Shown here: one piece after another, positions 1 to 64,000 of the stretch
Layout: each line of letters opens with the position of its first letter
Numbering within the stretch: the first letter of the stretch is position 1
Assembly (NCBI GenBank): GCA_948442695.1
Contig: CAOJSF010000005.1
Coordinates: forward strand, 4,168-68,167
Length of the DNA stretch: 64,000 nucleotides
From: an uncultured Clostridia bacterium
GTDB lineage: Bacteria; Bacillota; Clostridia; Christensenellales; UBA1242
Direction of reading: 5' to 3'
Made by a program: the position numbers and the translations under genes
Notes under the pieces: model-generated
Seen by the model: only the letters and a program-made list of their open reading frames with translations
Database searches by the model: none
What the model was told of the DNA's origin: nothing

Positions 1-1
1 A

Positions 2-139
2 GAGAATATATTTTATATGCTAAGTTGCGGAGCAAATGGAATTATAAATGCGATATTTGGTGCAAAACTGCTTGAAGACATTTTCGAAAATAGATACATC
101 CCTTTAGAACATCTTTTCTCTCCATTGCGAGAAAATTAA
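2..139 (+). CDS. 3' end (45 codons) of a CDS that begins upstream of the window; product unknown
   Basis: The frame is open from the window edge (..MLSCGANGIINAIFGAKLLEDIFENRYIPLEHLFSPLREN) to TAA at 137-139. It converges on ppa and shares the hairpin at 271-301. Too short to name. Confidence 0.3.
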   Translation, partial: ENIFYMLSCGANGIINAIFGAKLLEDIFENRYIPLEHLFSPLREN

Positions 140-270
140 TAATTTTGATTTTATTAATCAAACCTCTCCACCCATATTTAGGCAATCTCTTTAAACTAAG
201 TAGCATTTTCGGATTCAAGTTTTGAAAATGACGATTTCACCCATTCTTGTTCTTAATATACTCAAAACTT

Positions 271-301
271 AAAAAAAACATCATAAAATTGATGTTTTTT
301 A
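271..301. terminator. bidirectional hairpin terminator between convergent genes
   Basis: Stem AAAAACATCA / TGATGTTTTT with loop TAAAAT; the A-run and T-run allow termination in both directions. Confidence 0.5.
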
Positions 302-356
302 TTTATTTTTTAATAATTTTCTTATATTAATCTTGTTCGATTGATGTTTTGATTGT

Positions 357-887
357 CTAATTTAAAATTTTTTCCTTATAATATTGCATACTTTCTGCAA
401 TAATTTTTTCGGCTTGACTTTTACCCTCCAACCCTTTTATTTCAACTTTTTTATTTTCAAGTTCTTTATATACATTTAAAAAATGTCTAAGTTCATCAAA
501 AATATGTGCTGGAAGTTGGCTTACATCGGTATAATTATTATACTGTGGATCACCAAAAGGAATGGCTATCACCTTTTCATCTCGCTTGTCTCTGTCGTTC
601 ATGACAATTACCCCGATGGGATAACATCTTACAAGACACATCCTTTCAAGAGGTTGACTGCAAAGCACAAACACATCAAGTGGGTCATTATCCTTGCCAT
701 AAGTCAATGGAATGAAACCATAATTCATAGGATAGTGAGTGCTTGTATAAAGCACTCTGTCCATAAGCAAAAATCCAGTTTCCTTGTCAAGTTCATACTT
801 TGTCTTATCACCCTGTTGAATTTCAATACAAACAACAAAATTATGTGGCTTTATTCTTTCTTCGCTGATATCTTTCCAAATATTCAT
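357..887 (-). CDS. ppa: family I soluble inorganic pyrophosphatase
   Basis: Size ~176 aa, with PPase hallmarks (YPMNYGFIP, GKDNDPLDVFVL, DEKVIAIP). Start moved to the ATG at 887 because a GGGAG RBS lies 6 nt upstream of it. Confidence 0.9.
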   Translation of the reverse strand: MNIWKDISEERIKPHNFVVCIEIQQGDKTKYELDKETGFLLMDRVLYTSTHYPMNYGFIPLTYGKDNDPLDVFVLCSQPLERMCLVRCYPIGVIVMNDRDKRDEKVIAIPFGDPQYNNYTDVSQLPAHIFDELRHFLNVYKELENKKVEIKGLEGKSQAEKIIAESMQYYKEKILN

Positions 888-1100
888 AAACATCTCCCTT
901 AAATATATTTTACATTATTTCAAAGAAAAATCCTAATATTTTTTTAATTTTTAAAACAAAACTCTTAAAACAGCAATTTCAATATAAAACAAATCAAAAC
1001 CAAACAAAACGAATTTTACAGGGAATTATACCCATTATTTGACTAAACTTTTGACTAAACTTTTGAAACAAAATTTGCACAAAGGTTGATTTTAACAAAA

Positions 1101-1133
1101 ATGACATACTATATATTGAATATAGTATGTCAT
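1101..1133 (-). terminator. hairpin terminator closing the tRNA-Arg transcription unit
   Basis: Perfect 14-bp inverted repeat ATGACATACTATAT-attga-ATATAGTATGTCAT, followed on the minus strand by TTTTTGTT. Confidence 0.5.
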
Positions 1134-1145
1134 ACAACCACAATA

Positions 1146-1161
1146 TGGTGCGTCGCAAGGG
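1146..1161 (-). repeat. exact 16-nt duplicate of the tRNA-Arg 3' end (T-stem 3' strand + acceptor + CCA)
   Basis: Plus-strand TGGTGCGTCGCAAGGG occurs at 1146-1161 and again at 1295-1310, where it is the 3' end of the tRNA gene. Confidence 0.8.
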
Positions 1162-1294
1162 GGGCGTCGCGTTAAGAAAAGTTGCCTGTGGCAAGTTTTT
1201 AGCCAAAGCCGGGAGCAACTTGTTTGCGGTCTGGCTCCGACAGGAGCGAACCCCTGGGTTCGAATCCCATAAAACCTTTAATAGATTCTTTTGT

Positions 1295-1371
1295 TGGTGC
1301 GTCGCAAGGGATTCGAACCCCTGACCTTTCGTTCCGTAGACGAACGCTCTATCCAGCTGAGCTAGCAACGC
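1295..1371 (-). tRNA. tRNA-Arg (anticodon ACG), CCA encoded
   Basis: The reverse complement folds as a 77-nt cloverleaf. Acceptor GCGTTGC/GCGACGC; D arm GCTC-AGCTGGATA-GAGC; anticodon arm TTCGT-CTACGGA-ACGAA (U33, anticodon ACG); T arm AGGGG-TTCGAAT-CCCTT; then ACCA. Confidence 0.9.
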
Positions 1372-1438
1372 ATATATTTGAACACTTTGTATTATATCAC
1401 ATTATTTTCAATTTTGCAATCGTTTTTTATGATTTTAT

Positions 1439-1455
1439 CATTATTTTAATTAATT
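1439..1455 (+). repeat. left copy of a 17-bp direct repeat CATTATTTTAATTAATT (candidate att site)
   Basis: Identical 17-mer at 15782-15798. Similarity extends upstream with one indel (TGATTTTAT / TGACTTTA). Confidence 0.5.
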
Positions 1456-1596
1456 TGTAAAGTTTTATACTGATATCGAAAATAAAATATAGGAGTTATA
1501 AAGAATGAAAATTAGAATTACAGGAACATCTAAGAATTAAATATTGAATATTATTATAAACACTTAGAATCTGATCCATGTGTGAGATATCTTGAA

Positions 1597-1620
1597 TAAA
1601 AAAACACCTTGCGGTGTTTA
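1597..1620 (-). terminator. hairpin terminator of the small minus-strand gene
   Basis: AAACACC-ttgc-GGTGTTT, followed on the minus strand by a T-run; lies directly after the stop at 1627. Confidence 0.6.
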
Positions 1621-1626
1621 GAATTA

Positions 1627-1806
1627 TTAGTCTAGCGATTTCATTTCTTTTCTACAAGATTTAACTAATTTCTTGTAAAGTGAATTAAATTCTTTTGAAG
1701 AGAGTTTATTTTGTTTATTATTTAACTTCTCAAACTCCTCTTCATACTTAATGATTAATTGCTTTTTTAATTCAAGTTTTTTAAAAATAGATGTTAATTC
1801 TTCCAT
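1627..1806 (-). CDS. small (59 aa) Lys/Glu-rich coiled-coil-type protein, function unknown
   Basis: ORF with an AGGAG RBS 6 nt upstream of the ATG at 1806 (the track ORF starts further upstream at 1839). Divergent from the plus-strand gene train. Confidence 0.5.
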   Translation of the reverse strand: MEELTSIFKKLELKKQLIIKYEEEFEKLNNKQNKLSSKEFNSLYKKLVKSCRKEMKSLD

Positions 1807-1875
1807 ATAAACTCCTTTTATATATTCACATTGTAACATAAAAGAAAAATAAAAAAAACAAAAAGAGAGGAAAAA

Positions 1876-1986
1876 ATGAATAAAGTTAAGAAATTGATTT
1901 TTAAGTGTGACTTAATTATTTTAGAAAATAAATTGTTGTTGAATGGAGTTAAAGAGTTTTTAAAAGGAGTAAAAGAACATGTATGA
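1876..1986 (+). CDS. hypothetical small protein (36 aa)
   Basis: ATG preceded by AGAGAGG; MNKVKKLIFKCDLIILENKLLLNGVKEFLKGVKEHV. First in a train of short overlapping ORFs. Confidence 0.35.
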   Translation: MNKVKKLIFKCDLIILENKLLLNGVKEFLKGVKEHV

Positions 1987-2125
1987 TTTAAAAAACTTAT
2001 TAGTTGAAAATGAGATTTTGAAACATAATGTAAAAGTTTTAATTGAAAGAAATTCAGAACTTTTATTGAAAATAAAGAATTTAGAAATACAAAATGAACA
2101 GCATTGGCTGAATAAATTGATTTAA
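1979..2125 (+). CDS. hypothetical small coiled-coil protein (48 aa)
   Basis: AAGGAG RBS 9 nt upstream; overlaps the previous ORF by 8 nt; MYDLKNLLVENEILKHNVKVLIERNSELLLKIKNLEIQNEQHWLNKLI. Confidence 0.4.
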   Translation: MYDLKNLLVENEILKHNVKVLIERNSELLLKIKNLEIQNEQHWLNKLI

Positions 2126-2136
2126 AAGGAGTATTT

Positions 2137-2247
2137 ATGAAAAATTTAACATTTAAGCAAGTAATAAAAATGTTTGATGAATTAATGGCTAAAGGCTATC
2201 AAGTCGAAGAAATAGTCAATATGCCTATAGAAATAGGTGAAAATTGA
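2137..2247 (+). CDS. hypothetical small protein (36 aa)
   Basis: AGGAG RBS 6 nt upstream; MKNLTFKQVIKMFDELMAKGYQVEEIVNMPIEIGEN. Confidence 0.4.
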   Translation: MKNLTFKQVIKMFDELMAKGYQVEEIVNMPIEIGEN

Positions 2248-2259
2248 TAGGTATAAAAA

Positions 2260-2352
2260 ATGATAGTTTTAAAAGTTTTTAAATACATATTTCAAATTGG
2301 TCTATGTGTTGGTGTTGTTTGTTTAATCGCATTCTTAACAACATTGATTTAA
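2260..2352 (+). CDS. hypothetical 30-aa single-TM peptide
   Basis: MIVLKVFKYIFQIGLCVGVVCLIAFLTTLI; the RBS is weak and hydrophobicity is the only support. Confidence 0.3.
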   Translation: MIVLKVFKYIFQIGLCVGVVCLIAFLTTLI

Positions 2353-2359
2353 AAAAAAA

Positions 2360-3637
2360 ATGTCGGAGGTAATTTTGAAGAAAGTTTTAAAATTTTATGA
2401 AAATACAAAAATTCGATGTATTGCAATGTTTTTAATTTTATTCGCTTTTTTAATTTTTAACGGCTTTTCAAATGTTCAACTTGCAAAAGCAGAAAGCATC
2501 GAATACTCAAGTGTTCTTGACGATTTATCTAAGGACGAAAATTTTAATCAGTCAAAATATATAGAGAAGATTAATGATTATTCATTGCAGTTGATTCAAA
2601 TTGCTGAAAGTGAAAGTAAAGAGTTGTTTATTTATGTTTATCAGCCTTCTGGCACAATTAGACCTTTAAAAGCAACTTCAATTAATATTTCTACTGCTAA
2701 ATGTGAAGAGTTAGATTTTAAAAACTATAAACTTGAACTTTTAAGTTATTCAAAAACTCTTTTTAAATATAAAGTCAACAATTTTCAAGTTTCTGATAAG
2801 GAAAATAGATATTATGAAATATCTTCCATTTTTAGAAAATGGGATGGAAATATAGATGACGTCTTAGATAAAACAACTGAGAATTCAATATCAGAAGTTA
2901 GTTTTGCTGTCGGCAAAGCATATCACATTAGTGGAAAAGATAATCAAGAAATTATCTGTGAAGATGTTGAAACAATTAAAATTACTGATAAATATGTTGG
3001 TTTTATTCGTTATTTGGAAGGCTTTTTTCTCTATAATGATTCATGCGACGCTCATTATGTTGCTTTTTCTACTGACAAACAAATTGACAAGTTGTTAGAG
3101 GCTGACATATTTTATGTTTCATGTTCAGTAGAAGAAAGGGAAAATCTGACTGGCAAACATCCTGAATATGGCAAAAATCAAGATAATTATAAACATTTAA
3201 CAAGTGATGACACAGTAGGAAATAAACCTATTTTAGGAAAGCCTCATACCTGGAAAAGAATTGAAACAGTTGAAGATTTTATTGCTGAAGAAAAATTGAC
3301 AAACGAAGCAAAGAACAATTTATCTGATATGAAATGGGTCTTGAGATTTGTAGAAACCGATTATAAATCCGCACCATCTGTTTCTGGCACTAAATATAAT
3401 TATTACACTAAAGTTTCAGATGTCTCAATTTTGCGACTTAAATTTGAGACTGACGGTGAAGTTTTTAATCTAGGTGTGGTCGACAACAAGCAAACTGGAA
3501 GTTTAACACCCGACAATCCACAAATAAGTATTTTTGATAAAATTATAAATCTTGTTATAAAAATTGTAATCGGAATTGTTAGTTTAATTTTAATAGTCGA
3601 ATTAATCAAACTTATAGTTTACATATTTAAAAGATAA
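2360..3637 (+). CDS. secreted protein with a C-terminal membrane anchor (pIII-like architecture only), function unknown
   Basis: N-terminal signal-like segment (..FLILFAFLIFNGFSNVQLAKA/ES) and a C-terminal TM helix (LVIKIVIGIVSLILIVELIKLIVYIF) followed by KR. A GGAGG at 2365-2369 favours the in-frame TTG at 2375 as the true start. Confidence 0.6.
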   Translation: MSEVILKKVLKFYENTKIRCIAMFLILFAFLIFNGFSNVQLAKAESIEYSSVLDDLSKDENFNQSKYIEKINDYSLQLIQIAESESKELFIYVYQPSGTIRPLKATSINISTAKCEELDFKNYKLELLSYSKTLFKYKVNNFQVSDKENRYYEISSIFRKWDGNIDDVLDKTTENSISEVSFAVGKAYHISGKDNQEIICEDVETIKITDKYVGFIRYLEGFFLYNDSCDAHYVAFSTDKQIDKLLEADIFYVSCSVEERENLTGKHPEYGKNQDNYKHLTSDDTVGNKPILGKPHTWKRIETVEDFIAEEKLTNEAKNNLSDMKWVLRFVETDYKSAPSVSGTKYNYYTKVSDVSILRLKFETDGEVFNLGVVDNKQTGSLTPDNPQISIFDKIINLVIKIVIGIVSLILIVELIKLIVYIFKR

Positions 3638-3649
3638 AAGGAGTATGAT

Positions 3650-4984
3650 ATGTCAAAAAAATTTTGGACAAGTCTAGTTGTAAGTATATTTGCTGTTGCC
3701 ATTTTAGGCGGTGGCATTTATACATTATGCAACTATGATGACATAAAAGATAAAATTCAAGGTGGCAATGGTTCACATAAACCTGTTAATCCAGATATAC
3801 CAACCGACCCTGAATTCCCATTAACTTTTGTTGTTAAATTTTTAGGTTATGAAAAAACAGAAGTTCAGACTATTGCTATCGGTGATTATGCAAAAGAACC
3901 TGCGATACCTCCTCAAAAAGAAGGCTATGTATTTAAGGGCTGGATGATTAGTGACACGATAATAAAAGTAAGTGATATAATAATCAATCAAAATATAACA
4001 TTTGTTCCATGTTTTATCAAAACCTTTAAAATAACTTATTCTGTTGGAGATGTTACAAAAACATTTACTCAAGAAGAAGGCTTTTTGAAATATGGTCTTG
4101 TTGAATATATTATCCCAAATGGTTTTGTTTTTGATTACTGGTTATGCAACGGACAGAAAGTTGAAAGTCTGCAAGATATAACAGTTGTACGAGATATTCG
4201 ATTAGAGGCTGTTTTGACACAAATTCATGAAGTATCATTTTATGACCGTGGAACTCTTTTTATCAAAGATGTCAGACATGGTGAACTTGTGGAAATAAAA
4301 GAACCTAATGCTCCTGGTTATAAATTTATAGGCTGGGCTAATAGTGATGATATTATTGTTGATTTGGTAAACTACCCTATTGTTCGTGATGAATTTTTAA
4401 CAGCAAAATTTGAAGAAGTTGAAATGGAGAAATTAGAATTTACTCTTACTGATGAGCAAATACAAACAATCAAACAAAATGGCTGGAATCCTGCGTTTGG
4501 TGGTGTCGCATTAGAAGTTATAGATTTTTATTATTGTGCAAAATTAAAAACCATATATTTTTATCTTCGAGGTGTTGATAGAGCAACTCGACCTGTTTAT
4601 AACGAATGTGGAGTTCAAGTTGAAAAAGATGAAGATATATCACCGGAGTATATTATTGAACAAATAAGTATCGAAAATAATCCACTTATTTATATGCATG
4701 GTTTTAAGTCAGCAAAAAAATTAAACAATGAATATTTTGAATCAAATAAAGAAAGTCAATATGAATTTGAAAATCGAAGATTTTCTTTAGAAAATATATA
4801 CATAGAACTTGCCTCGTCGTTTAAGGACGGAAAAAGAACTTATTTTTATTACATGCTTGCAATAAATGAAGATGGTTCAATTTTAAAAATTAATCAAAAA
4901 GATGACGAAAGTTATATTTATGACGATAAATCAATAACTGATTCTGATTTCTGTTCAATTCTTTTAGAAAAATTTAAAGTTTAA
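3650..4984 (+). CDS. membrane-anchored surface protein with Listeria-Bacteroides-type repeat domains
   Basis: N-terminal TM (LVVSIFAVAILGGGIYTL). Three repeat signatures: EGYVFKGW, NGFVFDYW and PGYKFIGW, each about 30-40 aa after a beta-strand start. Confidence 0.65.
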   Translation: MSKKFWTSLVVSIFAVAILGGGIYTLCNYDDIKDKIQGGNGSHKPVNPDIPTDPEFPLTFVVKFLGYEKTEVQTIAIGDYAKEPAIPPQKEGYVFKGWMISDTIIKVSDIIINQNITFVPCFIKTFKITYSVGDVTKTFTQEEGFLKYGLVEYIIPNGFVFDYWLCNGQKVESLQDITVVRDIRLEAVLTQIHEVSFYDRGTLFIKDVRHGELVEIKEPNAPGYKFIGWANSDDIIVDLVNYPIVRDEFLTAKFEEVEMEKLEFTLTDEQIQTIKQNGWNPAFGGVALEVIDFYYCAKLKTIYFYLRGVDRATRPVYNECGVQVEKDEDISPEYIIEQISIENNPLIYMHGFKSAKKLNNEYFESNKESQYEFENRRFSLENIYIELASSFKDGKRTYFYYMLAINEDGSILKINQKDDESYIYDDKSITDSDFCSILLEKFKV

Positions 4985-4995
4985 GGAGAAACAAT

Positions 4996-6927
4996 ATGAA
5001 AAAAATAACAAAAATATTAATCAGCGGTGCTATAGTGGTGCTGTTAAGCACTGGGCTGACTCTAGGTCATATCTATCGAAATGAAATTAAAGATTTCTTT
5101 ACTGGTGTTTTTGCGAAAGCCGAAACACCTTCTAAACCAAATGGTGAAGAAATTAAAGGCTTTAAATTTTCAGGCAATAAAATAACCGGTTATACTGGCA
5201 CCGAGGTCAATCTTCAATCTTTACCAAATTCATACTCAAAAACCGATGAATTGATTGAGTCATTTGATTCTACTTATGCAGATTTGTCAGAAAATGAAGA
5301 GATGATTGAAAAATTGATGAACCATAGTTTTAACTGCCAACCTCAAGGCAAAGATAAATTTTACTGCTCTGATTTATATTCTTGGGAAGAACAAATATCA
5401 GTTCTTTTTGAAGATGAAGATATTGAAAATATTCCTCTTAAATTTGAAATTTTAAAGACCACATACTATGAAGGTGACGATTTTAAAGTGACTGCAATAG
5501 GCGACCGTGCCTTTGAAGGAAATACGATAATTACTGATATTGTCATTCCTGACTACATTACTGAGATAGGCAGTGGTGCTTTTGATAGTTGTTCAAGTCT
5601 GATTAATGTAACTTTGAATAAAAACATCAACTCATTAGAAATGTCAACATTTTGTGGTTGTATAAATTTAGAGAATATTAATATAGAAAATATCACTCGT
5701 TTTGACAATTATGTTTTTAGTGGTTGCAAGAGTTTGAAAAATGTAACCTTAAATGAAAATCTAAAAGAAATTTCATCAAACTTATTTCAAAATACCGGTC
5801 TTACATCAATTAAAATTCCTTCTTCAGTTGAACGTATAAAAATGATGGCTTTTTCGGGTTGCTCAAATCTAACAGAGATAACAATTGAAGAAGGTGTTAA
5901 AGAACTAGATTCATCATTTATTGAAGGGACTGCTGTCACAAAACTTGAATTACCTTCAAGCATAGTGTTCTCTGACTATATCAGTTTTTCAAACGATAAC
6001 CTGGAAGTTGTTAAATTCAATATGGACTTGTCGATGACTCAATTATCAAATTTTCTTTACTCGAATAATTGTCAAGTTTTTGTGAAAAGCGAAATTGAAA
6101 AAGAATGTTTTACTGATGAAAATGTAAATAATTTTGCTCAGTATAACGGAAGGATATTTTCTCTTGAAGAATACACTGGTGAAAAGGTGCAAAGGACAGG
6201 CTTGATTACTGATTATAGGTTTAACACGCCGAATTCAAGTGTTGAAGTTTCTAGATATTTAGGAACTTCAACAATATTGACTCTTCCAGACATCGTCCGC
6301 TATGAATATGAAACACTTTTAGAACAGACTCTTTCTTCAAAAGAAGAGTTTGATGCCTTTTATGAAGCAAATAAAGACCTTCAATGCTATGAAATTTCAT
6401 ATATGTCTATCGATAGAAATGAAGGTCATGCATTTGAAAATATAAATGAATTTAAAAGTTTTATTGATGAAAAATATGCTACGGCTTCAAATCTTTTCCC
6501 TATTGATGTTCAAGCACAAAATATGTATGTTTATGAATGTGATTATGGTGTGCCTGTTCAAAGCATTGATTTACACTGCTTTGAAAATAATCAAACAATA
6601 GAAGAAGTGGTTATAAGTGATACATGTAAACATATCGGCGAAATGGCTTTTAAAGATTGTGTTAATTTGAAAAAAGTAGTGCTTGGCGAAAATTGTAAGT
6701 CGATTGCTCAAAATTCCTTTCAAGGCACCAGTGAAGAATTAGTGATAGTAATTCAGGCAGATGAAGTTCTTAAAGTTTTTTGGTCAAACTATATTCAATA
6801 TATATTAGGAAAAGTATATGTTAAAGACGAATTGCTTGACTTATATCAAACAAGTGAAGGTTGGTCGCATATTGCAAGTCAGATACATCGCATGAGCGAG
6901 TTGGAGGCTTATCTTTCAGTTCAGTAA
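4996..6927 (+). CDS. BspA-type leucine-rich-repeat surface protein
   Basis: N-terminal TM/signal (ILISGAIVVLLSTGLTL). Serial ~23-25-aa LRR units of the LRR_5 type (IPDYITEIGSGAFDSCSSLINVTL .. IGEMAFKDCVNLKKVVL). Confidence 0.7.
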   Translation: MKKITKILISGAIVVLLSTGLTLGHIYRNEIKDFFTGVFAKAETPSKPNGEEIKGFKFSGNKITGYTGTEVNLQSLPNSYSKTDELIESFDSTYADLSENEEMIEKLMNHSFNCQPQGKDKFYCSDLYSWEEQISVLFEDEDIENIPLKFEILKTTYYEGDDFKVTAIGDRAFEGNTIITDIVIPDYITEIGSGAFDSCSSLINVTLNKNINSLEMSTFCGCINLENINIENITRFDNYVFSGCKSLKNVTLNENLKEISSNLFQNTGLTSIKIPSSVERIKMMAFSGCSNLTEITIEEGVKELDSSFIEGTAVTKLELPSSIVFSDYISFSNDNLEVVKFNMDLSMTQLSNFLYSNNCQVFVKSEIEKECFTDENVNNFAQYNGRIFSLEEYTGEKVQRTGLITDYRFNTPNSSVEVSRYLGTSTILTLPDIVRYEYETLLEQTLSSKEEFDAFYEANKDLQCYEISYMSIDRNEGHAFENINEFKSFIDEKYATASNLFPIDVQAQNMYVYECDYGVPVQSIDLHCFENNQTIEEVVISDTCKHIGEMAFKDCVNLKKVVLGENCKSIAQNSFQGTSEELVIVIQADEVLKVFWSNYIQYILGKVYVKDELLDLYQTSEGWSHIASQIHRMSELEAYLSVQ

Positions 6928-7049
6928 ATAAGATACTTGAATAAAATTTTAAATCTATGGTGGTGAAATGTTCATGGTGTTTAACACGATAAACACAGCA
7001 CAAGGCAAAATTAATAAATATTTAGGCTTTTTCATTTTATTAACCCTCT

Positions 7050-7215
7050 CAAAGTGCTGGTAAGGTATGCCTAGCCTTATCTTCTCAAGGTTGAAGTCCT
7101 TGAGCCATAGTATGAGAGTTACATATTTAATTAAAAGTTCACTGTCACTTAATTAAATAGTGTTTGAGTTCAATCCTCAAAACTCTCACCAGTTGAGTAG
7201 TCGCGAATACTCAAA
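7050..7215 (+). other. hairpin-dense noncoding block IG1 (candidate ssDNA origin / packaging / regulatory structure)
   Basis: Hairpins at 7059-7081 and 7084-7104 (CTCAAGG/CCTTGAG). An outer stem GAGAGTT (7114-7120)/AACTCTC (7181-7187) encloses two further hairpins (7125-7158, 7163-7181). Locally GC-richer than its surroundings. Confidence 0.5.
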
Positions 7216-7270
7216 AAAAGTTTATCAGTATCTTAAAAAAACTGAAATTTAAAAATAAAGGAGTTTAAGT

Positions 7271-7450
7271 TTGGCTTATTATAAAAAAACAAAGCCTAAA
7301 AAGAAATCTAATAAATATACTTCAATAGAAAAATTAGCTTATCAAATTGGTCAAATAGAAAAAGGTTTGAAGAACCCAAAAAGTAAAGTTTATGAATCTT
7401 ATCATAAAGGTCATAATGTTAAGTCTAGTCAAAAGAAACCTTTATTCTAA
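7271..7450 (+). CDS. 59-aa lysine-rich basic protein (candidate DNA-binding / virion-associated)
   Basis: TTG start 7 nt after AAGGAG; LAYYKKTKPKKKSNKYTSIEKLAYQIGQIEKGLKNPKSKVYESYHKGHNVKSSQKKPLF. Not in the ORF track because it is under 60 aa. Confidence 0.45.
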   Translation: MAYYKKTKPKKKSNKYTSIEKLAYQIGQIEKGLKNPKSKVYESYHKGHNVKSSQKKPLF

Positions 7451-7619
7451 AAAAATTTCGCCGGCGCAACAAAATTGCGTTTGGTGTTTTAACTGAACAA
7501 TGAAAACTGAAAATTAAAGCTGTAAGTCAGGGTAATGCTCCCCTGCACAATGTCAATAGCTGAAGTTGACAATTATCATTTAGCCAAAATATTAAACAAA
7601 AAAAAGGAGAAAAAAAATT

Positions 7620-7925
7620 ATGGCAAACAATATTAAAAGAATGATTAAAGAAGAAGGTGTTGTTCTTGAAAAAATTTTCAAAGAGGCAACAAATGAGTTT
7701 AAAGGTTCAGATGGTCGAGTTGTTCCTGCACAACCTGATAGATATATTTTGAAATGCGTAAGTGGTGAAGACTTTGATAAGAACTTAGGTTTTAAACAAT
7801 CAACTGTCCTTGAATATAAAACTGATAGAGTTACTTATGATAAAGTTTCTTGCTATACACCTGTAGTGGTAAGATATGAAGTGTCAAATTATGGTGCAAG
7901 AGCAATGTCTATTGAACTAAAGTAA
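7620..7925 (+). CDS. 101-aa soluble protein; candidate gene-V-type ssDNA-binding protein by position and size only
   Basis: AAGGAG RBS embedded in A-tracts and no TM. It lies immediately upstream of the small single-TM protein and its terminator. Confidence 0.5.
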   Translation: MANNIKRMIKEEGVVLEKIFKEATNEFKGSDGRVVPAQPDRYILKCVSGEDFDKNLGFKQSTVLEYKTDRVTYDKVSCYTPVVVRYEVSNYGARAMSIELK

Positions 7926-7944
7926 TTTAAAAGGAGATTAAGCA

Positions 7945-8151
7945 TTGCGTTTTTTTAAAAATATTATGTTAGTTATTTTAGGAATGGCTCTTGCTGTAGG
8001 AATTTTCTGCTTGATTGTTGGCATTTCATGCAAAATAAATGATTTGAGTTTTAGTCAACAAATCATTGAATGGTTTTCTTCATTTTCACCTGCAATAAAA
8101 GAGCCTGTTGATGAACTTGTGAACAATATTGCATTATTAAAAATAATTTAA
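7945..8151 (+). CDS. 68-aa single-TM protein; candidate filamentous-phage coat protein
   Basis: TTG start after AAGGAG; one TM helix (IMLVILGMALAVGIFCLIVGI). Followed at once by a strong terminator, as after gVIII in Ff phages. It lacks the basic C-terminus of classical major coat proteins. Confidence 0.45.
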   Translation: MRFFKNIMLVILGMALAVGIFCLIVGISCKINDLSFSQQIIEWFSSFSPAIKEPVDELVNNIALLKII

Positions 8152-8156
8152 TTTAA

Positions 8157-8198
8157 AATAAGGGTTGGGTATATTACCCTTTTACCCTTATTTTTTTT
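8157..8198 (+). terminator. rho-independent terminator after the small TM protein gene
   Basis: AATAAGGGT ... ACCCTTATT stem followed by T8. Confidence 0.65.
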
Positions 8199-8249
8199 CT
8201 AAAAAATTTAGCAATGTTTAAATATAATTTTTTTTAGGAGTTTCTTAAT

Positions 8250-9071
8250 TTGATAACAATAATCTTTGCACCACCTCGAACTGGAAAAACTTGCTTTATG
8301 ACACACTGCCTAGTGCAAACTATGTTTAATAGACAAAGAAACCTGGCAATGCAAAATGAAATATTACAAAAACAACAAAATGGCTTTACTAACATTAAGA
8401 CAATACCTCTTCATTGCGTTTCTGCGAATTATGATATAATTGGCAAACAATTTAGGTATAGTCCTAGATTTAGCCGTAGAATTAACCCTTATAGATTAGG
8501 CTTTTCAAATAGGTTTGTGAAGACACATTTTAACTTGCCTTATGAGTGCATTGGAATTACAGAGGCTCAAAAATATTTAAATAGCCGTTTATCAATGTAT
8601 TTCCCTGACTGGCAAAGTCGTTGGTATGAACAGCACGGACATGACAACTTAGACATATTTTTAGATACACAAAGACCTATGCTTATAGATGTTAATATTA
8701 GAGAACTTGCACAATTTATTGAGATTGTAAAACTTACTATTCACAAAGACAAAAGAGGTAAAATAATAGGCTTAACTTGGAAAATCAGAAATATAGAAAA
8801 CAGCAGTTTTTTTGACCGATATATGCAAAGTGGCAAGAAAGATAAAGAGTGTTATACCGAAGAAGAAGTCACGGCAGATTACAATGTATTTGAGTGCTAT
8901 GATAGTCAAAGTTGTAAGCCCAAATTTTATGACGGACACATGGGCGAAGACTTTGATTATAAAGAGGCAGAGTCAACCGAAGAAACAATGCAAGGTTATA
9001 TAAAATACTTAAAAGAAAATGATGATGAACTGCCTGATAATTTTCATCAAAAAAGGAAAGTTGCACAATGA
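8250..9071 (+). CDS. Zot / pI-like filamentous-phage assembly ATPase
   Basis: N-terminal Walker A at residues 7-13 (APPRTGKT), a Walker B-like GITEAQ, then EQHGHDNLDIFLDTQRPMLIDVNIRELAQFIEIV. These match the Zot-family pattern (DEaq .. HRH.G.Dii.iTQ .. id..iR.l). No C-terminal TM. Confidence 0.75.
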   Translation: MITIIFAPPRTGKTCFMTHCLVQTMFNRQRNLAMQNEILQKQQNGFTNIKTIPLHCVSANYDIIGKQFRYSPRFSRRINPYRLGFSNRFVKTHFNLPYECIGITEAQKYLNSRLSMYFPDWQSRWYEQHGHDNLDIFLDTQRPMLIDVNIRELAQFIEIVKLTIHKDKRGKIIGLTWKIRNIENSSFFDRYMQSGKKDKECYTEEEVTADYNVFECYDSQSCKPKFYDGHMGEDFDYKEAESTEETMQGYIKYLKENDDELPDNFHQKRKVAQ

Positions 9072-9445
9072 AATTTAAAGAGAATGAGTTAATAAACGAA
9101 ACATTAGACAAACATTTTGAAACTTGGTCACACACATTGAATACTGCTGATTTTGTGCCTGCCAAATTTTTGAATAAGATTGACAAACAAATTTACAAAA
9201 AGCTTACAAAAAAATTGAAAGAAGTTGAAATTTATAATCTTTTATATTTGCAAGAAGAAGGTTATAAACTTGGTCTATTTCAGAAATTAAAAATATATTT
9301 CTCAGGATTAAAGCCTTTATATTTGAATGAAAAACAAGAAATAAATTTGTATGAAGAGATTGCTTATTTAAACGAAGAATTAGAAAAATGCAAAAAGTCA
9401 AAACGCAAAAAGAAAACAAATAATTCTTCTGATGAAAACAATTAA
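9068..9445 (+). CDS. hypothetical 125-aa coiled-coil protein with a Lys-rich tail
   Basis: The start overlaps the stop of the ATPase gene (ATGA), indicating translational coupling. Confidence 0.5.
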   Translation: MKFKENELINETLDKHFETWSHTLNTADFVPAKFLNKIDKQIYKKLTKKLKEVEIYNLLYLQEEGYKLGLFQKLKIYFSGLKPLYLNEKQEINLYEEIAYLNEELEKCKKSKRKKKTNNSSDENN

Positions 9446-9513
9446 ATTTGATTATTCCCCTTCAAGATTTATTATTCTTTCTTGATTTTGGGCAGTAGTC
9501 GTAAGTGTGTGGT

Positions 9514-9786
9514 AATGTGTATTACTCAAGAGGAGTTATGCACATTTCCAGCAAACTGTGTGAATGTGGATTACTTGCATGCAAGTTATCCATATTTACA
9601 TAGTTTGTCGTAAGCACACCGATTTTGTTGGTAATGTGGAAAAGTCAAAGACTTCTCCATATTTCCACAAAAAATATAACCTTATGTTAAAACTAGGGTT
9701 TTAAGTAAGACAATTTCACGCAAAGGCGATAGGCTCTGCCTCGCCTTGCGTGAGAGTGTTACTTCTACTCGACAATAGTAACACTC
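9514..9786 (+). other. hairpin array IG3 (candidate replication origin / Rep recognition region)
   Basis: Three related imperfect palindromes share the arms AATGTG..CA(C/T)ATT: 9514-9546, 9563-9596 (34 nt, centred on GCATGC) and 9633-9663. Further hairpins at 9681-9709, 9717-9752 and 9754-9786. Confidence 0.55.
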
Positions 9787-9818
9787 AACGGAATGAAAAT
9801 TTTTAAGGAGATAGTTTT

Positions 9819-10208
9819 ATGAATAATAAACAAACTTTATATAAGTTAAATAGAAAAGCAAATAAAACAATATCTAAATTAGGTCGTAATTATTCTGCTT
9901 TAAATGAATATAACGAAATTGTTAATGATTTAGGTCTTGAACATTTAGCAGTTGATAGAAAATCAAAATTTGGTACTTCAAAATGGAATTTGAGAGATAT
10001 GGTTTCAGAAATTGATTATCAATATTCTACTTATAAAGAAAATGGGCATTTTAATAATGATTGCTTACACTCCTCTGACAGAAATGAAAGATTACAAGCA
10101 ATGCGAGAATGTAAGAGATTAAAAAGATTTATAAGTAAATATTCTGCTGATACTTCAAAATTAAAATGTTATGAAAATCATTGCAGTAGATTTGATAATG
10201 CAAAATAA
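9819..10208 (+). CDS. hypothetical 129-aa protein (Cys/His-containing C-terminal half)
   Basis: AAGGAG RBS; no recognisable domain. Confidence 0.5.
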   Translation: MNNKQTLYKLNRKANKTISKLGRNYSALNEYNEIVNDLGLEHLAVDRKSKFGTSKWNLRDMVSEIDYQYSTYKENGHFNNDCLHSSDRNERLQAMRECKRLKRFISKYSADTSKLKCYENHCSRFDNAK

Positions 10209-10224
10209 GAGAGGTAATTTTTAA

Positions 10225-10923
10225 ATGCAATTTCATTTATTATTTGAACAATCTGGAACATTTAAAAATGTTTTAAAAAATCAAGGTTTTAATGCTTATG
10301 ATTATGATATTTTAAATGATTATTCTCAAACAGATATTCAAATTGATTTATTCCAGGAGATTGAAAAAGAATTTGAGAATTTGATTGATAATAAAAAGAA
10401 CATTACAATCTTTACAAATATGACTTCTGAAAATGATTTTATAATTGCTTTCTTTCCTTGCACACATTTTTGTGATGCTAATCAGTTGCAATATAGATTA
10501 TGGAACGCCGGAAAGAAACTTGATTTTAATAATAAATCAGTTGTTAGATTATTAAAGCGAAATAACGAACGAGCCAGGTATTTTGATTTATATTTAAAAT
10601 TTTGTTTTATTTGTAAAACAAAAAAGATCAGAACAATAATTGAAAATCCGGCTAGTTCCGGAAATAAAAATTATTTAGTTATGTTCTCCCCTATTGATTT
10701 AAGTTATTATGAAAAGGATAGGTCTTTATTTGGAGATAGTTTTAAAAAAGCAACTAATTATTTTTCTATAAATTTTGATATGAAAGAAAATTTTATGATG
10801 TTTGATAGAAATTATAATGTAAAAAATATTGAAAAAGATAGACATTGTACGAAAACTAGGAGTGAGATTTCAACACTATATGCTGAAAATTTTTATAAGA
10901 GATTTTTAGAAAATAGAATTTAG
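10225..10923 (+). CDS. hypothetical 232-aa protein with weak DNA C5-cytosine-methyltransferase-like motifs
   Basis: LFEQSGTF (motif I-like, FxGxG position), AFFPCTHF (motif IV Pro-Cys) and IIENPASS (motif VI ENV-like). Too short for a canonical target-recognition domain. Confidence 0.4.
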   Translation: MQFHLLFEQSGTFKNVLKNQGFNAYDYDILNDYSQTDIQIDLFQEIEKEFENLIDNKKNITIFTNMTSENDFIIAFFPCTHFCDANQLQYRLWNAGKKLDFNNKSVVRLLKRNNERARYFDLYLKFCFICKTKKIRTIIENPASSGNKNYLVMFSPIDLSYYEKDRSLFGDSFKKATNYFSINFDMKENFMMFDRNYNVKNIEKDRHCTKTRSEISTLYAENFYKRFLENRI

Positions 10924-10949
10924 TTTATAAAATTAAAATAGGAGTTTTT

Positions 10950-11960
10950 ATGGAAAATTTAGAAGAACGAAAAACTGCCTATTACTTGTTTCAAAAAGAT
11001 AGAGTATATAGAGATAAAACATTAACCTCAATATACTATAAATCAAACAAACAAGTAGAAAAGAAAAGCCGACCTGTTGATATTGACGGAATAAGATATA
11101 AGTTGAATTTAGAAACTGGTGAGATTGATACATATAAGAAAAGTGAAGTTTTAAATTCAATGAATAGTTCACTTCGGAGAACTAAAATTTTAATGAATAT
11201 GCTCCTTGAAATGAATAACTTTGATTGGTTCTGCACTCTCACCTTTGACCCTCATAAGATAGACAGAACAAACGACGAAGTAGTTTTTAATGCATACAAA
11301 AAATACATAAACAACATTAAAAAGCAGTTCCCCTCTCTTGGTTATATGTGTTTCCCTGAAAGACACGAAGATAATTGTATACATTTTCATTTACTTATAA
11401 ATGGAATATCGCCAAAGCAATTAGGACTTGTAAATTCTGGAAAAGTTTGTTGTTCTTGGGCTTATTACAAAAACAAAATTTCAAGTAAAGAATATTTTGA
11501 AAAAACAAAGCACGAACACGAATTGACTGATACTGACGGATTGCCTGTCTATAATGTAACCACATTCCCCTATGGCTTTACAACGGTCACTAGAATTGCA
11601 AGCAGAGAAAGATGTAACAGTTATGTTAAAAAGTATGTAGAAAAGGCTCTCGGTTCAACAGAAATATTCAAGAAAAGGTTTTATTATTCTTCCAACTTAA
11701 ATGTTCCTGCGATTGTATCTCGGCTTATAGGTGCAGATTTTGACACACCGAAAGATATAACTAAAACAGAGTTATATTATAACAACCCTCTTATTCAAAA
11801 TGCTGATTATCTTAATTACAATAAAGATTACAATGTTTTGCAATACTGGGTTGAAAATGAAATAAAAGAAAATATAAATAAAGGTTTAATTCCTGTCAAT
11901 ATAGATTTAGAAGAATTACCTTTTGAGGAGGTTTATGAGCAACAAAAAATTAAAATTTAA
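10950..11960 (+). CDS. HUH-superfamily rolling-circle replication initiator (two-tyrosine type)
   Basis: Motif 1 FCTLTFDP, motif 2 IHFHLLINGI (HUH) and motif 3 NSYVKKYVEKA (Y-x3-Y), in canonical order and spacing. Confidence 0.8.
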   Translation: MENLEERKTAYYLFQKDRVYRDKTLTSIYYKSNKQVEKKSRPVDIDGIRYKLNLETGEIDTYKKSEVLNSMNSSLRRTKILMNMLLEMNNFDWFCTLTFDPHKIDRTNDEVVFNAYKKYINNIKKQFPSLGYMCFPERHEDNCIHFHLLINGISPKQLGLVNSGKVCCSWAYYKNKISSKEYFEKTKHEHELTDTDGLPVYNVTTFPYGFTTVTRIASRERCNSYVKKYVEKALGSTEIFKKRFYYSSNLNVPAIVSRLIGADFDTPKDITKTELYYNNPLIQNADYLNYNKDYNVLQYWVENEIKENINKGLIPVNIDLEELPFEEVYEQQKIKI

Positions 11961-12543
11961 AAGAAGTTTGCCCATAGGACAAACACTTGAAACAAATGAC
12001 TTATATTTACCTTATAAGAAAAATAAAAAGCCTGCAAGTAAACGCAGACCTGTTATTATAGCAGGTAAACAAATAAGCCCTAAAGGCATTGAGGAATATT
12101 CAGTTATTCCTGGCTCAACGCAAGATACACCTAATACAACAGAATATAAAAAATATGGTATTGAGTATTATAGGCATAATTTGGAAGTTAGAGATAATGA
12201 AGGTAATCCGATATCTCAAAATGAAAAATTTAGAATTTCAAATCAAAGTTCTAAATTGCCAAATAAAGAAGTAGACAAGATAAGAAATCATATATTAAAT
12301 CATACTAAATTTTCAAGTGAAAATAGAGCCAAAGTAAGTGAATTTAATAATAGATATTCCTTAACGGAAGAAACAAAAAAGTTTTTGTCTGAAGAGAAAG
12401 TGCGATTAAAAAAAGTGTCAAGTCAAAATATAAATAAAATGCTTCAATATTGGGTAAATCAACCTAAATCAAAATATAAAAATGCTTTATGTAAAATTTA
12501 TAAAAATGAATTAAATAGTAGAAATAAAAAAAGTAGAGGTTAA
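11935..12543 (+). CDS. basic 202-aa protein; N-terminal region faintly PemK/MazF-like
   Basis: GAGGAGG RBS directly upstream of the ATG at 11935, which lies inside the last 26 nt of the Rep gene. SKRRPVIIAG ..(17 aa).. YSVIPGSTQ resembles the MazF RPxuVuS..uuuxPuTS pattern. Confidence 0.45.
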   Translation: MSNKKLKFKRSLPIGQTLETNDLYLPYKKNKKPASKRRPVIIAGKQISPKGIEEYSVIPGSTQDTPNTTEYKKYGIEYYRHNLEVRDNEGNPISQNEKFRISNQSSKLPNKEVDKIRNHILNHTKFSSENRAKVSEFNNRYSLTEETKKFLSEEKVRLKKVSSQNINKMLQYWVNQPKSKYKNALCKIYKNELNSRNKKSRG

Positions 12544-12558
12544 CCACTCTACTCAATA

Positions 12559-12755
12559 CTGGCATTTGCCAGTCGGTGCATATAGCGAATAATTCCTATA
12601 TGCCTGTCACCAAATTAAATTTGATATATTTATTATATGTTAAATATAATTAAAAGTCAACACTTTTAAATAAAAATTTATGAATAAAAAAAAGAAATTC
12701 AGTACCCGAGCTGTGTTACCACAAGACGCCAACTTAATGACTAATCTGAATTTCT
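12559..12755 (+). other. hairpin block IG4
   Basis: CTGGCA-tt-TGCCAG (12559-12572); GGTGCATATAG..CTATATGC..CACC (12575-12611). A 10-bp stem AGAAATTCAG (12693-12702)/CTGAATTTCT (12746-12755) encloses a GC-rich 43-nt loop. Confidence 0.45.
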
Positions 12756-12803
12756 ATTATTATACTCAAAAAAATTATAATGTCAATATAAAAAGAGGAA
12801 ATT

Positions 12804-13445
12804 ATGGAAAGTTTTAATATCAAAGATATTCCTGTTATGGAAAATGAAGAATTAAATAATATGCTTGAAAAATTACAAGATGTTTTTAAATCTTCTCAAA
12901 CTGATTTTGCAAAAACTTGTTATTATGTCCATCATATTTGGTCATATTGTAAAAATACATATTGGAAAGTTAAAGATAAAAATGATGTTCTTTATAATTC
13001 ATATATGTTACTTGAAAAGTTTGGTTTTGACCGAACAGCCGTTTGTCGGTTAAAAAATTGCTATGAAAGATTTTGCAATGATAGAGATATAAACATTCAA
13101 CTAAAAGACATATTCAAAGACTTTTCCCCTTCTAAACTTTACGAACTTTTACCATTAAAGGAAGAATTAATATATGAATGTGTCAATAAAAATATTATAT
13201 CTGCAAAGATGTCTAAAAAAGAAATAAGACAGATAGTAAAAGATTTAGTAAATGGTGTTCCAGTAGATAAAATATCTAATGCAGTTGTAGAAATTGAAGA
13301 AATAAATGAAAATGAAATTCCTATGGCATATGACCCTAAACAAAAATATGATTTTGAATATTTTAAATCAAAATCAAAAAATCAACTTGTCAATATGATA
13401 TGGGAACTGCAAAAAGAATATCAGAAGAGCAAAAATAAAAAATAA
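12804..13445 (+). CDS. hypothetical 213-aa protein
   Basis: GAGGA RBS; no recognisable motif. Last plus-strand gene before the convergent terminator. Confidence 0.5.
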   Translation: MESFNIKDIPVMENEELNNMLEKLQDVFKSSQTDFAKTCYYVHHIWSYCKNTYWKVKDKNDVLYNSYMLLEKFGFDRTAVCRLKNCYERFCNDRDINIQLKDIFKDFSPSKLYELLPLKEELIYECVNKNIISAKMSKKEIRQIVKDLVNGVPVDKISNAVVEIEEINENEIPMAYDPKQKYDFEYFKSKSKNQLVNMIWELQKEYQKSKNKK

Positions 13446-13456
13446 AACAAAAACAA

Positions 13457-13487
13457 AAAAAACAGGTTGGAAAAATACCTGTTTTTT
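13457..13487. terminator. bidirectional terminator between convergent genes
   Basis: AAAACAGGT-tggaaaaat-ACCTGTTTT with flanking A and T runs. Confidence 0.6.
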
Positions 13488-14409
13488 ATAAACTTTCATT
13501 TATTTCTATTTTTAATTGTTTATACTTGCTTTTTATTAAACTTATAAGCCTCTGTGTATCGTTCTTTACTTCTGAATAATTGATTTCAATTAATGGCAAT
13601 TTATACTTTTCATATAAATTTATTTTTTCTTTTTTATTTTTGTTATATTTTTCGTTTCCTACCATTCCCCATAATTCAACATAAATTCCTTTTCCGAGCG
13701 AAACAGGAATATACCAGTCACAAACAACAGTTCTTTCTATTATTTCATCTACTTTGATATTATAAGCATGAACAATACCTAAATTATATAAAATGTCATC
13801 AACTGTAATTTCCAGTTCGCTTTCTACAAAATGACCATCTTGAGATTTTTTAATCTTTGCTTTTTCTTTATCTTGCTCTTCTTTTATAATATCAATTCTT
13901 GATTTTTCTTTAATATTTGACATCAGTTTATCATTTTTATTTTTTAAATTCGTATCAATACTGCTTAAATCCTTAGTTAATCTTTCTTCAACAGTTCTGT
14001 CATTATGTAATTGTTTAAGCAAATTGTTTATTGCCACCATTGTCAGTTTTTGATAGTAAATTTTATCTTCATCATAAACTCTCATCGCATAATCTTTGGC
14101 ATTGTAATAATAATCTCTCAATTTACTAGGTTTTTGATTTTTATCAAGTTCTTCTTTTCTATCCTCAACATCATAATAACAATCTGTACAGAGACTATAT
14201 CCTTTTGTAGTTTCCTCTCCACAAATAATACAATTTGTTTTAGTTGCGCTTATAATCTTATCAATGCTGGGAAATATATCTAAATCTTCTTCCCATATTC
14301 CTGTTTCAGGATTTTTTACAACCAAACCTTTTGCTTTATCTTCCAAATGTTTTTTACAAAGTGGATATATTCCTGAAGGCAATCCACAAATTTGACAAAC
14401 TTTCCCCAT
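13486..14409 (-). CDS. zinc-ribbon protein with a C-terminal PD-(D/E)xK-like nuclease-type motif pattern
   Basis: Two CxxC..CxxH/C pairs (CQICG..CKKH; CIICG..CTDCY). The C-terminus has VCDWYIP..GIYVELWG..Y.K.KK..PLIEI, which resembles restriction-endonuclease-fold proteins. Start set at the ATG with a GGAGG RBS (14409). Confidence 0.45.
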   Translation of the reverse strand: MGKVCQICGLPSGIYPLCKKHLEDKAKGLVVKNPETGIWEEDLDIFPSIDKIISATKTNCIICGEETTKGYSLCTDCYYDVEDRKEELDKNQKPSKLRDYYYNAKDYAMRVYDEDKIYYQKLTMVAINNLLKQLHNDRTVEERLTKDLSSIDTNLKNKNDKLMSNIKEKSRIDIIKEEQDKEKAKIKKSQDGHFVESELEITVDDILYNLGIVHAYNIKVDEIIERTVVCDWYIPVSLGKGIYVELWGMVGNEKYNKNKKEKINLYEKYKLPLIEINYSEVKNDTQRLISLIKSKYKQLKIEINESL

Positions 14410-14549
14410 ATTTCCTCCATGTAAATAAATATACCACAAATTTCAATATAAATCTCCCTCTTCGACAAAATTAGACAAAATTCGTTGTAGATATCAATTC
14501 AATATATTTTGTATAATTTTTAAGAATAACATTAAAGGAATAAATACAA

Positions 14550-15587
14550 ATGAAACACAAAGGAAATAAAAACTTAACATATACTCAAAGATTACAAATA
14601 GAAGCGCTTTATAATACAAACCATAAAGTTAAAGAAATTGCTGTATTCTTAGATTTACATATATCAACAATCTATTATGAACTTAAAAAAGGTCTTTATG
14701 AACATAAAAATAAACAAAATACATTTTGGTATGGCATTAAGTATAAAAAACAAATAAGATATTCAGCCCAAATCGCACAAAATCGTTATAATCAAATTTG
14801 TTTAAATAAAGGTAGAAATTTAAAAATAAATAAAGATTTTGCATTTGTTCAATATATGGAAAAACGAGTTAATAAAGATAAAATTTCGCCTTGTGCTGTT
14901 TTAGGCGAAATAAAATACAAAAACTTGCCTTTTACAAAAATAAGCAAAACAACACTTTATCGATACATAGATATGGGCATTTTTGCAAATATAAAACTAA
15001 CAAAACGCAAAAAAGTATATAAGAAAGTTTGTATAAAAAGAGCACCAAAAGGCACAAGCATTGAGAAAAGAGCACCAGAGATAAGACAACGCAAAACTTT
15101 TGGACATTGGGAAATGGATTGCGTTTGCGGTAACAATAAAGCAACTTTGCTCGTTTTAAGTGAAAGACTTACACGCAAAGAGATAATATTTCAAATGCAA
15201 GACCAGAAAGCAAATAGTGTTATATACTGCTTGAATATATTAGAGCGAAGATTCGGAACTATGTTTAAAAAAGTTTTTAAAACAATCACGGTTGATAATG
15301 GAAGTGAGTTCGCAGACTTTAAAGGACTTGAAAAGTCTTGTTTTGGCAGAAATGCAAAACGAACACTCGTATATTATTGTCACCCTTATTGCAGTTATGA
15401 ACGAGGCACTAATGAACGACTTAATCGGGAAATCCGTCGACTTATACCTAAAGGCACTTCTATAAATAAATATACAAAAGAAGATATACAAAATGTTGAA
15501 GACTGGGTAAATAATTATCCACGAGAAATATTAGGATATGCAACATCACAAGAATTGTTCAATAAACAAATTCAAGCATTGGCTTGA
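14550..15587 (+). CDS. IS30-family DDE transposase
   Basis: N-terminal HTH-like region, then HWEMDCV (D), ITVDNGSEF (D) and CSYERGTNERLNREIRRLIPKGT (E) .. NNYPREILGYATSQELF. This is the diagnostic IS30 pattern. Confidence 0.9.
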   Translation: MKHKGNKNLTYTQRLQIEALYNTNHKVKEIAVFLDLHISTIYYELKKGLYEHKNKQNTFWYGIKYKKQIRYSAQIAQNRYNQICLNKGRNLKINKDFAFVQYMEKRVNKDKISPCAVLGEIKYKNLPFTKISKTTLYRYIDMGIFANIKLTKRKKVYKKVCIKRAPKGTSIEKRAPEIRQRKTFGHWEMDCVCGNNKATLLVLSERLTRKEIIFQMQDQKANSVIYCLNILERRFGTMFKKVFKTITVDNGSEFADFKGLEKSCFGRNAKRTLVYYCHPYCSYERGTNERLNREIRRLIPKGTSINKYTKEDIQNVEDWVNNYPREILGYATSQELFNKQIQALA

Positions 15588-15668
15588 TAATAATTGTATA
15601 CATCACATTTTAGGTATGAGAACTCACACTCTTTTTTGCGTTTTAAAAAAGAAAAATAGTCTTGATTT

Positions 15669-15707
15669 AAGCCTTTAATCCCCTTCATGAAGAGGATTAA
15701 AGGCTTT
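15669..15707 (+). terminator. long hairpin downstream of the transposase gene
   Basis: AAGCCTTTAATCC-c-CTTCATGAAG-a-GGATTAAAGGCTT, followed by TTTCTC (weak T-run). Confidence 0.45.
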
Positions 15708-15781
15708 TCTCTCTAAAATATACTTAATTTCTTTAAATATTTTAATTTTTTTGAAAAATTCGATAAATTTTCTTGACTTTA

Positions 15782-15798
15782 CATTATTTTAATTAATT
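15782..15798 (+). repeat. right copy of the 17-bp direct repeat CATTATTTTAATTAATT
   Basis: Identical to 1439-1455. Confidence 0.5.
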
Positions 15799-15996
15799 CT
15801 ATATTTAAATTAAAAGATATTTAAAAAGGTATAATAAACTCGCTTAATATTAAATAATTTTTATTCTTATCAAATAGTCGATTTCCTTTTAAGCATAGGT
15901 TCGACAATAACAAAAAAAATTCTTTTAAAAAATCGAAATCCAAATTAATTTTAATTATTTCAACAATAAAAAAATGATTATAATAAATAATCATTT

Positions 15997-17121
15997 TTAT
16001 TTTAATAATATCTCTTCAATAAACTTCTTTTGCTCTTCTATACACTTTCCTTCCGATTTGTTTGCCTCCTCAATTGTCATTTCGCTCATATATTTTTTTA
16101 ATTCTTGATTATAATCAAGAGATCTTAATGGTAAACCTTTTTGTATAACTTTGCTAGGCTTATCAATCATAAGACGATAACTTTTGAACAATTTACTATG
16201 ATAAACACCATTTTTATCACAAAGAACAAGTGCAACATTGAAGTATGAATCGCTTGCGCCACCAACGGCAGTCAACTTTTTTGAAAAAATATTTATTGTT
16301 TCTTGATCGGTAAGTTCTCGACCACCATATCTACGAACAAAAACTCCCGGCTGGTCTTCAGGTGCAAACTTCTCTATAATCAATCCACTGTCATTTGCAA
16401 GAACTGGCAAGCCTGTCGCCTCATGATAACTCTTTGCCTTAATCATTGCATTTTCAAGTTCTGTTTCTCCATTTTCTTCAATTTCTATATCAACTTTAAG
16501 GTCACACAAAGAACAATATTGAACTCCAAATTCATCAAAAATTTGAGCATAAATTGCCATTTTACCCAAATTTGATGTCGCTATCAGCGGTCTTTGTTCC
16601 TTCTTAATAATTTTACCATTTTGATATGAATTTATCTCATGAAAGCCCTCTTCAAGTTTTGGCCAGCCTTCAAATAATCTTTGTTTATAAATTTTAATAG
16701 CAAGAGGGATATCTTCAATATAATGAGAGGATCTACCCTCTTTTTCTTGACGCTGAATCACCCTTTTTTCGCTTTCTTCATCATCAATCAACAAAAGTTC
16801 TCCTGTTACTTTATAGCCATATTTTTGTGCTATTTCAATAATAGGCTTTCTTGAACTTGCAGGTACATTTGTGCTGTCGACAATAATAGTTTGTCCCGCT
16901 TTAGCACATTCATCTATTTGTTTGTGCATTTCATCAAAAACAATATTGTTGTATTTTGAATCATACTTTTTTGGTATAATTCCTCTATTGACAAAATCTC
17001 TTCTTATTTCATCACTGGCAAGGATTTTTCCGTACACCTTTAATGCCAAATTTTCTGCAAAAGTGCTTTTCCCAGCACCTACAATTCCCATTAAAAAATA
17101 TATATATATATATATTTTCAT
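15997..17121 (-). CDS. fusion protein: N-terminal P-loop kinase-like domain + C-terminal Ham1/RdgB-type (ITPase) NTP pyrophosphatase-like domain
   Basis: N-terminus: GIVGAGKST Walker A, DSTN. C-terminus: IATSNLGKM.., ENGETELENAMIKAKSY, LANDSGLIIEKF..PGVFVRRYGG (Ham1 pattern AT.N.gK / E.g.tf.eNA.lKA / DDSGL..PGv). The distal Ham1 motifs are diverged. Confidence 0.65.
   Translation of the reverse strand: MKIYIYIYFLMGIVGAGKSTFAENLALKVYGKILASDEIRRDFVNRGIIPKKYDSKYNNIVFDEMHKQIDECAKAGQTIIVDSTNVPASSRKPIIEIAQKYGYKVTGELLLIDDEESEKRVIQRQEKEGRSSHYIEDIPLAIKIYKQRLFEGWPKLEEGFHEINSYQNGKIIKKEQRPLIATSNLGKMAIYAQIFDEFGVQYCSLCDLKVDIEIEENGETELENAMIKAKSYHEATGLPVLANDSGLIIEKFAPEDQPGVFVRRYGGRELTDQETINIFSKKLTAVGGASDSYFNVALVLCDKNGVYHSKLFKSYRLMIDKPSKVIQKGLPLRSLDYNQELKKYMSEMTIEEANKSEGKCIEEQKKFIEEILLK
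17098..17115 (-). repeat. (TA)9 dinucleotide microsatellite inside codons 3-8 of the kinase-ITPase gene
   Basis: Plus strand (AT)9 at 17098-17115, read as I-Y-I-Y-I-Y in MKIYIYIYFLMGIVGAGKST. Confidence 0.9.
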
Positions 17122-17180
17122 GGAAAAATTTTATCATAATTATAAAAGAAAGTCAAATGAATCAACTCTCTTTTAATAAA

Positions 17181-17648
17181 TCATTTTTTAAGTTCTTTTC
17201 CACACTTACTGCAAAAATGTGCATCTATATTATTGCCTTCTCCACATTCGCATTGAACAATTCCAGCAACATTTTGTCCACAATTAGTGCAATATTGAGC
17301 ATTTTCAGAAAGTTCTGTCCCACACTTTGCACATTTAACAATATTTATTGTACCCATTGCCCTGTTTCCATCTTTGACACTGCCTTGATTTGTATTTATC
17401 ATTCCTAGGGCAGTAATAAGCATAACAAGAGATATACTTCCACTTGCAAGAGCAAGTAAAATAAGCATGACTCCAAATGAAATATTGAAAGCAATTTGAG
17501 ATGAGATATCACTTTTGCAACCATGGACAACCAAACTTATGCCAAAAGCAATAACCCCGACTGAAATTGCAAAAAGGACACTTGAAAAAACAAGTAATGA
17601 TTTTTTACCATATTTGGCTTCTTTATAAACTTTTTTATCTTTATTCAT
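17181..17648 (-). CDS. membrane protein with a C-terminal double zinc ribbon
   Basis: TM segments (LLVFSSVLFAISVGVIAFGISLVV; FGVMLILLALASGSISLVMLITALGMI), then CAKCG..CTNCG..CECG..CSKCG. Confidence 0.6.
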   Translation of the reverse strand: MNKDKKVYKEAKYGKKSLLVFSSVLFAISVGVIAFGISLVVHGCKSDISSQIAFNISFGVMLILLALASGSISLVMLITALGMINTNQGSVKDGNRAMGTINIVKCAKCGTELSENAQYCTNCGQNVAGIVQCECGEGNNIDAHFCSKCGKELKK

Positions 17649-17664
17649 AATTTTCTCCTAATGT

Positions 17665-18717
17665 TTATGATAACAGAAGTATTAAGAGTGGCACTCCTAT
17701 TACTAAAATTATTGAAAGCAATACAATAAATGAGATTTTAACTTTTGAGTAAGGCAATCCCCCACCTATATTTCCATTTTGTCCATTCATCAAATTGAAA
17801 TATTCCTTATTTTTATATTTAAAATTTACGAAATAGACTGGAACTAATGAGTATATATAACTTTCATTACTGAAATTTGAATCAATTGACAAACTTACTA
17901 CATTATTAAAATATCTGTTTTTTATCATCTTTATAATCTCTTGCTCGGCCATAAGTTTTGCCTCTTCAAATGCGTCAGTTGGTGTTTGATTATAATAACC
18001 AACACTATATCCCATAATAAAAGCACTGTCAAAATCATATCCTTCATTGAAATTGAAAGGCAATATTGATGAAAGATTTTGTTGATTTATTTTGTCACTG
18101 ACCTCGATAATTATATTGTTGAAATTGTGTTTTATATGCCCAGAAATCGGTCTTGTGCGTGTGACTACTTCTGTCTCACCATTTTTTTTAATTTCTTTTT
18201 TATATTCTTCAATTCCGTGATACATGGCATAAACATTGCAAGCAAAACTGAAAGATGGAATATAAGATGCGCCTATTTCAGTGTTAGGCAAACTCTTTTT
18301 AAATTCTTTTGGTAGAAAAAATTTGTTTTTTATATTTTTCTTAAAGACTTCCCTTGCATCCTCTTTGGAAATTTTAAATGGCAGGACAATTGAAGGTTTA
18401 AGCCCAGGAAGATCATTTAATGGCACAAGAGATGAAGTATTGCAATATTGACAGGTATTAGTCATTTCATATTTATTTAATATAATTTGACTGCCACAAT
18501 TAGAACATTGAAAACATCTGCTTGTATTTTCCCACTCTTTGAAGCCTTCATCTTCATCAGAATCAACAAGTGGCTTTTTTTTAGCATTTTTCTGATAATT
18601 TATAGGATAAATTTCCCCACATTTTAAACATTTTAATGCTTTATCTTTTGGGCTAAACTCAACTTTTCCACCACAAGAAGAACAATTATTGATAAGCATT
18701 ATATTTTTTCTCCACAT
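17665..18717 (-). CDS. zinc-ribbon protein with a C-terminal TM anchor (YdjG-like position)
   Basis: CSSCGG..CLKCG and CFQCSNCG..CQYCN ribbons; C-terminal TM (ISFIVLLSIILVIGVPLLILLL). Overlaps the upstream SPFH gene by 19 nt. Confidence 0.6.
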   Translation of the reverse strand: MWRKNIMLINNCSSCGGKVEFSPKDKALKCLKCGEIYPINYQKNAKKKPLVDSDEDEGFKEWENTSRCFQCSNCGSQIILNKYEMTNTCQYCNTSSLVPLNDLPGLKPSIVLPFKISKEDAREVFKKNIKNKFFLPKEFKKSLPNTEIGASYIPSFSFACNVYAMYHGIEEYKKEIKKNGETEVVTRTRPISGHIKHNFNNIIIEVSDKINQQNLSSILPFNFNEGYDFDSAFIMGYSVGYYNQTPTDAFEEAKLMAEQEIIKMIKNRYFNNVVSLSIDSNFSNESYIYSLVPVYFVNFKYKNKEYFNLMNGQNGNIGGGLPYSKVKISFIVLLSIILVIGVPLLILLLS

Positions 18718-19808
18718 TCAGGACAGAATTTTGCATTTGAATTTAATTGCTTTTTGCATTTTGGACATATTTTAGTCTTTATAAGTTTTTCTCCACAACT
18801 CACACAGAATTTTGCACCGCTTGAAACATTTTCACCACATTTTGGACATTTGATATTTTGACTTGCCCCACATTCAGGACAATAATTTGTTGATTTCGAA
18901 ATTTTTATTCCACATTTCACGCATTTGACAAGATCCTCTTCATCTTTTGCTGAATTTATAGCATTTGCAAACAATCCACCAACCTGCGCCCCTGCACCGA
19001 GTCCCACTCCGAGACCTGCAAGATTTCCGCCAGAAGGATTTTGTGCTGCATCACGAATTGCTTGAGCAGTTTGATATTGTGCATATGTGCCCATCTTATC
19101 ACCCAAAATACCGAGTTTGCTTCTTTCATCAAGCGTTTTTTCAACATCTTCAGGCAATGAAAGATTTTCAACAATCACCTGACATAATTTCAGTCCCATG
19201 CTTTTAAATTGAGAATCTGAAACTTGTGAAATTTTGTCAGAAATTTCTTTATAATTTGCAACAAGATCAAGTGCAGACACTCCACTTTCGCCGATTGCAT
19301 CTGAGATATTTTGAATAAGAATTGATTTACATTGTTCTGACAAATCTGAGACTTTATAAATACAATTTGTGCCAAAGACCTCTTTCATAAACACTTTGAC
19401 ATCATCAATTTTAAAACTATAAGTGCCAAAGCCTCTCAATCTGATTGACCCAAAATCAGCATCACGCATCATAATAGGATTCTGTGTCCCCCACTTTTGA
19501 CCTATAAATTGCTTTGTATTGACAAAATATATTTCTGCTTTTATTCTCGAATTAAATCCGGTTGGAAGCGAAAGAAGTTTTGTCAAAAAAGGAATATTCT
19601 CTGTTGTAAGTTTATAAGTGCCAGGGCCAAACACATCAGCAATTTCACCCTTATGCATAAAGAGTGCAACTTGTGACTCTCTGACAACAAGAGTAGAACT
19701 ATTCATAATCTCTTCACGATTCTTAAGAGGAAAACGATAAACTAAAATATCTTTATTTTCATCCTGCCATTCTATGATAGACAATAATTGCTTTCTAAAA
19801 AATCCCAT
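18699..19808 (-). CDS. SPFH/band-7 family protein of the YdjI type with C-terminal multiple zinc ribbons
   Basis: IIEWQDENKDILVYRFP..VVRESQVALFMHKGEIADVFGPGTYKLTTENIP..KAEIYFVNTKQF..WGTQNPIMMRD..IRLRGFGTYSFKI, then four CxxC pairs. Start set at the ATG with an AGGAG RBS (19808). Confidence 0.75.
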   Translation of the reverse strand: MGFFRKQLLSIIEWQDENKDILVYRFPLKNREEIMNSSTLVVRESQVALFMHKGEIADVFGPGTYKLTTENIPFLTKLLSLPTGFNSRIKAEIYFVNTKQFIGQKWGTQNPIMMRDADFGSIRLRGFGTYSFKIDDVKVFMKEVFGTNCIYKVSDLSEQCKSILIQNISDAIGESGVSALDLVANYKEISDKISQVSDSQFKSMGLKLCQVIVENLSLPEDVEKTLDERSKLGILGDKMGTYAQYQTAQAIRDAAQNPSGGNLAGLGVGLGAGAQVGGLFANAINSAKDEEDLVKCVKCGIKISKSTNYCPECGASQNIKCPKCGENVSSGAKFCVSCGEKLIKTKICPKCKKQLNSNAKFCPECGEKI

Positions 19809-20002
19809 ATTCTTCTCCTTAATTTTATTAAATAATATATAATTATTATACAATAAACTTTTTTAAAACACAACAAATTAAATAAAATTATAAAAAACAG
19901 ATATTGACTTTTCCCGAATTTTATTTAAAATTATTATTATCGGAAGACGAACTTGCTTGCAAGAGTGAGTCTGATAGTTTTACAGAATGTTAGGAGAAAT
20001 TA

Positions 20003-21210
20003 ATGCAAGACCTGTTTCATCTTTATGACAATTTTAAAAAAGAAGAAATCAAAAAAATAGAAATCTCTATAAACAAAATGTTGAATGCAACATTTCTTTA
20101 ATGTTTAAAGCAGAGGATGTTTTTTCAATCTTTCAAAAAGTAATTGAAATAAATGAAAAATTCAAAAAAACAAAACTTAATTTGCTTGCAATAGGCTTAA
20201 TTCTCGACCACGATTATCTTATAGATAATGAAATGCAAAATCTTAAAAAACTCAACTCTTTATTACAAAAATAAAACATCGCACTCTTTCTTGATATTTA
20301 TGATAAAAATTTCTCGTCCATAAAAATTGCAACCTTATGTGACGATTATTTGATATCAAAAACCAAACTGGATAATTTTATTAAAAAGTTAAATGATATG
20401 ACAATAACAGAAAATGGGACAACAAGACCTCTTGCAGTTTTTGAAAAATTCATGATTGTCTATCGTTTTGTTTCCAACTGAGCATATAAAATAGGCGATT
20501 TTGATGATAATAAAATGCGAACATGGGTTGGTGCTTGATTCCAGGAAAATTTAATTTGCACTGGCTATGCATCACTACTCAACAAAATGTGTGATCTGAT
20601 TTTTGATGAAAACGAATTAAAATGTTTTTACGAATGTTTAGAACTACCTGAAAAATCTGGCGATATATTATGTGAACATTGTGCAAATTCATTGTATATT
20701 AATGACCCTTTTTATAATATTAAAGGTTTTTATTATTGTGACCCTTGCGCTTAACGACCTCTTGACGGAAAAGACTCATCCTATTTGGTGATGCTTCAAC
20801 CATACTGCGAACTAGAAAAAGACAAACTTAATTATAAATTTTTTACTTCTGATATAATTACTGACTTTTGCCAACTTAAAACAGATTCTATTGCAAATTT
20901 TATACAATCTGAAAGAGACAAGTATATTATTGATAAGTTCAGCAAAAATGGCAAACTTCCAGTTTTTCAAAGAACATACAACAAATTCTTATAAAAAAAT
21001 GAAGCATTGTTCAAACCCGCAAGACCTTCAGCAAACACCATCAGAAATGGACTAAAAGCAGTTGCAAAATTTGAAAATAAAAACGAATTAGAAACTGAAA
21101 TATATATTGCTGAGAATATAGAATTATATAACAAATTTGTCGAATATTTTAATAAAGATAACAAAATTGAAAAAACTCAAGAAGAAAATGAAAAAATAAA
21201 TTTAATATAA
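20003..21210 (+). pseudogene. transglutaminase-like (Cys-His-Asp) protein gene disrupted by five in-frame stop codons
   Basis: A short ORF at 20003-20101 overlaps (TAATG) a 369-codon frame at 20101-21210. That single frame is interrupted by TAA 20272, TGA 20479, TGA 20536, TAA 20752 and TAA 20992. The conceptual product contains LICTGYASLLNKMCDLI .. CEHCANSLYI .. GFYYCDPC. Confidence 0.65.
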
Positions 21211-21228
21211 AATCACATAAAAAGTTAA

Positions 21229-21347
21229 AAGAATAACACTCATTTTTTCCTGTTATTCCTCCCGTCCATAAAGACAACACTCATTTATCTTGTCTCGTGT
21301 GTCTAAATAAAACATTTTCATTTGTGTTGTCTCGTGTGTCTAAAAAA
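21229..21347. repeat. three degenerate ~39-nt tandem units
   Basis: TTGTCTCGTGTGTCTAAA is exact at 21290-21307 and 21327-21344. (A/C)AACACTCATTT recurs at 21235 and 21276, and GACAACAC/GTGTTGTC are inverted copies. Confidence 0.6.
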
Positions 21348-21372
21348 AGAGGACTTTACATCCTCTTTTTTT
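21342..21372. terminator. bidirectional terminator (rubrerythrin / pseudogene side)
   Basis: AAAAGAGGA-ctttaca-TCCTCTTTT with A and T runs. Confidence 0.6.
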
Positions 21373-21412
21373 GCACAACATATTCATATTAAATTTCTCA
21401 AAATTTTCACAC

Positions 21413-22012
21413 TTACCAGCATCTTAATTCTTCTGGAACTATCACCTGGCAAACACCCTGTTCTGCCTGACAGAGCGGACAAGTTTCCCACGCCTCTTCT
21501 TCAAAAGAGATATAACCACAATTTGGGCAAATCCACATCTGTTTCTCAGGTTTTTTATAAAGTTCTTTACTCTTGAATTGCTGATAAAGATTTACAAACA
21601 AATTTTTATGTCTGATCTCGACTTCTCCTATCATTCTGAAAAGTTTGGCAACATCTTTGAAACCCTCTTTATCGGCAACTTCAGCAAACTCTTCATATGC
21701 CTCAGCCTCCAAAAGTTCGTCCTCAGCAAGAAGTCTTAAGTTCTCTTCCATATTCCATTTCTCTTTAAAAGGAAAACCTGCATTGATATCTATGTTTGAT
21801 ATTTCCTTTTGGTCTGCATCTTGAATGAATGTATAAAGCATTCTTGCATGATTAAATTCTTGATAAGCAATGGTATCAACAATTTGAGCAAGTGCTTCAA
21901 ATCCATTGTATCTAAGCCCGTATTCTACAAATTCATATCTTGTCCTTGCTTGACATTCACCTGCCCACGCTCTGGCTAAGTTTGTATATGTTTTACTTGA
22001 TTTTAATTTCAT
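21413..22012 (-). CDS. rbr: rubrerythrin
   Basis: N-terminal ferritin-like diiron domain (ECQARTRYEF.., QEFNHARML, EVEIRHKNLF) plus a C-terminal rubredoxin-like CPNCG..CPLCQ. Start at the ATG after a GGAGG RBS. Confidence 0.85.
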   Translation of the reverse strand: MKLKSSKTYTNLARAWAGECQARTRYEFVEYGLRYNGFEALAQIVDTIAYQEFNHARMLYTFIQDADQKEISNIDINAGFPFKEKWNMEENLRLLAEDELLEAEAYEEFAEVADKEGFKDVAKLFRMIGEVEIRHKNLFVNLYQQFKSKELYKKPEKQMWICPNCGYISFEEEAWETCPLCQAEQGVCQVIVPEELRCW

Positions 22013-22120
22013 AATTGTTCCTCCAAAAGAAAATATGTGCAATTTTAAAGTTTTTATGTAACTTTTTTGTCGGTTTTAATAAATTATCTTTTTTTTTAAA
22101 GAAATTTCAAGTAAAATGAA

Positions 22121-22137
22121 TTTTATAAATTATAAAA
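22121..22137. promoter_or_regulatory. possible Fur/PerR-family operator upstream of rbr
   Basis: Perfect 7-1-7 palindrome TTTATAA-A-TTATAAA about 110 nt upstream of the rbr start. AT-only palindromes are easily chance events in this genome. Confidence 0.2.
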
Positions 22138-22215
22138 TCGCAACTCATCTTTTTCTATTTATCTATCACTTAAACAAGAAAAACTTTCATATTTTTCATA
22201 TTTTTCTTGCGTAAC

Positions 22216-22247
22216 AAAAAAGACAGGAACAATCCCTGTCTTTTTTT
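22216..22247 (-). terminator. terminator of the U32 gene
   Basis: GACAGG-aacaatc-CCTGTC flanked by A6/T7. Confidence 0.55.
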
Positions 22248-24468
22248 ATAATTCTTTCATTATTCCAAAAATGGTATCAATAGATTTAGTATCATCTTTC
22301 TTTAAATAAAAATGGCAATTTACAACCTTTTTTCGCTCAAGCAAAAGCCTTACATTTGACAAATAATATGAAATATTATCTTTATATTTGCACTGTCCAC
22401 AATTACCTCCAAAATTTTCTTTTATAGGACAATGTTTAAAATAAATGAGTCGAGGCTTTCTATTATCAATGAAAAGTTGACATTTATCCGATTTAATATC
22501 CTCAAAATCAAATTCCTCTTTAGACAATACAATGTCTTTATATCCTTTTTTGATGTAAAAATCAACAGCATAACTATTAATTACATTCATTTCACTGCCG
22601 ATTATAGTCTTGTCAGGTGCTTTTAAGTTTAAACAATAATAATTTGTAGCATATACTCCTAATTCTGTCAGACTTTCCATTATTTCAATTAAACAATCTA
22701 AATCCTCTTTTGTTGCAATAAGTGGCATATCGAGAAATAGTTTTTTATTTTGATAATTATCATAAAATATTTTATATACATTCTCAATATCATCTTTTTT
22801 ATATAAAGATGGAGAATAAACAAAATACTCAAAATTTTCTTTATTTTCTTTAGAAATGTTTAAAATTTTATCAATATTATCAAAAAATGCAATATTTTTG
22901 CTGTTTTTTCCTGCTTTTTGTGTCGAAATCAACAAATTATCTTTTTCTATAATTGTTTCACTCTTTTCGTTGGCTCTTATCAAATGCTCTCGTAAAGTCT
23001 TCAGCACATCTCTTCTTGCTTCATTCAAATCTCCTCTTCTTATAAAGACATCATCAATATTGCAAGCAAGATTTTTTAAATTAAATTCATTTCCACATTT
23101 ATTAAAGGTCTGCAAAATATCTTCTTCTTTAAGAGGTTGTGACTTTGAAACGAATAAGACATTTTCAAAAGTTTTCTCAATTTCAACTTCACCCGACTTC
23201 AATCTAATTTTTAATAATAAATCACTTTTTGCTTCGACAAAGGCATCAAAATCAATCTTTTTTTCTTTGCTTAAAATTTCCTGTTCAAATTTACTATCAA
23301 CAATAAGCCTTACTATCTGACCAGTTTTTGCAACAGAAGTTGTTGTAAAAAGATAACGATTTTTACCAACAATCTTAATGTCAACTGGGCTTAACACCGA
23401 AGCCTCTTTTTCGTCATCAAACAATTTTATTGTATCACCTTTTTGAAGATTATGCCCACTTTCAATAATTACTTCGTTAAAGCGTTTTCCTTTTTTAAAT
23501 GAGATAACACTTCCGATTTTGACACCTATATGATTTTGCGCTTTGCCATATATTATCTTTTCACCATTCAAATATCCTGATATAAAATCACCACGATTGA
23601 ACACCTTTTTCAAGTTTGTTATGTCATCATTATCAAAATTAAAATTATTGTCGAGCACCTTTCTATATGTTTGAACAGCAGTTGAGACATATGCAGGTCT
23701 TCTTGCTCTCCCTTCAATCTTTAAACTAATCACCCCGCTGTCTACAAGGTCTTTAAGACTAGGCAATAAACAAAAATCCTTTGTGCTGAGATAATAGCCT
23801 TCTTCTCCACCATTGATTCTATATTTCAGGCGACAAAATTGTTTGCACTTACCTCGATTTCCACTCGCCCCCGCAAGCAGAGAACACAAATAGCAGTTTC
23901 CAGAAAAGCCCACGCATAAAGCACCCTGAACAAAATATTCAATTTCCAAATTCGTATTATTGCTGATTCTCTTGATTTCGCTTAGTGGTGTCTCTCTTGA
24001 AAGAACCACCCTTTTAAAGCCTAAACTTTCAATCAACTTTGCGCCTTCTAGATTATGAATCCCCATTTGAGTGCTTGCATGAAGTTCAATCCCCTGAAAA
24101 TTATTTTTGAGAAGATTTGCAATTCCGACATCTTGAACTATAAATGCATCAACTTTACATCTGTTTGCCTCTCGAACCAAATCCAAAACATCTTCCACTT
24201 CATCATCTTTAAAAAGAATATTAAGTGTAAGATAAACCTTCACGCCAAAAAGATGTGCAAACTCCACTGCCTCTTTTAAATTTTCTTTTGTAAAATTTTC
24301 AATGTTTCCTCTTGCATTAAAATCACTCAGTCCCAAATAAACAGCATCAGCCCCACCATCTATCGCACTTTTAAGACCCTGCATATTTCCGACAGGAGCA
24401 AGCAGTTCAACATTTGTATTTTTCTCGTTTTTAAAATTTTGCATGATATCTTTCAAACCTTTTTTCAT
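22246..24468 (-). CDS. peptidase U32 family protein (long two-module form)
   Basis: EYFVQGALCVGFSGNCYLCS (U32 signature) and GNRGKCKQFCR; 740 aa. Confidence 0.8.
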   Translation of the reverse strand: MKKGLKDIMQNFKNEKNTNVELLAPVGNMQGLKSAIDGGADAVYLGLSDFNARGNIENFTKENLKEAVEFAHLFGVKVYLTLNILFKDDEVEDVLDLVREANRCKVDAFIVQDVGIANLLKNNFQGIELHASTQMGIHNLEGAKLIESLGFKRVVLSRETPLSEIKRISNNTNLEIEYFVQGALCVGFSGNCYLCSLLAGASGNRGKCKQFCRLKYRINGGEEGYYLSTKDFCLLPSLKDLVDSGVISLKIEGRARRPAYVSTAVQTYRKVLDNNFNFDNDDITNLKKVFNRGDFISGYLNGEKIIYGKAQNHIGVKIGSVISFKKGKRFNEVIIESGHNLQKGDTIKLFDDEKEASVLSPVDIKIVGKNRYLFTTTSVAKTGQIVRLIVDSKFEQEILSKEKKIDFDAFVEAKSDLLLKIRLKSGEVEIEKTFENVLFVSKSQPLKEEDILQTFNKCGNEFNLKNLACNIDDVFIRRGDLNEARRDVLKTLREHLIRANEKSETIIEKDNLLISTQKAGKNSKNIAFFDNIDKILNISKENKENFEYFVYSPSLYKKDDIENVYKIFYDNYQNKKLFLDMPLIATKEDLDCLIEIMESLTELGVYATNYYCLNLKAPDKTIIGSEMNVINSYAVDFYIKKGYKDIVLSKEEFDFEDIKSDKCQLFIDNRKPRLIYFKHCPIKENFGGNCGQCKYKDNISYYLSNVRLLLERKKVVNCHFYLKKDDTKSIDTIFGIMKEL

Positions 24469-24833
24469 CTTTATTTTTTATAACAAACTTATCTCATTCT
24501 GTCTTTTTTATAACCATTTTTTCTTTCATAATTTTTTTATAATGGTTTTCTAAAATCTTCTATCTTTTTCGTTGTGCATAAATATCTTCTCTACACAAAA
24601 CTTTTATAATAAGCCATTCCACCATTCTTCGACTTCTTAATTATATCACAAAACTTTCACTTTTCAACGCAAATTTTTATAATTTTGAGACAAATATCAA
24701 AGCAAAAAATACAAGTATATTTGCTCTCTTTGAAGAAAAATTTAATATTAAATATATTATAAATTTTAATTAAATTATCTTTTCAAGTATTATTTGGATT
24801 TAAATGGCAAAAATATTGTTTGGAGGAAAAATT

Positions 24834-26078
24834 ATGTTAAATCCATTTTTAGAAAAACCTAAAAAACTTGAAAGCACAATCATGAGTATGAAAATGCTTG
24901 CTCAAAAACCTTACAATAAAAATGAAGTTGACCCATACACCAGAGTAAGATGCATTTTGATGAACGGGACCGAATATGAAGCAGTTTGGTCAAAGCATCA
25001 CTTTAATAGACATTGCACTGATAATGACATCAGAAGAAGAGTCGCACTTATTCGCAGATGTGAACAAGAGCAACAAAAATTGATTGCCGGTTTGAAGCCA
25101 CCTGACGAAAATATCTTGCAAACCACAATAGGTTATGAACAACTTGCAGTTGATTTGACTGCAATTCTTGCACGCAGACAGATTGATAAAAATGTAAAAA
25201 ATGCATTAGACTTTGCACTTCTTGAAGACTTTGACCATCTATATAGATATGCCAACCTTCTTGAAACTGATATGAGAGAGCATGCAGAAAAATATGTTGG
25301 CAGTTATACTGAAATAATGCCTGCAAGACCAACTGTCGCACATCACAGACATCCTTTTGACACTGTCAAAAATCATATATGCAACAAAACTGCCGACCCT
25401 CTTGCAATGTGTGATGTTTCCATAATCACTGCTGCCGAACAACAAACTATGAACTATTATATGAATTTGGGAGCATTTTATAAAAACAAAGTAGGTCGAG
25501 AAATTTACAGCGAGATTGCACTTGTTGAAGAAGAACACGTCACTGAATATGGCTCTCTTATAGACCCAAATGCAACCCCTCTTGAAGAACTTTTGATGCA
25601 TGAATATATTGAATGTTATCTTTATTATTCTATGTATAATGATGAAGTTGACGAGCGAATTAAACAAATTTGGCTTATGCTGTTTGAACAAGAACTTGCG
25701 CATCTTCATGAAGCATTCAAGTTACTCAAGAAGTATGAAAAGAAAGACTGGCAAGAAGTCATCCCAAATGGTGAATTCCCTGAACTTATAAACTTCAAAC
25801 CTCAAAAAGATTATATCAGAGAAATTATCGCAAACACAGTCAACAACACCGAAGAGCGAGAAAGTTATATCAATGTCAAAAAGTTGCCTGAAAAATCTGA
25901 TTTCTTTGTTTATCAGCATAAATTTATAAAAAATGTTGAAAAAATGCCATCTCATCGTGTAATTAATGACCATATCAAAAAATTTGGTGAAGACTATAGA
26001 GTGCAAGACAGCGAGCATCCTATCAAGTCACTTCGTTCTCGCAAAATAGATAATGTAGATTTAGGCAGGACTCAATAA
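24834..26078 (+). CDS. ferritin-like (diiron carboxylate) superfamily protein, function unknown
   Basis: ExxH-type motifs (VEEEHVTEYG; FEQELAHLHEA) in helical context. Start at the ATG after a GGAGG RBS (24834). Confidence 0.5.
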   Translation: MLNPFLEKPKKLESTIMSMKMLAQKPYNKNEVDPYTRVRCILMNGTEYEAVWSKHHFNRHCTDNDIRRRVALIRRCEQEQQKLIAGLKPPDENILQTTIGYEQLAVDLTAILARRQIDKNVKNALDFALLEDFDHLYRYANLLETDMREHAEKYVGSYTEIMPARPTVAHHRHPFDTVKNHICNKTADPLAMCDVSIITAAEQQTMNYYMNLGAFYKNKVGREIYSEIALVEEEHVTEYGSLIDPNATPLEELLMHEYIECYLYYSMYNDEVDERIKQIWLMLFEQELAHLHEAFKLLKKYEKKDWQEVIPNGEFPELINFKPQKDYIREIIANTVNNTEERESYINVKKLPEKSDFFVYQHKFIKNVEKMPSHRVINDHIKKFGEDYRVQDSEHPIKSLRSRKIDNVDLGRTQ

Positions 26079-26222
26079 ACAAAAACTAAATTGACTTTTT
26101 AAAATAATTTATTCAATCTTTAAGTAAAAAAAAGATGTAAAAAACACAACTTAATCATCACTTTTATTTAAAAAAAGTTTAAATATAAAGTCAAAACCTT
26201 GTAAAATGTATAATACAAACAC

Positions 26223-26256
26223 AAAAAAAAGACATAAAATAGTATGTCTTTTTTTA
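26223..26256. terminator. bidirectional terminator
   Basis: A8-GACATA-aaatag-TATGTC-T7. Confidence 0.6.
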
Positions 26257-26264
26257 TAACAATT

Positions 26265-27722
26265 TTAAAACAATGATGACAAAAGTCGCATAATTGCCTG
26301 CAACATTTTTGTAAGAAAACTTTTCTTTTGAAAGAAGTTTGTGCTTACCTGCACAGAATTCTTTACATCTTCTGCAAAAATTTCTTGATATTGTTGATTG
26401 AGTTTTTTAGAATAAATCATCACGGTGTTTTCAAAGTTTAAAGCAAAAGAGCGATTGTCCATATTGCAAGTGCCGATTGACAATAAATTATCATCAATTA
26501 TAAGCGCTTTGCTATGCAAAAAGCCTTTATAAAGATAAATCTTTACGCCTATCTCAGCCATTTCTTTAAGATATGAAAGTGTTGCAAGATAGACCGTTTT
26601 TTTATCGGGTTTGCGAGGAACCATAATTCTCACATCAACCCCACTTTTCACCGCAATCCTTAAACTTGCAAAAAACACATCATCTGGTATAAAATATGGT
26701 GTTTGAATATACACCTTATTTTTTGCATTGACAATCATTTTTACAAAAGTTTCCTTAATCCTTTGCACCTGACTGTCAGGGCCAGAAGCCAAAACTTGAA
26801 CTGTTGCATCACCACATAATGTAGGACTAGGGAAATAACCATTCTCTAGATAGAGACGAGGTGGAGTATTGTCATTTTGGCAATATCTCCAGTCATCAAG
26901 AAAGATATTTTGAAGCCCATAAACACCACTTCCCTCAATTCTAATATGAGTATCTCTCCATGGTTTCAATTTTTTGTCCCGACTCATATGGTCATCTCGA
27001 ATGTTGACACCACCAGTATAACCTATTTTGCCGTCGATTATGACAAGTTTTCTATGGTTTCGATAATTAAGTTTTAAATTTATAAGTCTCATGTGCATAA
27101 ATGGAGGGAAAAATTCACCTACCTGCCCGCCTACCTGTTGAAGTTTTTTAAAGAATCTGCGAGGAGCCTTTCGAGAGCCGATTGAGTCATATATAAGTTT
27201 GACATCAACCCCATCTTTTGCTTTTTTGCACAAAATGTCCATTATTTCCCTGCCCACTTTGTCGCAAGCAAAGATATAATATTCAATGTTGATAGAACTT
27301 TTTGCGTTTAACAAATCCTTTTTTAATGCTTCAATTTTATCAAGACCATTTGTAAAAAACTTAATATCATTCCCTGGAAGTGGATAAGAACCATAGGCAT
27401 AACACATTGAAACAAGTTCTCGATATTCAATAAGTGTGTCATCAATGCGTGCCTCATCAAGTGTCTGAATACCATCAATATTTCTGATAATGTCACGTTC
27501 TGAAACCGCTTTCTTTTTTATCATGCGTCTGGTTCGCACACTTAGTCCACTTCCAAAGATGATATAAAGCAAAAACCCAAAGATAGGCAAAAATGTCAAG
27601 ATTGTAAGCCATGCAATGATATTTTCAGGTTTTCTTCTTTCAAGAAAAACCATACCTATAAGGAGCAAAAAGTTGATACAAGCAACTGCAGTAATAACTA
27701 TTTTTGAAATCTCGCCAAACAT
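26265..27722 (-). CDS. cls: cardiolipin synthase (PLD superfamily)
   Basis: Two N-terminal TM helices and two HKD motifs (HRKLVIIDG, HSKALIIDD). ATG at 27722, 5 nt after AGGAG. Confidence 0.9.
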   Translation of the reverse strand: MFGEISKIVITAVACINFLLLIGMVFLERRKPENIIAWLTILTFLPIFGFLLYIIFGSGLSVRTRRMIKKKAVSERDIIRNIDGIQTLDEARIDDTLIEYRELVSMCYAYGSYPLPGNDIKFFTNGLDKIEALKKDLLNAKSSINIEYYIFACDKVGREIMDILCKKAKDGVDVKLIYDSIGSRKAPRRFFKKLQQVGGQVGEFFPPFMHMRLINLKLNYRNHRKLVIIDGKIGYTGGVNIRDDHMSRDKKLKPWRDTHIRIEGSGVYGLQNIFLDDWRYCQNDNTPPRLYLENGYFPSPTLCGDATVQVLASGPDSQVQRIKETFVKMIVNAKNKVYIQTPYFIPDDVFFASLRIAVKSGVDVRIMVPRKPDKKTVYLATLSYLKEMAEIGVKIYLYKGFLHSKALIIDDNLLSIGTCNMDNRSFALNFENTVMIYSKKLNQQYQEIFAEDVKNSVQVSTNFFQKKSFLTKMLQAIMRLLSSLF

Positions 27723-27967
27723 TTTCACTCCTTTTAGTATGTTTTTAATTTAGATTTTTTAAATCTTTGTGCTTAATAAAATGGTTTCACTCAAATAAAT
27801 TGCAATTTTAAAATTTGAATATTATTCAATTTCTTTATTGTTTTATTTGAAATTTAATCATATTATTTTTATCTTTATTTTGCTGATTTACTTAAAATTT
27901 CAATAAAATCAAGATTTTTAATCTTTTTTTATAAAAAATTTAGCAAATAAGTTTAAATTTCTCTATC

Positions 27968-30900
27968 TTATCGTTTCGTGCTTAAGTTAAGTTTTCCTAA
28001 GATGATATTTGCTTCATCTTCACCAGTAATAATGTTTCTATCAATCCCGCTTACCTTCATCAGCACCTCAACTCTGATATATTGATTTGGATTGAAGTTT
28101 GAAGTTAATTCAATCTCTCCAGTTATAGAATCAATATTTGCATTACCCAAAGAAATATCTCCACCTTTGTTGTCAAGTCTGAATGAGATATAATTTGAAA
28201 GTTTCTCATCGTTTATAGCAATCTTTCCATCTTCACTTAAATTAATATCAATCTTTCCGCCACCTGGAGTATAGCCCTTGTAAAGTGAGAATGCTCCATT
28301 TGACCAGTCTTCAAGTGAGGTTATTCCATTATCTAAAGTAAATCCGATTTCATCAACATAGTCTCGTTTAAGTTTATAGACATAACCTGTCACTTCATAG
28401 TTGGCGGTTATTCGATAATCATAAGTTGTCTCAGTTGGTTGAGGATTTGGTGTCTCTTCCGTATCAGGTGCAGTTTCACCCTCTGCAGTCATAGAAGGCT
28501 CTTCCTTCTTAGTGAATTTACACTGAGCAATATAATATTTATTTATACTATAACTGTTATCAGCCAGTAAAGCAACATTTTCAACATAAACAACATCTTT
28601 GTCTATTGTTGAAATAGTAAAGGTTGCTTCTGTTGAAGCGTTCTTATCTGACCAAACTTGACCAGTTGGAGTGCCAGCCTCTATTTTAACATCTCTCAAA
28701 TTGTCATTTGAATTCTCTTCTATGGTATTTGTAATATAGTAGATTCCTATCACATCTTTGATGTTTGTGACTGTGACATTGTCACCTGGTTTAACATAAA
28801 CACCCAAAGCATTTGAAATTGATTCATATTTAGTAATTGCAATATTTGAACTTGTATTTGAAAGTGAAATTCTGTTTGTATAGATTTTTCCTTCTCTTTC
28901 AAGGTTCAAGTCAAAGATCGCAGTGCTGTTGGCTTTTACAAGCACTTCAATAGTATCATTTATGAAGCCATCAATTGAAACTGCTTCATTTTCATCTTTT
29001 ACACTTCCTACTATTTTGTCAGAAAGAGCAAAAGCCTGACCATCTCTCACCACTCTGTTTTCTTTTTGCTCGATTTGTGCCTTTCGAACAACAGTTATCT
29101 CTGTTGTGCAGTCACAATATTCAAAGATACTATTATCATTATCTTCATACTTAAGTCTTACAACAAGTTTTAAAACAGCAGAATCGCCATCTTTATACAA
29201 ATCAGTGTTTAACAGTTTTGGCATAACATAGAGTTGTTTGCTGTATGTTTCTTTTTCTTCTCCATCTTCTTTTGCTTTGCCATAGACAGGTCTAGGTTTG
29301 CCATGGTTATAAACTTTTGAGTTTGTTGTGTCATCACTTGAACCTGTCGAGCCTGTTTGCGTTGTTTCGTTTCCAAAGAATCCATTTCCGTCGGTAGCAA
29401 AAGCCCATTCTTGAACAGAAGAAGATTCAGTCTGCTCAACATTTCCAACCTTTTGGTTTGTTTTAGGGTCAAAGAGTGAAATATTTTCCACCTTGATTTT
29501 GTCAATCATAGGGAAATTTAAATATTTCTGACCTTCTGAATCAATATTTATTTCATATTCATATTCAGACTCAGTATCACCTTCCGCAACAGTCTCTGGA
29601 GTTGAAGGCTCTTGTTTCTTTAATTCTTTATGAGGCTCATAAGCCTTATCTTGATTAGTATTTGAGATATTATCTAGATAAATTTTATCGTTATCATTTA
29701 CCTGTGCTATAGTATAATCTTCTACATATTGCCATGCATCAATGCCTTCAAAATTAAGCACTTTAACTCTTTCATCAGAACTAAGTGGAATTTTTGTTTC
29801 TGAAGAGTTGATTACATAATTGTCATTATTGCCATTTTTAATAGTAAGTTCGGTATATTGTGCAGACAAATCAATATAGTCTTCTTCAGCAATTGAGATT
29901 GAATTTGTAATTGCAGGAATGTTTTTTGTGGCTTTAAGCATAAAGTAAAGTCTGTAAGTAAAGCCATAATCATCCACACCTTCAATGAAATAATATTGAT
30001 TTCCAAAAATTACCGCTTTTACATCATTAAACGCAATGGAATCTGTTCCTTTATATTTAATATTACTAATAGTTGTTTGATCTTTTTCAAATTGCCAGCC
30101 TGAGTCTTGTGAATTTTCTGGTAAAGAAGAACCATAGAAAATCTTATTCAGCAAGTTTCCATTATCATTATAGGTCACACCTTCAATGATTTCATTTACT
30201 TTCATTGTAATTGCAAATTTTGAAGTTGAAAGTTCTTCCCTCTCACCAGTTCCGTTTTTATGTTTGATTGTCATAAATCCGTCAGCACCAGTAAGTTTAA
30301 ACTCTTTATATTTGGTTGAATTTGATGATAAAATTTCTATCTTATCAACCATATCAAAGTTTGAAATAATTGTTTTATCGTTTACAATCTCTTCTTTGCC
30401 ATTTTCAGCACTGCCACCATATGAAACCTCATAATCTGGCATGATTTTAATTACAACATAGAAGAAAGTCTCAAATCCTTCAACCTTATATGTGATTTTT
30501 CCGAGAACATAGTCACCGGTATTTTTTGCACCAAAAGGTATAAGTTCATAATCATAAATACATTTAGCAGTCGTGCTTATGATTGGTCCCACAAACATAT
30601 ATTCTTTTCCGCTATTAGTTCCAGTATCATTAACAGTGCGCTTAAATGCGTTTATGTCATATCTGCCCATATATTCATTTAAGACTTTTTGTGTCGCCTC
30701 ATCTATTTGTGCAGAATTTGTCTCTCCTGCTTTTGAAGATGAACCACCATTATAATACAGAAGTTCAAATCCCAGACCAGATTCTTCACCAGTAAAGTCG
30801 GTATAACTCACCATTCTGTTTGTTGTTGGGTGATATATTCCCAAAAGGTCATTTATACTGTCGTATGTGTTGTTGACCTCAATTTCAACAATATTTTTCA

Positions 30901-33900
30901 GCGTTGAAATTTTTTCTTTGACATCAATGTCGAATCCCGCCATATAGTAATAATTGAATGAGAACTCTGCATTTAATTTAACAATTGAGCCATCATTTTT
31001 GTCAAATGTTAAACTAAATTCCTTCTTATTTATTTCATCAAAAGGAGTTTTTTCAATATCTATAGAGAAATAATCTTTTTCAGATACAACAGTTTCAATA
31101 GATTCAATGTCTTCACCTGATTCACCATTTTCATCAGGTTTAACATTTTCTGTTGTTTGTTTGTTGAAAAGGCTGTCATATTTTTCAAAATCAACTAAGA
31201 TTGTATTTCCATCTTCATCAATTCCATAAGTCATCTGTGCCCTATTTGCAAGTGAAACTTTTGGTTGTCCGTTTGCGAGTTTAAAGACACTTGATGCTAA
31301 GTTTGTAGGAAGTTCAGACTCTAAAACAGGCTTATCATTCACTTGAAGTGCACGAGTAGTTGCATCAATTTGAATTTTATTGTTTTCTATACTTGATGCA
31401 AGATATAAACCTTTGAAAGTTTTTCCTACAAAAGATATTCCCAAATCATAATATCTGTTGGTGTCTTGATCTTTTGCAGAAATGAAGTTAGGATATGACG
31501 CATAATATTTTACAACTTCTTCATTTGATGTTTCATCTTTTATTGTCTCTTCAAATACAAAATAGTATTCATCTTGATATTCTGCCATTTGACCCAGTTC
31601 AGCATAGACAAGTCTTTCGCCAGCAAAGAGGTCTTTTGTGTTGGTTTTGTCAATATAAATTTTCTCATAACTAACAGAAGTATTTTGATATTCACCCTGC
31701 ATTGTGAAGTTTGAAACAGTATGTGGCACGATTGAAAGAGAATTTTCAAGAAGTCGTATATTATATACAATATTGACTGCTTTATAGGTTATGCTAAGTT
31801 CTATCTTTGCATCCCCAGAATTGTTGGTTCTTGCAAACTTAATTTTCTGACTTAAATCTATCGAACCATTTATAGCAACACCTTTTTCGCTGTCTCCAAC
31901 ATAAATTTCTGCATTGTCAGTCTTAGAATTCAACTGAACAATCAAATCTTCATTTTCAATATCTACTTTATCTTTATATTCAACTACTTTACTATCAGTT
32001 GACAACCTGCCTTCAAGAACATCAATTCTGCTGTTTTCACCGAAAATGGCAGTGCTGTTTAAGAATGTTTTAATATTTTCAAAAGTTGCCCCGCTGTCAA
32101 TGTATTCAAATTTCATCATTCCACTTGAATTTGGCACTGGGTAATTTGAAGATAATTTTACACTAGGTGCAACAACAAATGAATAAACAACTTCAAATTC
32201 TTGATATGCACTATAATTTTGATTTTCCTCATTTTCTTCAGCCATTTTAGGGAAATTGATTCTGACTTTCAAAGTAAGAGTCAATGTCACTTTATCAGAA
32301 ACATGATTTGTTTTGATTATTACTTTATTTTTATCTTGTTGATCTTTCTCAATTCCGCCAAAAGCAGGATTTGTTGATGCGCAAGATATATCTATTAATG
32401 TATTTTTTATGTCTCCGTCATACAAGTCTGCAATATTAAATTTATATCCCGTCCCTGCAATAACCTCATCGTCAACTGCGATGTTTGTGATAGGAGTAAT
32501 ATTTGCTTTCAAAGTATATTCGCAAGAGAAATTGAAAATTCTTTCTATATCGTTTTCAGTTTTACCTGGAATTGAAACAGTATAGTCTATCTTAATTTTC
32601 TTGTCGCTTATAAGGTCGCTTATTGTCAACTGTCCATCACTTGTGCAAGAAACTAAGTCTTTTCCGTCACCAGAAATACTTAAAGATTTAAATGAATAAT
32701 CATAATCTGTTACAACAATTTCACCTTCAGTTAATTTAATCGCACCCTTCAAGTTTAATGTGTCGCCACCATTGAAAGTGTTTGTATTTGAAATGAAAGT
32801 AATATTTGCTTTAAGGTCAATTTCGATTGAAGCAAGATATCCCATTGTTGTATAAACCGCAAGACTGATCTTTTTGTCTGAATCAATATAATCTTTAAGT
32901 TTAATTGCAAGTAAACCTGTTGAAGGGTTATAATCAATGCCTTTGATATTTTCTGCTCCTGCTGAAATGCCTACATCCGCTCTGTCACGAATGATTGTGT
33001 CAATGTTTCCAGCCTCTTTTTTAAGCAGGTCAACTTGCATTGAATAAATATTGTCTTTATCTTCGCTTGCAGAATACTTATTGCCATTATTGATTGTAAG
33101 TTTGAGTTTGTCTGTTTCAGTGACTTTTCCATCTTTATCGGTAAATCTCACTGCATAAACTTCTGAATCTTCATTTAAAATCAATTTGTAAGTTTGCTCA
33201 CCACCTATTACTGAAAGATTGTCATCCTCAGTTGTTTGGTAAGTGTGCTTTATAATTATTGTCATCTTTGAATCTGCATATTTGCCAAAAGGTCTATAGT
33301 AAAGAGTTTTGAAATCACTTGAGAAACTAAGTTCTATAGTTTTATCCCACTGTTCACTATCTGTCATGATTTCGTCACCAACTTCAACCGAGACAATTTC
33401 ATTTTTGAATTTAAGTGTTTCAAAAATCTTTTCAGATTGATAAGATATTGCCATATCACCTTCTAAGATAGCAATTTTAATTTGCAAATTATCTTTGGTG
33501 ATTCCACTATCTTTATCATTGTCATCCACAAAATAATCATTCAAATCAATTTCTCTTGATTTTCCGTCGGCAACAGCAAAATCAACTTTCACCTCTTTTT
33601 CTTTGTAAGTGAACATAAGTTTTGAATCTGATTTTAAATCCAACTCAAGTTTAGTATCAATCACATCTATTTCTAAATCATATGTGGTTGCTACAACATT
33701 TTTAAGATTCAATATCTTGTTTACATAGAATCTCTTTTTATCGCTATTGAGTGTTTTGTTATCAAAAAGTTCTTCAAGATTTATCTCGCTGATACTACTG
33801 CTGTCACCAAATATATATTCTGCAGAGCCATTATAGGCATAGGTCGAATTCTCAACTTCTACATCAGCAATTACTTTAAGTAGATAATAGAAAGATTGTG

Positions 33901-36900
33901 ATATTCCATAATAATCAATTTTATATTCAAAAGCCACATAAACATCTTCAAGATTGTTGCTTAAGTGGTTGAGAATGACGAATCCATTAGAATCAGCATC
34001 AGTTTTTATCACATATTTTGAATTAACCAGACTTGAATAATCAATCATACCTTCTTTATCTATTTTATAGATATTGAGATATTGTTCAAATCCTGGTATT
34101 GTATAAAGTCCGCCCTCTTGAATATATTTATACTTTGTTTGAGTGCCCTCGATTTCTATGAATCTGTCAGCAAAGTCATATTGACTTAAAATTTGACTGA
34201 GTTTTCCCGCCTCTATTTCATTATATATTCCCTTGTCGATTAATTGTTCAGGTCTTAAAAGAGATGTTTCAACTCTTCTATTATTTTGTATTTCTTTGTC
34301 ATAAACAACAAAATCATATCCTATTTGAGAAATTAGTAAAGGAACATGAACTGTTGCTAAAATCTTATTGCCAGAGTCAACTATATTTAAAACAATATAA
34401 CAATTTTCATTATTAAGTCCAAACAATAATTGTTGATTTACTTTTGACTGGAATTGAATTGAATTGTCAGCACCAGCCTGATAGATAGATGATAAAACAT
34501 TGCCAAATCTATCTCTATGAGATGGACTTACTTTATAGTTTTCTGTCAAATTGCCTGCCTGCCATATTTGACCAGCGTTTCTTGCAAACATCAAGTAATT
34601 GATATCTTCTTCACCATTATTGATGATTTGACTTTGTGGTTTAATTGAATTATTACTTTGAAGTGAGAATGTTGAAGCAAGAAGAGAGTAAATATCATCT
34701 GATTCAATAAGTTTTATTTTTATAGCAATCTTTCCCAGTTCTATATTGCCACTTCTTACAAACAAATTAGTTGTAAGAAATTCTTGATTGTAATCAAAGA
34801 AGAAATCTGCATTGCTTTTCTTCTCGACATTACCATCTTTAAATTCAAGATAATTTTCAAATACAAATGAGATATCTTTATCTTGAATAGATGTAACTCC
34901 ATCATGTCTTGTAAGAAGGACATAATCACCTATTTGTTTTGAGTTTTCTCCTAAAACATAGAAGACTTTTTCTTTGTCATTGATGATAAGGTCTCTTTTT
35001 ACTTCAAATTGAATAGGTTGATTGAGAGCAAAACTATTGTTTCCTTCTGGTCTGAAATAGATTGTGAAGATTTGTTTTTCTACATTCCAGAAATCATAGA
35101 ATTTAATTTTATTTGTGCTTCCATCATATTCACCGATTGCATTTTGAGATTTTGTTTCGCTGAGAGTATATTCATATTTGTCATCCATCACAATATAGTA
35201 TATTTTGCCTTCAAACAGACTATTAAGTTCATTGCTTGTCTCTTCACTTGAATTTAAAAGTTTAACTTTGTTTGCAAGCGTTGTTTCCGCATTTGCCCAA
35301 ACAGACTTCTCACCTGTATAAGAATCATTTGTCACTGTCACATTTTGGAGCAATTGAAGAGTAAACATGATATTTACTGCACCACTTGAATCTGAAATAG
35401 CAAATTCCATAAAATGTGGGGCTGCAAAATTTTTGTTTATTTTGACATTTGAGATATTTATATTTGTAAGTTTAGATCTTATTTGATCAGCAGTAAGATT
35501 ATCTTCTATTGAAACCAAACCATTGTTGTCATATAAGGTCAGCATTCCATTATTGCCGAAAAGTTCTAATAATTGCACATTTGACAATCTGTTTTCAGCA
35601 AGATATTGTGCTGTAAATTTGAAATTTACATTATCTAAACTAAACTTTTCTTCTGAATTGCCGTCACTATTGATATAAAGTTCGATTAAGTTTTTAAGTT
35701 CTATCACATCTTCAGTTTTATCAAAAGAAGCACCATATTTTTTGACAATGACTTCTTTTGAAGTGTCAGAACTTTCTAGATTTATATTTGTTTGATATGT
35801 CTTTAAAAGTGAGTCATATTTTATTTTAGAAATTCCTGTTGATTTTACATTAAATTTTATTTCAAAAGGTTTTTCATTTGCAGTTAATGTTGAATTTTCA
35901 TCGTTGCTTTTAATAATAAGTGAAAGTGGAATATAATCATTTGAATTTGTATTTTTAAATGCAAAAGATTGACCATTTGGCAAGATGTTGATTATGCCTG
36001 CATTTCCCTCTTTAATAGTAAATTTCCACTGATTTCTAAGTGTGCTTGTTTTTCCTTTTTGGTCAGTAATGACAAAGTTTGAGCCATTTGCACCCGCAAT
36101 GTCATTTATAAATTCTGTCACATTATTAAATGTCTTTGTAGTTCCGCCAACAAGAGTTACAGTGATTTCAGTATTGAAACCACCCTCTTTAGTAAGATTT
36201 TGGTCAACTTTTATTACTTCAGCATTTATCTGAGCAATAGAATTATAAACATCTGACATTTCTTTTACACTTATCGAAACAGCCTTTGGCTTATAGATAT
36301 TTATAAGTTTGTCTGAAATAGAATTTATATCTCTCTTCCATTCAATAATATTTTCATCACCATTATCATAAATGAGTGAAATATAGCCCAAATACAATCC
36401 ATTTATGCTTTCAATCTGAACTGAAGATTTTGTTGATACAGAGTATTCAACCCTCATCACCTTAGTTTCGGTATCAGTCAAAAGTGTGCCTTCATCATAA
36501 ATGAAATATTCTGAGATATCATTTCCAGCCATATCATAAACAACTGGTCTGATAAAACCTTTTTGGAATTCATCTTTAAATACCGGAACTGACTCTGAAG
36601 CGATTGTGTAAATAAGTTTAAAATCAAGGTCACTTCCTAAGTTGATTGAAATTTCTTGCTCGTCATCTTCTAAAAAGTTTGAAGCATTGATATAGAAATC
36701 TTTAATTGAGTTTGAATAAAGTGCAGTTTTTGAAGCGACATTCTTTGTGCTACTGCACATTTCTGCAATATCATAAAGCCCTTCACTACTGCTAGGTCTG
36801 ACAGTTGCAAAATATAATGAAAATTCGCCAGTATTATATAGAGAAAGTCGAGAGCCGTTGACTGCAAACAAAGTTGTCATTCTTCCACTGTTTGTTTGAT

Positions 36901-38650
36901 ATCTGCCCGACCTTTCAAGTATATAGCCATTTTCTCCGATGATTCTGTTTGCCATATCAATATAATCAGCAAGTGGGCCATCACCAAAAGAAACAAAGAA
37001 AACTTTATCTTGATAGATGTTTTCTGCTGGGACTGTGGCATATTGATTGAGGTCAAGAGTCACAGATTCAATCTTGCTTTCATCTCCAACAACTTTATAA
37101 TTTAAAAGGACATTTAAATCAGACTGGTCACTCCATGAAAGTGGAAGTTCTTCATGTTTTGAAATTGAAAGGTTTACCTGACTTATCATAACTTGACCAT
37201 TTACGTCAGCAAACAACTGACTGTCATCATTGACAAGAAGCACGACATTGATTTTAAGTTCCATAGCCTCGGTGGCGGAAAGTTTCCAGTTTGCATAACG
37301 CAAATCATTGACCGAAGAATTTGGTTTGTAATATCTCTTTCCCTCGATGTCAACATATGGCACTTTCTCATCACCAACAATAGAGAGTGTTTTGTTTGCC
37401 CCTTGTGTTGGGTCAATGCCATTATAGTCAAACGAAATTGCAATATTTTTCAAAAGATTGTCAAGCAAAAGTCCTGATGAAGAATAAACTCTTACTCCCA
37501 AAAAGTCACTGTTGCTTTGATAAGGATATTGATTTAGATATAAGTTGAGAGGTGATTCAACATTCATAGAAATGGTCTGAGAAACCTTTGAAACTGTAAA
37601 CTGACCGATATTCTCCTCACCTATTGAAATTTCTGAGTATGAAAGTCTTGCAATTTTTTCTTTGTCAGAAGAATTTACATCCGTTTGCACCCTTTCACTG
37701 AGGTAAGCAAGCACACCTGTATAATAATATTCGCTGTTGTCAATCTCGCCAACAAGATTATCATAGTCAAGTTGAGACTTTGCAGTGATGAAGGTATAGC
37801 CATTTATTCTGATATTATCTTCTGCATGATTTGATGCAACAAAATGCAAAGTATGATTGTCATCATAGACTGCCTTAATATTTTCAGTATTTATCGCTTC
37901 ATAATATGAACGCTTTTCTCTCCATTCATTTTCACTAAGACTGCTCTTATTGTCAGAATACATATATTTACTGTCAGCAGGAATATATTTTGTCTGAACA
38001 GTGAAACTTTCATTTCTTACAACCTGAGTTGTCAGTTCTCCCCTTGAATTATAAATAAGGGTTTCAGTTGAATAGACTGGCACATCAACAGCAATGTTTA
38101 TTTCTGTTGTGCCTATCTGAATATTTTGAGAGCGTGCAACAAGTTTGGAAATTCCCCCTGCTATCCAGTTTATGTAATTGTCATCTTTATCTTTTATAGG
38201 ATTGCCATTTTCATCTACGAGGTGCTTTGTAAGAAGATGAACATTGAAAGGACGACCGAGTGAAACATACTTTGGCACTTGAATAGACTTATTAGAAATA
38301 AGTTCATTGACTGGGTCATAATCAGTCAAAACACCATTGCCAAAAGAAAGTTCAATCTTTCTTTTAGTGACATCTTCAGTTGGCGAAGTTATCGTCAGTT
38401 GAAAATCCTCCCCAACTTCAAGTTGACCGTGATTTGAATTATACAAATTGCTGTCATATTCAAACGCTATGCTTTCTGGCATTGTGATTTTTTCATCAAA
38501 TCCACCGGCAAGGTAAACTCCCAAAACCGTGACTCCTGAAATGAAAAAAACACTTGCGATTGACACAACAACCGTCATCCATGTTTTCCACTTAGATTTG
38601 AATTTCTTTTCTTTTTTCTTTTCGTCTTTTACTTCGTTTTTCTTTTTCAT
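27968..38650 (-). CDS. giant (3560 aa) surface protein with a single N-terminal membrane anchor
   Basis: Uninterrupted 10,683-nt ORF with an AGGTG RBS. The Lys-rich N-terminus is followed by a TM (WMTVVVSIASVFFISGVTVLGVYLAGGF). The rest is Asn/Ser/Thr/Asp/Ile-rich and beta-type, with three acidic Thr/Pro/Glu linkers. No LPXTG and no obvious internal repeats. Confidence 0.85.
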   Translation of the reverse strand: MKKKNEVKDEKKKEKKFKSKWKTWMTVVVSIASVFFISGVTVLGVYLAGGFDEKITMPESIAFEYDSNLYNSNHGQLEVGEDFQLTITSPTEDVTKRKIELSFGNGVLTDYDPVNELISNKSIQVPKYVSLGRPFNVHLLTKHLVDENGNPIKDKDDNYINWIAGGISKLVARSQNIQIGTTEINIAVDVPVYSTETLIYNSRGELTTQVVRNESFTVQTKYIPADSKYMYSDNKSSLSENEWREKRSYYEAINTENIKAVYDDNHTLHFVASNHAEDNIRINGYTFITAKSQLDYDNLVGEIDNSEYYYTGVLAYLSERVQTDVNSSDKEKIARLSYSEISIGEENIGQFTVSKVSQTISMNVESPLNLYLNQYPYQSNSDFLGVRVYSSSGLLLDNLLKNIAISFDYNGIDPTQGANKTLSIVGDEKVPYVDIEGKRYYKPNSSVNDLRYANWKLSATEAMELKINVVLLVNDDSQLFADVNGQVMISQVNLSISKHEELPLSWSDQSDLNVLLNYKVVGDESKIESVTLDLNQYATVPAENIYQDKVFFVSFGDGPLADYIDMANRIIGENGYILERSGRYQTNSGRMTTLFAVNGSRLSLYNTGEFSLYFATVRPSSSEGLYDIAEMCSSTKNVASKTALYSNSIKDFYINASNFLEDDEQEISINLGSDLDFKLIYTIASESVPVFKDEFQKGFIRPVVYDMAGNDISEYFIYDEGTLLTDTETKVMRVEYSVSTKSSVQIESINGLYLGYISLIYDNGDENIIEWKRDINSISDKLINIYKPKAVSISVKEMSDVYNSIAQINAEVIKVDQNLTKEGGFNTEITVTLVGGTTKTFNNVTEFINDIAGANGSNFVITDQKGKTSTLRNQWKFTIKEGNAGIINILPNGQSFAFKNTNSNDYIPLSLIIKSNDENSTLTANEKPFEIKFNVKSTGISKIKYDSLLKTYQTNINLESSDTSKEVIVKKYGASFDKTEDVIELKNLIELYINSDGNSEEKFSLDNVNFKFTAQYLAENRLSNVQLLELFGNNGMLTLYDNNGLVSIEDNLTADQIRSKLTNINISNVKINKNFAAPHFMEFAISDSSGAVNIMFTLQLLQNVTVTNDSYTGEKSVWANAETTLANKVKLLNSSEETSNELNSLFEGKIYYIVMDDKYEYTLSETKSQNAIGEYDGSTNKIKFYDFWNVEKQIFTIYFRPEGNNSFALNQPIQFEVKRDLIINDKEKVFYVLGENSKQIGDYVLLTRHDGVTSIQDKDISFVFENYLEFKDGNVEKKSNADFFFDYNQEFLTTNLFVRSGNIELGKIAIKIKLIESDDIYSLLASTFSLQSNNSIKPQSQIINNGEEDINYLMFARNAGQIWQAGNLTENYKVSPSHRDRFGNVLSSIYQAGADNSIQFQSKVNQQLLFGLNNENCYIVLNIVDSGNKILATVHVPLLISQIGYDFVVYDKEIQNNRRVETSLLRPEQLIDKGIYNEIEAGKLSQILSQYDFADRFIEIEGTQTKYKYIQEGGLYTIPGFEQYLNIYKIDKEGMIDYSSLVNSKYVIKTDADSNGFVILNHLSNNLEDVYVAFEYKIDYYGISQSFYYLLKVIADVEVENSTYAYNGSAEYIFGDSSSISEINLEELFDNKTLNSDKKRFYVNKILNLKNVVATTYDLEIDVIDTKLELDLKSDSKLMFTYKEKEVKVDFAVADGKSREIDLNDYFVDDNDKDSGITKDNLQIKIAILEGDMAISYQSEKIFETLKFKNEIVSVEVGDEIMTDSEQWDKTIELSFSSDFKTLYYRPFGKYADSKMTIIIKHTYQTTEDDNLSVIGGEQTYKLILNEDSEVYAVRFTDKDGKVTETDKLKLTINNGNKYSASEDKDNIYSMQVDLLKKEAGNIDTIIRDRADVGISAGAENIKGIDYNPSTGLLAIKLKDYIDSDKKISLAVYTTMGYLASIEIDLKANITFISNTNTFNGGDTLNLKGAIKLTEGEIVVTDYDYSFKSLSISGDGKDLVSCTSDGQLTISDLISDKKIKIDYTVSIPGKTENDIERIFNFSCEYTLKANITPITNIAVDDEVIAGTGYKFNIADLYDGDIKNTLIDISCASTNPAFGGIEKDQQDKNKVIIKTNHVSDKVTLTLTLKVRINFPKMAEENEENQNYSAYQEFEVVYSFVVAPSVKLSSNYPVPNSSGMMKFEYIDSGATFENIKTFLNSTAIFGENSRIDVLEGRLSTDSKVVEYKDKVDIENEDLIVQLNSKTDNAEIYVGDSEKGVAINGSIDLSQKIKFARTNNSGDAKIELSITYKAVNIVYNIRLLENSLSIVPHTVSNFTMQGEYQNTSVSYEKIYIDKTNTKDLFAGERLVYAELGQMAEYQDEYYFVFEETIKDETSNEEVVKYYASYPNFISAKDQDTNRYYDLGISFVGKTFKGLYLASSIENNKIQIDATTRALQVNDKPVLESELPTNLASSVFKLANGQPKVSLANRAQMTYGIDEDGNTILVDFEKYDSLFNKQTTENVKPDENGESGEDIESIETVVSEKDYFSIDIEKTPFDEINKKEFSLTFDKNDGSIVKLNAEFSFNYYYMAGFDIDVKEKISTLKNIVEIEVNNTYDSINDLLGIYHPTTNRMVSYTDFTGEESGLGFELLYYNGGSSSKAGETNSAQIDEATQKVLNEYMGRYDINAFKRTVNDTGTNSGKEYMFVGPIISTTAKCIYDYELIPFGAKNTGDYVLGKITYKVEGFETFFYVVIKIMPDYEVSYGGSAENGKEEIVNDKTIISNFDMVDKIEILSSNSTKYKEFKLTGADGFMTIKHKNGTGEREELSTSKFAITMKVNEIIEGVTYNDNGNLLNKIFYGSSLPENSQDSGWQFEKDQTTISNIKYKGTDSIAFNDVKAVIFGNQYYFIEGVDDYGFTYRLYFMLKATKNIPAITNSISIAEEDYIDLSAQYTELTIKNGNNDNYVINSSETKIPLSSDERVKVLNFEGIDAWQYVEDYTIAQVNDNDKIYLDNISNTNQDKAYEPHKELKKQEPSTPETVAEGDTESEYEYEINIDSEGQKYLNFPMIDKIKVENISLFDPKTNQKVGNVEQTESSSVQEWAFATDGNGFFGNETTQTGSTGSSDDTTNSKVYNHGKPRPVYGKAKEDGEEKETYSKQLYVMPKLLNTDLYKDGDSAVLKLVVRLKYEDNDNSIFEYCDCTTEITVVRKAQIEQKENRVVRDGQAFALSDKIVGSVKDENEAVSIDGFINDTIEVLVKANSTAIFDLNLEREGKIYTNRISLSNTSSNIAITKYESISNALGVYVKPGDNVTVTNIKDVIGIYYITNTIEENSNDNLRDVKIEAGTPTGQVWSDKNASTEATFTISTIDKDVVYVENVALLADNSYSINKYYIAQCKFTKKEEPSMTAEGETAPDTEETPNPQPTETTYDYRITANYEVTGYVYKLKRDYVDEIGFTLDNGITSLEDWSNGAFSLYKGYTPGGGKIDINLSEDGKIAINDEKLSNYISFRLDNKGGDISLGNANIDSITGEIELTSNFNPNQYIRVEVLMKVSGIDRNIITGEDEANIILGKLNLSTKR

Positions 38651-39256
38651 CTATGACACCTCTAAAAATTTTGGCCAAATCAAAATGTAGTAAGAAGGTT
38701 TGAAATTAGCATTAAATAGACAAATAAAATTCTAATTACAAAATCCTTTATTACAAGTATAAATTTTTACCAACAAAAAGGCAAATAAATTTGACCCTTT
38801 TATAAATAATTTTAGTAATATATATATTATAAATATATTTCAAGAAAATATTTTAATTTATGACTATTTTTTTTCAGTGCTTTTTTTAATAACTTTTCTT
38901 GTAAATAGATATTATTTGAAATTAACATTTTTATTAGTTGCCTCCTGTTTCATAACCTCCAAAAATTGTTTATGAATTATAGCGTTAATTTAAAATAATT
39001 TTTTAAAACTTTTTACTCAAAAACAACCTTTTTTTTTATTTGCCACCCCTTTCACCATATTCAAATGTTGTTTTTAATTTAAAAAGTTTTCTCACAATAT
39101 CTAAAAACCCACCCCTCCAAAACAATCCCAACAGAATGAATCATATCACATGAAGTTTCCTCTGCACCTTACTTTTCTCAACACTTATATTCTGCTTATC
39201 ATACTTATCTGCCAAATTCTATGTTTTTTTTTAAAATGAATAAAGTCAATATTTGA

Positions 39257-39285
39257 TTGACAATAAAAAAAAATTAGGTTATACT
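39257..39285 (+). promoter_or_regulatory. sigma-70-type promoter of the ABC-F gene
   Basis: TTGACA (39257-39262), 17 nt, TATACT (39280-39285). It lies inside the track ORF's N-terminal extension. Confidence 0.55.
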
Positions 39286-39303
39286 TACACGAAAGGAGTA
39301 AAA

Positions 39304-40884
39304 ATGTTACAAGTTACAAATATTTCACTCGCCTTTGGTGGACGAGTGCTTTATAAAGATGTCAATTTAAAATTTACAAAAGGCAACTGCTATGGAATAA
39401 TAGGTGCAAATGGTGCAGGCAAATCCACATTCTTAAAAATCATCACTGGCGAAATAGAGCCAAACACCGGAGAAATCTCAATCACACCAGGCGAAAGAAT
39501 GTCTGTTTTGGCACAAAACCAAAACGCCTATGACAATGAAACAGTTTTAAACACTGTTTTGCTCGGTCATAAAAGACTTATGGAAATTGCCAAAGAAAAA
39601 GATGAACTTTATATGAAACCTGATTTTTCTGAAGAAGATGGATTGAGAGCGGGAGAACTTGAAACCGAATTTGCAGAACTGGGCGGCTGGGAGGCTGAAA
39701 GCGAAGCAAAGAGTCTTCTTCAAAATATGGGAATTGAAGAAAACCTTTTTGACAGTCTTATGGGCGGACTTGACGCAAAAATCAAAGTCAAGATCTTGCT
39801 TGCTCAGGCACTTTTTGGAAATCCTGATATTCTTATTTTAGACGAACCTACAAACAACCTCGACTTCAAAACATCTCGATGGCTGGAAGAATATCTTTTA
39901 GATTTTGAAAATATCGTAATTATCGTTTCCCACAACCGTCACTTTTTAAATAAGGTCTGCACTCATATTTGCGATGTCGATTATGGCAAAATCAATATGT
40001 TTATCGGAAACTATGATTTCTGGTATGAATCAAGTCAACTTATTTTAAGACAGATGAAAGATCAAAACAAGAAATCAGAACAACGCGCTAAAGAACTTAA
40101 AGAATTTATCGCCCGCTTCTCTGCAAATGCTTCAAAATCAAAACAGGCAACAAGTCGAAAGAGAGAACTTGAAAGATTGACCATTGAAGATATCAAACCT
40201 TCATCAAGAAAATATCCATATATCAATTTTGAATACACTCAAGAAATAGGAAAAGAGATCTTAAAAGTAGACCACCTTACAAAGGCAGGAATGTTTAAAA
40301 ATCTATCTTTCAACATTGAAAAAGGGCAAAAAGTGGTATTTTTTGCAAAAAATAGCCAAATTTTAACAACTTTATTCAATATTATCTTAGGAAATGAAAA
40401 ACCTGACCATGGACAAGTATTCGTTGGTAAGACCATCAAAATGACAAACCTTCCACAAAACAACAATGAATATTTTGAGGGAAACACCTCCTCTATTGTT
40501 GACTGGCTGAGACAATATTCTCAAGACCAAAATGAAACATATATCAGAAGTTGGCTGGGAAGAATGCTTTTCACTGGCGAAGAAAATCTTAAACCTGCAA
40601 ATGTTCTTTCAGGTGGTGAAAGAGTGAGATGTATGCTTGCAAAAATGATGCTTGAACAGGGAAATCTGGTAATTTTGGATGAACCAACAAACCACCTTGA
40701 CCTTGAATCTATCACCGCCCTCAACAAAGGAATGGTAAATTTCAGAGGAAATATGATTTTTGCAACCCATGACCAGGAAATCATTGAAACTGTTGCAAAC
40801 AGAATCATCGATATTGTCGACGAAAACAAAATCATTGACTTTACCGGCACATATCAAGAATATCTTGAAAAATATTCAAAATAG
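39304..40884 (+). CDS. ABC-F family ATPase (two ABC domains, no TM; translation factor / ribosome-protection type)
   Basis: GANGAGKST, LSGGERVR, ILDEPTNHLD, and a Lys/Arg/Glu-rich interdomain linker. Start at the ATG after AAGGAG (39304). Confidence 0.85.
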   Translation: MLQVTNISLAFGGRVLYKDVNLKFTKGNCYGIIGANGAGKSTFLKIITGEIEPNTGEISITPGERMSVLAQNQNAYDNETVLNTVLLGHKRLMEIAKEKDELYMKPDFSEEDGLRAGELETEFAELGGWEAESEAKSLLQNMGIEENLFDSLMGGLDAKIKVKILLAQALFGNPDILILDEPTNNLDFKTSRWLEEYLLDFENIVIIVSHNRHFLNKVCTHICDVDYGKINMFIGNYDFWYESSQLILRQMKDQNKKSEQRAKELKEFIARFSANASKSKQATSRKRELERLTIEDIKPSSRKYPYINFEYTQEIGKEILKVDHLTKAGMFKNLSFNIEKGQKVVFFAKNSQILTTLFNIILGNEKPDHGQVFVGKTIKMTNLPQNNNEYFEGNTSSIVDWLRQYSQDQNETYIRSWLGRMLFTGEENLKPANVLSGGERVRCMLAKMMLEQGNLVILDEPTNHLDLESITALNKGMVNFRGNMIFATHDQEIIETVANRIIDIVDENKIIDFTGTYQEYLEKYSK

Positions 40885-41008
40885 AAATCAAAAAAAGATA
40901 ATTGATAAAATTCAATTTAATCTGAAAAATAATAATTTTATTTCATTTCAGCAAAAATCAATTAAACAAAAAACACATTAAAAATTCATCAGTTTTGAAT
41001 AAATTTAA

Positions 41009-41040
41009 GCAAAAAAGAGGCAAAATTGCCTCTTTTTTGC
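41009..41040. terminator. bidirectional terminator
   Basis: GCAAAAAAGAGGCA-aaat-TGCCTCTTTTTTGC. Confidence 0.7.
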
Positions 41041-41056
41041 TGTTTTTTCATTCTTT

Positions 41057-41647
41057 TTAAAACAAATCCGTCAAATTATCTATATCGCCCAACTCTTTTG
41101 CGACCAAATAAGAGAGTTTAAAATATGTATTTGGCACAATGAAAAATTCACGCATTTTCAAATTTTCTATACAAAGAAAACTGCCTTTTGGTGCATATAT
41201 CATCTCACCCCAAAGAGTTTGAAAATATATATGCTTTTTCACTTTTACAAATTTCTTTTCATAATCAACAGGCGTATACATCCCCCAAATCTCATCAGTC
41301 AAAATAAAATTCTCTTCAAACTTTTCACCTTTATAAATTTGTTTGTATCCATTATTGTAAAGTGCTATCATCGACCTTGTCTCAATATCTCTTTGACTTA
41401 CCTGTCTCATCTCTGTTTTAAACACATATGTTCTACCAGAAATTTCAAATCTATCACGATTATCTATCTTCTCCTCTATCTTTGCAGGAGTCATATAAAC
41501 ACTTTTGGCACGCTTTGCAGTAAAGACAAAACCATCAGAAAAATCTTTTATTAAAGAAAAAATATCAGTTGAATTTATAAAATCAACTTTTTGAAACTCT
41601 ATATCTATTTGACTTGTGCCATCAACCGAATAAAACTTCTTAATCAT
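41057..41647 (-). CDS. hypothetical 196-aa cytoplasmic protein
   Basis: Monocistronic between two terminator/promoter regions, with a GGAG RBS. No recognisable motif. Confidence 0.5.
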   Translation of the reverse strand: MIKKFYSVDGTSQIDIEFQKVDFINSTDIFSLIKDFSDGFVFTAKRAKSVYMTPAKIEEKIDNRDRFEISGRTYVFKTEMRQVSQRDIETRSMIALYNNGYKQIYKGEKFEENFILTDEIWGMYTPVDYEKKFVKVKKHIYFQTLWGEMIYAPKGSFLCIENLKMREFFIVPNTYFKLSYLVAKELGDIDNLTDLF

Positions 41648-41735
41648 TAATTCTCCTTAATGCAATTTCTTTAAAATTTATTGTAACACAACTTATTTTA
41701 AATGTAAAGATTTTATTTAAATTTGCTTTTAAAAG

Positions 41736-41763
41736 TTGACAAAAAATTTTATTTGATTATAAT
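41736..41763 (+). promoter_or_regulatory. consensus promoter of the glyQS leader
   Basis: TTGACA, 16 nt, TATAAT. Confidence 0.6.
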
Positions 41764-41769
41764 AATTAT

Positions 41770-41980
41770 TGTTGAACGAAATCTATATTTAATATATTTA
41801 CGGACAACAATCAAAAAATTTATTTAAACAATGACAGAACTGGCAACTCTAGAGTTTAACGCAGGTCGGCGAAAAGACATAATGAAGGCGACAGATAAAA
41901 ATGATTTATGTGTCGTAAATTAGGGTGGAACAGCGTAACTCATCACGCCCCTATTGCTCTTTGGCAGTGGGGTTTTTTTA
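41770..41980 (+). promoter_or_regulatory. T-box leader (glycine specifier GGC) controlling glyQS
   Basis: T-box sequence AAATTAGGGTGGAACAGCG (41917-41935). Its UGGA bulge matches the tRNA-Gly UCCA end. GGC lies in a specifier-like context (CTGGCAAC, 41842-41844). Terminator CCCCTATTGC-tctttg-GCAGTGGGG + T7 (41947-41979). Confidence 0.8.
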
Positions 41981-42176
41981 TGGATAAATTTTTTTATTTT
42001 AGCATTCACATTAAAAAACAATTCAAGTTTGATATTTAATTATAAAAAATATATAATCTTGAAAAACTTGAATTTGTGATGACAAATAAAAAAATTTAAT
42101 AAAATTAAGCAAAATTAAGCAAAAAACTGTCAAAAAATCATTTAAAACATATATTTTTATAAAAAAGGAGAAAATT

Positions 42177-43553
42177 ATGAGCACAAAATTGACAATGGAA
42201 AAAATCGTTAATCTTTCAAAATCAAGAGGCTTTATCTTTCAAGGAAGCGAAATTTATGGTGGATTTGCAAACACATGGGACTTTGGACCTATCGGTGTTG
42301 AACTCAAAAACAATATCAAAAGGGCATGGTGGAAAAGATTTGTTCAAGAAGACCCTTCCACTTATGGAGTTGACGCAGCAATACTTATGAACCCAACTGT
42401 TTGGCACGCTTCTGGTCATGTTGAAAGTTTTGGCGACCCTAAAATGGACTGCAAAAATTGCAAGACAAGACATCGTGCAGACACACTCATTGAAAACCAT
42501 AGCAAAGGCAAAGTTTCAGCGGAAGGCATGACAAATGAAGAAATGGAGGCTTACATCGAAGAGCATGATGTAAAATGTCCAAATTGCGGAAAGCGTGATT
42601 TTACTCAAATTCGCAAATTCAACCCTATGTTTACGACTTCAAGAGCTATGACTGGTGACAACAGTGATATTGTATATTTAAGACCTGAAACTTGTCAGGG
42701 CGAATATATCAATTTCCTCAACATTCAACGCTCTACCCGTGCAAAAGTACCTTTCGCTATTGCTCAAATAGGAAAGTCATTCAGAAATGAAATCACTCCT
42801 GGAAACTTCCTTTTCAGAACTATTGAATTTGAACAAATGGAACTTCAAAAATTCTGCAAAGACACTGAAAGTATGGACATATATACAGATTATAAATCTA
42901 GAGCATGGACTTTCGTAAAAGATTTAGGACTTAAAGAAGACCATTTAAGATATCACGATCATGACAAACTTGCCCACTATGCAAAAGCCGCCTGCGACAT
43001 TCAATATTTATTCCCTATGGGCTGGCAAGAACTCAATGGAATACATCATCGTGGCACGTGGGATTTGTCAAGACATCAAGAATTTAGTGGAAAAAACATG
43101 AACTATCTTGACCCTGTGACAAATGAAAAATATCTTCCAACAGTTGTTGAATATTCTATCGGTGCTGACAGACTCACCCTTGCCATTATGTGCGAAGCAT
43201 ATGAGGAAGAGGAACTTGAAAATGGCGAAACAAGAGTTGTGATGCACTTCCATCCAAACATCGCACCTTATAAAGTTGCAATTCTCCCTCTTCAAAAGAA
43301 TCTCGGTGAAAAAGCGAAAGAAATTTATTCAATGCTGAGTAAAGAATTTATGTGTGATTATGACGAAGCAGGTTCAATCGGAAAACGCTATCGCAGACAG
43401 GATGAAATCGGGACCCCATTCTGCGTAACTATTGACTTCGATACACTTGAAGACAACACTGTGACAGTGAGAGACCGTGACAGCATGAAACAAATCAGAC
43501 TTAACATCAATGAACTTTATGACTATATCGCACAAAGAATCAAATTTAACTAA
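42177..43553 (+). CDS. glyQS: glycine--tRNA ligase, single-chain (alpha2) type
   Basis: 458 aa with class II aaRS motifs (YLRPETCQG, FRNEITPGNFLFRTIEFEQME, YSIGADRL) and a C-terminal anticodon-binding domain. Confidence 0.9.
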   Translation: MSTKLTMEKIVNLSKSRGFIFQGSEIYGGFANTWDFGPIGVELKNNIKRAWWKRFVQEDPSTYGVDAAILMNPTVWHASGHVESFGDPKMDCKNCKTRHRADTLIENHSKGKVSAEGMTNEEMEAYIEEHDVKCPNCGKRDFTQIRKFNPMFTTSRAMTGDNSDIVYLRPETCQGEYINFLNIQRSTRAKVPFAIAQIGKSFRNEITPGNFLFRTIEFEQMELQKFCKDTESMDIYTDYKSRAWTFVKDLGLKEDHLRYHDHDKLAHYAKAACDIQYLFPMGWQELNGIHHRGTWDLSRHQEFSGKNMNYLDPVTNEKYLPTVVEYSIGADRLTLAIMCEAYEEEELENGETRVVMHFHPNIAPYKVAILPLQKNLGEKAKEIYSMLSKEFMCDYDEAGSIGKRYRRQDEIGTPFCVTIDFDTLEDNTVTVRDRDSMKQIRLNINELYDYIAQRIKFN

Positions 43554-43706
43554 ATGATTAAACAAGCGTATAATTTAATAAATATCATTAAAAAATAGTA
43601 AAAAATCATTAAAAATAGCGGTTTTTTTGAAAAATTATTGAAAAATACAAAAATTATTAAATAAAATCATTAAAAAATGCTATTTTTTAAAATTCTAAAA
43701 AAAATC

Positions 43707-43746
43707 AAAAAAAGGATAATTTTAATTTAATTATCCTTTTTTTTTG
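43707..43746. terminator. bidirectional terminator
   Basis: AAAGGATAATT-ttaattt-AATTATCCTTT flanked by A and T runs. Confidence 0.65.
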
Positions 43747-43808
43747 TGCTCACCTCTCACTATTTTCTTCATGATGTTTCTTCTTTTTATCAACAATATT
43801 TAAAACTT

Positions 43809-45083
43809 TTATATTTTTTTATTTGGATAAAATAATGATAGAATTGCACCATAACAAACAAAGCCACGTTTTGTGATAAACACAATATCATCAAAAATCT
43901 CTATATATTTTTTCTTCAATAAAAACTCAAATTGCTTTTTAAAATATTCTCTTGAAGATTCTCCTAAAATTTCGTCCATAATTTTTATACTAAATTGTCC
44001 ACAATATCCACTGATTGCAATATATTTTGCAAGCCTTTCCTCTTTTGGCAAAATATATGTATCTTCACTGGAAAATGTTTTATTCTCCAAACATTTCTCA
44101 AGAGGGATTTCTTCTTTTCCTATATTATAACTTACACCCTCCCTACTTTTACTTTGTGCCGAAATTCCAAATCCTTTGTAAGAGATATTATTTATCATCC
44201 TGTTTTTTATGTAAGAGGACAGCCCCAAATCAGTTTTACTTAAAGAAAATGTATTTTGTCCAAATCTTCCACAATAACCCAGTTTTATCAAATTCTTATA
44301 TAAAAATTCATACTGCTTGAAAAGTTGACGCTTAGTTTTGTTTTCCTTGACTTTCAATATATTTGTGCGAAATTCATATAATGTCACCTGTTCTGGCATG
44401 AAATATTCAATGGTCGCAATCGAATTTTTCAAGTCTTGTTTTGATTGACCATTAAGTCCATACATAAGATCAATATTTATTTTTTCAATCCCATTTGTTT
44501 TGCACCAGTGTTTTACCTGCATCATTCTTTGCAGTGAAGGACTGCCCCTGTGATTATCTTTCAAAAACTTTCGATTGACCGTTTGCAATCCAAAAGATAT
44601 TCTCTTAAAACCACAACGATTGATTATTTTTATCTTATCTTCTGTTATTGAAAAAAAAGTTGCTTCAATACTTGCCTCAAAATCTTTTGCTATTTTCAGT
44701 TTTGAAAATATTTCAGTTTTTACAAATTCAAGAAGAGTTTTAAAATTTTCATCACTGAGTATAAGTGGCGTCCCTCCTCCTATATCAAACCCAAACAATT
44801 CAATATTTCTATGCGATTTTATGAAATTCTGTATATCTTTTATAAGAATTTCAATATATTGTTTCTCTAAATCTTCATCACCTTTGACATATTTGACATA
44901 TTCACAAAACTTGCATTTTGACTGGCAAAAAGGAATATGAATATAAAAACAAAGTTTGGATTCGTCAAACTTAAGTTCACCTTCATATTTATACTTTTTC
45001 CAATCTGATTTATCTATCGGATATGATGTATTCAGTTTATCATTTTTCTTTGATTCATTAAAAAAGTGTTCAATATTCTGCAT
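43809..45083 (-). CDS. HemN/HemW-like (class C-type) radical SAM protein
   Basis: YIHIPFCQSKCKFCEY (CxxxCxxC), DIGGGTP and a HemN_C-like tail. Starts 11 nt after the upstream radical SAM gene. Confidence 0.75.
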   Translation of the reverse strand: MQNIEHFFNESKKNDKLNTSYPIDKSDWKKYKYEGELKFDESKLCFYIHIPFCQSKCKFCEYVKYVKGDEDLEKQYIEILIKDIQNFIKSHRNIELFGFDIGGGTPLILSDENFKTLLEFVKTEIFSKLKIAKDFEASIEATFFSITEDKIKIINRCGFKRISFGLQTVNRKFLKDNHRGSPSLQRMMQVKHWCKTNGIEKINIDLMYGLNGQSKQDLKNSIATIEYFMPEQVTLYEFRTNILKVKENKTKRQLFKQYEFLYKNLIKLGYCGRFGQNTFSLSKTDLGLSSYIKNRMINNISYKGFGISAQSKSREGVSYNIGKEEIPLEKCLENKTFSSEDTYILPKEERLAKYIAISGYCGQFSIKIMDEILGESSREYFKKQFEFLLKKKYIEIFDDIVFITKRGFVCYGAILSLFYPNKKI

Positions 45084-45094
45084 TATTTATTCCT

Positions 45095-46009
45095 TTAAAA
45101 TATCGGGTTATTAAATCCTGCACAAAGTTTGTTGTCATAAGTATATGTCAACTGACCAACAGTTGAAGGGCAAAGATTTCTTACATTTCTTGAATAAAAT
45201 TCAACCAAATTCCCTGATTCTGACAGATACATTCCATTTATACAATCACAAACAGCCATATTGCATAATTTTTTCACCACAACACCGCTTGCACTTAAAT
45301 TATTAAAAATCTCTTTATATTCAACGAAATGTTGTTTAGAAAAATCATTTAAAGGCATGAGTCCAACAAAACCCACCCTAAATACGCCCAACTGACCAGC
45401 CATATCAAGATATTTTTCAACTTCTGTTTTAGAGTCAATAAAATCTTTTATGAGAAGAGAATTAAGTCTTATCAGGTTTTTATCTTCAAGTTTTTCTAAA
45501 ACATTTTTAATCGTGCTTATATGCGCAGTCTTAAATCCAAATATTGAATCATTTATTTCATCTAAATAATGATGTCTTGAAATATGTATTCCATAAATTA
45601 GGTCAAGTTTGTCAAGCAAAAAAATCTTTTCAAGATTGATGCCATTTGTGTTTATTGTGACAATTTGACGTTCACCACACACCTCAAAAACGGCATTTAT
45701 CACCCTGTTTAACAATTCAACATCCAAAAGCGGTTCTCCGCCCGTTATTGCAATGCGATTTAGTAATTTTTTTGATTTTAGTTCTTTTAAAACAGATTTC
45801 AGTTTTTCTATATCAAAATTTTTATTTGATTTTGCTGTCTTCTTTTTTGTATTATTATTACAAAATGGGCAACTAGCAAGGCAGGCATCTGTTATTGAGA
45901 TATATAAATTATATCTTAAATTTTCACCCTGCTGATATTGCCCACTTTCATTGCAAATATTATCTTTAAAAGAGACTTTCTTTCCAAAAATTTCAACAAC
46001 ATTTGCCAC
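45095..46009 (-). CDS. radical SAM enzyme, candidate peptide/protein-modifying maturase
   Basis: ITDACLASCPFCNN (CxxxCxxC) and ITGGEPLL, with five additional C-terminal Cys (CNMAVCDC..C..C). GTG start 3 nt after the upstream stop, with its GAGGTG RBS inside the upstream gene's last codons. Confidence 0.75.
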   Translation of the reverse strand: MANVVEIFGKKVSFKDNICNESGQYQQGENLRYNLYISITDACLASCPFCNNNTKKKTAKSNKNFDIEKLKSVLKELKSKKLLNRIAITGGEPLLDVELLNRVINAVFEVCGERQIVTINTNGINLEKIFLLDKLDLIYGIHISRHHYLDEINDSIFGFKTAHISTIKNVLEKLEDKNLIRLNSLLIKDFIDSKTEVEKYLDMAGQLGVFRVGFVGLMPLNDFSKQHFVEYKEIFNNLSASGVVVKKLCNMAVCDCINGMYLSESGNLVEFYSRNVRNLCPSTVGQLTYTYDNKLCAGFNNPIF

Positions 46010-46012
46010 CGT

Positions 46013-46459
46013 TTAACACCTCGAATAAGAACTTCCGCAACTCGAACTGCTTGACATACAACTTGCCATAGGCCTTCCGCCTTCATAAGGAGTATGTTTT
46101 TTATTTTTGATATAATCCTTATTTTGCCACTCACGCAAATGTCTATCAAAATTTCTGTTGATAATGCCATCATTTAAAATACTTACACCTGAATAATTCT
46201 TATTTTGTTTGAAATTTAGATCGGTGCCCTCTTTCAATTTCTTATAGGCAGATGAAAAAGACATTTCTCCACCTTCAACTATTGCATTCAAATACTTCGC
46301 CTCAAGCAAAGATTTGAATGCATCATCGGCCTCCTTAAGTGCTTCAGTATAATTCAAATACAAAACAAAATCATGCAATTTATCATAAACCATTGCTTTA
46401 ATAGAATATCTTGCATTAACCATATCAATAAATTCAACAAACTCTTTTTCTTTTTCCAT
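46013..46459 (-). CDS. 148-aa protein with a C-terminal GG + Ser-rich C-x6-C-x6-C tail; candidate radical-SAM substrate/precursor
   Basis: AGGAG-6 nt-ATG. The helical ~126-aa body ends ..HTPYEGG-RPMASCMSSSSSCGSSYSRC-stop (verified from the DNA). Confidence 0.6.
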   Translation of the reverse strand: MEKEKEFVEFIDMVNARYSIKAMVYDKLHDFVLYLNYTEALKEADDAFKSLLEAKYLNAIVEGGEMSFSSAYKKLKEGTDLNFKQNKNYSGVSILNDGIINRNFDRHLREWQNKDYIKNKKHTPYEGGRPMASCMSSSSSCGSSYSRC

Positions 46460-46725
46460 GTTTATCTCCTTATTATCAATTATATCTAGTTTTCAATATA
46501 ATGTCAACTATTTTTAAGTAATTTTATTATATTGATATTATTAAAATGATTATATCTCATTTAAAAAGTTTAATATTAAAAATTTTATTAAAAAGTCGGC
46601 TTATAATGATTAAATTCAAATAATAAGATTAATCTTGAAATATTGTCAAAAAAGATATAAAAGAAAACACATTTCAATCTTATTATTCCTATTGACCTTA
46701 AAAAAAAGTCATTATTATAATGACT

Positions 46726-47442
46726 TTATCTATCTCGTGTGATTGCTAAAAGTAAGAAAAGCATTCTTAAAAAGTATGCAAGTGAAACCAACAGCGAAGC
46801 AACATAAGTCATCGCTGCCGCATTGAGAAGATTATCAACCCCTCTTTTTTCTTCATCACTTGTAAGCCCCATTTCCTGCAGAAGCACCTTTGCTCTTTTT
46901 GAAGCATTAAATTCAACAGGCAATGTGACAAGTGATGCGACAACAGAAATTGCATAAATGCCCACATAAACATAAATTAATATACTGCCTGCACTCATGA
47001 AGAAAACAAGATTCATTATCAGTCCTATTACAAGCATCGGCACTAAAAGAGAAGAAACAAAATTACTGGTCTTTATCACCGCTTGACGGACTTTAAGTGC
47101 TTTATATCCCTGCTTATCTTGAAGAGCATGACCAAACTCATGTGCAACTATCGCATGAGCGGCAAGAGATTTTGAATTGTAATTAGGTTGTGAAATATTA
47201 AGTGTTTTTGTTGCTGAATTGTAGTGGTCACTCAGCGTCCCTCTGCAAGAGCCTATTGTTATATTCAATCCATGCTCTTGCGCAAGCCTCTCGGCAAGTT
47301 CTGCACCTGTAATATCTAAAGATGAAGGAATATTTTTATATTTATTAAATGCACTTGTCACCTTTCCTTGAGCCGACAATGCAATAATGATTGCAATAAG
47401 AATTGCAAATCCGCAAACTATATATCCTATATAAAATTCCAT
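46726..47442 (-). CDS. membrane zinc metallopeptidase, YugP-like (Zn_peptidase_2 type)
   Basis: N-terminal TM, HEFGHALQD (HExxH) and C-terminal TM helices. Confidence 0.75.
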   Translation of the reverse strand: MEFYIGYIVCGFAILIAIIIALSAQGKVTSAFNKYKNIPSSLDITGAELAERLAQEHGLNITIGSCRGTLSDHYNSATKTLNISQPNYNSKSLAAHAIVAHEFGHALQDKQGYKALKVRQAVIKTSNFVSSLLVPMLVIGLIMNLVFFMSAGSILIYVYVGIYAISVVASLVTLPVEFNASKRAKVLLQEMGLTSDEEKRGVDNLLNAAAMTYVASLLVSLAYFLRMLFLLLAITRDR

Positions 47443-47451
47443 TGCAACCTC

Positions 47452-48162
47452 CTAATTGAATAGTTTTCCTTTTTTTGAAACTCCTGTCCAGAATAAAATA
47501 ATCTTCAAAAATTCTGCCCAGTAGGTAAGTCTAGCATCATTTAAAAATTTCTTGCAAATTTTCAGTTGATTTTCATTAAAAATTTCTGCCAAAAATTTCA
47601 TTGCATTATTTGACGCATCCTTTTCAATTGATATTGTCATAACTTTGACAACAAGAGCGAGAATAAAGATGAAAACTCCTAAAGCAATAAGTGAACAGCC
47701 TATTATGAATAAAGTTTTTCCAAAAAACAACAAAATCAACCCTGCAAGAAGACTGGGCATCATAAGACATCCCAAAACTCTTCCCAGTCTTCTAAGTCTA
47801 TTTAGTTTTTTTAGTTTGTTTCCGCTGGCATCTTGAAGAGCATGACCCAGTTCATGTGCAATTATCGAATATGAGGCTAGGCTAGGCTTATGAATTGTAT
47901 CTGTTGACAAAAAGAGTTTGCGTTTGCTATAAGCATCACCTGCCACCCTTGAAATCGGAATAATTTCAATCGGCACCTTGATAAATTTGCCGGCAACAAA
48001 ATCTACAAAATCCACAGGCGAAATTTTTGTATTCGCCTCAATATTGTTCATTTCTTCATATTTCTGCATAAATCTATCGCCTGAATAATTTGCAACAGCA
48101 AGCAAGAAGCATAAAAGTAGCAAAATGGCAATTACGCCGATAATTATAAACCATGTACTCAT
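47452..48162 (-). CDS. membrane zinc metallopeptidase, YugP-like (tandem paralogue)
   Basis: Same architecture; HELGHALQD. Confidence 0.75.
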   Translation of the reverse strand: MSTWFIIIGVIAILLLLCFLLAVANYSGDRFMQKYEEMNNIEANTKISPVDFVDFVAGKFIKVPIEIIPISRVAGDAYSKRKLFLSTDTIHKPSLASYSIIAHELGHALQDASGNKLKKLNRLRRLGRVLGCLMMPSLLAGLILLFFGKTLFIIGCSLIALGVFIFILALVVKVMTISIEKDASNNAMKFLAEIFNENQLKICKKFLNDARLTYWAEFLKIILFWTGVSKKGKLFN

Positions 48163-48406
48163 ATTTATATTTTATATCATTTCTCACTTTTATGCAAACG
48201 ATTATGACCGAATTCAACAAATTTTAACTTTCTATCAGATATCAGCCTAATCTTTCACTTATTTTTTATTGACATTGATTTCAAAATCTTTCTTTATATT
48301 TTTATAAGATTAATAATATTTTTTGTGATTTTTCATTGATTTAACCTTGATTTTTGTGATTTTGGATTGATTTTCTATTAAATTTTTAAATTTTTAGATA
48401 AATGTT

Positions 48407-50287
48407 TTAATTAGTTATTAATAGTATAGTAGAACCTTTTACAATTTGAGTCCCAAAAGGAGGCAACTGTTTTTCTATATACTCGCCCTCACCATCAAGT
48501 TCAAACTCAAGTCCGATTTCTTTTAGTATCAATGCACAATCTGTCAAACTTTTTCCGACTACATCTGGCATTTCCACATACTGAGTCACCACACTTTCAT
48601 CCTGTTTCTCTTCACCTAAATAATCAAATATGTTTGTAAAAATTTCTTTTCCATAAGGTGCTGCAACAATGCTTCCATAATATGCACCATTGCTAGGCTC
48701 ATCAACCATAATAAAAACGATATATTCAGGATTATCAGCCGGATAGGTGCCGACGAAACTGGAAATATACTTTCCGGTATCAATTCCGCCAGTCTCTTTA
48801 TACTTTTGGGCAGTTCCTGTCTTTCCGCCTACATTATACCCTTCAACAAAGGTATATTTGCCTGTTTTATTTTCTGCAAATTCAAGCAGTCCATTGACAA
48901 GAGACGCTGTTTTTGGACTTATAATATTTTCTTTGACCCTACCTTTTAATGTCGGCGAGCCTCCCATAACTAAGTGCGGACTATTGAAAGTCCCACCATT
49001 GACAATAGAACCTACCGCACTTAAAAGTTGCATAGGAGTAAGGGCAATCGCATGACCAAAACCCATACGAGCAAGGTCAACATTTTTGACAAGTTTTTTC
49101 GCCATCAACATTCCACCTGCCTCACCCGTGACATCAAGTCCAGTTTTTTGACCTAAGCCAAATTTTGACATATAACTATAAAATTTATCGACACCCAACC
49201 TCAGTGCCAAATCCATAAAACAACAGTTGCAAGAATTTGCAAATGCTTCAGTGAGGTTTTGACTTCCATGACCGATAGTCTTCCAACACTTAATTCTTAT
49301 TCCGTCTATTATACGAAAACCTGGGCAATAGAATCTATCTTCAAGAGAGGTCAAACCCTCTTCAAGTGCGGCAGCAACTGTCAAAATTTTGAAAGTTGAG
49401 CCAGGCTCATAGATGTCAGTCGCTGGCTTAACCTTACTATAAGCAAAAAGATTTTCAAGGTCATCACGAGGGACCTCGTTTAAGTCAAAACTAGGCTTTG
49501 ATGACATTGATAAAACTTCGCCATTTTTAGCATTTAATATCATCCCTGTCACACTTTTCGCCTTTTGTTCTATCATGATTTTTTCAAGTGTCTGCTCTAC
49601 TATAAGTTGCATCTTGCTGTCTATAGTCAGGTTTAAATCCTCTCCTCTTTTTGCACCAACATAATATCGAAGCGATCCACCGATTTCCTTACCCTGAAGA
49701 TCACTTTGCACATATGAAAAACCATCTTTACCCTTTAACAAATCATTATAAAATGCCTCAATTCCCGTTTGCCCCACATTGTCAATACTGATAAATCCCA
49801 AAACTTGCGTCAACAGATTGCCATATGTGTAATATCTATTTGAGTTTTCTGCCAAATAAACACCAGGAAGATTTAGCCTATAAATTTCTTCAGCGGTTTC
49901 ACCCTCAATTTGCTTTTTAATCAAAACTTCACTTGCATTTTGTTTGCCGATTTTTGTGTAAATGGTTTCAAAAGAGATATCCAGAATTTCTGAAAGATGA
50001 ATGGCTGTTGCCGATTTGTCTTTGACCTCTCTTGCCCTGACATAAACATTGTAAGTTGTATAACTCACTGCAAGTGCCGAACCAGTCCTATCATAAATCG
50101 TGCCTCGTGGCGCAACTATTGCAAGGTCTCTTGTCCACTGGTCTGTCGCTTTTGCCTGCAACTCTTTTCCGTTTATAATCTGCAAAACAAAGAGTCTGAC
50201 AACCAGCGAACAAAAAATAAAGGATATCACCAGTAAAACTGCTAATATCCTCTTTTTTAATGAAAATAATGTAAAGGCTTTATTCAA
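48407..50287 (-). CDS. class B penicillin-binding protein (FtsI/PBP2B type) with a C-terminal PASTA domain
   Basis: N-terminal TM; STFK, SCN and KTGT motifs; C-terminal ~60-aa PASTA-like segment (MPDVVGKSLTDCALILKEIGLEF..). Confidence 0.9.
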   Translation of the reverse strand: MNKAFTLFSLKKRILAVLLVISFIFCSLVVRLFVLQIINGKELQAKATDQWTRDLAIVAPRGTIYDRTGSALAVSYTTYNVYVRAREVKDKSATAIHLSEILDISFETIYTKIGKQNASEVLIKKQIEGETAEEIYRLNLPGVYLAENSNRYYTYGNLLTQVLGFISIDNVGQTGIEAFYNDLLKGKDGFSYVQSDLQGKEIGGSLRYYVGAKRGEDLNLTIDSKMQLIVEQTLEKIMIEQKAKSVTGMILNAKNGEVLSMSSKPSFDLNEVPRDDLENLFAYSKVKPATDIYEPGSTFKILTVAAALEEGLTSLEDRFYCPGFRIIDGIRIKCWKTIGHGSQNLTEAFANSCNCCFMDLALRLGVDKFYSYMSKFGLGQKTGLDVTGEAGGMLMAKKLVKNVDLARMGFGHAIALTPMQLLSAVGSIVNGGTFNSPHLVMGGSPTLKGRVKENIISPKTASLVNGLLEFAENKTGKYTFVEGYNVGGKTGTAQKYKETGGIDTGKYISSFVGTYPADNPEYIVFIMVDEPSNGAYYGSIVAAPYGKEIFTNIFDYLGEEKQDESVVTQYVEMPDVVGKSLTDCALILKEIGLEFELDGEGEYIEKQLPPFGTQIVKGSTILLITN

Positions 50288-50290
50288 AAG

Positions 50291-50947
50291 TCAACCTCCA
50301 AATAAGCCTCCTATGAAATTGCAAAACCTGTCAAACCAGTTGGATTTTGCGTCAATTTGAGTTGGTGGGACACTCTCGTCAGGAATGGTCTCAAAAAGAT
50401 TTTTCATGTTTTCAGAGTTTGTCATATCAAGCATATACAAATTTTTTAGATAATTGACTAAATTAATTTGATATTGCGATGAAACCTGAGTGATTTGACT
50501 TGAAACATTGTCAATCGTTGCAACATTGACCGTCCCCCAAATGGTAAAAAAAGCAAATAAAATTGATATTAAGATGATTTTAAATTTGCTAGGGTTTGAC
50601 TTTTTGGTGCTTTCAACATTTTTAAACACAAAAATCTTTTTTCGTTCTGCTTCGGTAAGCGTGTCCATAGTGTCATAGTTTGGCTTTTCGACAACTTCAC
50701 AAACCTTGCTTTCAATCCGACTGATTTCTTTGTCTTCTTCCTCGTCGATATACTTTTTTTTCAATCTTTCAACTTGAGAGACTGGAAAACTTGCGGAGGA
50801 GAATATATTAATCGACTCTTCTTTTTGAGTGCTTTTTTCAGGCAAAGATTTTTCAGACAAAATCTCTTTTTCTGGTGCCTGCTTTTCAGTTTTGGTTTCA
50901 ACCTTTTCTTCGGTCAAAACTTCTTTAAGCAAAGTTCTGTCACTCAT
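50291..50947 (-). CDS. bitopic membrane protein in the ftsL position of the dcw cluster
   Basis: An acidic 120-aa cytoplasmic N-terminus, one TM (FKIILISILFAFFTIWGTV) and a ~75-aa external domain. The assignment is by position only. Confidence 0.45.
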   Translation of the reverse strand: MSDRTLLKEVLTEEKVETKTEKQAPEKEILSEKSLPEKSTQKEESINIFSSASFPVSQVERLKKKYIDEEEDKEISRIESKVCEVVEKPNYDTMDTLTEAERKKIFVFKNVESTKKSNPSKFKIILISILFAFFTIWGTVNVATIDNVSSQITQVSSQYQINLVNYLKNLYMLDMTNSENMKNLFETIPDESVPPTQIDAKSNWFDRFCNFIGGLFGG

Positions 50948-51169
50948 AATATATTCACCTCCTTTCTAATGTATACCTTTTATTATCTAAAATTTAGATT
51001 ATCAAATATCCTCTTTTTAGACAGCATTTTTCATTTGATTTTACAATAAACTATATTTAAAATTTTCTTATAATCTTTTCATTAAATAATAAAAATTTGA
51101 GATAATTTCTTGAAAATGCCTTAAATTTAAGCAGATTTTTCTAAATTTTTACGTTTTTTCTTGAAATTA

Positions 51170-52105
51170 TCATAATTTTTCAATAATTCTAAGTTTCGCA
51201 CTGCTACTTCTAGAATTTAATTCAAGTTCTTTTTCACCGGCTGTAATCGGCTTATTATTTACAAGTTTTACTTCTTTCCTATGCCCACATATGCAGACAG
51301 GAATTTTTGGCGGACAGACACAATCTGTCGCAAATTCTCTGAATACATTTTTGACAATTCTGTCCTCAAGACTATGGAAAGTTATCACCGCCATTCTTCC
51401 GCCTTTTTTCAGAATTGAGACTGATTCACGCAAGAATTTATCAAGATTTTCAAGTTCTCCATTGACCTCAATTCTAATAGCCTGAAAGGTCTTTTTGGAC
51501 ACCCCGCCTTTGCCGAATATCACCTTTTTGGGAAAAGAACTTTCAATGATATCTTTAAGTTCTCGGGTCGTCTCAATCGGCTTAATAAGGCGTCTAGCAC
51601 ATATATTTTCAATAATACGCTTAGCATTGTTTTCTTCGCCATATTGATATAAAATTTTAAGCAATTTTTCTTTTGGGTATTTGTTTACAACATAATAAGC
51701 ATCAAGGTCTTGAGATGTGTCCATTCTCATGTCAAGTCTGCCATCATGAAGAATACTGAAGCCCCTATCCCCATTGTCTATTTGATAAGAACTCACTCCC
51801 AGATCAACAAGAATTCCATCAATTTCACCGCTCAATCCCATTTCTTGCAGAATCTGTGGTGCTTGTTTGAAATTTGAATGATACACTTGCACATTTGTCA
51901 ATTTATTAAATCGTTTCTTGCAGACACTCACAGCATCAATATCTCTATCAAATCCTATCAACCTACCCTTTTCAGAGAGATTTGAGGCAATCACACTTGA
52001 GTGACCGCCTCCTCCCATTGTGCAATCAACATAGATTCCATTTTTCTTTATATCCAGCCCTTCAATGACTTCATCAAGCAGAACTGGGATGTGTTTAAAT
52101 TCCAT
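51170..52105 (-). CDS. rsmH: 16S rRNA (cytosine1402-N4)-methyltransferase
   Basis: HIPVLLDEV, DCTMGGGGHS, DLGVSSYQ and FHSLEDR motifs. Confidence 0.9.
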   Translation of the reverse strand: MEFKHIPVLLDEVIEGLDIKKNGIYVDCTMGGGGHSSVIASNLSEKGRLIGFDRDIDAVSVCKKRFNKLTNVQVYHSNFKQAPQILQEMGLSGEIDGILVDLGVSSYQIDNGDRGFSILHDGRLDMRMDTSQDLDAYYVVNKYPKEKLLKILYQYGEENNAKRIIENICARRLIKPIETTRELKDIIESSFPKKVIFGKGGVSKKTFQAIRIEVNGELENLDKFLRESVSILKKGGRMAVITFHSLEDRIVKNVFREFATDCVCPPKIPVCICGHRKEVKLVNNKPITAGEKELELNSRSSSAKLRIIEKL

Positions 52106-52118
52106 TTTTATCCTTTAC

Positions 52119-54674
52119 TTAAGCATTATTTTGTGAAAGCAAGTCGTCAATCATAGAAACAAGTTTATCAAAGTCAATATTGAGTAAAGTCTCAATATTC
52201 AAGTTTTCTACGCCCAACTCTTTAAGAAGTTCTTGATTATTTGCAATAACATTGATTACTTCATTATAAACTTCATTGAAACTTTCAACTAAAACTTCAT
52301 AAGCCCCTTTGAAGATTCCTTCTTCAGTTTTGTCAGAAAGAGTTGTTCTATAAGCATTCAATTTCATTGTTTCTAAAATTTGTGAAAGTGCTGTTCTGTC
52401 AATATTTTTAAGTCCGCCATCTAAGTTTTTATTTATTGCCACAAATTTCTTGAGTATATTGCAAATTTCTTGAGTCTGACTTTCTGCTCCAGCAAAACTT
52501 ACACCTTCTGCAGATATTATAATTTCTTTTCCAGCAAGAGTTGAAAGTTGAGTTGACAGAATTTCAAAAATATTGTCTTTTAAAACTTTTGTAGATTTAG
52601 CACTTAAAAGTGGATTAAATACATTATCAATGTCGTTTTCTTCAATATTATTGATTATTTCTTCAATATTGCCTTCAAGAGCGAGAGTCAAGAAAGATTT
52701 GTTTTCAATTTTGCCACTGTTTAAAGCAACAAGAATGTCTGAAATATAACTTAAATCACTCTTCCATTCATTATAATTGTTTAAAAGATTTAAATCAATT
52801 ACATTTCCATTTAATACTTCAGTGATTTTTTCAATCACAAGTTTGTTTGTAAATTCAACCTGATAAAGTGGAAGAATTATATCGCTTAAAAGATTTTTCT
52901 TTCCTTCTGTTGAAATAAGATTTGCAAGAGTGCTGATTTTTTCTTCATTTGACAATTTTTCATCAACAACTATATCAAAAATTCCCTCATTTCTTACTGT
53001 TTCAACTGATTGAACAACAAATTCAAGCATCTTTTTATAGGTCTTTATTTCAATTTTATTTCCGTCATTATCTAAAACAGACTCTGTTGGCAATGAAAGA
53101 TTTTGTTTTGCAAGGAATTTATCAACGATAGGTTTATTGTCCTTTGTTTGAAGAAGTTTGTTTGCTCTGACTTCATCAACAATGTCACCTATTTTTGACA
53201 TAATTAAATTGAGATTGTAATTTTTTTCTTTATCAAGAAGTATTGTAGGGTCATCAATAACCTCGCCGAGGTCAATTTCATTTAAGATTATGCCCATATC
53301 TTTTACAATGTTTGTAAGTGATTTTGAAATTTCTTTCCAACCATTTTCACTGATATCAGAGCCATCAACACCTATTTTATCAAGTTCGACAGACACTTTA
53401 TCAATCACTCTTTGCATCACACTTGAAATGCTGTCTTTGATTATATTTAATTTAAATATATTGTTTATTCCTTCTTCAAGCACAACTATATTTTTGTCAT
53501 TTGTGAGAAGATTTGCGATTGTCTTTTCATTTTTTTCATCAAGTGCAATAATTTCATTAATAATTCCACTTTTTCCGATTGTTTTTACAGTCTTAAATGC
53601 ATTCAGCATATCATTTCTGAAATAAGTGCTGGCATTTTCCATTTCGCTTAAACGCCCACCAACTTTAATAAGTATATCTTTATATTCAAAGTCTGCACCT
53701 AAGAAAGAATATTTTTCGTAATTTATTATAAGGTCTGAAAGTGATTGAGAGACAACATATTTAAACAAGCCTGAATCTGTAAGTTCGTCAACAGACTTAA
53801 TCACTTTATCATAATTTATCTTTGCAAAATCAACATTATTTAAATCATGTTTGCCCATTTGATAGCCAAAGTCGGCAATCTGATAGACATTTTCAATTTC
53901 CTTCCTAATCTTGACTCTTCCACCATCAACCTTTGTGCTTGCATAATAGTCAAACATTGCATTGTCAAGACCAAATATACTGCTACACTTTGTAAGGAAG
54001 TTGTTTTCAAGCCCTTTCACGATAATCACAGCCTGCTCTGGAATTTGGTCAATAATAAGAGAAGAAGATTTGTCTTTCTCAGAAGACTGCTCTTCATTTG
54101 CAACCGCTGTCGCCTCAACTGGCACAATATTAAAATCGTTTGCAGTAGTCATATTTTTTGCAAATCCGATAAGACCAGCAAGTGGCATAAAAGCAATAAT
54201 TGTGACAATAAATGCTTTCGCAACTCCCACAAGTCCTCCGAAAAGTCTTCCCCCTTTTGCACCCTTGAGGAATGTAAAATTGCATATTTTATAGATAATA
54301 TACATCACAATTTCTATTGCTATGGTCACCAAAATAAACATGATGACATTGCAAAGTGCACCTGGTAAGTTTGTTACAAGAATTTCAAGATTTTTATTTG
54401 CCGAAACCATCTGCCTTAAGTCACCTATTGACAAAAGCATTTCAAGAAGAATATTTTGAAGGGAAACTGGACTTCCTTCATACTCAACCTTAATTCCTAA
54501 AATTGCATTTGTGATAAGTGGAGTGACAAAGAAGGCAACTATCACGCCGACTACTGAAAAAATCAAATTGACAGATGAGCGTTTAAAACCACGCCAGAAG
54601 CCAACAAGGAAACCTCCTACCAAAATTATCACAAATAAAAGTGAAACACCTAAGCCTATTATTGTAGAACTCAT
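52119..54674 (-). CDS. 851-aa membrane protein: CvpA-like N-terminal TM module + ~650-aa helical extension
   Basis: The N-terminal ~190 aa has four or five TM helices in the CvpA pattern (..GFLVGFWRGFKRS..). The remainder is soluble, acidic and helical, with no recognisable motif. Confidence 0.55.
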   Translation of the reverse strand: MSSTIIGLGVSLLFVIILVGGFLVGFWRGFKRSSVNLIFSVVGVIVAFFVTPLITNAILGIKVEYEGSPVSLQNILLEMLLSIGDLRQMVSANKNLEILVTNLPGALCNVIMFILVTIAIEIVMYIIYKICNFTFLKGAKGGRLFGGLVGVAKAFIVTIIAFMPLAGLIGFAKNMTTANDFNIVPVEATAVANEEQSSEKDKSSSLIIDQIPEQAVIIVKGLENNFLTKCSSIFGLDNAMFDYYASTKVDGGRVKIRKEIENVYQIADFGYQMGKHDLNNVDFAKINYDKVIKSVDELTDSGLFKYVVSQSLSDLIINYEKYSFLGADFEYKDILIKVGGRLSEMENASTYFRNDMLNAFKTVKTIGKSGIINEIIALDEKNEKTIANLLTNDKNIVVLEEGINNIFKLNIIKDSISSVMQRVIDKVSVELDKIGVDGSDISENGWKEISKSLTNIVKDMGIILNEIDLGEVIDDPTILLDKEKNYNLNLIMSKIGDIVDEVRANKLLQTKDNKPIVDKFLAKQNLSLPTESVLDNDGNKIEIKTYKKMLEFVVQSVETVRNEGIFDIVVDEKLSNEEKISTLANLISTEGKKNLLSDIILPLYQVEFTNKLVIEKITEVLNGNVIDLNLLNNYNEWKSDLSYISDILVALNSGKIENKSFLTLALEGNIEEIINNIEENDIDNVFNPLLSAKSTKVLKDNIFEILSTQLSTLAGKEIIISAEGVSFAGAESQTQEICNILKKFVAINKNLDGGLKNIDRTALSQILETMKLNAYRTTLSDKTEEGIFKGAYEVLVESFNEVYNEVINVIANNQELLKELGVENLNIETLLNIDFDKLVSMIDDLLSQNNA

Positions 54675-55001
54675 ATTTTACTCCTTTTTATCTACTATAT
54701 TTTAGCATATTTAGTCACGGCAATCAATCTTTTTCTAAATATTTTTTATAAATATTTTTAGACAATTTTTATATAATTTAAACAAAACAATGCCAAAATG
54801 CTTGTATGTTTTTTTTACAAAATCAATTCAAGATTTTTTTTGCAACCTCTTTATTCGCTCCTGTCATGGATATGTTATATTTAAATAACGAAGGTCTTAT
54901 TTTTGAAAAATTTGTTGTCAAAATCTGTTGACTTTAATTTTAAAAAGATTTATCATATTCACAGACTAACACACAAAATGTGCTAATCTAAAATATGATA
55001 C

Positions 55002-55017
55002 ATACAATATATAGTGT
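55002..55017. promoter_or_regulatory. NrdR-box-like palindrome upstream of nrdD
   Basis: ATACAATATATAGTGT (core ACAATATATAGTGT, 12/14 self-complementary) fits the ACA..ATAT..TGT NrdR-box shape. A weaker ACACAAAATGTG lies at 54971-54982. Confidence 0.45.
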
Positions 55018-55035
55018 TTAAGAAAAGGAGATCTT

Positions 55036-57354
55036 ATGGTAAAAAACATCATGAAAAGAGACGGCAGAGTCAAAGAATTTGATATTTCAAAGATTGAAAG
55101 TGCCATTTCAAAGGCAATGAATGCCGTTGGAGACAGAGAATTTAAAATTGCTGCAAAACTTGCACGCACTGTTGAAGAAGAGATTGACAAGCAATTTGTT
55201 GAAGGCAATATTCCTTCGGTAGAACAGGTTCAAGACATTGTCGAAAAAGTGCTGATGAAAAAAGGACATGACGATGTTGCAAAGGCATATATCATATATC
55301 GTCAAAAACGCAATCAGGTCAGAGAGATGAATTCAAACCTCATGAAAACCTTTGACAAAATCAACAACAGCGACGCCAAAGACAGCGATCTCAAGAGAGA
55401 AAATGCAAATATTGATGGCGACACACCTATGGGTGTTATGCTTAAATTTGGTTCTGAATCGGCTAAAAACTATTTCACAAATGCCATTATCGACCCAAAA
55501 CAAGGCAAGGCTCATCAAGAAGGTGACATTCACATTCACGATTTTGATTTCTACACTCTCACAGAAACTTGCTGTCAAATTGATGTTGAAAAACTCTTTA
55601 AAGGTGGATTTCATACAGGTCATGGCTTTGTCAGAGAGCCTAATGATATAAGGACTTATTCTGCACTTGTCTGCATTGCAATTCAATCAAACCAAAATGA
55701 CCAACATGGTGGACAGAGTGTGCCAAACTTTGATTATGGATGTGCACCTGGTGTTGCAAAGACTTATAAAAAACTTTATAGGACAAACTTTGCCAAAGCC
55801 TACATTTTAAAAGAGGCTGGCACTCTCAGTGAAGAACAAGTCATTGAAACACTTAAAAATATTGAAAAAGAAAAATCTCTTTATCCTACCCTTGCAGAAA
55901 ACAAAGGCTATGACAAAGCAGAAAAAGAGGCTTTTAAAGATTTAAATGATGACACTTTTGCAAAAATCAAAAAATATGCAACTGAAAAAGGTTTCGCAGA
56001 AACTGATGAAGCAACTCATCAGGCAATGGAAGCACTTGTCCACAACCTCAACACCATGCATTCTCGTGCTGGCGCACAGGTGCCATTCTCATCTTTAAAC
56101 TTCGGAACAGACACTTCACCTGAAGGTAGAATGGTCATGATAAATTTCCTCAAGGCAACCGAAGAAGGTTTAGGAAATGGCGAAACTCCTATCTTCCCTA
56201 TCTCAATCTTCAAAGTCAAAGAAGGTGTCAACTACAATCCAGGCGACCCAAACTATGACATTTTCAAACTTGCAATCAGATGTTCTGCAAAGAGAATGTT
56301 TCCAAACTTCTCATTTATCGATGCTCCATACAACCTTAAATATTATAAGGAAGGTCATCCAGAAACCGAAGTTGCATACATGGGATGCAGAACAAGAGCA
56401 ATGGGCAATGTTTATGACCCAACAAGAGAAATCACATTTGGAAGAGGCAACCTTTCATTTACATCAATCAACCTTCCTAGAATTGCCATTGAATCAAAGG
56501 GCGATTTAAAGAAATTCTATTCTCGCCTTGACGAACTTTTGGAACTTGTCACCGACCAACTTCTTGACAGATTTAAAATCCAACAATCAAAACACGTCTA
56601 CAACTATCCTTTCCTTATGGGACAAGGCGTTTGGATTGATTCTGAAAAACTCGGTCGTGACGAAAGCATAGCAGAAATTTTGAAACATGGAACTCTCACA
56701 TATGGATTTATCGGACTTGCTGAAGCACTTGTTGCTCTCACAGGCAAGCACCATGGAGAAAGCGAAAAATCATGGCAAATAGGACATGACATAATAAAAC
56801 ATATGCGTGAATTTGCTGACAAAAAAGCAGAACAATATAAACTCAACTTCTCAGTCATAGCGACTCCAGCTGAAGGTTTAAGCGGAAGATTTATTAGAAT
56901 AGACAAAGAAAAATATGGCAAAATTGAGGGCGTGACAGACAGAGAATATTATACAAACAGTTTCCATGTCCCAGTATACTATGACATCACTGCAGAGAGA
57001 AAGATTGACCTTGAAGCACCTTTCCATGAACTTTGCAATGGCGGTCATATCTCATATATAGAACTTGATGGTGACGCAACAGCAAACCTTGACGCCTTTG
57101 AAAGAATCATCAGACATATGAAAGAAAAAGGCATCGGCTATGGTGCAATCAACCACCCTATCGACAGAGACCCTGTTTGCGGATACAACGGAATCATCGG
57201 TGACACCTGCCCACACTGTGGAAGAAGTGAAAAAAATGGTCAAGGAAATTTTGAACGCATAAGAAGAATCACTGGCTATCTTGTTGGAACACTTGATAGA
57301 TTCAACAATGGCAAACGAGCAGAAGAACACGACAGAGTAAAACATGGCGTTTAA
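55036..57354 (+). CDS. nrdD: anaerobic ribonucleoside-triphosphate reductase (class III)
   Basis: N-terminal ATP-cone (IMKRDGRVKEFDISKIESAISKA), a C-terminal Zn site (CGYNG..CPHCG) and the glycyl-radical motif RRITGYLVG. Confidence 0.9.
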   Translation: MVKNIMKRDGRVKEFDISKIESAISKAMNAVGDREFKIAAKLARTVEEEIDKQFVEGNIPSVEQVQDIVEKVLMKKGHDDVAKAYIIYRQKRNQVREMNSNLMKTFDKINNSDAKDSDLKRENANIDGDTPMGVMLKFGSESAKNYFTNAIIDPKQGKAHQEGDIHIHDFDFYTLTETCCQIDVEKLFKGGFHTGHGFVREPNDIRTYSALVCIAIQSNQNDQHGGQSVPNFDYGCAPGVAKTYKKLYRTNFAKAYILKEAGTLSEEQVIETLKNIEKEKSLYPTLAENKGYDKAEKEAFKDLNDDTFAKIKKYATEKGFAETDEATHQAMEALVHNLNTMHSRAGAQVPFSSLNFGTDTSPEGRMVMINFLKATEEGLGNGETPIFPISIFKVKEGVNYNPGDPNYDIFKLAIRCSAKRMFPNFSFIDAPYNLKYYKEGHPETEVAYMGCRTRAMGNVYDPTREITFGRGNLSFTSINLPRIAIESKGDLKKFYSRLDELLELVTDQLLDRFKIQQSKHVYNYPFLMGQGVWIDSEKLGRDESIAEILKHGTLTYGFIGLAEALVALTGKHHGESEKSWQIGHDIIKHMREFADKKAEQYKLNFSVIATPAEGLSGRFIRIDKEKYGKIEGVTDREYYTNSFHVPVYYDITAERKIDLEAPFHELCNGGHISYIELDGDATANLDAFERIIRHMKEKGIGYGAINHPIDRDPVCGYNGIIGDTCPHCGRSEKNGQGNFERIRRITGYLVGTLDRFNNGKRAEEHDRVKHGV

Positions 57355-57413
57355 TAATATAAATAATTAAACTTAAATTAAAAAATTCTTTTATAATGAT
57401 TAAATAATAAATT

Positions 57414-57441
57414 AAAACGGGCTTAATTAAAGGCTCGTTTT
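57414..57441 (+). terminator. hairpin after nrdD
   Basis: AAAACGGGC-loop-GGCTCGTTTT (9 bp with one G-T pair). The T-run is limited to the stem. Confidence 0.35.
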
Positions 57442-57667
57442 AATTACTAATTTTTTCACAATAAAGACAAATTTAAAGTAAAATTGCAAAAATTAACAAA
57501 AAAACCATGTTTTTTGTATGTTTTTTTCGATTTTTTCTTAAATTATCGTGAAAAATGATATTAATTTGATTTTTTAAAAAATCACCATTTCATCTTTTTT
57601 TCAATCAATCAAACTGTTTTTTTAATTTAAACAATAAAAAAATCATTAATTTACAAAGAGGTAAAAT

Positions 57668-58180
57668 ATGGCAAGAATAAGAATATCTGGCATTGTAAAT
57701 GACAGCATTGTTGATGGACCAGGACTTAGATATACAATTTTTACACAGGGATGTCCTCATCATTGCGAGGGTTGTCACAATCCTCAAACTCACACCTATA
57801 AAGGCGGAAAAAAAATTTCTCTAAAAAAAATAAAGAAAGACATTCTTTCAAATCCACTTCTTCAAGGAGTGACTTTCTCAGGCGGTGACCCTTTTGTTCA
57901 GGCAGAAAAACTTATTCCTGTGGCAAAGTTTATCAAAGAGCAAGGCTTAGAACTTGCCTGTTATACTGGTTATGTTTTTGAAATGCTGATAAGCGGAAAC
58001 ATCCCATATGCAAGAGAACTGCTTTCATATATAGATGTTTTGATTGACGGAAGATTTGTACTAAGTCAAAAGAGTTTAGATTTAAAATTCAAAGGCTCTA
58101 AAAATCAACGCACGATAGATGTTCAAGCCTCACTTAAAGAAGGCAAAGTGATTTTGATGACAGACCAGCGTTGGACTTAA
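57668..58180 (+). CDS. nrdG: anaerobic ribonucleotide reductase activating protein (radical SAM)
   Basis: FTQGCPHHCEGCHNP cluster motif, GVTFSGGDP; 170 aa. Confidence 0.9.
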   Translation: MARIRISGIVNDSIVDGPGLRYTIFTQGCPHHCEGCHNPQTHTYKGGKKISLKKIKKDILSNPLLQGVTFSGGDPFVQAEKLIPVAKFIKEQGLELACYTGYVFEMLISGNIPYARELLSYIDVLIDGRFVLSQKSLDLKFKGSKNQRTIDVQASLKEGKVILMTDQRWT

Positions 58181-58420
58181 AGTCACAAACTTTTATCGCA
58201 ATATAAGTTTTCTATAAAATTTTTATAAAACTCTTTAATCTATTTATTTATACTTACAATCAATATAAAACTTGATATAATAAATATTAATTGCCATGCA
58301 ATAAAAATAAAATATTTTGCTTTTATAATCACACATATTTTATACTGAAAATACAAACTTAAATATTTTCTCTATATAAAATATTCGCGGAAAATATTTC
58401 ATTCATTTATTCAGTTTGAG

Positions 58421-58459
58421 AAAAAAATATAAGGACGCTTTTTATCCTTATATTTTTTT
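58421..58459 (-). terminator. terminator of metG
   Basis: AAATATAAGGA-loop-TCCTTATATTT with a T-run on the minus strand. Confidence 0.6.
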
Positions 58460-58463
58460 AGTA

Positions 58464-60047
58464 TTATTTTGCATTTGCTATATTAAAAAGTTTTTCTGAC
58501 TCTAAATTGATATCAAGACGAGGGAACAAGATAGACAATTCTCCCAAAGTCTTGCCAGTTTCAAGTCCTTCAAAGTTGTCAAGATTTTTAAACTCTGCTG
58601 TTGGTTCAATTCCAAAAGCATTTAAAACTTTACTACTACTCTCTGGCATAAAAGCATAGATAAGTTCGCTTCCGATTCTTATAGCCTCAAGAAGATATCT
58701 CATAATAGTCTTAAGTCTTGCCTGACCACCCTCTTCTTTTGCCACAACCCATGGTTGCACCTTTTGAATATATGTGTTTGCATATGTGAATATATTCATG
58801 ACAGCGGTGATTCCACGAGTGATGTCAAGGTCATCCATTAATTTAAGGACATTTTTTACTTCATTTAATACATTTGCTTTAAACTCTTTATCATCCCCTT
58901 CAATCTGCTCAGCATCTGTGATAACTGAATCAAAATATTTTTTGACCATACTGAAAGTTCTTGAAACGAGATTTCCAAAGTTGTTTGAAAGGTCTGCATT
59001 TATTCTTGTGAGAAAGGCTTCAGTTGTATAGTTTCCGTCACTTCCGAAAGGAATTTCTCTGTAAAGGAAATATCTGACAGCATCAGCGCTATACATAGGC
59101 ACAAGCACACGAGGGTCAGTGCATTCTTTTACACCCGCCTCTTTACTCTTTGAAAGTTTATCTCCGCCAAAAAGTATCCAGCCATGAGCGAAAATACGAT
59201 TTGGAAGTGGAAGGTCAAGCGCCATCAAGATTGCAGGCCAGATGATAGAATGGAATCGGACAATTTCCTTTCCTATCACATGCACATCGGCAGGCCAGAA
59301 CTTTTTATAATTGCTCTCATCATCACTTAGATAGCCTAAAGCGGTTATGTAATTTGAAAGTGCATCAATCCAAACATAAATTGTATGCTCTTTATCAAAC
59401 TCAACAGGCACTCCCCATTTGACAGATGTTCTTGAAACGCATAAATCATTTAAGCCTGGTTTGATAAAATTATTCACCATTTCATTGACACGACTTGCTG
59501 GCTCAAGGAATTTTGGATTTGATTTATAAAGTTCGATAAGTTTATCACCAAATTCAGAAAGTTTAAAGAAGTATGCCTCTTCCTCCTGAAATTTTACCTC
59601 TCTTCCGCAGTCAGGACATTTGCCATCAACCAGTTGACTTTCGGTCCAGAAAGATTCACATGGTGTGCAATACCAACCTTTGTATGAGTCCTTATAAATA
59701 TAGCCCTTATTAAAAAGTTCTGTAAATATTTTCTGAACTGCCTTTTCATGATAATCATCAGTTGTCCTGATAAATTTGTCATATTCAATATCTAAAAGTT
59801 TCCATAAAGCCTTTGTGTCGGCAACAATCTCATCAAGATATTCTTTCTCTGTTTTTCCAACTTTAGAAGCAGATTGTGAAATTTTTTGACCATGCTCATC
59901 GGTCCCTGTCAAATAAAACACATCTTTGCCCAGTTTTTTATTGAATCTTGCAATGGCATCACAAACTATTGTCGTATAAGAATTGCCCAAAGTCAATTTG
60001 TTGCTAGGATAATAAATAGGCGTTGTAATATAAAATTTCTCTTTCAT
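58464..60047 (-). CDS. metG: methionine--tRNA ligase (short form, no C-terminal EMAP-like domain) with a non-canonical HIGH motif
   Basis: FYITTPIYYPSNKLTLGNSYTT (TLGN where HIGH is expected), Zn knuckles CTPC..CPDCG, and KLSKSK (KMSKS). Start at the ATG after GGAGGA (60047), not the track start 60092. Confidence 0.85.
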   Translation of the reverse strand: MKEKFYITTPIYYPSNKLTLGNSYTTIVCDAIARFNKKLGKDVFYLTGTDEHGQKISQSASKVGKTEKEYLDEIVADTKALWKLLDIEYDKFIRTTDDYHEKAVQKIFTELFNKGYIYKDSYKGWYCTPCESFWTESQLVDGKCPDCGREVKFQEEEAYFFKLSEFGDKLIELYKSNPKFLEPASRVNEMVNNFIKPGLNDLCVSRTSVKWGVPVEFDKEHTIYVWIDALSNYITALGYLSDDESNYKKFWPADVHVIGKEIVRFHSIIWPAILMALDLPLPNRIFAHGWILFGGDKLSKSKEAGVKECTDPRVLVPMYSADAVRYFLYREIPFGSDGNYTTEAFLTRINADLSNNFGNLVSRTFSMVKKYFDSVITDAEQIEGDDKEFKANVLNEVKNVLKLMDDLDITRGITAVMNIFTYANTYIQKVQPWVVAKEEGGQARLKTIMRYLLEAIRIGSELIYAFMPESSSKVLNAFGIEPTAEFKNLDNFEGLETGKTLGELSILFPRLDINLESEKLFNIANAK

Positions 60048-60082
60048 TAAGTCCTCCAAATAAGTTTTGTCATAATAAGAAA

Positions 60083-60111
60083 ATAATAACATTATTTAAA
60101 AATATTGTCAA
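60083..60111 (-). promoter_or_regulatory. sigma-70-type promoter of metG
   Basis: Minus strand TTGACA (60111-60106), 17 nt, TATTAT (60088-60083). Confidence 0.55.
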
Positions 60112-60234
60112 GCAAAATTCTTCTTTTTGTCGCCTTTGCTCTCTCAACAATTTTCACCTTTTTTATACAAAGTTTCACCTTTTTGCAAAATGAAATTTTT
60201 GTTTTTATATAGATAAAAATGCTAAAATACTTAT

Positions 60235-60456
60235 ATGAGAAATCGTTTTTTCTTTTTGCTGGGGCTGGTGATTTTGATGACAATCATTTGGATGGCCACA
60301 GTGATGGGAATTGAGAAAAATAGAAAAGACAACTCAAATGACAAGATTGTCATTAGTTTTTGCATAAACAAAAGCAAAAAATATAATCTTAAAAAGGATT
60401 TTTATTATAAGGATTTTTATAATTTAGATTTAATTAAGTTTTGTAATGACAAATAA
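60235..60456 (+). CDS. possible small membrane protein (73 aa)
   Basis: One N-terminal TM (FFFLLGLVILMTIIWMATVMGI); no clear RBS. Confidence 0.25.
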   Translation: MRNRFFFLLGLVILMTIIWMATVMGIEKNRKDNSNDKIVISFCINKSKKYNLKKDFYYKDFYNLDLIKFCNDK

Positions 60457-60548
60457 AACAATATTTAAATATCGGTCGCAAAAAGACAATATCTGAAATA
60501 GATAATTTAATTCTTGCAAAAATTGCTATAATATGATATAATTTGCGT

Positions 60549-61331
60549 ATGCGAATTATTAATTTAGCCTCTGGAAGCGATGGCAATATCACATACATAG
60601 AAAATGGAAACACAAAGTTATTGTTGGATGATGGTCTCAGTTGCCTTGAAACTGTCAAAAGACTTGAAAAAATTGATGTTAATCCAAATGATATTGATGC
60701 CATTTTAATAAGTCATGAGCATTCTGACCACATAAAAGGTGTGGATGTTTTTTCAAGCAAGTTTGACACCCCTGTTTATGCACATGAAAATGTGTGGAGT
60801 GGACTTGACGGAAAACTTAAGAAGGTAAAAAATGAAAATCGAAAGATGTTTGACAATCGTTTTACTTTCAAAGATTTTGATATAAATGCAATAGAAGTGC
60901 CACATGATGTAAAATGTTATGGTTTCAGTTTTGAAAATGAAAACAAAAAGATAAGCGTTCTGACCGATTTAGGCCATATAAACGACAACATTCTTTATTC
61001 AATTAAGGGAAGCGGACTTGTTTATCTTGAAGCAAACTACGACAAAAATCTTCTTATGAAATCAGTCAAATATCCTCTTTCATTAAAATTGCGAATTGAT
61101 GGTCCACGAGGACATCTTTCAAACAATGCAAGCAGTCAGGTGGTTGAGTTTCTGGCTAAAAATGGGACTCGTCAAATAGTGCTTTCACATCTCAGTCGTG
61201 AAAACAACACCCCTCTTCTTGCATATAATTCTATATGCGAAAACATCAAAAAACAGGGAATAATTGAAGGACAAGACATTATGATAGATGTTGCAGGTCC
61301 AAATATAAGCACTATGTTTAAATTAAAATAG
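60549..61331 (+). CDS. MBL-fold metallo-hydrolase (YycJ/WalJ-like)
   Basis: LASGSDGN, ILISHEHSDH and a C-terminal LSHLS. Start taken at the ATG at 60549. Confidence 0.8.
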   Translation: MRIINLASGSDGNITYIENGNTKLLLDDGLSCLETVKRLEKIDVNPNDIDAILISHEHSDHIKGVDVFSSKFDTPVYAHENVWSGLDGKLKKVKNENRKMFDNRFTFKDFDINAIEVPHDVKCYGFSFENENKKISVLTDLGHINDNILYSIKGSGLVYLEANYDKNLLMKSVKYPLSLKLRIDGPRGHLSNNASSQVVEFLAKNGTRQIVLSHLSRENNTPLLAYNSICENIKKQGIIEGQDIMIDVAGPNISTMFKLK

Positions 61332-61446
61332 TAAATATTGAATAAAACAAAGGTAAAACTTCACAAATTTTAATATTTTTTGAAAAGAGGTATTGAAATT
61401 TGATTTATAATGTGCTAAAATATAATATATAAATTCGGAGGGAATT

Positions 61447-63258
61447 ATGGAAAAACTCATACACATATTACCTAAATTAATCACAAACGAAGACACACAG
61501 TGGCTTAGAAAAATTGTAAAAGACCCTGATGATCTCACTCGTTTTATCGTTGAACATTTCAACACAAAACTTTATCGCCTTTCAATTATGAAAAGAGCAT
61601 CTTTTAAATATGATAGTTATGGCAATGAAATTAATGATAATACAAGCATTGAGGATCTTATAAATGCAGTTGAAAAACATCATTCTGAAAATCAAAGTTT
61701 TGCCAAACTTTTAGAAGAACTTAATTCAAGAATTGATTGCAATGGAAAATCTGCATCTTCTATTCTTTGGGCTTCATCTATCTTAAACAATCTTGAAGGA
61801 CATAATATTAATCAAAATATAATAAGCGAAGCATTTTTCACTGTTTTATCTACTATGTCTGAATCAGAAAAAAATATCAACGATTTGAGAAATGAACTTT
61901 TAACTCTTGTTGAAAATGATAAAAAACTTGAACAAATCGCAAACACCAGCCTTGTATCTTCTCTTATTATGAACCCAAATGTTCAAGAATCAAACATCTT
62001 CTATGATTTCAATACTTTTACAAAGATTGAAAATGATACTAGCATTGAAATCAAATCTAAGCAAGACCTTTTTGATGCACTTTATGATTTAGATAATTAT
62101 AATGCCTGCATTGAATATATCAAAAATGTTTATCTCAACGAAATTGACCCTACCCTCGACGGTTTCTGCGAAAATGACAATCACAGAACTTATAAAGCGC
62201 TTATCATTGCAGCCGCTCTTGCAAGTGAGACATACAAACATGATGACGAATTTGACAAAGACAACAACATCGGTCACAACCTAGTTGCCGACATTTACAA
62301 ACTTCGCAGAGTAATCAACAAAGAACATATCTATTCTGAAATTACAAACAAGGTAAACGGTCTTGAATATTCAGCAGGAAGAATTGCATCAGAAATTCTG
62401 GGCAGAGAACTTGAAGTTGCCAAAAAGCAAGATAGAATATTCAATCTTCCTAAGTCACAATTTAAGACAGGAAATGCAGAAGACTATATCAAAAACAATC
62501 TCAATGCCTTTGGAAAACTTATAAAACCAAATCTCGATTACACTCTTGACCTTTTAAATACTATTAAAACACTCAAGAAAAAATATCAAGCAAAAGCAAA
62601 ATATCGCAAGAGCGAACGCACAGAAGAAACAATCAATTTCCTTGCAAAAGAATTGAATGTTGAATTTATTCCAAATGAAACAATTTCCCCAAAAGAACAA
62701 CTCATGCAAAAACTTGACATTCTTGAAAATGTTTGTGACAATAGACACAGAGATTTGTCTAGAATTGAAGATATATACAAGCAAGTAAAAACAAAACAGA
62801 AAACAAATCTTGACATTGAAAATGTTGAATTTGATAAAAAACTTCTCGGCAAGAATGTTGCTCTTAAAACTGACCTTCACGAAAAAGCAATCAAAGAATT
62901 CTTCAAATTAGTAGAACTTGACAAATCAATTTCAATCAAAGGTGATAAAAATGAAAAACTTCTTCTTCTCTCACCTAAAATGATTCTTGCAAAATTGAAG
63001 AAAATCGCTGCTAGCAACAAAAAAGAATTGCCTACAATCAATGACCTTTACAATCATTTCCGCATAACACCTGCTGATATGATAAAGAATATAACAACAG
63101 GATATTATGCAAACAATGATGGTTCTGTCAACAAAGAATATGCAGATTTGTATAAAAAACTCAATGACAAAACTGTAGACAAATACGAAAAGGCAAAAAT
63201 TATTGAAGAAGCCGAACTTAGCGAAGAAGATAAGGAAGCCTTGAATAAATCATTGTAA
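61447..63258 (+). CDS. hypothetical 603-aa helical cytoplasmic protein
   Basis: GGAGGG RBS, no TM and no recognisable motif. Confidence 0.55.
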   Translation: MEKLIHILPKLITNEDTQWLRKIVKDPDDLTRFIVEHFNTKLYRLSIMKRASFKYDSYGNEINDNTSIEDLINAVEKHHSENQSFAKLLEELNSRIDCNGKSASSILWASSILNNLEGHNINQNIISEAFFTVLSTMSESEKNINDLRNELLTLVENDKKLEQIANTSLVSSLIMNPNVQESNIFYDFNTFTKIENDTSIEIKSKQDLFDALYDLDNYNACIEYIKNVYLNEIDPTLDGFCENDNHRTYKALIIAAALASETYKHDDEFDKDNNIGHNLVADIYKLRRVINKEHIYSEITNKVNGLEYSAGRIASEILGRELEVAKKQDRIFNLPKSQFKTGNAEDYIKNNLNAFGKLIKPNLDYTLDLLNTIKTLKKKYQAKAKYRKSERTEETINFLAKELNVEFIPNETISPKEQLMQKLDILENVCDNRHRDLSRIEDIYKQVKTKQKTNLDIENVEFDKKLLGKNVALKTDLHEKAIKEFFKLVELDKSISIKGDKNEKLLLLSPKMILAKLKKIAASNKKELPTINDLYNHFRITPADMIKNITTGYYANNDGSVNKEYADLYKKLNDKTVDKYEKAKIIEEAELSEEDKEALNKSL

Positions 63259-63292
63259 AATTGATTAAACACTATTCATAATCAAATTGTAT

Positions 63293-63327
63293 AAAAAAGA
63301 CTGCTTAAATTAAGCGGTCTTTTTTTA
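63293..63327. terminator. bidirectional terminator
   Basis: AAAAGACTGCTTAA-a-TTAAGCGGTCTTTTTTT. Confidence 0.6.
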
Positions 63328-63418
63328 ATGTTTATATAATTTTACTTTGCAAATATAAGATAAAAAAGGAAAAATAAAATTTTAATATTTCATCTTTTAA
63401 ACACTTAAGTTCTTCTTT

Positions 63419-64000
63419 TTAGTTTTCAAGCATCTTTTTCAGATATTTTGCCGTGTAAGATTTTTCGCATTTTGCAACCTCTTCAGGCGAGCCTTGTGCA
63501 ACAATTCTTCCACCACCATCACCACCTTCTGGGCCCAAATCAATTATATGGTCTGCACTTTTGATTACATCAAGATTATGTTCTATAACAACAACAGTGT
63601 TTCCATTTTCAACAAGCCTATTTAAAATCTGAATCAATTTCTTTACATCATACATATGAAGGCCTGTTGTAGGTTCATCAAGAAGATAGATAGTCTTGCC
63701 TGTCGACCTTTTTGAAAGTTCTGTCGCAAGTTTGACCCTCTGTGCTTCACCACCTGAAAGTGTTGTTGCAGGCTGACCCAACTTGATATAATCAAGCCCA
63801 ACATCATGAAGTGCCTGAACTTTATTTTTAATTGAAGGTATATTTTCAAAGAATTTAAGAGCCTCTTCCACTGTCATATCAAGCACATCTGAAATGCTTT
63901 TTCCTTTAAATCGAACTTCCAAAGTCTCTCTGTTGTATCTCTTGCCCTTACAAGCCTCACATGGCACAACTATGTCTGGCAGGAAATACATTTCAATTTC
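63419..64000 (-). CDS. uvrA: excinuclease ABC subunit A, C-terminal part (gene continues beyond the window)
   Basis: [62 protein letters not shown]. The frame is open to the window end. Confidence 0.9.

Follow-up and report, generated by a model that had tools for sequence, protein, structure and literature searches.

Does a block of DNA that encodes a Zot/pI-type ATPase and a rolling-circle Rep belong to a filamentous phage and, if so, where does that phage end? A first-pass annotation of the window (the whole 64-kb stretch of DNA analysed here) had placed a filamentous-phage module at 6930-13445 and had offered 1.4-15.8 kb as an alternative extent. The narrower coordinates turned out to be too tight, whereas the wider ones agree with the ends and the duplication found here: the mobile unit corresponds to 1456-15783 (14,328 bp; 14.3 kb), self-contained and with its own ends and target duplication. 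We assign a probability of about 0.75 to the reading that an inovirus-like ssDNA phage (Tubulavirales), with a Christensenellales-type gut Clostridia host, is integrated here with its genome intact, and that the unit is at the same time an IS30-type transposon.

Ends of the element and its transposase

1441-1455: target-site duplication, left copy, 15 bp (TTATTTTAATTAATT), identical to 15784-15798 and abutting the left terminal repeat
1456-1482, plus strand: left terminal inverted repeat, TGTAAAGTTTTATACTGATATCGAAAA
14550-15587, plus strand: IS30-family DDE transposase, at the right end of the element (NF033563, 203.6 bits against a cut-off of 80)
15757-15783, minus strand: right terminal inverted repeat, ...TTCGATAAATTTTCTTGACTTTACA
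15784-15798: target-site duplication, right copy, 15 bp (TTATTTTAATTAATT)

The terminal inverted repeats are imperfect, as the left one matches the reverse complement of the right one at 16 of 27 positions, gathered in two blocks (TGTAAAGT and TATCGAA). The resulting end motif, TGTAAAGT-N10-TATCGAA, has two perfect matches in 64 kb, found only at the left and right ends. On the left side, homology to related genomes lacking the element ends at 1436-1448, and beyond this boundary host synteny picks up again (ppase, tRNA-Arg ... AAA_33/Ham1, DZR, Band_7). On the right side, the related locus L009, which carries the same element with another right flank, diverges from the window exactly after ...GACTTTACA. 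The left end is kept in L016, L019, L020 and L025, each with different flanks; in L016, L019 and L025, which belong to other species, the same ends are accompanied by duplications of 16, 17 and 14 bp, respectively, all different in sequence. L020 has both ends yet no target duplication, and a search for a clean empty site of the element recovered none. The inner block of the terminal repeat varies jointly at both ends, being TATCGAA in the window and TATAGCAA in relatives.

The IS30-family transposase had been described as lying downstream of the phage module; its family assignment holds, but the gene is the element's own and not a mere neighbour. Indeed, it follows the homologue of p213 (the 213-aa protein listed below) in the same position in seven other species genomes (L016, L018, L019, L020, L025, L034 and L079), and it is likewise placed in the circular bajarodino viruses 13 and 74, in the order Zot-Rep-transposase. 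This transposase is the integration enzyme of the element, used in place of a classical integrase. The three secreted proteins encoded upstream (2360-6927) are also parts of the element. In the close relative L003, the integrated element measures 14.4 kb and has its 45-bp att site in tRNA-Met, which shows that the same genes, those for the three large secreted proteins among them, integrate together as a single unit.

Morphogenesis and replication functions

6928-7270, plus strand: structured noncoding block, about 85% conserved in L003
8250-9071, plus strand: Zot/pI-type morphogenesis ATPase, short (273 aa) and lacking a TM segment (profile and fold matches)
9068-9445, plus strand: 125-aa protein, constant Zot partner, its start overlapping the Zot stop codon (ATGA)
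9446-9818, plus strand: main intergenic region, with a 56-nt palindrome (9552-9607) and the putative Rep origin (9716-9786)
9716-9786: putative Rep origin, a double hairpin (hairpin 1, 9716-9753; hairpin 2, stem 9754-9763/9777-9786, loop TCTACTCGACAAT at 9764-9776)
10950-11960, plus strand: HUH rolling-circle replication initiator of the phiX-A/G2P type, with a two-tyrosine YVKKY motif (PF23343, motifs)
12544-12803, plus strand: structured noncoding block, 96% identical in L003 over 12575-12676

The motifs that had led to the proposal of a Zot/pI assembly ATPase are all present in the 8250-9071 ORF (PPRTGKT at aa 8-14, GITEAQ at 102-107 and HGHDNLDIFLDTQ at 129-141), and the proposal is borne out by significant profile and fold matches. 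The ORF matches PHROG phrog_197 ('Zot-like toxin') with an E-value of 7e-9, the Neisseria Zot domain (PDB 2r2a) by sequence at 5.9e-4, and Pfam Zot (PF05707) at 1.2e-3, the last with 18.8 bits and thus slightly below the 20.3 cut-off. In Foldseek searches its model retrieves 2r2a with an E-value of 2.7e-8, the next best being RecA at 7e-4. It is 30.5% identical to the Zot of bajarodino virus 12 (E 6e-22), and its relatives of 240-310 aa form 284 clusters. The 125-aa partner adjoins Zot in nearly all of 79 loci.

The assignment of a HUH Rep stands equally well, as the motifs lie in the ORF named for it (FCTLTF at aa 94-99, HFHLLI at 145-150 and YVKKY at 225-229) and the match to Pfam PF23343 (REP_ORF2-G2P; E 5.6e-11, 43 bits) exceeds the curated cut-off of 27.8. 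Rep also matches phrog_3419 (1.9e-12) and is 26-35% identical to the Reps of circular faecal inoviruses. Among phage records, Zot or Rep match only circular genomes from faeces that were deposited as Inoviridae, which, together with the profile matches of both proteins, supports the interpretation as an inovirus-like prophage. In line with what had been noted from the sequence, family searches with the ORFs of the block returned no capsid, terminase, portal or tail match; nor does the block sit in a plasmid or ICE that carries further morphogenesis genes, being a self-contained 14.3-kb unit.

Out of four hairpin-dense noncoding blocks proposed earlier, three fold as ssDNA far better than shuffled sequences (6928-7270, z -5.7; 9446-9818, z -9.1; 12544-12803, z -4.8), while 7451-7619 does not (z -0.8). 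In 19 relatives, each element has a single copy of the origin motif, placed upstream of Rep, with an invariant loop and with compensatory changes in hairpin 1 (covariation). This conservation suggests that the double hairpin is likely to represent the origin used by Rep.

Secreted, small and accessory proteins

1979-2352, plus strand: small ORFs of 48, 36 and 30 aa, 83-100% conserved in L003
2360-3637, plus strand: 425-aa secreted protein, with a signal/TM segment at its N-terminus and a membrane anchor at its C-terminus (TM aa 15-42 and 388-425)
3650-4984, plus strand: 444-aa protein, N-terminally anchored or secreted, containing Listeria-Bacteroides (Flg_new) repeats (PF09479, 1.6e-10)
4996-6927, plus strand: 643-aa secreted BspA-type leucine-rich-repeat protein (PF13306, 1.1e-52; L003 homologue 75% identical)
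7271-7450, plus strand: 59-aa lysine-rich protein without a TM segment (homologues of 42-46% in five relatives)
7620-7925, plus strand: 101-aa beta-barrel protein (AF2 model, five strands, pLDDT 90)
7945-8151, plus strand: 68-aa single-TM protein with one N-terminal hydrophobic segment (aa 1-34)
8155-8199, plus strand: intrinsic terminator, a -16.6 kcal/mol hairpin followed by U8 (z -3.5)

The 425-aa protein, a candidate for a pIII-like adsorption protein, shares 49% identity over 79 aa with the protein encoded directly upstream of Zot in the circular bajarodino virus 12, and is kept in L003 (78%) as well as in other relatives. The Flg_new protein, whose counterparts are found directly upstream of Zot in many relatives, and the BspA-type protein are both candidate receptor-binding proteins.

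Regarding the small proteins, the 101-aa product had been credited with the gV position, and this is supported by its confident beta-barrel model and by its place before the small TM proteins in relatives, as occurs with gV. Its best Foldseek matches are the OB folds of SSB, PriB and LEF-3, all of them weak (E 0.03-0.5, TM 0.4-0.5), and the model points to a probable ssDNA-binding protein analogous to gV. The lysine-rich character of the 59-aa product is confirmed by its composition (16 K+R versus 3 D+E), making it a possible DNA-binding protein. The 68-aa protein and its terminator had been likened to gVIII; both the TM segment and the terminator are there, but the basic C-terminus of a gVIII-type coat is absent, so that the label of major coat protein is unproven. 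With homologues in around 30 related loci and no match to coat families, it is a candidate virion or assembly protein, as is the 30-aa product (2260-2352), a single hydrophobic helix according to a hydrophobicity scan.

1627-1839, minus strand: 70-aa coiled-coil protein, with an L003 homologue in the same place (77% identical)
9819-10923, plus strand: cargo insertion encoding a 129-aa protein and a DNA-methyltransferase-like protein of 232 aa (phrog_757, 4.6e-16)
11923-12543, plus strand: 206-aa basic protein (46 K+R)
12804-13445, plus strand: 213-aa protein (p213), constant partner of this Rep type, after Rep in 20 of the 20 loci sharing Rep
13486-14439, minus strand: 317-aa CxxC zinc-ribbon and PD-(D/E)xK nuclease-like protein (PADLOC PDC-S69, 1.8e-22; HEAT_CxxC_PD-DEXK, 6e-4)

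The cargo block is missing from L003, and its methyltransferase from L009. The nuclease-like gene, a candidate for defence cargo, is found in L008 and L009 and is absent from other relatives. The N-terminal part of the 206-aa protein is kept at the left end of relatives, and a relative displays a weak PemK-like match (0.032).

Alternative explanations

The same genes might belong to a non-viral integrative element or to a phage satellite, namely a rolling-circle replicon on an IS30-type transposon that forms no filament of its own and whose Zot-like ATPase plays another DNA-handling role or exploits a helper phage. The ATPase would suit such an element in being short, devoid of a TM segment and under the Pfam Zot threshold; besides, known inovirus coat families have no match among the proteins of the element, and a 2026 preprint (bioRxiv 10.64898/2026.07.08.737213) describes an element that bears Zot and is packaged in particles, which its authors interpret as perhaps a satellite. 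Nevertheless, we regard this explanation as unlikely, given that the fold search points specifically to the Zot domain and that the gene order of the relatives is inovirus-like, with the OB-fold protein, small TM proteins, large secreted proteins and ATPase followed by Rep. Moreover, circular relatives come from faecal viromes, the Dulem set from 0.2-µm-filtered faeces subjected to rolling-circle amplification (PMC11281440). A C-terminally anchored pIII-like protein is also present, and receptor-binding proteins, normally absent from satellites, have three candidates here.

Far less probable, and largely refuted, is a decayed filamentous prophage remnant beside which an unrelated IS30 insertion sequence has landed. 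The window copy does lack the integrase and repressor module present in its closest relative, L003 (no repressor is recognisable in the element), and protein sequence alone cannot separate selfish from domesticated transposases (Roux et al. 2019). However, the transposase gene has no inverted repeat immediately upstream of it, the end motif occurs in perfect form just twice in 64 kb, on either side of the whole 14.3 kb, and the 15-bp duplication flanks the entire unit. The same architecture recurs with different duplications in other species and in circular virus genomes, and every ORF is intact, with lengths equal to those in relatives. As for a classical site-specific prophage with the tRNA-Arg gene (1295-1371) as attB and an integrase since lost, the short distance of 85 nt between this gene and the left end and the tRNA-Met att site of L003 speak in its favour, but it is ruled out by the repeat sequences: the flanking repeat is not tRNA sequence and varies between loci, like target duplications and unlike att cores. 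Furthermore, the element adjoins the 5' side of the tRNA gene and not its 3' end.

Proposed life cycle

Judging from its sequence, the element is best seen as a real, transposable inovirus-like prophage that is probably active. IS30 transposition passes through a form with abutted ends. Here, the transposase would copy or cut the element out as a double-stranded circle, its ends abutted across a spacer of ~15 bp, a form suggested by the candidate end pair, 14 nt apart, of faecal circular relatives. The same enzyme would insert the circle into AT-rich targets with a 14-17-bp stagger. Rep would nick the invariant loop (TCTACTCG/ACAAT) of the 9754-9786 hairpin to initiate rolling-circle single-strand synthesis from the circle, and the 101-aa OB-fold protein would coat the single strands. 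The short Zot-type ATPase and its 125-aa partner may power extrusion at the membrane, with a filament formed by the small single-helix proteins (68 and 30 aa), possibly helped by the lysine-rich 59-aa protein. The adsorption tip might combine the 425-aa protein, anchored C-terminally like pIII, with the Flg_new and BspA-type proteins, whereas the methyltransferase and nuclease-like genes would be cargo. There is no circular contig among 105 related loci, the end-to-end junction pattern is absent from the IMG/VR and JGI metagenomes searched, and no virion, ssDNA or circular form of the window's element was seen.

Comparison with known systems

The IS30 family, including IS1630 of Mycoplasma fermentans, shares with the element an NF033563-type DDE transposase and terminal inverted repeats of ~26 bp. 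However, ordinary IS30 elements measure 1.0-1.3 kb, in contrast to the 14.3 kb of phage genes between the ends here, and duplicate 2-3 bp, in contrast to 14-17 bp in the element and its relatives; IS1630 has unusually long and variable target duplications. A transposase is also carried by the filamentous or rod-shaped ssDNA phages of Vespertiliovirus (Plectroviridae; the group of Spiroplasma phage SpV1), and that of SpV1 is IS30-like. In vespertilioviruses, the transposase replaces Rep, whereas the element has a Rep and a conserved origin as well; their genomes are smaller (4.5-8.3 kb), and their hosts are wall-less Mollicutes reading UGA as Trp, while here UGA is a stop (that of Zot).

Several features of the element recur in the Ff phages (M13/fd/f1) and other canonical Inoviridae. 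Besides the pI/Zot-type ATPase, these are a HUH Rep paired with a hairpin origin, a structured intergenic region, a small ssDNA-binding protein encoded ahead of small single-TM proteins, a terminator behind a small TM protein, and a large adsorption protein anchored at its C-terminus. On the other hand, the element is twice the canonical size, its ATPase has neither the membrane segment nor the periplasmic part of canonical pI, and it lacks a pVIII-family coat and a secretin, the latter not being expected where there is no outer membrane. Where known, canonical Inoviridae integrate through XerCD, tyrosine or serine recombinases or IS110-type enzymes. A precedent is provided by Vespertiliovirus, for which a transposition life cycle has been described in which the packaged genome is the circular transposition intermediate (ICTV profile, PMC8295915).

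A possible experimental parallel, likened by description only, is an element of ~15 kb from Pumilibacteraceae MGBC157735 that is enriched in mouse gut virus-like particles (bioRxiv 10.64898/2026.07.08.737213); it was not classed as an inovirus in that study, where no mobilisation mechanism could be assigned to it. As described, it is similar in size, has an IS30 transposase at one edge, 15-bp flanking direct repeats and a Rep annotated as 'inovirus Gp2', and its host falls in Christensenellales-related Clostridia.

Relatives of the element are common in gut bacteria, all in Clostridia MAGs. Bajarodino viruses 13 (PQ006184), 74 (PQ006121) and 12 (PQ006185) and the Dulem viruses (e.g., PP511394), whose circular genomes were obtained from the faeces of rodents and lemurs and are deposited as Inoviridae, likewise have a short Zot (236-300 aa) and a PF23343-type Rep (26-35% identity). 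Bajarodino viruses 13 and 74 share the order Zot-Rep-(ORF)-IS30-type transposase (transposase identity 37-40%), with two inverted repeats, separated by 14 nt and located downstream of the transposase gene, as candidate abutted element ends; virus 12 has the 425-aa homologue upstream of Zot. Protein identity is just ~30%, and these genomes are smaller (4.7-10.2 kb) and known as circular assemblies only, their integrated form, host, ends and target duplication being undescribed; no paper on the bajarodino set was found. Such elements had been called almost uncharacterised, which is true of their biology but not of their sequence, as related faecal Clostridia-associated inoviruses were already in GenBank and the literature. 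The element thus represents, with well-defined limits, a kind of phage that is known but has hardly been studied.

Extent and ends of the element

The mobile unit can be delimited to positions 1456-15783 (14,328 bp), since several independent lines of evidence (a direct repeat, inverted ends, a break in the similarity to a second copy and a stop of homology on the left side) point to these boundaries. The 15-nt direct repeat TTATTTTAATTAATT is found at 1441-1455 and 15784-15798 (17 nt if the preceding CA is included), and directly inside its copies lie inverted ends that read TGTAAAGTTTTATACTGATATCGAAAA on the left and, as reverse complement, TGTAAAGTCAAGAAAATTTATCGAATT on the right:

1456-1482 and 15757-15783, opposite orientation: terminal inverted repeats bracketing the mobile unit

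Only two sites in the 64-kb window match TGTAAAGT-N10-TATCGAA perfectly, and these are the two ends of the element in opposite orientation. A second metagenomic copy of the element, L009 (98% identity in the right half), stops resembling the window exactly after ...GACTTTACA at the right end, and on the left side the similarity to related genomes without the element ends at 1436-1448. Past the right end the host synteny returns (pyrophosphatase, tRNA-Arg ... AAA_33/Ham1, zinc-ribbon proteins and Band_7), and the G+C content of the element is 28.3% versus 32.0% in the rest of the window. An initial unguided search, which compared the sequence past the transposase with the left part of each locus, detected no long inverted repeats; the ends were recognised only once a 16-nt direct repeat and the L009 break point had fixed the boundary. 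The first-pass annotation had placed a filamentous-phage module at 6930-13445; the module is indeed there, but these coordinates are too narrow and omit three large secreted proteins (2360-6927) that are colinear in L003, a related mouse-gut locus.

In four related genomes (L102-L105) the orthologous locus lacks the element and keeps the synteny, with other variable genes occupying the spot, so that it does not represent a clean empty site; the position beside the tRNA-Arg gene appears to be a hotspot of gene turnover. The reconstructed empty site had no match in the JGI metagenomes, and the product of the right-flank AAA_33/Ham1 gene, tried with two start codons, corresponded to no exact protein on record. 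An attB role for the tRNA-Arg gene was considered and rejected, because the element lies to the wrong side of this gene and the flanking repeat does not consist of tRNA sequence.

Several features around this site deserve mention. Beside the same tRNA-Arg, L102 carries a 490-aa protein (3948-5420) and L105 carries NT5C and a nucleoside hydrolase (4037-5508). A further 16-nt direct repeat, TGGTGCGTCGCAAGGG, at 1146-1161 and 1295-1310, corresponds to the 3' end of the gene for tRNA-Arg(acg), which lies on the minus strand at 1295-1371; the copies of this repeat are 133 nt apart, the interval contains the T-arm-like GGGTTCGAATCCC, Rfam gave no match between them (1146-1310), and the repeat looks like the scar of another, lost, tRNA-targeting element. 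Well outside the element, a single 3,560-aa ORF occupies 27968-38650 on the minus strand.

An IS30-type transposase inside ends that bracket the whole element

The gene downstream of the phage block encodes an IS30-family DDE transposase (NF033563, 203.6 bits versus a cut-off of 80; phrog_4646, 2.4e-108), in line with its first identification. In a presence matrix of the element genes built over 88 loci, seven loci from different species-level genomes (L016, L018, L019, L020, L025, L034 and L079) carry an IS30-family gene, 59-75% identical, after the homologue of the 213-aa protein (12804-13445 in the window) and on the same strand. The left end, TGTAAAGTTTTAT(T/C)(C/A)CTTATAGCAAA, is kept in L016, L019, L020 and L025, and the DNA to its left is different at each locus. 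In L016, L019 and L025 the 14-17 nt left of this end are repeated immediately after the right end, which closes in ...GACTTTTCA in L016 and L019 and in ...GACAATTTG in L025.

Flanking repeats and unit lengths in three related elements
L016: flanking repeat TTTATTTAAACTTTTT, 16 nt; unit of 12.3 kb
L019: flanking repeat ATAAAAACCTTACTAAC, 17 nt; unit of 10.9 kb
L025: flanking repeat AATTTTACACATTT, 14 nt; unit of 12.7 kb

A shared att core would read the same at each locus; the flanking repeats instead differ in sequence, and they therefore represent target-site duplications. Within each lineage the two ends agree in the inner block of the inverted repeat, which reads TATCGAA in the window but TATAGCAA in the relatives, and such a paired change is what transposase-binding sites should display. 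L020 has both conserved ends (3429 and about 15090), but a direct repeat flanking them, as seen in L016, L019, L025 and the window, is missing.

The transposase gene had initially been regarded as a neighbour of the phage block. Its downstream position stands, but its separateness does not. No inverted repeat just upstream of the gene delimits an insertion sequence of 1.1-1.3 kb, and no credible local inverted repeats surround the gene by itself; the ends and duplications bracket the whole 14.3 kb, which argues that the transposase serves as the phage's own integrase. Typical members of the IS30 family duplicate 2-3 bp of target and measure 1.0-1.3 kb, whereas the window element and its relatives combine duplications of 14-17 bp with units of 10.9-14.3 kb, so an ordinary insertion sequence does not account for them. 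A duplication of 14-17 bp is unusually long for an IS30-type enzyme.

A short Zot-type ATPase

The 273-aa ORF at 8250-9071 contains PPRTGKT, GITEAQ and HGHDNLDIFLDTQ, with the Walker A GKT at aa 12-14; these and the other ORFs and motifs quoted in the first-pass annotation are all present as stated. Its assignment as a Zot/pI-type morphogenesis ATPase is borne out by PHROG phrog_197 'Zot-like toxin' (7e-9) and by the fold. The AlphaFold model (pLDDT 74, core >85) retrieved the Neisseria Zot N-terminal domain (2r2a) first in Foldseek (E 2.7e-8, TM 0.62 on target), the next being RecA at 7e-4, and 2r2a was also the only real match by sequence in the PDB (5.9e-4). The match to Pfam PF05707 (1.2e-3, 18.8 bits) is under the 20.3-bit cut-off and involves the C-terminal half of the model alone. 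The fold match to 2r2a, four orders of magnitude ahead of the next, and the Walker A motif agree with the P-loop fold of the Zot N-terminal domain. Among phage records, tblastn recovered bajarodino virus 12, a circular faecal genome deposited as Inoviridae (30.5%, E 6e-22).

Canonical pI/Zot proteins (PF05707) possess a membrane-spanning segment after the ATPase domain; in contrast, a Kyte-Doolittle scan of the 273-aa protein found no hydrophobic segment. A full HMMER scan of 1.84 billion representatives returned 284 clusters of relatives, and the full-length ones among the 150 matches listed are all 240-310 aa. As judged from its sequence, the ATPase is a distinct short form of Zot without membrane segment.

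Rep and a putative origin of replication

The 336-aa ORF at 10950-11960, proposed at first pass to be an HUH rolling-circle Rep, matches PF23343 REP_ORF2-G2P above the Pfam threshold (43 bits versus 27.8) as well as phrog_3419 'rolling circle DNA replication initiation', and its FCTLTF, HFH and YVKKY correspond to motifs 1 (FxTLTF), 2 (HUH) and 3 (YxxxY), which sustains the proposal. A PDB sequence search with Rep and with the 101-aa protein (7620-7925) produced nothing useful.

Four hairpin-dense noncoding blocks had also been described. When folded as ssDNA against shuffles, three of them fold much better (z -5.7, -9.1 and -4.8), but the fourth does not stand out (z -0.8), and Rfam gave no match in the noncoding blocks. 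The most structured one (z -9.1) spans the 373 nt that separate the Zot operon from the gene after it, and holds a 56-nt palindrome (9552-9607). Its 3' part, 9716-9786, is kept in 19 related elements, in one copy each and there directly upstream of Rep. The stem of its first hairpin displays compensatory changes (AAAGGCG/CGCCTT in the window, AACGGCA/TGCCGT in the related L022 and TGGGGCC/GCCCCG in L019), with double changes in 6 of the 15 predicted pairs. In the second hairpin the stem GAGTGTTACT/AGTAACACTC is almost invariant and the 13-nt loop TCTACT(C/T)GACAAT is invariant. We take this loop to resemble the nick site of the phiX174 A protein, CAACTTG/ATA, and the YVKKY of Rep to resemble the phiX YVAKY; on the basis of both likenesses, it is proposed as a lead that Rep may nick within ACTCG/ACAA of the hairpin loop, the predicted cut falling between G9771 and A9772.

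Candidate virion and assembly proteins

The 68-aa (7945-8151) and 30-aa (2260-2352) proteins contain one hydrophobic segment each, N-terminal in the former, as called by a simple Kyte-Doolittle window and not by TMHMM. The 68-aa gene is followed by a hairpin of -16.6 kcal/mol and U8, and the 59-aa protein (7271-7450) is strongly basic, so the earlier description of a single-TM protein with a strong terminator and of a Lys-rich small protein holds. No protein of the element matched coat-protein families, even at E 10 or permissive thresholds; while pVIII has a basic C-terminus, the C-terminal half of the 68-aa protein is acidic. A second weak 68-aa match at 62458-62643 was discarded as spurious, being antisense inside a large ORF. 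Scans of all ORFs with Pfam, PHROGs and NCBIfam found no capsid, terminase, portal or tail family, in agreement with the first-pass annotation.

The model of the 101-aa protein is of high confidence (pLDDT 90) and shows a barrel of five strands plus a single short helix; its best matches among PDB and viral structures are the ssDNA-binding OB folds of LEF-3, PriB and SsbA/B; although these matches are weak (E 0.03-0.5, TM about 0.45), the model suggests that it is probably an ssDNA-binding OB-fold protein. The 425-aa protein (2360-3637) has an N-terminal signal-like segment and, like pIII, a C-terminal anchor, and in bajarodino virus 12 a homologue immediately precedes Zot. Both the Flg_new and the BspA-type LRR protein are plausible receptor binders.

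In relatives such as L019 the 101-aa homologue is followed by 65-aa and 52-aa single-TM proteins, by three proteins with an N-terminal anchor (441, 170 and 660 aa, Flg_new repeats being present in the 660-aa one), by Zot and its partner, and then by the origin, Rep, the 213-aa homologue and the transposase. This gene order is canonical for an inovirus; unlike L019, the window lineage has its large proteins upstream instead.

Distribution, hosts and exchange of integration modules

The Zot family comprises >832 members at 90% clustering and, in a one-genome-per-species collection, 79 loci that correspond to about 75 species. All 79 are in gut Clostridia or Bacillota MAGs (Christensenellales, 'Candidatus Caccovivens', 'Candidatus Onthoplasma' and other Clostridia) of human, mouse, ruminant, chicken and rabbit origin. 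The only parts kept across nearly all of them are Zot and the first ~55 residues of a 125-aa partner:

9068-9445, plus strand: small partner gene, overlapping Zot and following it

Zot identity across the loci is 59-90%, in most at least 67%, and most neighbouring genes are unalignable. So strong a constraint on a phage protein stands out against such neighbours. So strongly conserved a short protein, with 59% identity or more at all 79 loci, offers a practical marker by which such phages could be found in metagenomes.

The closest comparison is provided by L003 (= L010), from a mouse-gut 'Eubacteriales' MAG, whose Zot and Rep are 90% and 95% identical to those of the window and which is colinear with window 1591-13442. 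The L003 unit (805-15264) lies between the two copies of a perfect 45-nt direct repeat whose sequence corresponds to the 3' part of a tRNA-Met gene, and the left end of the unit carries a tyrosine integrase, a DUF2726 protein and an HTH_3 repressor; this att and module identify it as a clean 14.4-kb prophage. None of this module is in the window copy, whose right side instead carries a 317-aa minus-strand gene and the IS30-family transposase. Despite completely different integration modules, both elements are more than 80-95% identical over most genes. Two further loci, L004 and L006, have a serine recombinase with a LexA-like repressor. Integration modules are swapped freely between the IS30 type, a tyrosine recombinase with tRNA att and a serine recombinase with LexA-like repressor. 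The MetRS and the pyrophosphatase of the window host fall in the same 90% clusters as those of the L003 host, and the two hosts are close.

Cargo genes and a further basic protein

Two stretches of cargo vary between close copies of the element or are particular to the window lineage:

9811-10930, plus strand: 1.1-kb cargo block between the origin hairpins and Rep, with a 129-aa protein and a DNA-methyltransferase-like protein (phrog_757, 4.6e-16)
13486-14439, minus strand: 317-aa CxxC zinc-ribbon protein with a PD-(D/E)xK-like C-terminal domain (PADLOC PDC-S69, 1.8e-22)

The cargo block is absent from L003, and the near-identical L009 keeps the 129-aa gene without the methyltransferase. The 317-aa gene, a candidate nuclease-like defence gene, separates the 213-aa gene from the transposase, a position that it occupies only in the lineage of the window element. 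A basic 206-aa protein (11923-12543; L019 homologue 4130-4537) has the N-terminal motif RPV(I/V)(I/V)...V(I/V)P(G/L)S, and its N-terminal part looks like a PemK/MazF-type barrel, the Pfam match of the L019 homologue being weak (0.032).

Circular relatives and the search for free forms

In a tblastn search of 50,697 phage records, the only matches to Zot and Rep were faecal circular genomes deposited as Inoviridae, Rep matching 28 bajarodino and Dulem viruses. The Dulem genomes are terminally redundant circles obtained from 0.2-um-filtered faecal supernatant by rolling-circle amplification (PMC11281440). Bajarodino viruses 13 and 74 share the gene order of the window (Zot, Rep, an ORF, IS30-type transposase, small ORFs and large ORFs back to Zot), and ~200 nt downstream of their transposase both carry the conserved inverted pair ...AAATTTATT(G/C)TTGCAA, 14 nt, TTGTAAATTTATATTT.... 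We read this pair as the element ends abutted, with a spacer of about the length of the 14-17-bp duplications of integrated copies. This is the arrangement that would be due if the double-stranded circle served both as phage replicative form and as transposition intermediate, and the same description of the circle as transposition intermediate is given by the ICTV for Vespertiliovirus (PMC8295915).

The junction pattern (right end, 0-30 nt, left end) had no match in IMG/VR and JGI metagenomes, a terminal-overlap test for circular contigs was negative for all fetched loci, and an IMG/VR scan with the Zot protein gave no match. On the metagenomic contig L094 (1-7144), the right half bears a Rep and terminates in a different type of transposase (rve + HTH_Tnp_1), directly after which come the left-end genes (66 aa, 122 aa and homologues of the 101-aa and 68-aa proteins); either a circular form or two elements in tandem could give this arrangement. 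A recent preprint (bioRxiv 10.64898/2026.07.08.737213) describes an element of ~15 kb that carries IS30 and a Rep annotated as 'inovirus Gp2', shows 15-bp direct repeats and is enriched in mouse-gut virus-like particles, its mobilisation being left unexplained there; it may be of the same kind as the window element.

Interpretation and comparison with known systems

Under the detection criteria for inovirus-like elements taken from Roux et al. 2019 (PMC6813254), the element presents a pI-like ATPase, short (30-90 aa) single-TM proteins and no capsid, terminase or tail gene, its other genes being uncharacterised or inovirus-like. The filamentous-phage prophage proposed at the outset is therefore supported, with corrections as to extent, ownership of the transposase and virion and assembly proteins. 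The element is probably active, because all its ORFs are intact and a near-identical copy exists with a different flank.

Taken together, and with a probability that we place slightly short of one half (about 0.45), these data would describe a family-level lineage of gut-Clostridia filamentous phages with two replicative lifestyles in one genome: a phiX-type Rep with its origin, and a domesticated IS30-type transposase that uses the circular replicative form as a transposon circle (ends abutted, ~15-bp spacer, 14-17-bp stagger). Extrusion would proceed via a new soluble form of pI/Zot without membrane segment, the coat would be unrelated to pVIII, the lineage would extend over ~75 species-level genomes of Christensenellales-like bacteria, and it may include the 15-kb particle element of the mouse gut. 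The proposed route is testable, as it entails a circle with abutted ends whose spacer equals the target duplication in length, and it may explain particle-packaged 'unknown' elements of gut viromes. For Gram-positive gut anaerobes, knowledge of inoviruses is confined almost entirely to sequences, and Christensenellales, gut bacteria associated with health, are difficult to culture; host range and phage-host conflict in this group could be approached through the adhesin-like tip proteins and through the cargo (methyltransferase and nuclease-like defence candidate).

It has been established that inovirus prophages are numerous across bacteria and that transposases are among their integration genes, and also that domesticated and selfish transposases are indistinguishable by protein sequence alone (Roux et al. 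2019, PMC6813254); the present element is a worked example with exact ends where earlier surveys could not separate the two. In Vespertiliovirus (Plectroviridae) the transposase replaces Rep, the host has no cell wall and UGA is read as Trp (PMC8295915). In contrast, the window element has a Rep, its ORFs are intact under table 11, its Zot gene ends in TGA and its related loci are in Clostridia/Bacillota MAGs. Inovirus prophages with transposases, transposing plectroviruses (ICTV) and circular relatives of the same gene order in GenBank are already known. To these, the present analysis adds an exact delimitation by ends and duplications, showing a transposase predicted to move the whole phage, together with the coexistence of Rep and its putative origin with that transposase, a target duplication of 14-17 bp and a short Zot form without membrane segment.

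Follow-up and report, generated by a model that had tools for sequence, protein, structure and literature searches.

Three adjoining genes on the minus strand of a 64,000-nucleotide stretch of DNA from an uncultured Clostridia bacterium (the window) raise the question of what a small protein ending in cysteine is made for when it is followed by two radical SAM (rSAM) enzymes. The sequence-only reading of this locus proposed a novel RiPP-type system with a long leader, a double glycine and a Cys/Ser-rich core, with the alternative that the 148-aa protein is itself the functional product. The ORF list of the window contains the three ORFs, here called A, B and C, all on the minus strand, and the features of the locus are as follows.

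46479-46507, minus strand: promoter-like TTGACA-17-TATAAT with 12/12 consensus positions, directly upstream of A
46013-46459, minus strand: gene A, an ORF of 148 aa
46016-46039, minus strand: terminal two-Cys module CGSSYSRC, residues 141-148 of A, the conserved portion of its tail
45095-46009, minus strand: gene B, with a GTG start, encoding a 304-aa rSAM enzyme with the motif CLASCPFC
43809-45083, minus strand: gene C, encoding a 424-aa rSAM protein of the HemN superfamily with HIPFCQSKCKFCEY and GGGTP
43707-43743 (about), minus strand: terminator-like hairpin able to serve both directions, its 15-bp stem having an A-run on one side and a U-run on the other

A-B-C is a real, translationally coupled operon. 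AAGGAG is located 7 nt ahead of the ATG of gene A, gene B starts 3 nt past the stop of A, and gene C starts 11 nt past the stop of B and is preceded by AAGGA. The ribosome binding site of B had been placed within the last codons of A and an AGGTG was indeed located there. The trio had also been described as coupled genes lying between a promoter and a two-way terminator, which agrees with the consensus promoter, the hairpin and the two short gaps. The hairpin separates C from glyQS, two genes that converge on it. It folds with an energy of -14.5 kcal/mol (z = -2.6) and was missed by a simple terminator scan because its stem has only 2 G-C pairs. The ORF list holds no extra small gene inside the operon, whose neighbours in the window are a PBP gene, two Zn peptidase genes and glyQS. 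Across the window, Rfam found one tRNA and nothing else, with no riboswitch near the operon.

Protein A ends in ...YEGGRPMASCMSSSSSCGSSYSRC followed by the stop codon, where Cys134, Cys141 and Cys148 are found at 7-residue spacing and Cys148 is the last residue. AF2 modelled residues 1-121 as helical with a pLDDT of about 90 and the tail as disordered (pLDDT < 50). According to AF2, about 120 aa of what had been taken for a leader of ~126 aa thus form a folded, helical domain. A word-indexed homologue search with A retrieved A alone, and exhaustive HMMER was needed to find five true homologues, every one of which ends in SRC. These homologues and the confident helical model of A, together with the hundreds of homologues of B and C, indicate that all three are genuine genes and not chance ORFs. 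Pfam, NCBIfam, PHROGs and PADLOC contained no family for A, and no match to the fold of its N-terminal domain was found in the PDB. The idea that A is a glycyl-radical "spare part" protein was rejected in view of the small size of A and the disorder of its tail.

The terminal Cys was found to be invariant in 46 distinct A sequences and is the sole universal feature of the tail. At least one further Cys occurs within the last 30 residues in 40 of these sequences, the second Cys commonly as "SCG", and in six homologues the terminal Cys is the only one. A basic residue was observed at positions -1 to -5 in 43/46. The tail Cys residues are 6 to 15 residues apart and 1 to 8 in number. The double glycine occurs in the window protein and its closest homologue (P0122), but most homologues lack it. 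The tail that had been described, with its double glycine, its Ser-rich stretch and three Cys at a 7-residue period, is thus present in the window but its pattern is not conserved across the family. These features are a decoration of the lineage.

Protein B matched only PF04055 and PF13353 in Pfam. Its best NCBIfam match was MoaA with 62.6 bits, which lies below the curated cut-off of 284.05, and B was therefore not assigned to MoaA. Other candidates were rejected in the same manner, namely HxsC (44.8 vs 267.9) and HxsB (27 vs 370) of the His-Xaa-Ser system, the MftC type (21.7 vs 265), the PqqE type (30.4 vs 381) and the peptide maturase CcpM (22.7 vs 500); further peptide-maturase models were also far under their cut-offs. 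The AF2 model of B (pLDDT 93) has MoaA as its best full-length Foldseek match with a TM of 0.66. Enzymes near B in fold or sequence act on nucleotides (MoaA, viperin) and on peptides (EpeE/YydG, SuiB), the similarity to the peptide-modifying YydG/EpeE being weak. Since its near relatives act on nucleotides as well as peptides, the substrate of B could be a small molecule.

Near-invariant residues in the 54 distinct B sequences are C19, C43/C47/C50, GGE90-92, S144-R145-H146, C254, C256 and Y272. Five extra C-terminal Cys had been suggested as possible holders of an auxiliary Fe-S cluster, and we observed that two of these, C254 and C256 of a C-terminal CxC, are conserved but the other three are not, and that C19 in the N-terminal part is conserved as well. 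No SPASM/twitch domain was found in B with Pfam and NCBIfam, and the same searches found no RRE (PqqD-like) domain in A, B or C, as had been anticipated from the sequence.

The B family comprises 61 loci. A linked A was defined as a same-strand ORF of 60-260 aa that ends in Cys and lies at most 150 bp from B or from the B+C block. Such an ORF was found beside B in 52 of the 61 loci, with five further loci cut at contig ends, and 52 of the 56 B loci not truncated by a contig end have it; four B loci are without a detectable A. As a background, about 1-2% of other ORFs of similar size end in Cys. The linkage of A and B persists to 28-36% B identity, extends into phages and is found in either gene order, and the co-variation of the Cys tail with the 304-aa rSAM, which had been named as a check, is borne out by the 52/56 count. 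The window operon carries this pair, a Cys-ended A beside a B with C19, CxxxCxxC, SRH and C254-x-C256. The conserved core is the A+B pair and not the trio. No cultured carrier of A/B was found, all sequences coming from metagenomes, and in deposited phage genomes B was found in uncultured huge phages only. A literature search returned no publication on the pair.

Protein C matched only PF04055 in Pfam and is without HemN_C. It has CxxxCxxC, GGGTP and a HemN-like core, which place it in the HemN superfamily in the broad sense, and its PDB matches to HemN (1olt, 1.3e-15) and NocN (9p2u, 1.6e-14) agree with the earlier description of C as HemN-like. Its best NCBIfam model is the STM4012 family with 140.5 bits against a cut-off of 380, and membership in this family was rejected; the literature searched gave no account of what the STM4011/4012 proteins do. 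Scores were also under the cut-offs for HemW (TIGR00539, 119.4 vs 205.4), HemN (TIGR00538, 115.3 vs 324.95) and ChuW (124 vs 400). C shares motifs and HemN/NocN core similarity with the superfamily (HemN, HemW, ChuW/HutW, the class C methyltransferases NosN, NocN and TbtI, and the STM4012 family), but it is under every family cut-off, has its own N-terminus and is found in NAD clusters. That C might be a housekeeping HemW had been given as a point to check, and its 119 bits against 205 and the missing HemN_C answer it in the negative. Neither rSAM reaches any curated NCBIfam cut-off, in keeping with the earlier statement that the combination fits no nameable family. In addition, searches of B and C against PHROGs, PADLOC, Pfam and NCBIfam gave only generic rSAM, pVip and NrdG-like matches below cut-off, and together with the results for A these searches lead us to reject a known defence system or a known RiPP class.

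We noticed that C adjoins A/B in the orders A-B-C, A-C-B and B-C, and that it can be missing or swapped for a MiaB/RimO-like or, in phages, an RlmN-like rSAM. C is a lineage-variable second partner and not a constant one. In one lineage (L057), C is joined to an NMNAT-like domain by gene fusion, and the conserved N-terminus of C, FNESK.NDKLNTSYP, is common to this fusion. C was also found in NAD clusters without A/B, which ties it to the pathway and not to the tail alone.

The automatic names given to homologues of B and C, "MoaA" and "coproporphyrinogen oxidase", and the lack of informative neighbours around the window copy could be taken to mean that nothing special is present, with A a low-complexity orphan, B a stray MoaA-like protein, C a housekeeping HemW and their adjacency incidental. 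This is hardly credible given the adjacency of A and B across 54 distinct B sequences and phages, the translational coupling of the genes, and scores of B and C that are far under the MoaA, HemW and HemN cut-offs.

A second explanation is that A is a classical RiPP precursor to which B, with or without C, would add thioether or methyl groups, the core then being cut after the double glycine and exported as a product related to sactipeptides and ranthipeptides. An rSAM gene beside a Cys-rich C-terminal sequence, the double glycine in the window protein and P0122, the weak similarity of B to YydG/EpeE and the ABC exporters beside A-C-B in one lineage (L054) are consistent with it. The sactipeptide and ranthipeptide maturases CteB, PapB and SkfB are likewise rSAM enzymes paired with a Cys-containing C-terminal region, and the analogy would extend to an auxiliary cluster that binds the substrate Cys. 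However, the A/B system differs from these maturases in having no SPASM/twitch, RRE, leader protease or exporter and in a ring size that is not conserved: no leader protease or exporter was found in the window operon or in most related loci, ABC exporters occurring in L054 only. Moreover, most homologues have no double glycine, the supposed leader forms a folded domain, certain tails contain just one Cys, and the pair occurs within housekeeping NAD operons and also in phage genomes. We consider this explanation very improbable, a classical exported RiPP being unlikely. The natural-product framing of the sequence-only reading did not survive the absence of a conserved protease or exporter, the variable Cys spacing, the inconstancy of C and the presence of C without A/B; its own alternative, in which a modification is carried on the 148-aa protein and this protein is itself the functional product, agrees better with the evidence.

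In bacteria as well as phages, the genes around the family speak for a link with NAD/ADP-ribose metabolism. NAD salvage clusters, called where at least 2 different NAD/ADP-ribose genes were found within the locus flanks, contain 24 of the 61 B loci. Pfam-confirmed neighbours are NadD, PnuC, NadR-like proteins, ADP-ribosylglycohydrolase (ARH), CinA, NrtR, NadK, PncA and PncB, and independent arrangements include PnuC-NadR-A-B-CinA, NadD-A-C-B-ARH and MTTase-A-B-ARH. A gene fusion of ARH and CinA was also observed among the related loci. In a 447-kb phage, NMNAT-NUDIX, NAMPT, B, A, NADAR and ARH occur together, and in a 642-kb phage A-B adjoins NadR-PnuC. NAD clusters surround neither the window copy nor the loci most closely related to it (L001, L006-L010), and phmmer found no NAD genes in the whole 64 kb, so that the NAD link is not demonstrable from the window alone. 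No convincing 21-bp NrtR-type palindrome (GT-N7-AC) was found upstream of the window operon or its relatives, a result of little weight since operon starts often lie beyond the flanks.

The explanation that we favour, with confidence about evenly divided for and against it, is that A and B are dedicated partners in a system of two proteins, in which B acts at or with the terminal Cys of A to give an intracellular protein-borne cofactor or carrier for NAD/ADP-ribose metabolism. The helical N-terminal domain of A would dock and the flexible tail with its invariant terminal Cys would be fed into B. B, with its MoaA fold, would carry the SAM cluster on C43/C47/C50 and probably a second Fe-S site on C19, C254 and C256, and would carry out radical chemistry at or with the terminal Cys of A. 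In the variant that we prefer, this Cys would be modified or would have an intermediate attached to it, and A would become the "swinging arm" of an intracellular cofactor or carrier. A second rSAM may also visit A, the HemN-like C in the window and a MiaB/RimO-like or RlmN-like enzyme elsewhere. The pathway served would be pyridine-nucleotide (NAD/ADP-ribose) metabolism and not that of an exported antimicrobial peptide. Bulk NAD synthesis from A itself was rejected because the stoichiometry is implausible, and the nickel-pincer (Lar) pathway was rejected because LarB and LarC are absent.

Several known systems resemble the favoured arrangement in part. Mycofactocin serves NAD-bound dehydrogenases, and both MftA/MftC and PqqA/PqqE consist of a small product with a reactive C-terminal residue and its own adjacent rSAM, the product being intracellular and linked to cofactor or redox metabolism. 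In both, the rSAM works on C-terminal residues of a ribosomal peptide, from which a redox cofactor is built. In contrast to these, B is without SPASM, the RRE partner (MftB/PqqD) is absent, and A is a protein of 100-200 aa with a folded domain, in which a terminal Cys takes the place of Val-Tyr or Glu...Tyr as the key residue. MoaA, the GTP 3',8-cyclase, carries a second [4Fe-4S] cluster on three C-terminal Cys. B resembles it in fold and in its nucleotide-cofactor context, and a two-cluster logic is plausible given the three extra Cys of B. However, these Cys are placed differently, one being N-terminal and two forming the C-terminal CxC, B has an obligate partner protein, and molybdopterin genes are not nearby. 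LysW and the pearlin scaffold TglA-Cys are also small proteins with a working extreme C-terminus and several visiting enzymes, where the C-terminal Cys of TglA-Cys is the reactive residue (PMC9016710, PMC9303977). The A/B loci differ from pearlins in having no PEARL/tRNA-dependent ligase and no DUF692 enzyme, and the Cys of A is genetically encoded; the likeness is therefore one of analogy and not homology.

The same fold and context would also fit a different division of roles, in which the substrate of B is a small pyridine or adenine nucleotide (NAD, NMN, NaMN or ADP-ribose) and A is a mere helper. The tail Cys would then be a hydrogen or electron donor, or a consumable donor of sulfur or Fe-S, with the CG(S)n repeats allowing several rounds of use. 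MoaA acts on GTP and viperin on CTP, ribonucleotide reductase has a C-terminal Cys tail, and LarE and THI4 are consumable sulfur donors. MoaA as the best full-length fold and the good scores of viperins argue for such a substrate, as do the NAD-cluster context, the fusion of NMNAT to C, and a Cys spacing and number that suit a flexible thiol arm over a fixed ring. The second rSAMs of methyl- and methylthio-transferase types point the same way, these types normally targeting aromatic carbons of nucleotides. On the other hand, a helper thiol usually belongs to the enzyme itself, whereas here it would be on a second protein of about 120-200 aa that has its own conserved docking domain, and a hydrogen or electron donor needs no strictly C-terminal position. 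A stoichiometrically consumed donor would also be a poor fit to bulk NAD supply during phage infection. We regard this division of roles as possible but rather doubtful.

NAD metabolism is regarded as essentially mapped, and the depletion and rebuilding of NAD is a central battleground between phages and bacteria. Up to four uncharacterised rSAM families and a Cys-ended protein recur in NrtR-type NAD operons of uncultured gut Bacillota, and they are encountered again in phages as large as 642 kb, next to NAMPT/NMNAT or PnuC/NadR. The latter are exactly the genes of the phage NAD reconstitution pathways NARP2 (NAMPT+NMNAT) and NARP3 (PnuC+NadR; PMC13464706). The phage A/B copies adjoin them but lie outside the described pathways, and rSAM genes are unmentioned in the NARP3 paper (PMC13464706) and in a survey of viral NAD/ADP-ribose systems. 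What the A/B pair does looks like chemistry tied to NAD and not like a pathway to an antibiotic peptide. Should the link be functional, it would point to an enzymology that is new, in which a MoaA-fold enzyme depends on a partner protein, and may expose a missing reaction in NAD homeostasis or phage counter-defence; the genetically encoded thiol "arm" could perhaps be reused as a tool.

A more specific and tentative proposal, which we think somewhat improbable, is that A/B, with C or its substitutes, carry out a radical reaction of pyridine-nucleotide metabolism that has so far gone unrecognised and that takes place on, or makes use of, a Cys tethered to a protein. If this is true, the system would be common to uncultured gut Bacillota and huge phages, beside genes for rebuilding NAD. 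Such a reaction might make the NAD ring system by a new anaerobic route or modify the ring, and another possibility is a new means of regaining NAD from a breakdown product.

The three minus-strand open reading frames of the sequence-only reading were borne out by the ORF coordinates, where the Cys-ended protein A, the MoaA-fold radical SAM enzyme B and the HemN-like radical SAM enzyme C follow one another closely. The stop of A is 3 nt from the start of B, with AGGTG located within the last codons of A, and the stop of B is 11 nt from the start of C, with AAGGA ahead of C.

Features of the window
46013-46459, minus strand: gene A, ORF of 148 aa
45095-46009, minus strand: gene B, ORF of 304 aa with a GTG start
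43809-45083, minus strand: gene C, ORF of 424 aa
46507-46479: promoter-like site TTGACA-17-TATAAT, perfect match
about 43707-43743: 15-bp hairpin with A- and U-runs flanking both sides, between C and the convergent glyQS
46726-47442 and 47452-48162, minus strand: a tandem pair of paralogous membrane proteins, Zn_peptidase_2 (PF04298), lying immediately upstream of the operon
1298-1371, minus strand: tRNA gene, the sole Rfam match across the 64 kb

The window copy and its near relatives are flanked by a PBP gene, the two Zn_peptidase_2 genes and glyQS. The order PBP, Zn-peptidase pair, A-B-C, glyQS was observed to be retained in the related loci L001, L007 and L008 and to be lost further out; in L006, which is cut at B, only glyQS is retained (B is 63-77% identical in all four). 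By far the largest ORF of the window (27968-38650, minus strand, 3560 aa) presumably encodes a giant surface or adhesin-type protein.

A word-indexed search with A returned A itself only, and an exhaustive HMMER search found five true homologues (38-51% identity), whose C-terminal tails are longer than that of the window protein, carry (S/R)CGSSSSSS units and end in SRC in all five. Homologues of B number more than 130, and loci collected via B from genomes, viral contigs, metagenomes and deposited phages gave a family set of 61 loci with 54 distinct B sequences; all carriers of A/B are metagenomic. Linkage was defined as a same-strand, Cys-ended ORF of 60-260 aa no more than 150 bp from B or the B+C block. 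Such an ORF was found at 52 of the 61 loci, five being truncated at contig ends and four being without one, whereas about 1-2% of the other 60-260-aa ORFs in the same data end in Cys. The co-variation of the Cys-ended protein with B, put forward earlier as a check, is thus observed, and coincidence as the source of the A-B-C adjacency is excluded in practice. The pairing persists in phage contigs at 28-36% B identity and in both gene orders, with A tails such as SNNSCGSIGASSGRLSPSC, DDDPCSRGGFGSRITRC and GGCGCGSGHC, and is also present in a 642-kb phage. In a 735-kb phage (LR756501, L144 7989-8885) a B homologue has no adjoining Cys-terminated ORF; this record has a second matching place. We also noticed that the same A gene is intact in one metagenome assembly (L002 4436-4909, 156 aa) and frameshifted within an A-rich run in a different one (L003 1553-2023, 85 + 58 aa), a difference due either to misassembly or to on/off variation in nature.

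Among 46 distinct A sequences, the terminal Cys was found to be the sole universal feature. The last 30 residues hold one Cys in 6 sequences (for example GGRRLGGKNC), two in 17, three in 12 and at least four in 11; the final two Cys are spaced by 6-15 residues and a basic residue occurs within the five positions preceding the end in 43 of the 46. The tail features described in the sequence-only reading hold for the window protein, which ends in EGGRPMASCMSSSSSCGSSYSRC with Cys134, Cys141 and Cys148, but neither the GG and the Ser-richness nor the exact 7-residue Cys period extends beyond the window's lineage. The RiPP-type framing given with them is not retained, and a classical exported RiPP is considered very unlikely. 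In repeat-rich tails, internal units duplicate the terminal motif (for example SSYSRC followed by GG, with SYSRC at the end), and we speculate that trimming in steps could uncover further terminal Cys residues. The Zn_peptidase_2 pair may possibly be linked to tail trimming. The model of A gives residues 1-121 a helical fold at high confidence, to which nothing in the PDB matched, and the tail that follows is predicted to be disordered.

No curated model accepted A, B or C, and A had no match in Pfam, NCBIfam, PHROG or PADLOC. B matched only PF04055 and PF13353 in Pfam, with best NCBIfam scores of 62.6 for MoaA (cut-off 284) and 44.8 for HxsC (cut-off 268). C matched only PF04055, lacks a HemN_C domain and stays below the cut-offs for STM4012 (140/380), ChuW/HutW (124/400), HemW (119/205) and HemN (115/325). 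In comparisons with solved structures, the core of B showed similarity to YydG/EpeE, viperins and MoaA (~1e-11), and C to HemN and to NocN, a class C methyltransferase (~1e-15). The best full-length match of the B model (pLDDT 93) is MoaA (TM 0.66), followed by EpeE, GDGT-MAS and viperins. Near-invariant residues of B are C19, C43/C47/C50, GGE90-92, T121, S144-R145-H146, C254, C256 and Y272, of which C19, C254 and C256 are the probable ligands of a second Fe-S site, by analogy with MoaA. The A/B pair is absent from the models of NCBIfam release 20, and we found no description of it in the literature.

The main surprise of the analysis is the gene context, as at least two different NAD/ADP-ribose genes were observed in the flanks of 24 of the 61 loci.

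NAD arrangements
1 (Pfam): NadD, PnuC, NadR-like, [A, B], ADP-ribosylglycohydrolase (ARH), CinA, NrtR, NadK
2 (Pfam): PncA, PncB, NUDIX, NadE, NadD, MiaB-like, [A, B], ARH, CinA, NrtR, DUF5662, NadK
3: PncA, PncB, NUDIX, Prs, rSAM237, NadD, [A, C, B], ARH-CinA fusion, NrtR, NadK
4: PncB, NadE, NadD, [A, C, B], CinA, DUF5662, NadK, NrtR

The variation in gene set and order, together with B proteins only 35-47% identical to that of the window, argues that the association is not one inherited accident. A 434-aa fusion of ARH and CinA (NMN deamidase domain) immediately follows A-C-B at L058 9200-10504, and ARH also immediately follows B in L015, L016, L024 and L053. At L057 7001-8788, one lineage encodes a 595-aa fusion protein in which a full-length C homologue follows an NMNAT-like cytidylyltransferase domain; its gene lies between PncA and PncB, next to NadE and NrtR, with no A or B within 6-7 kb. 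Furthermore, a 447-kb phage encodes NMNAT-NUDIX, NAMPT, B, A, NADAR, an RlmN-like radical SAM enzyme and ARH, and NadR and PnuC adjoin A-B in the 642-kb phage. Other copies adjoin ABC exporters or lie alone on a clostridial mobile element, and no NAD genes were detectable within the 64-kb window. On the mobile element (L055/L056 5776-11658, in some Clostridia; Mob_Pre relaxase, TnpV, ISL3 and Y2 transposases), the A tail is not Ser-rich and ends in WCEYVGNPAARRFWGLDRSC. Small uncharacterised proteins (120-144 aa) are encoded between NadE and NadD, a DUF5662 protein recurs in the NAD clusters, and these may be further unknown parts of one pathway with A/B; homologues of the 141-aa protein of L053 were detected in L021, L023, L025 and L033, and that of L059 has 144 aa.

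Small proteins and DUF5662 of the NAD clusters
L004 1854-2611
L053 4312-4737
L059 5173-5607
L004 6383-6922

From the operon structure, the linkage of A with B, the invariance of the terminal Cys, the extra Cys and fold of B, and the fusions and NAD genes of the context, we infer that B would bind the flexible tail of A and carry out radical chemistry at or with its terminal Cys. That the docking domain is separate and conserved suggests passage of A from one enzyme to another, and for this reason we favour, at about even confidence, A serving inside the cell as a protein-borne carrier or cofactor of a pathway linked to pyridine nucleotides, the link being one of gene context. The main rival, to which we give a clearly smaller chance, is that a nucleotide is the substrate of B and that A merely lends thiols, sulfur or electrons; the variable Cys spacing of the tails and the resemblance of B to MoaA and viperin argue for it, whereas a separate docking protein and a strictly terminal Cys argue against it.

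C adjoins B in part of the family only (A-B-C, A-C-B or B-C) and many loci have A-B alone. A MiaB/RimO-like enzyme takes its place in L053 and L026 (69-79 bits on TIGR00089), an additional 232-237-aa radical SAM enzyme occurs at some loci, and C homologues also exist without A/B; C thus cannot be regarded as a fixed partner that modifies the tail. In nine phage-type loci, a 261-266-aa RlmN-like radical SAM enzyme adjoins A/B.

Phage RlmN-like radical SAM enzymes
L035 9924-10709
L039 6515-7300
L042 6834-7619
L068 6882-7667
L072 6010-6810

In RlmN, a C-terminal Cys carries the methyl group. The phage enzyme has no Cys beyond its CxxxCxxC and thus lacks this residue, and the SCG motif of A resembles the ACGQ motif of RlmN. 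By this analogy, A might supply the methyl-carrying Cys in trans.
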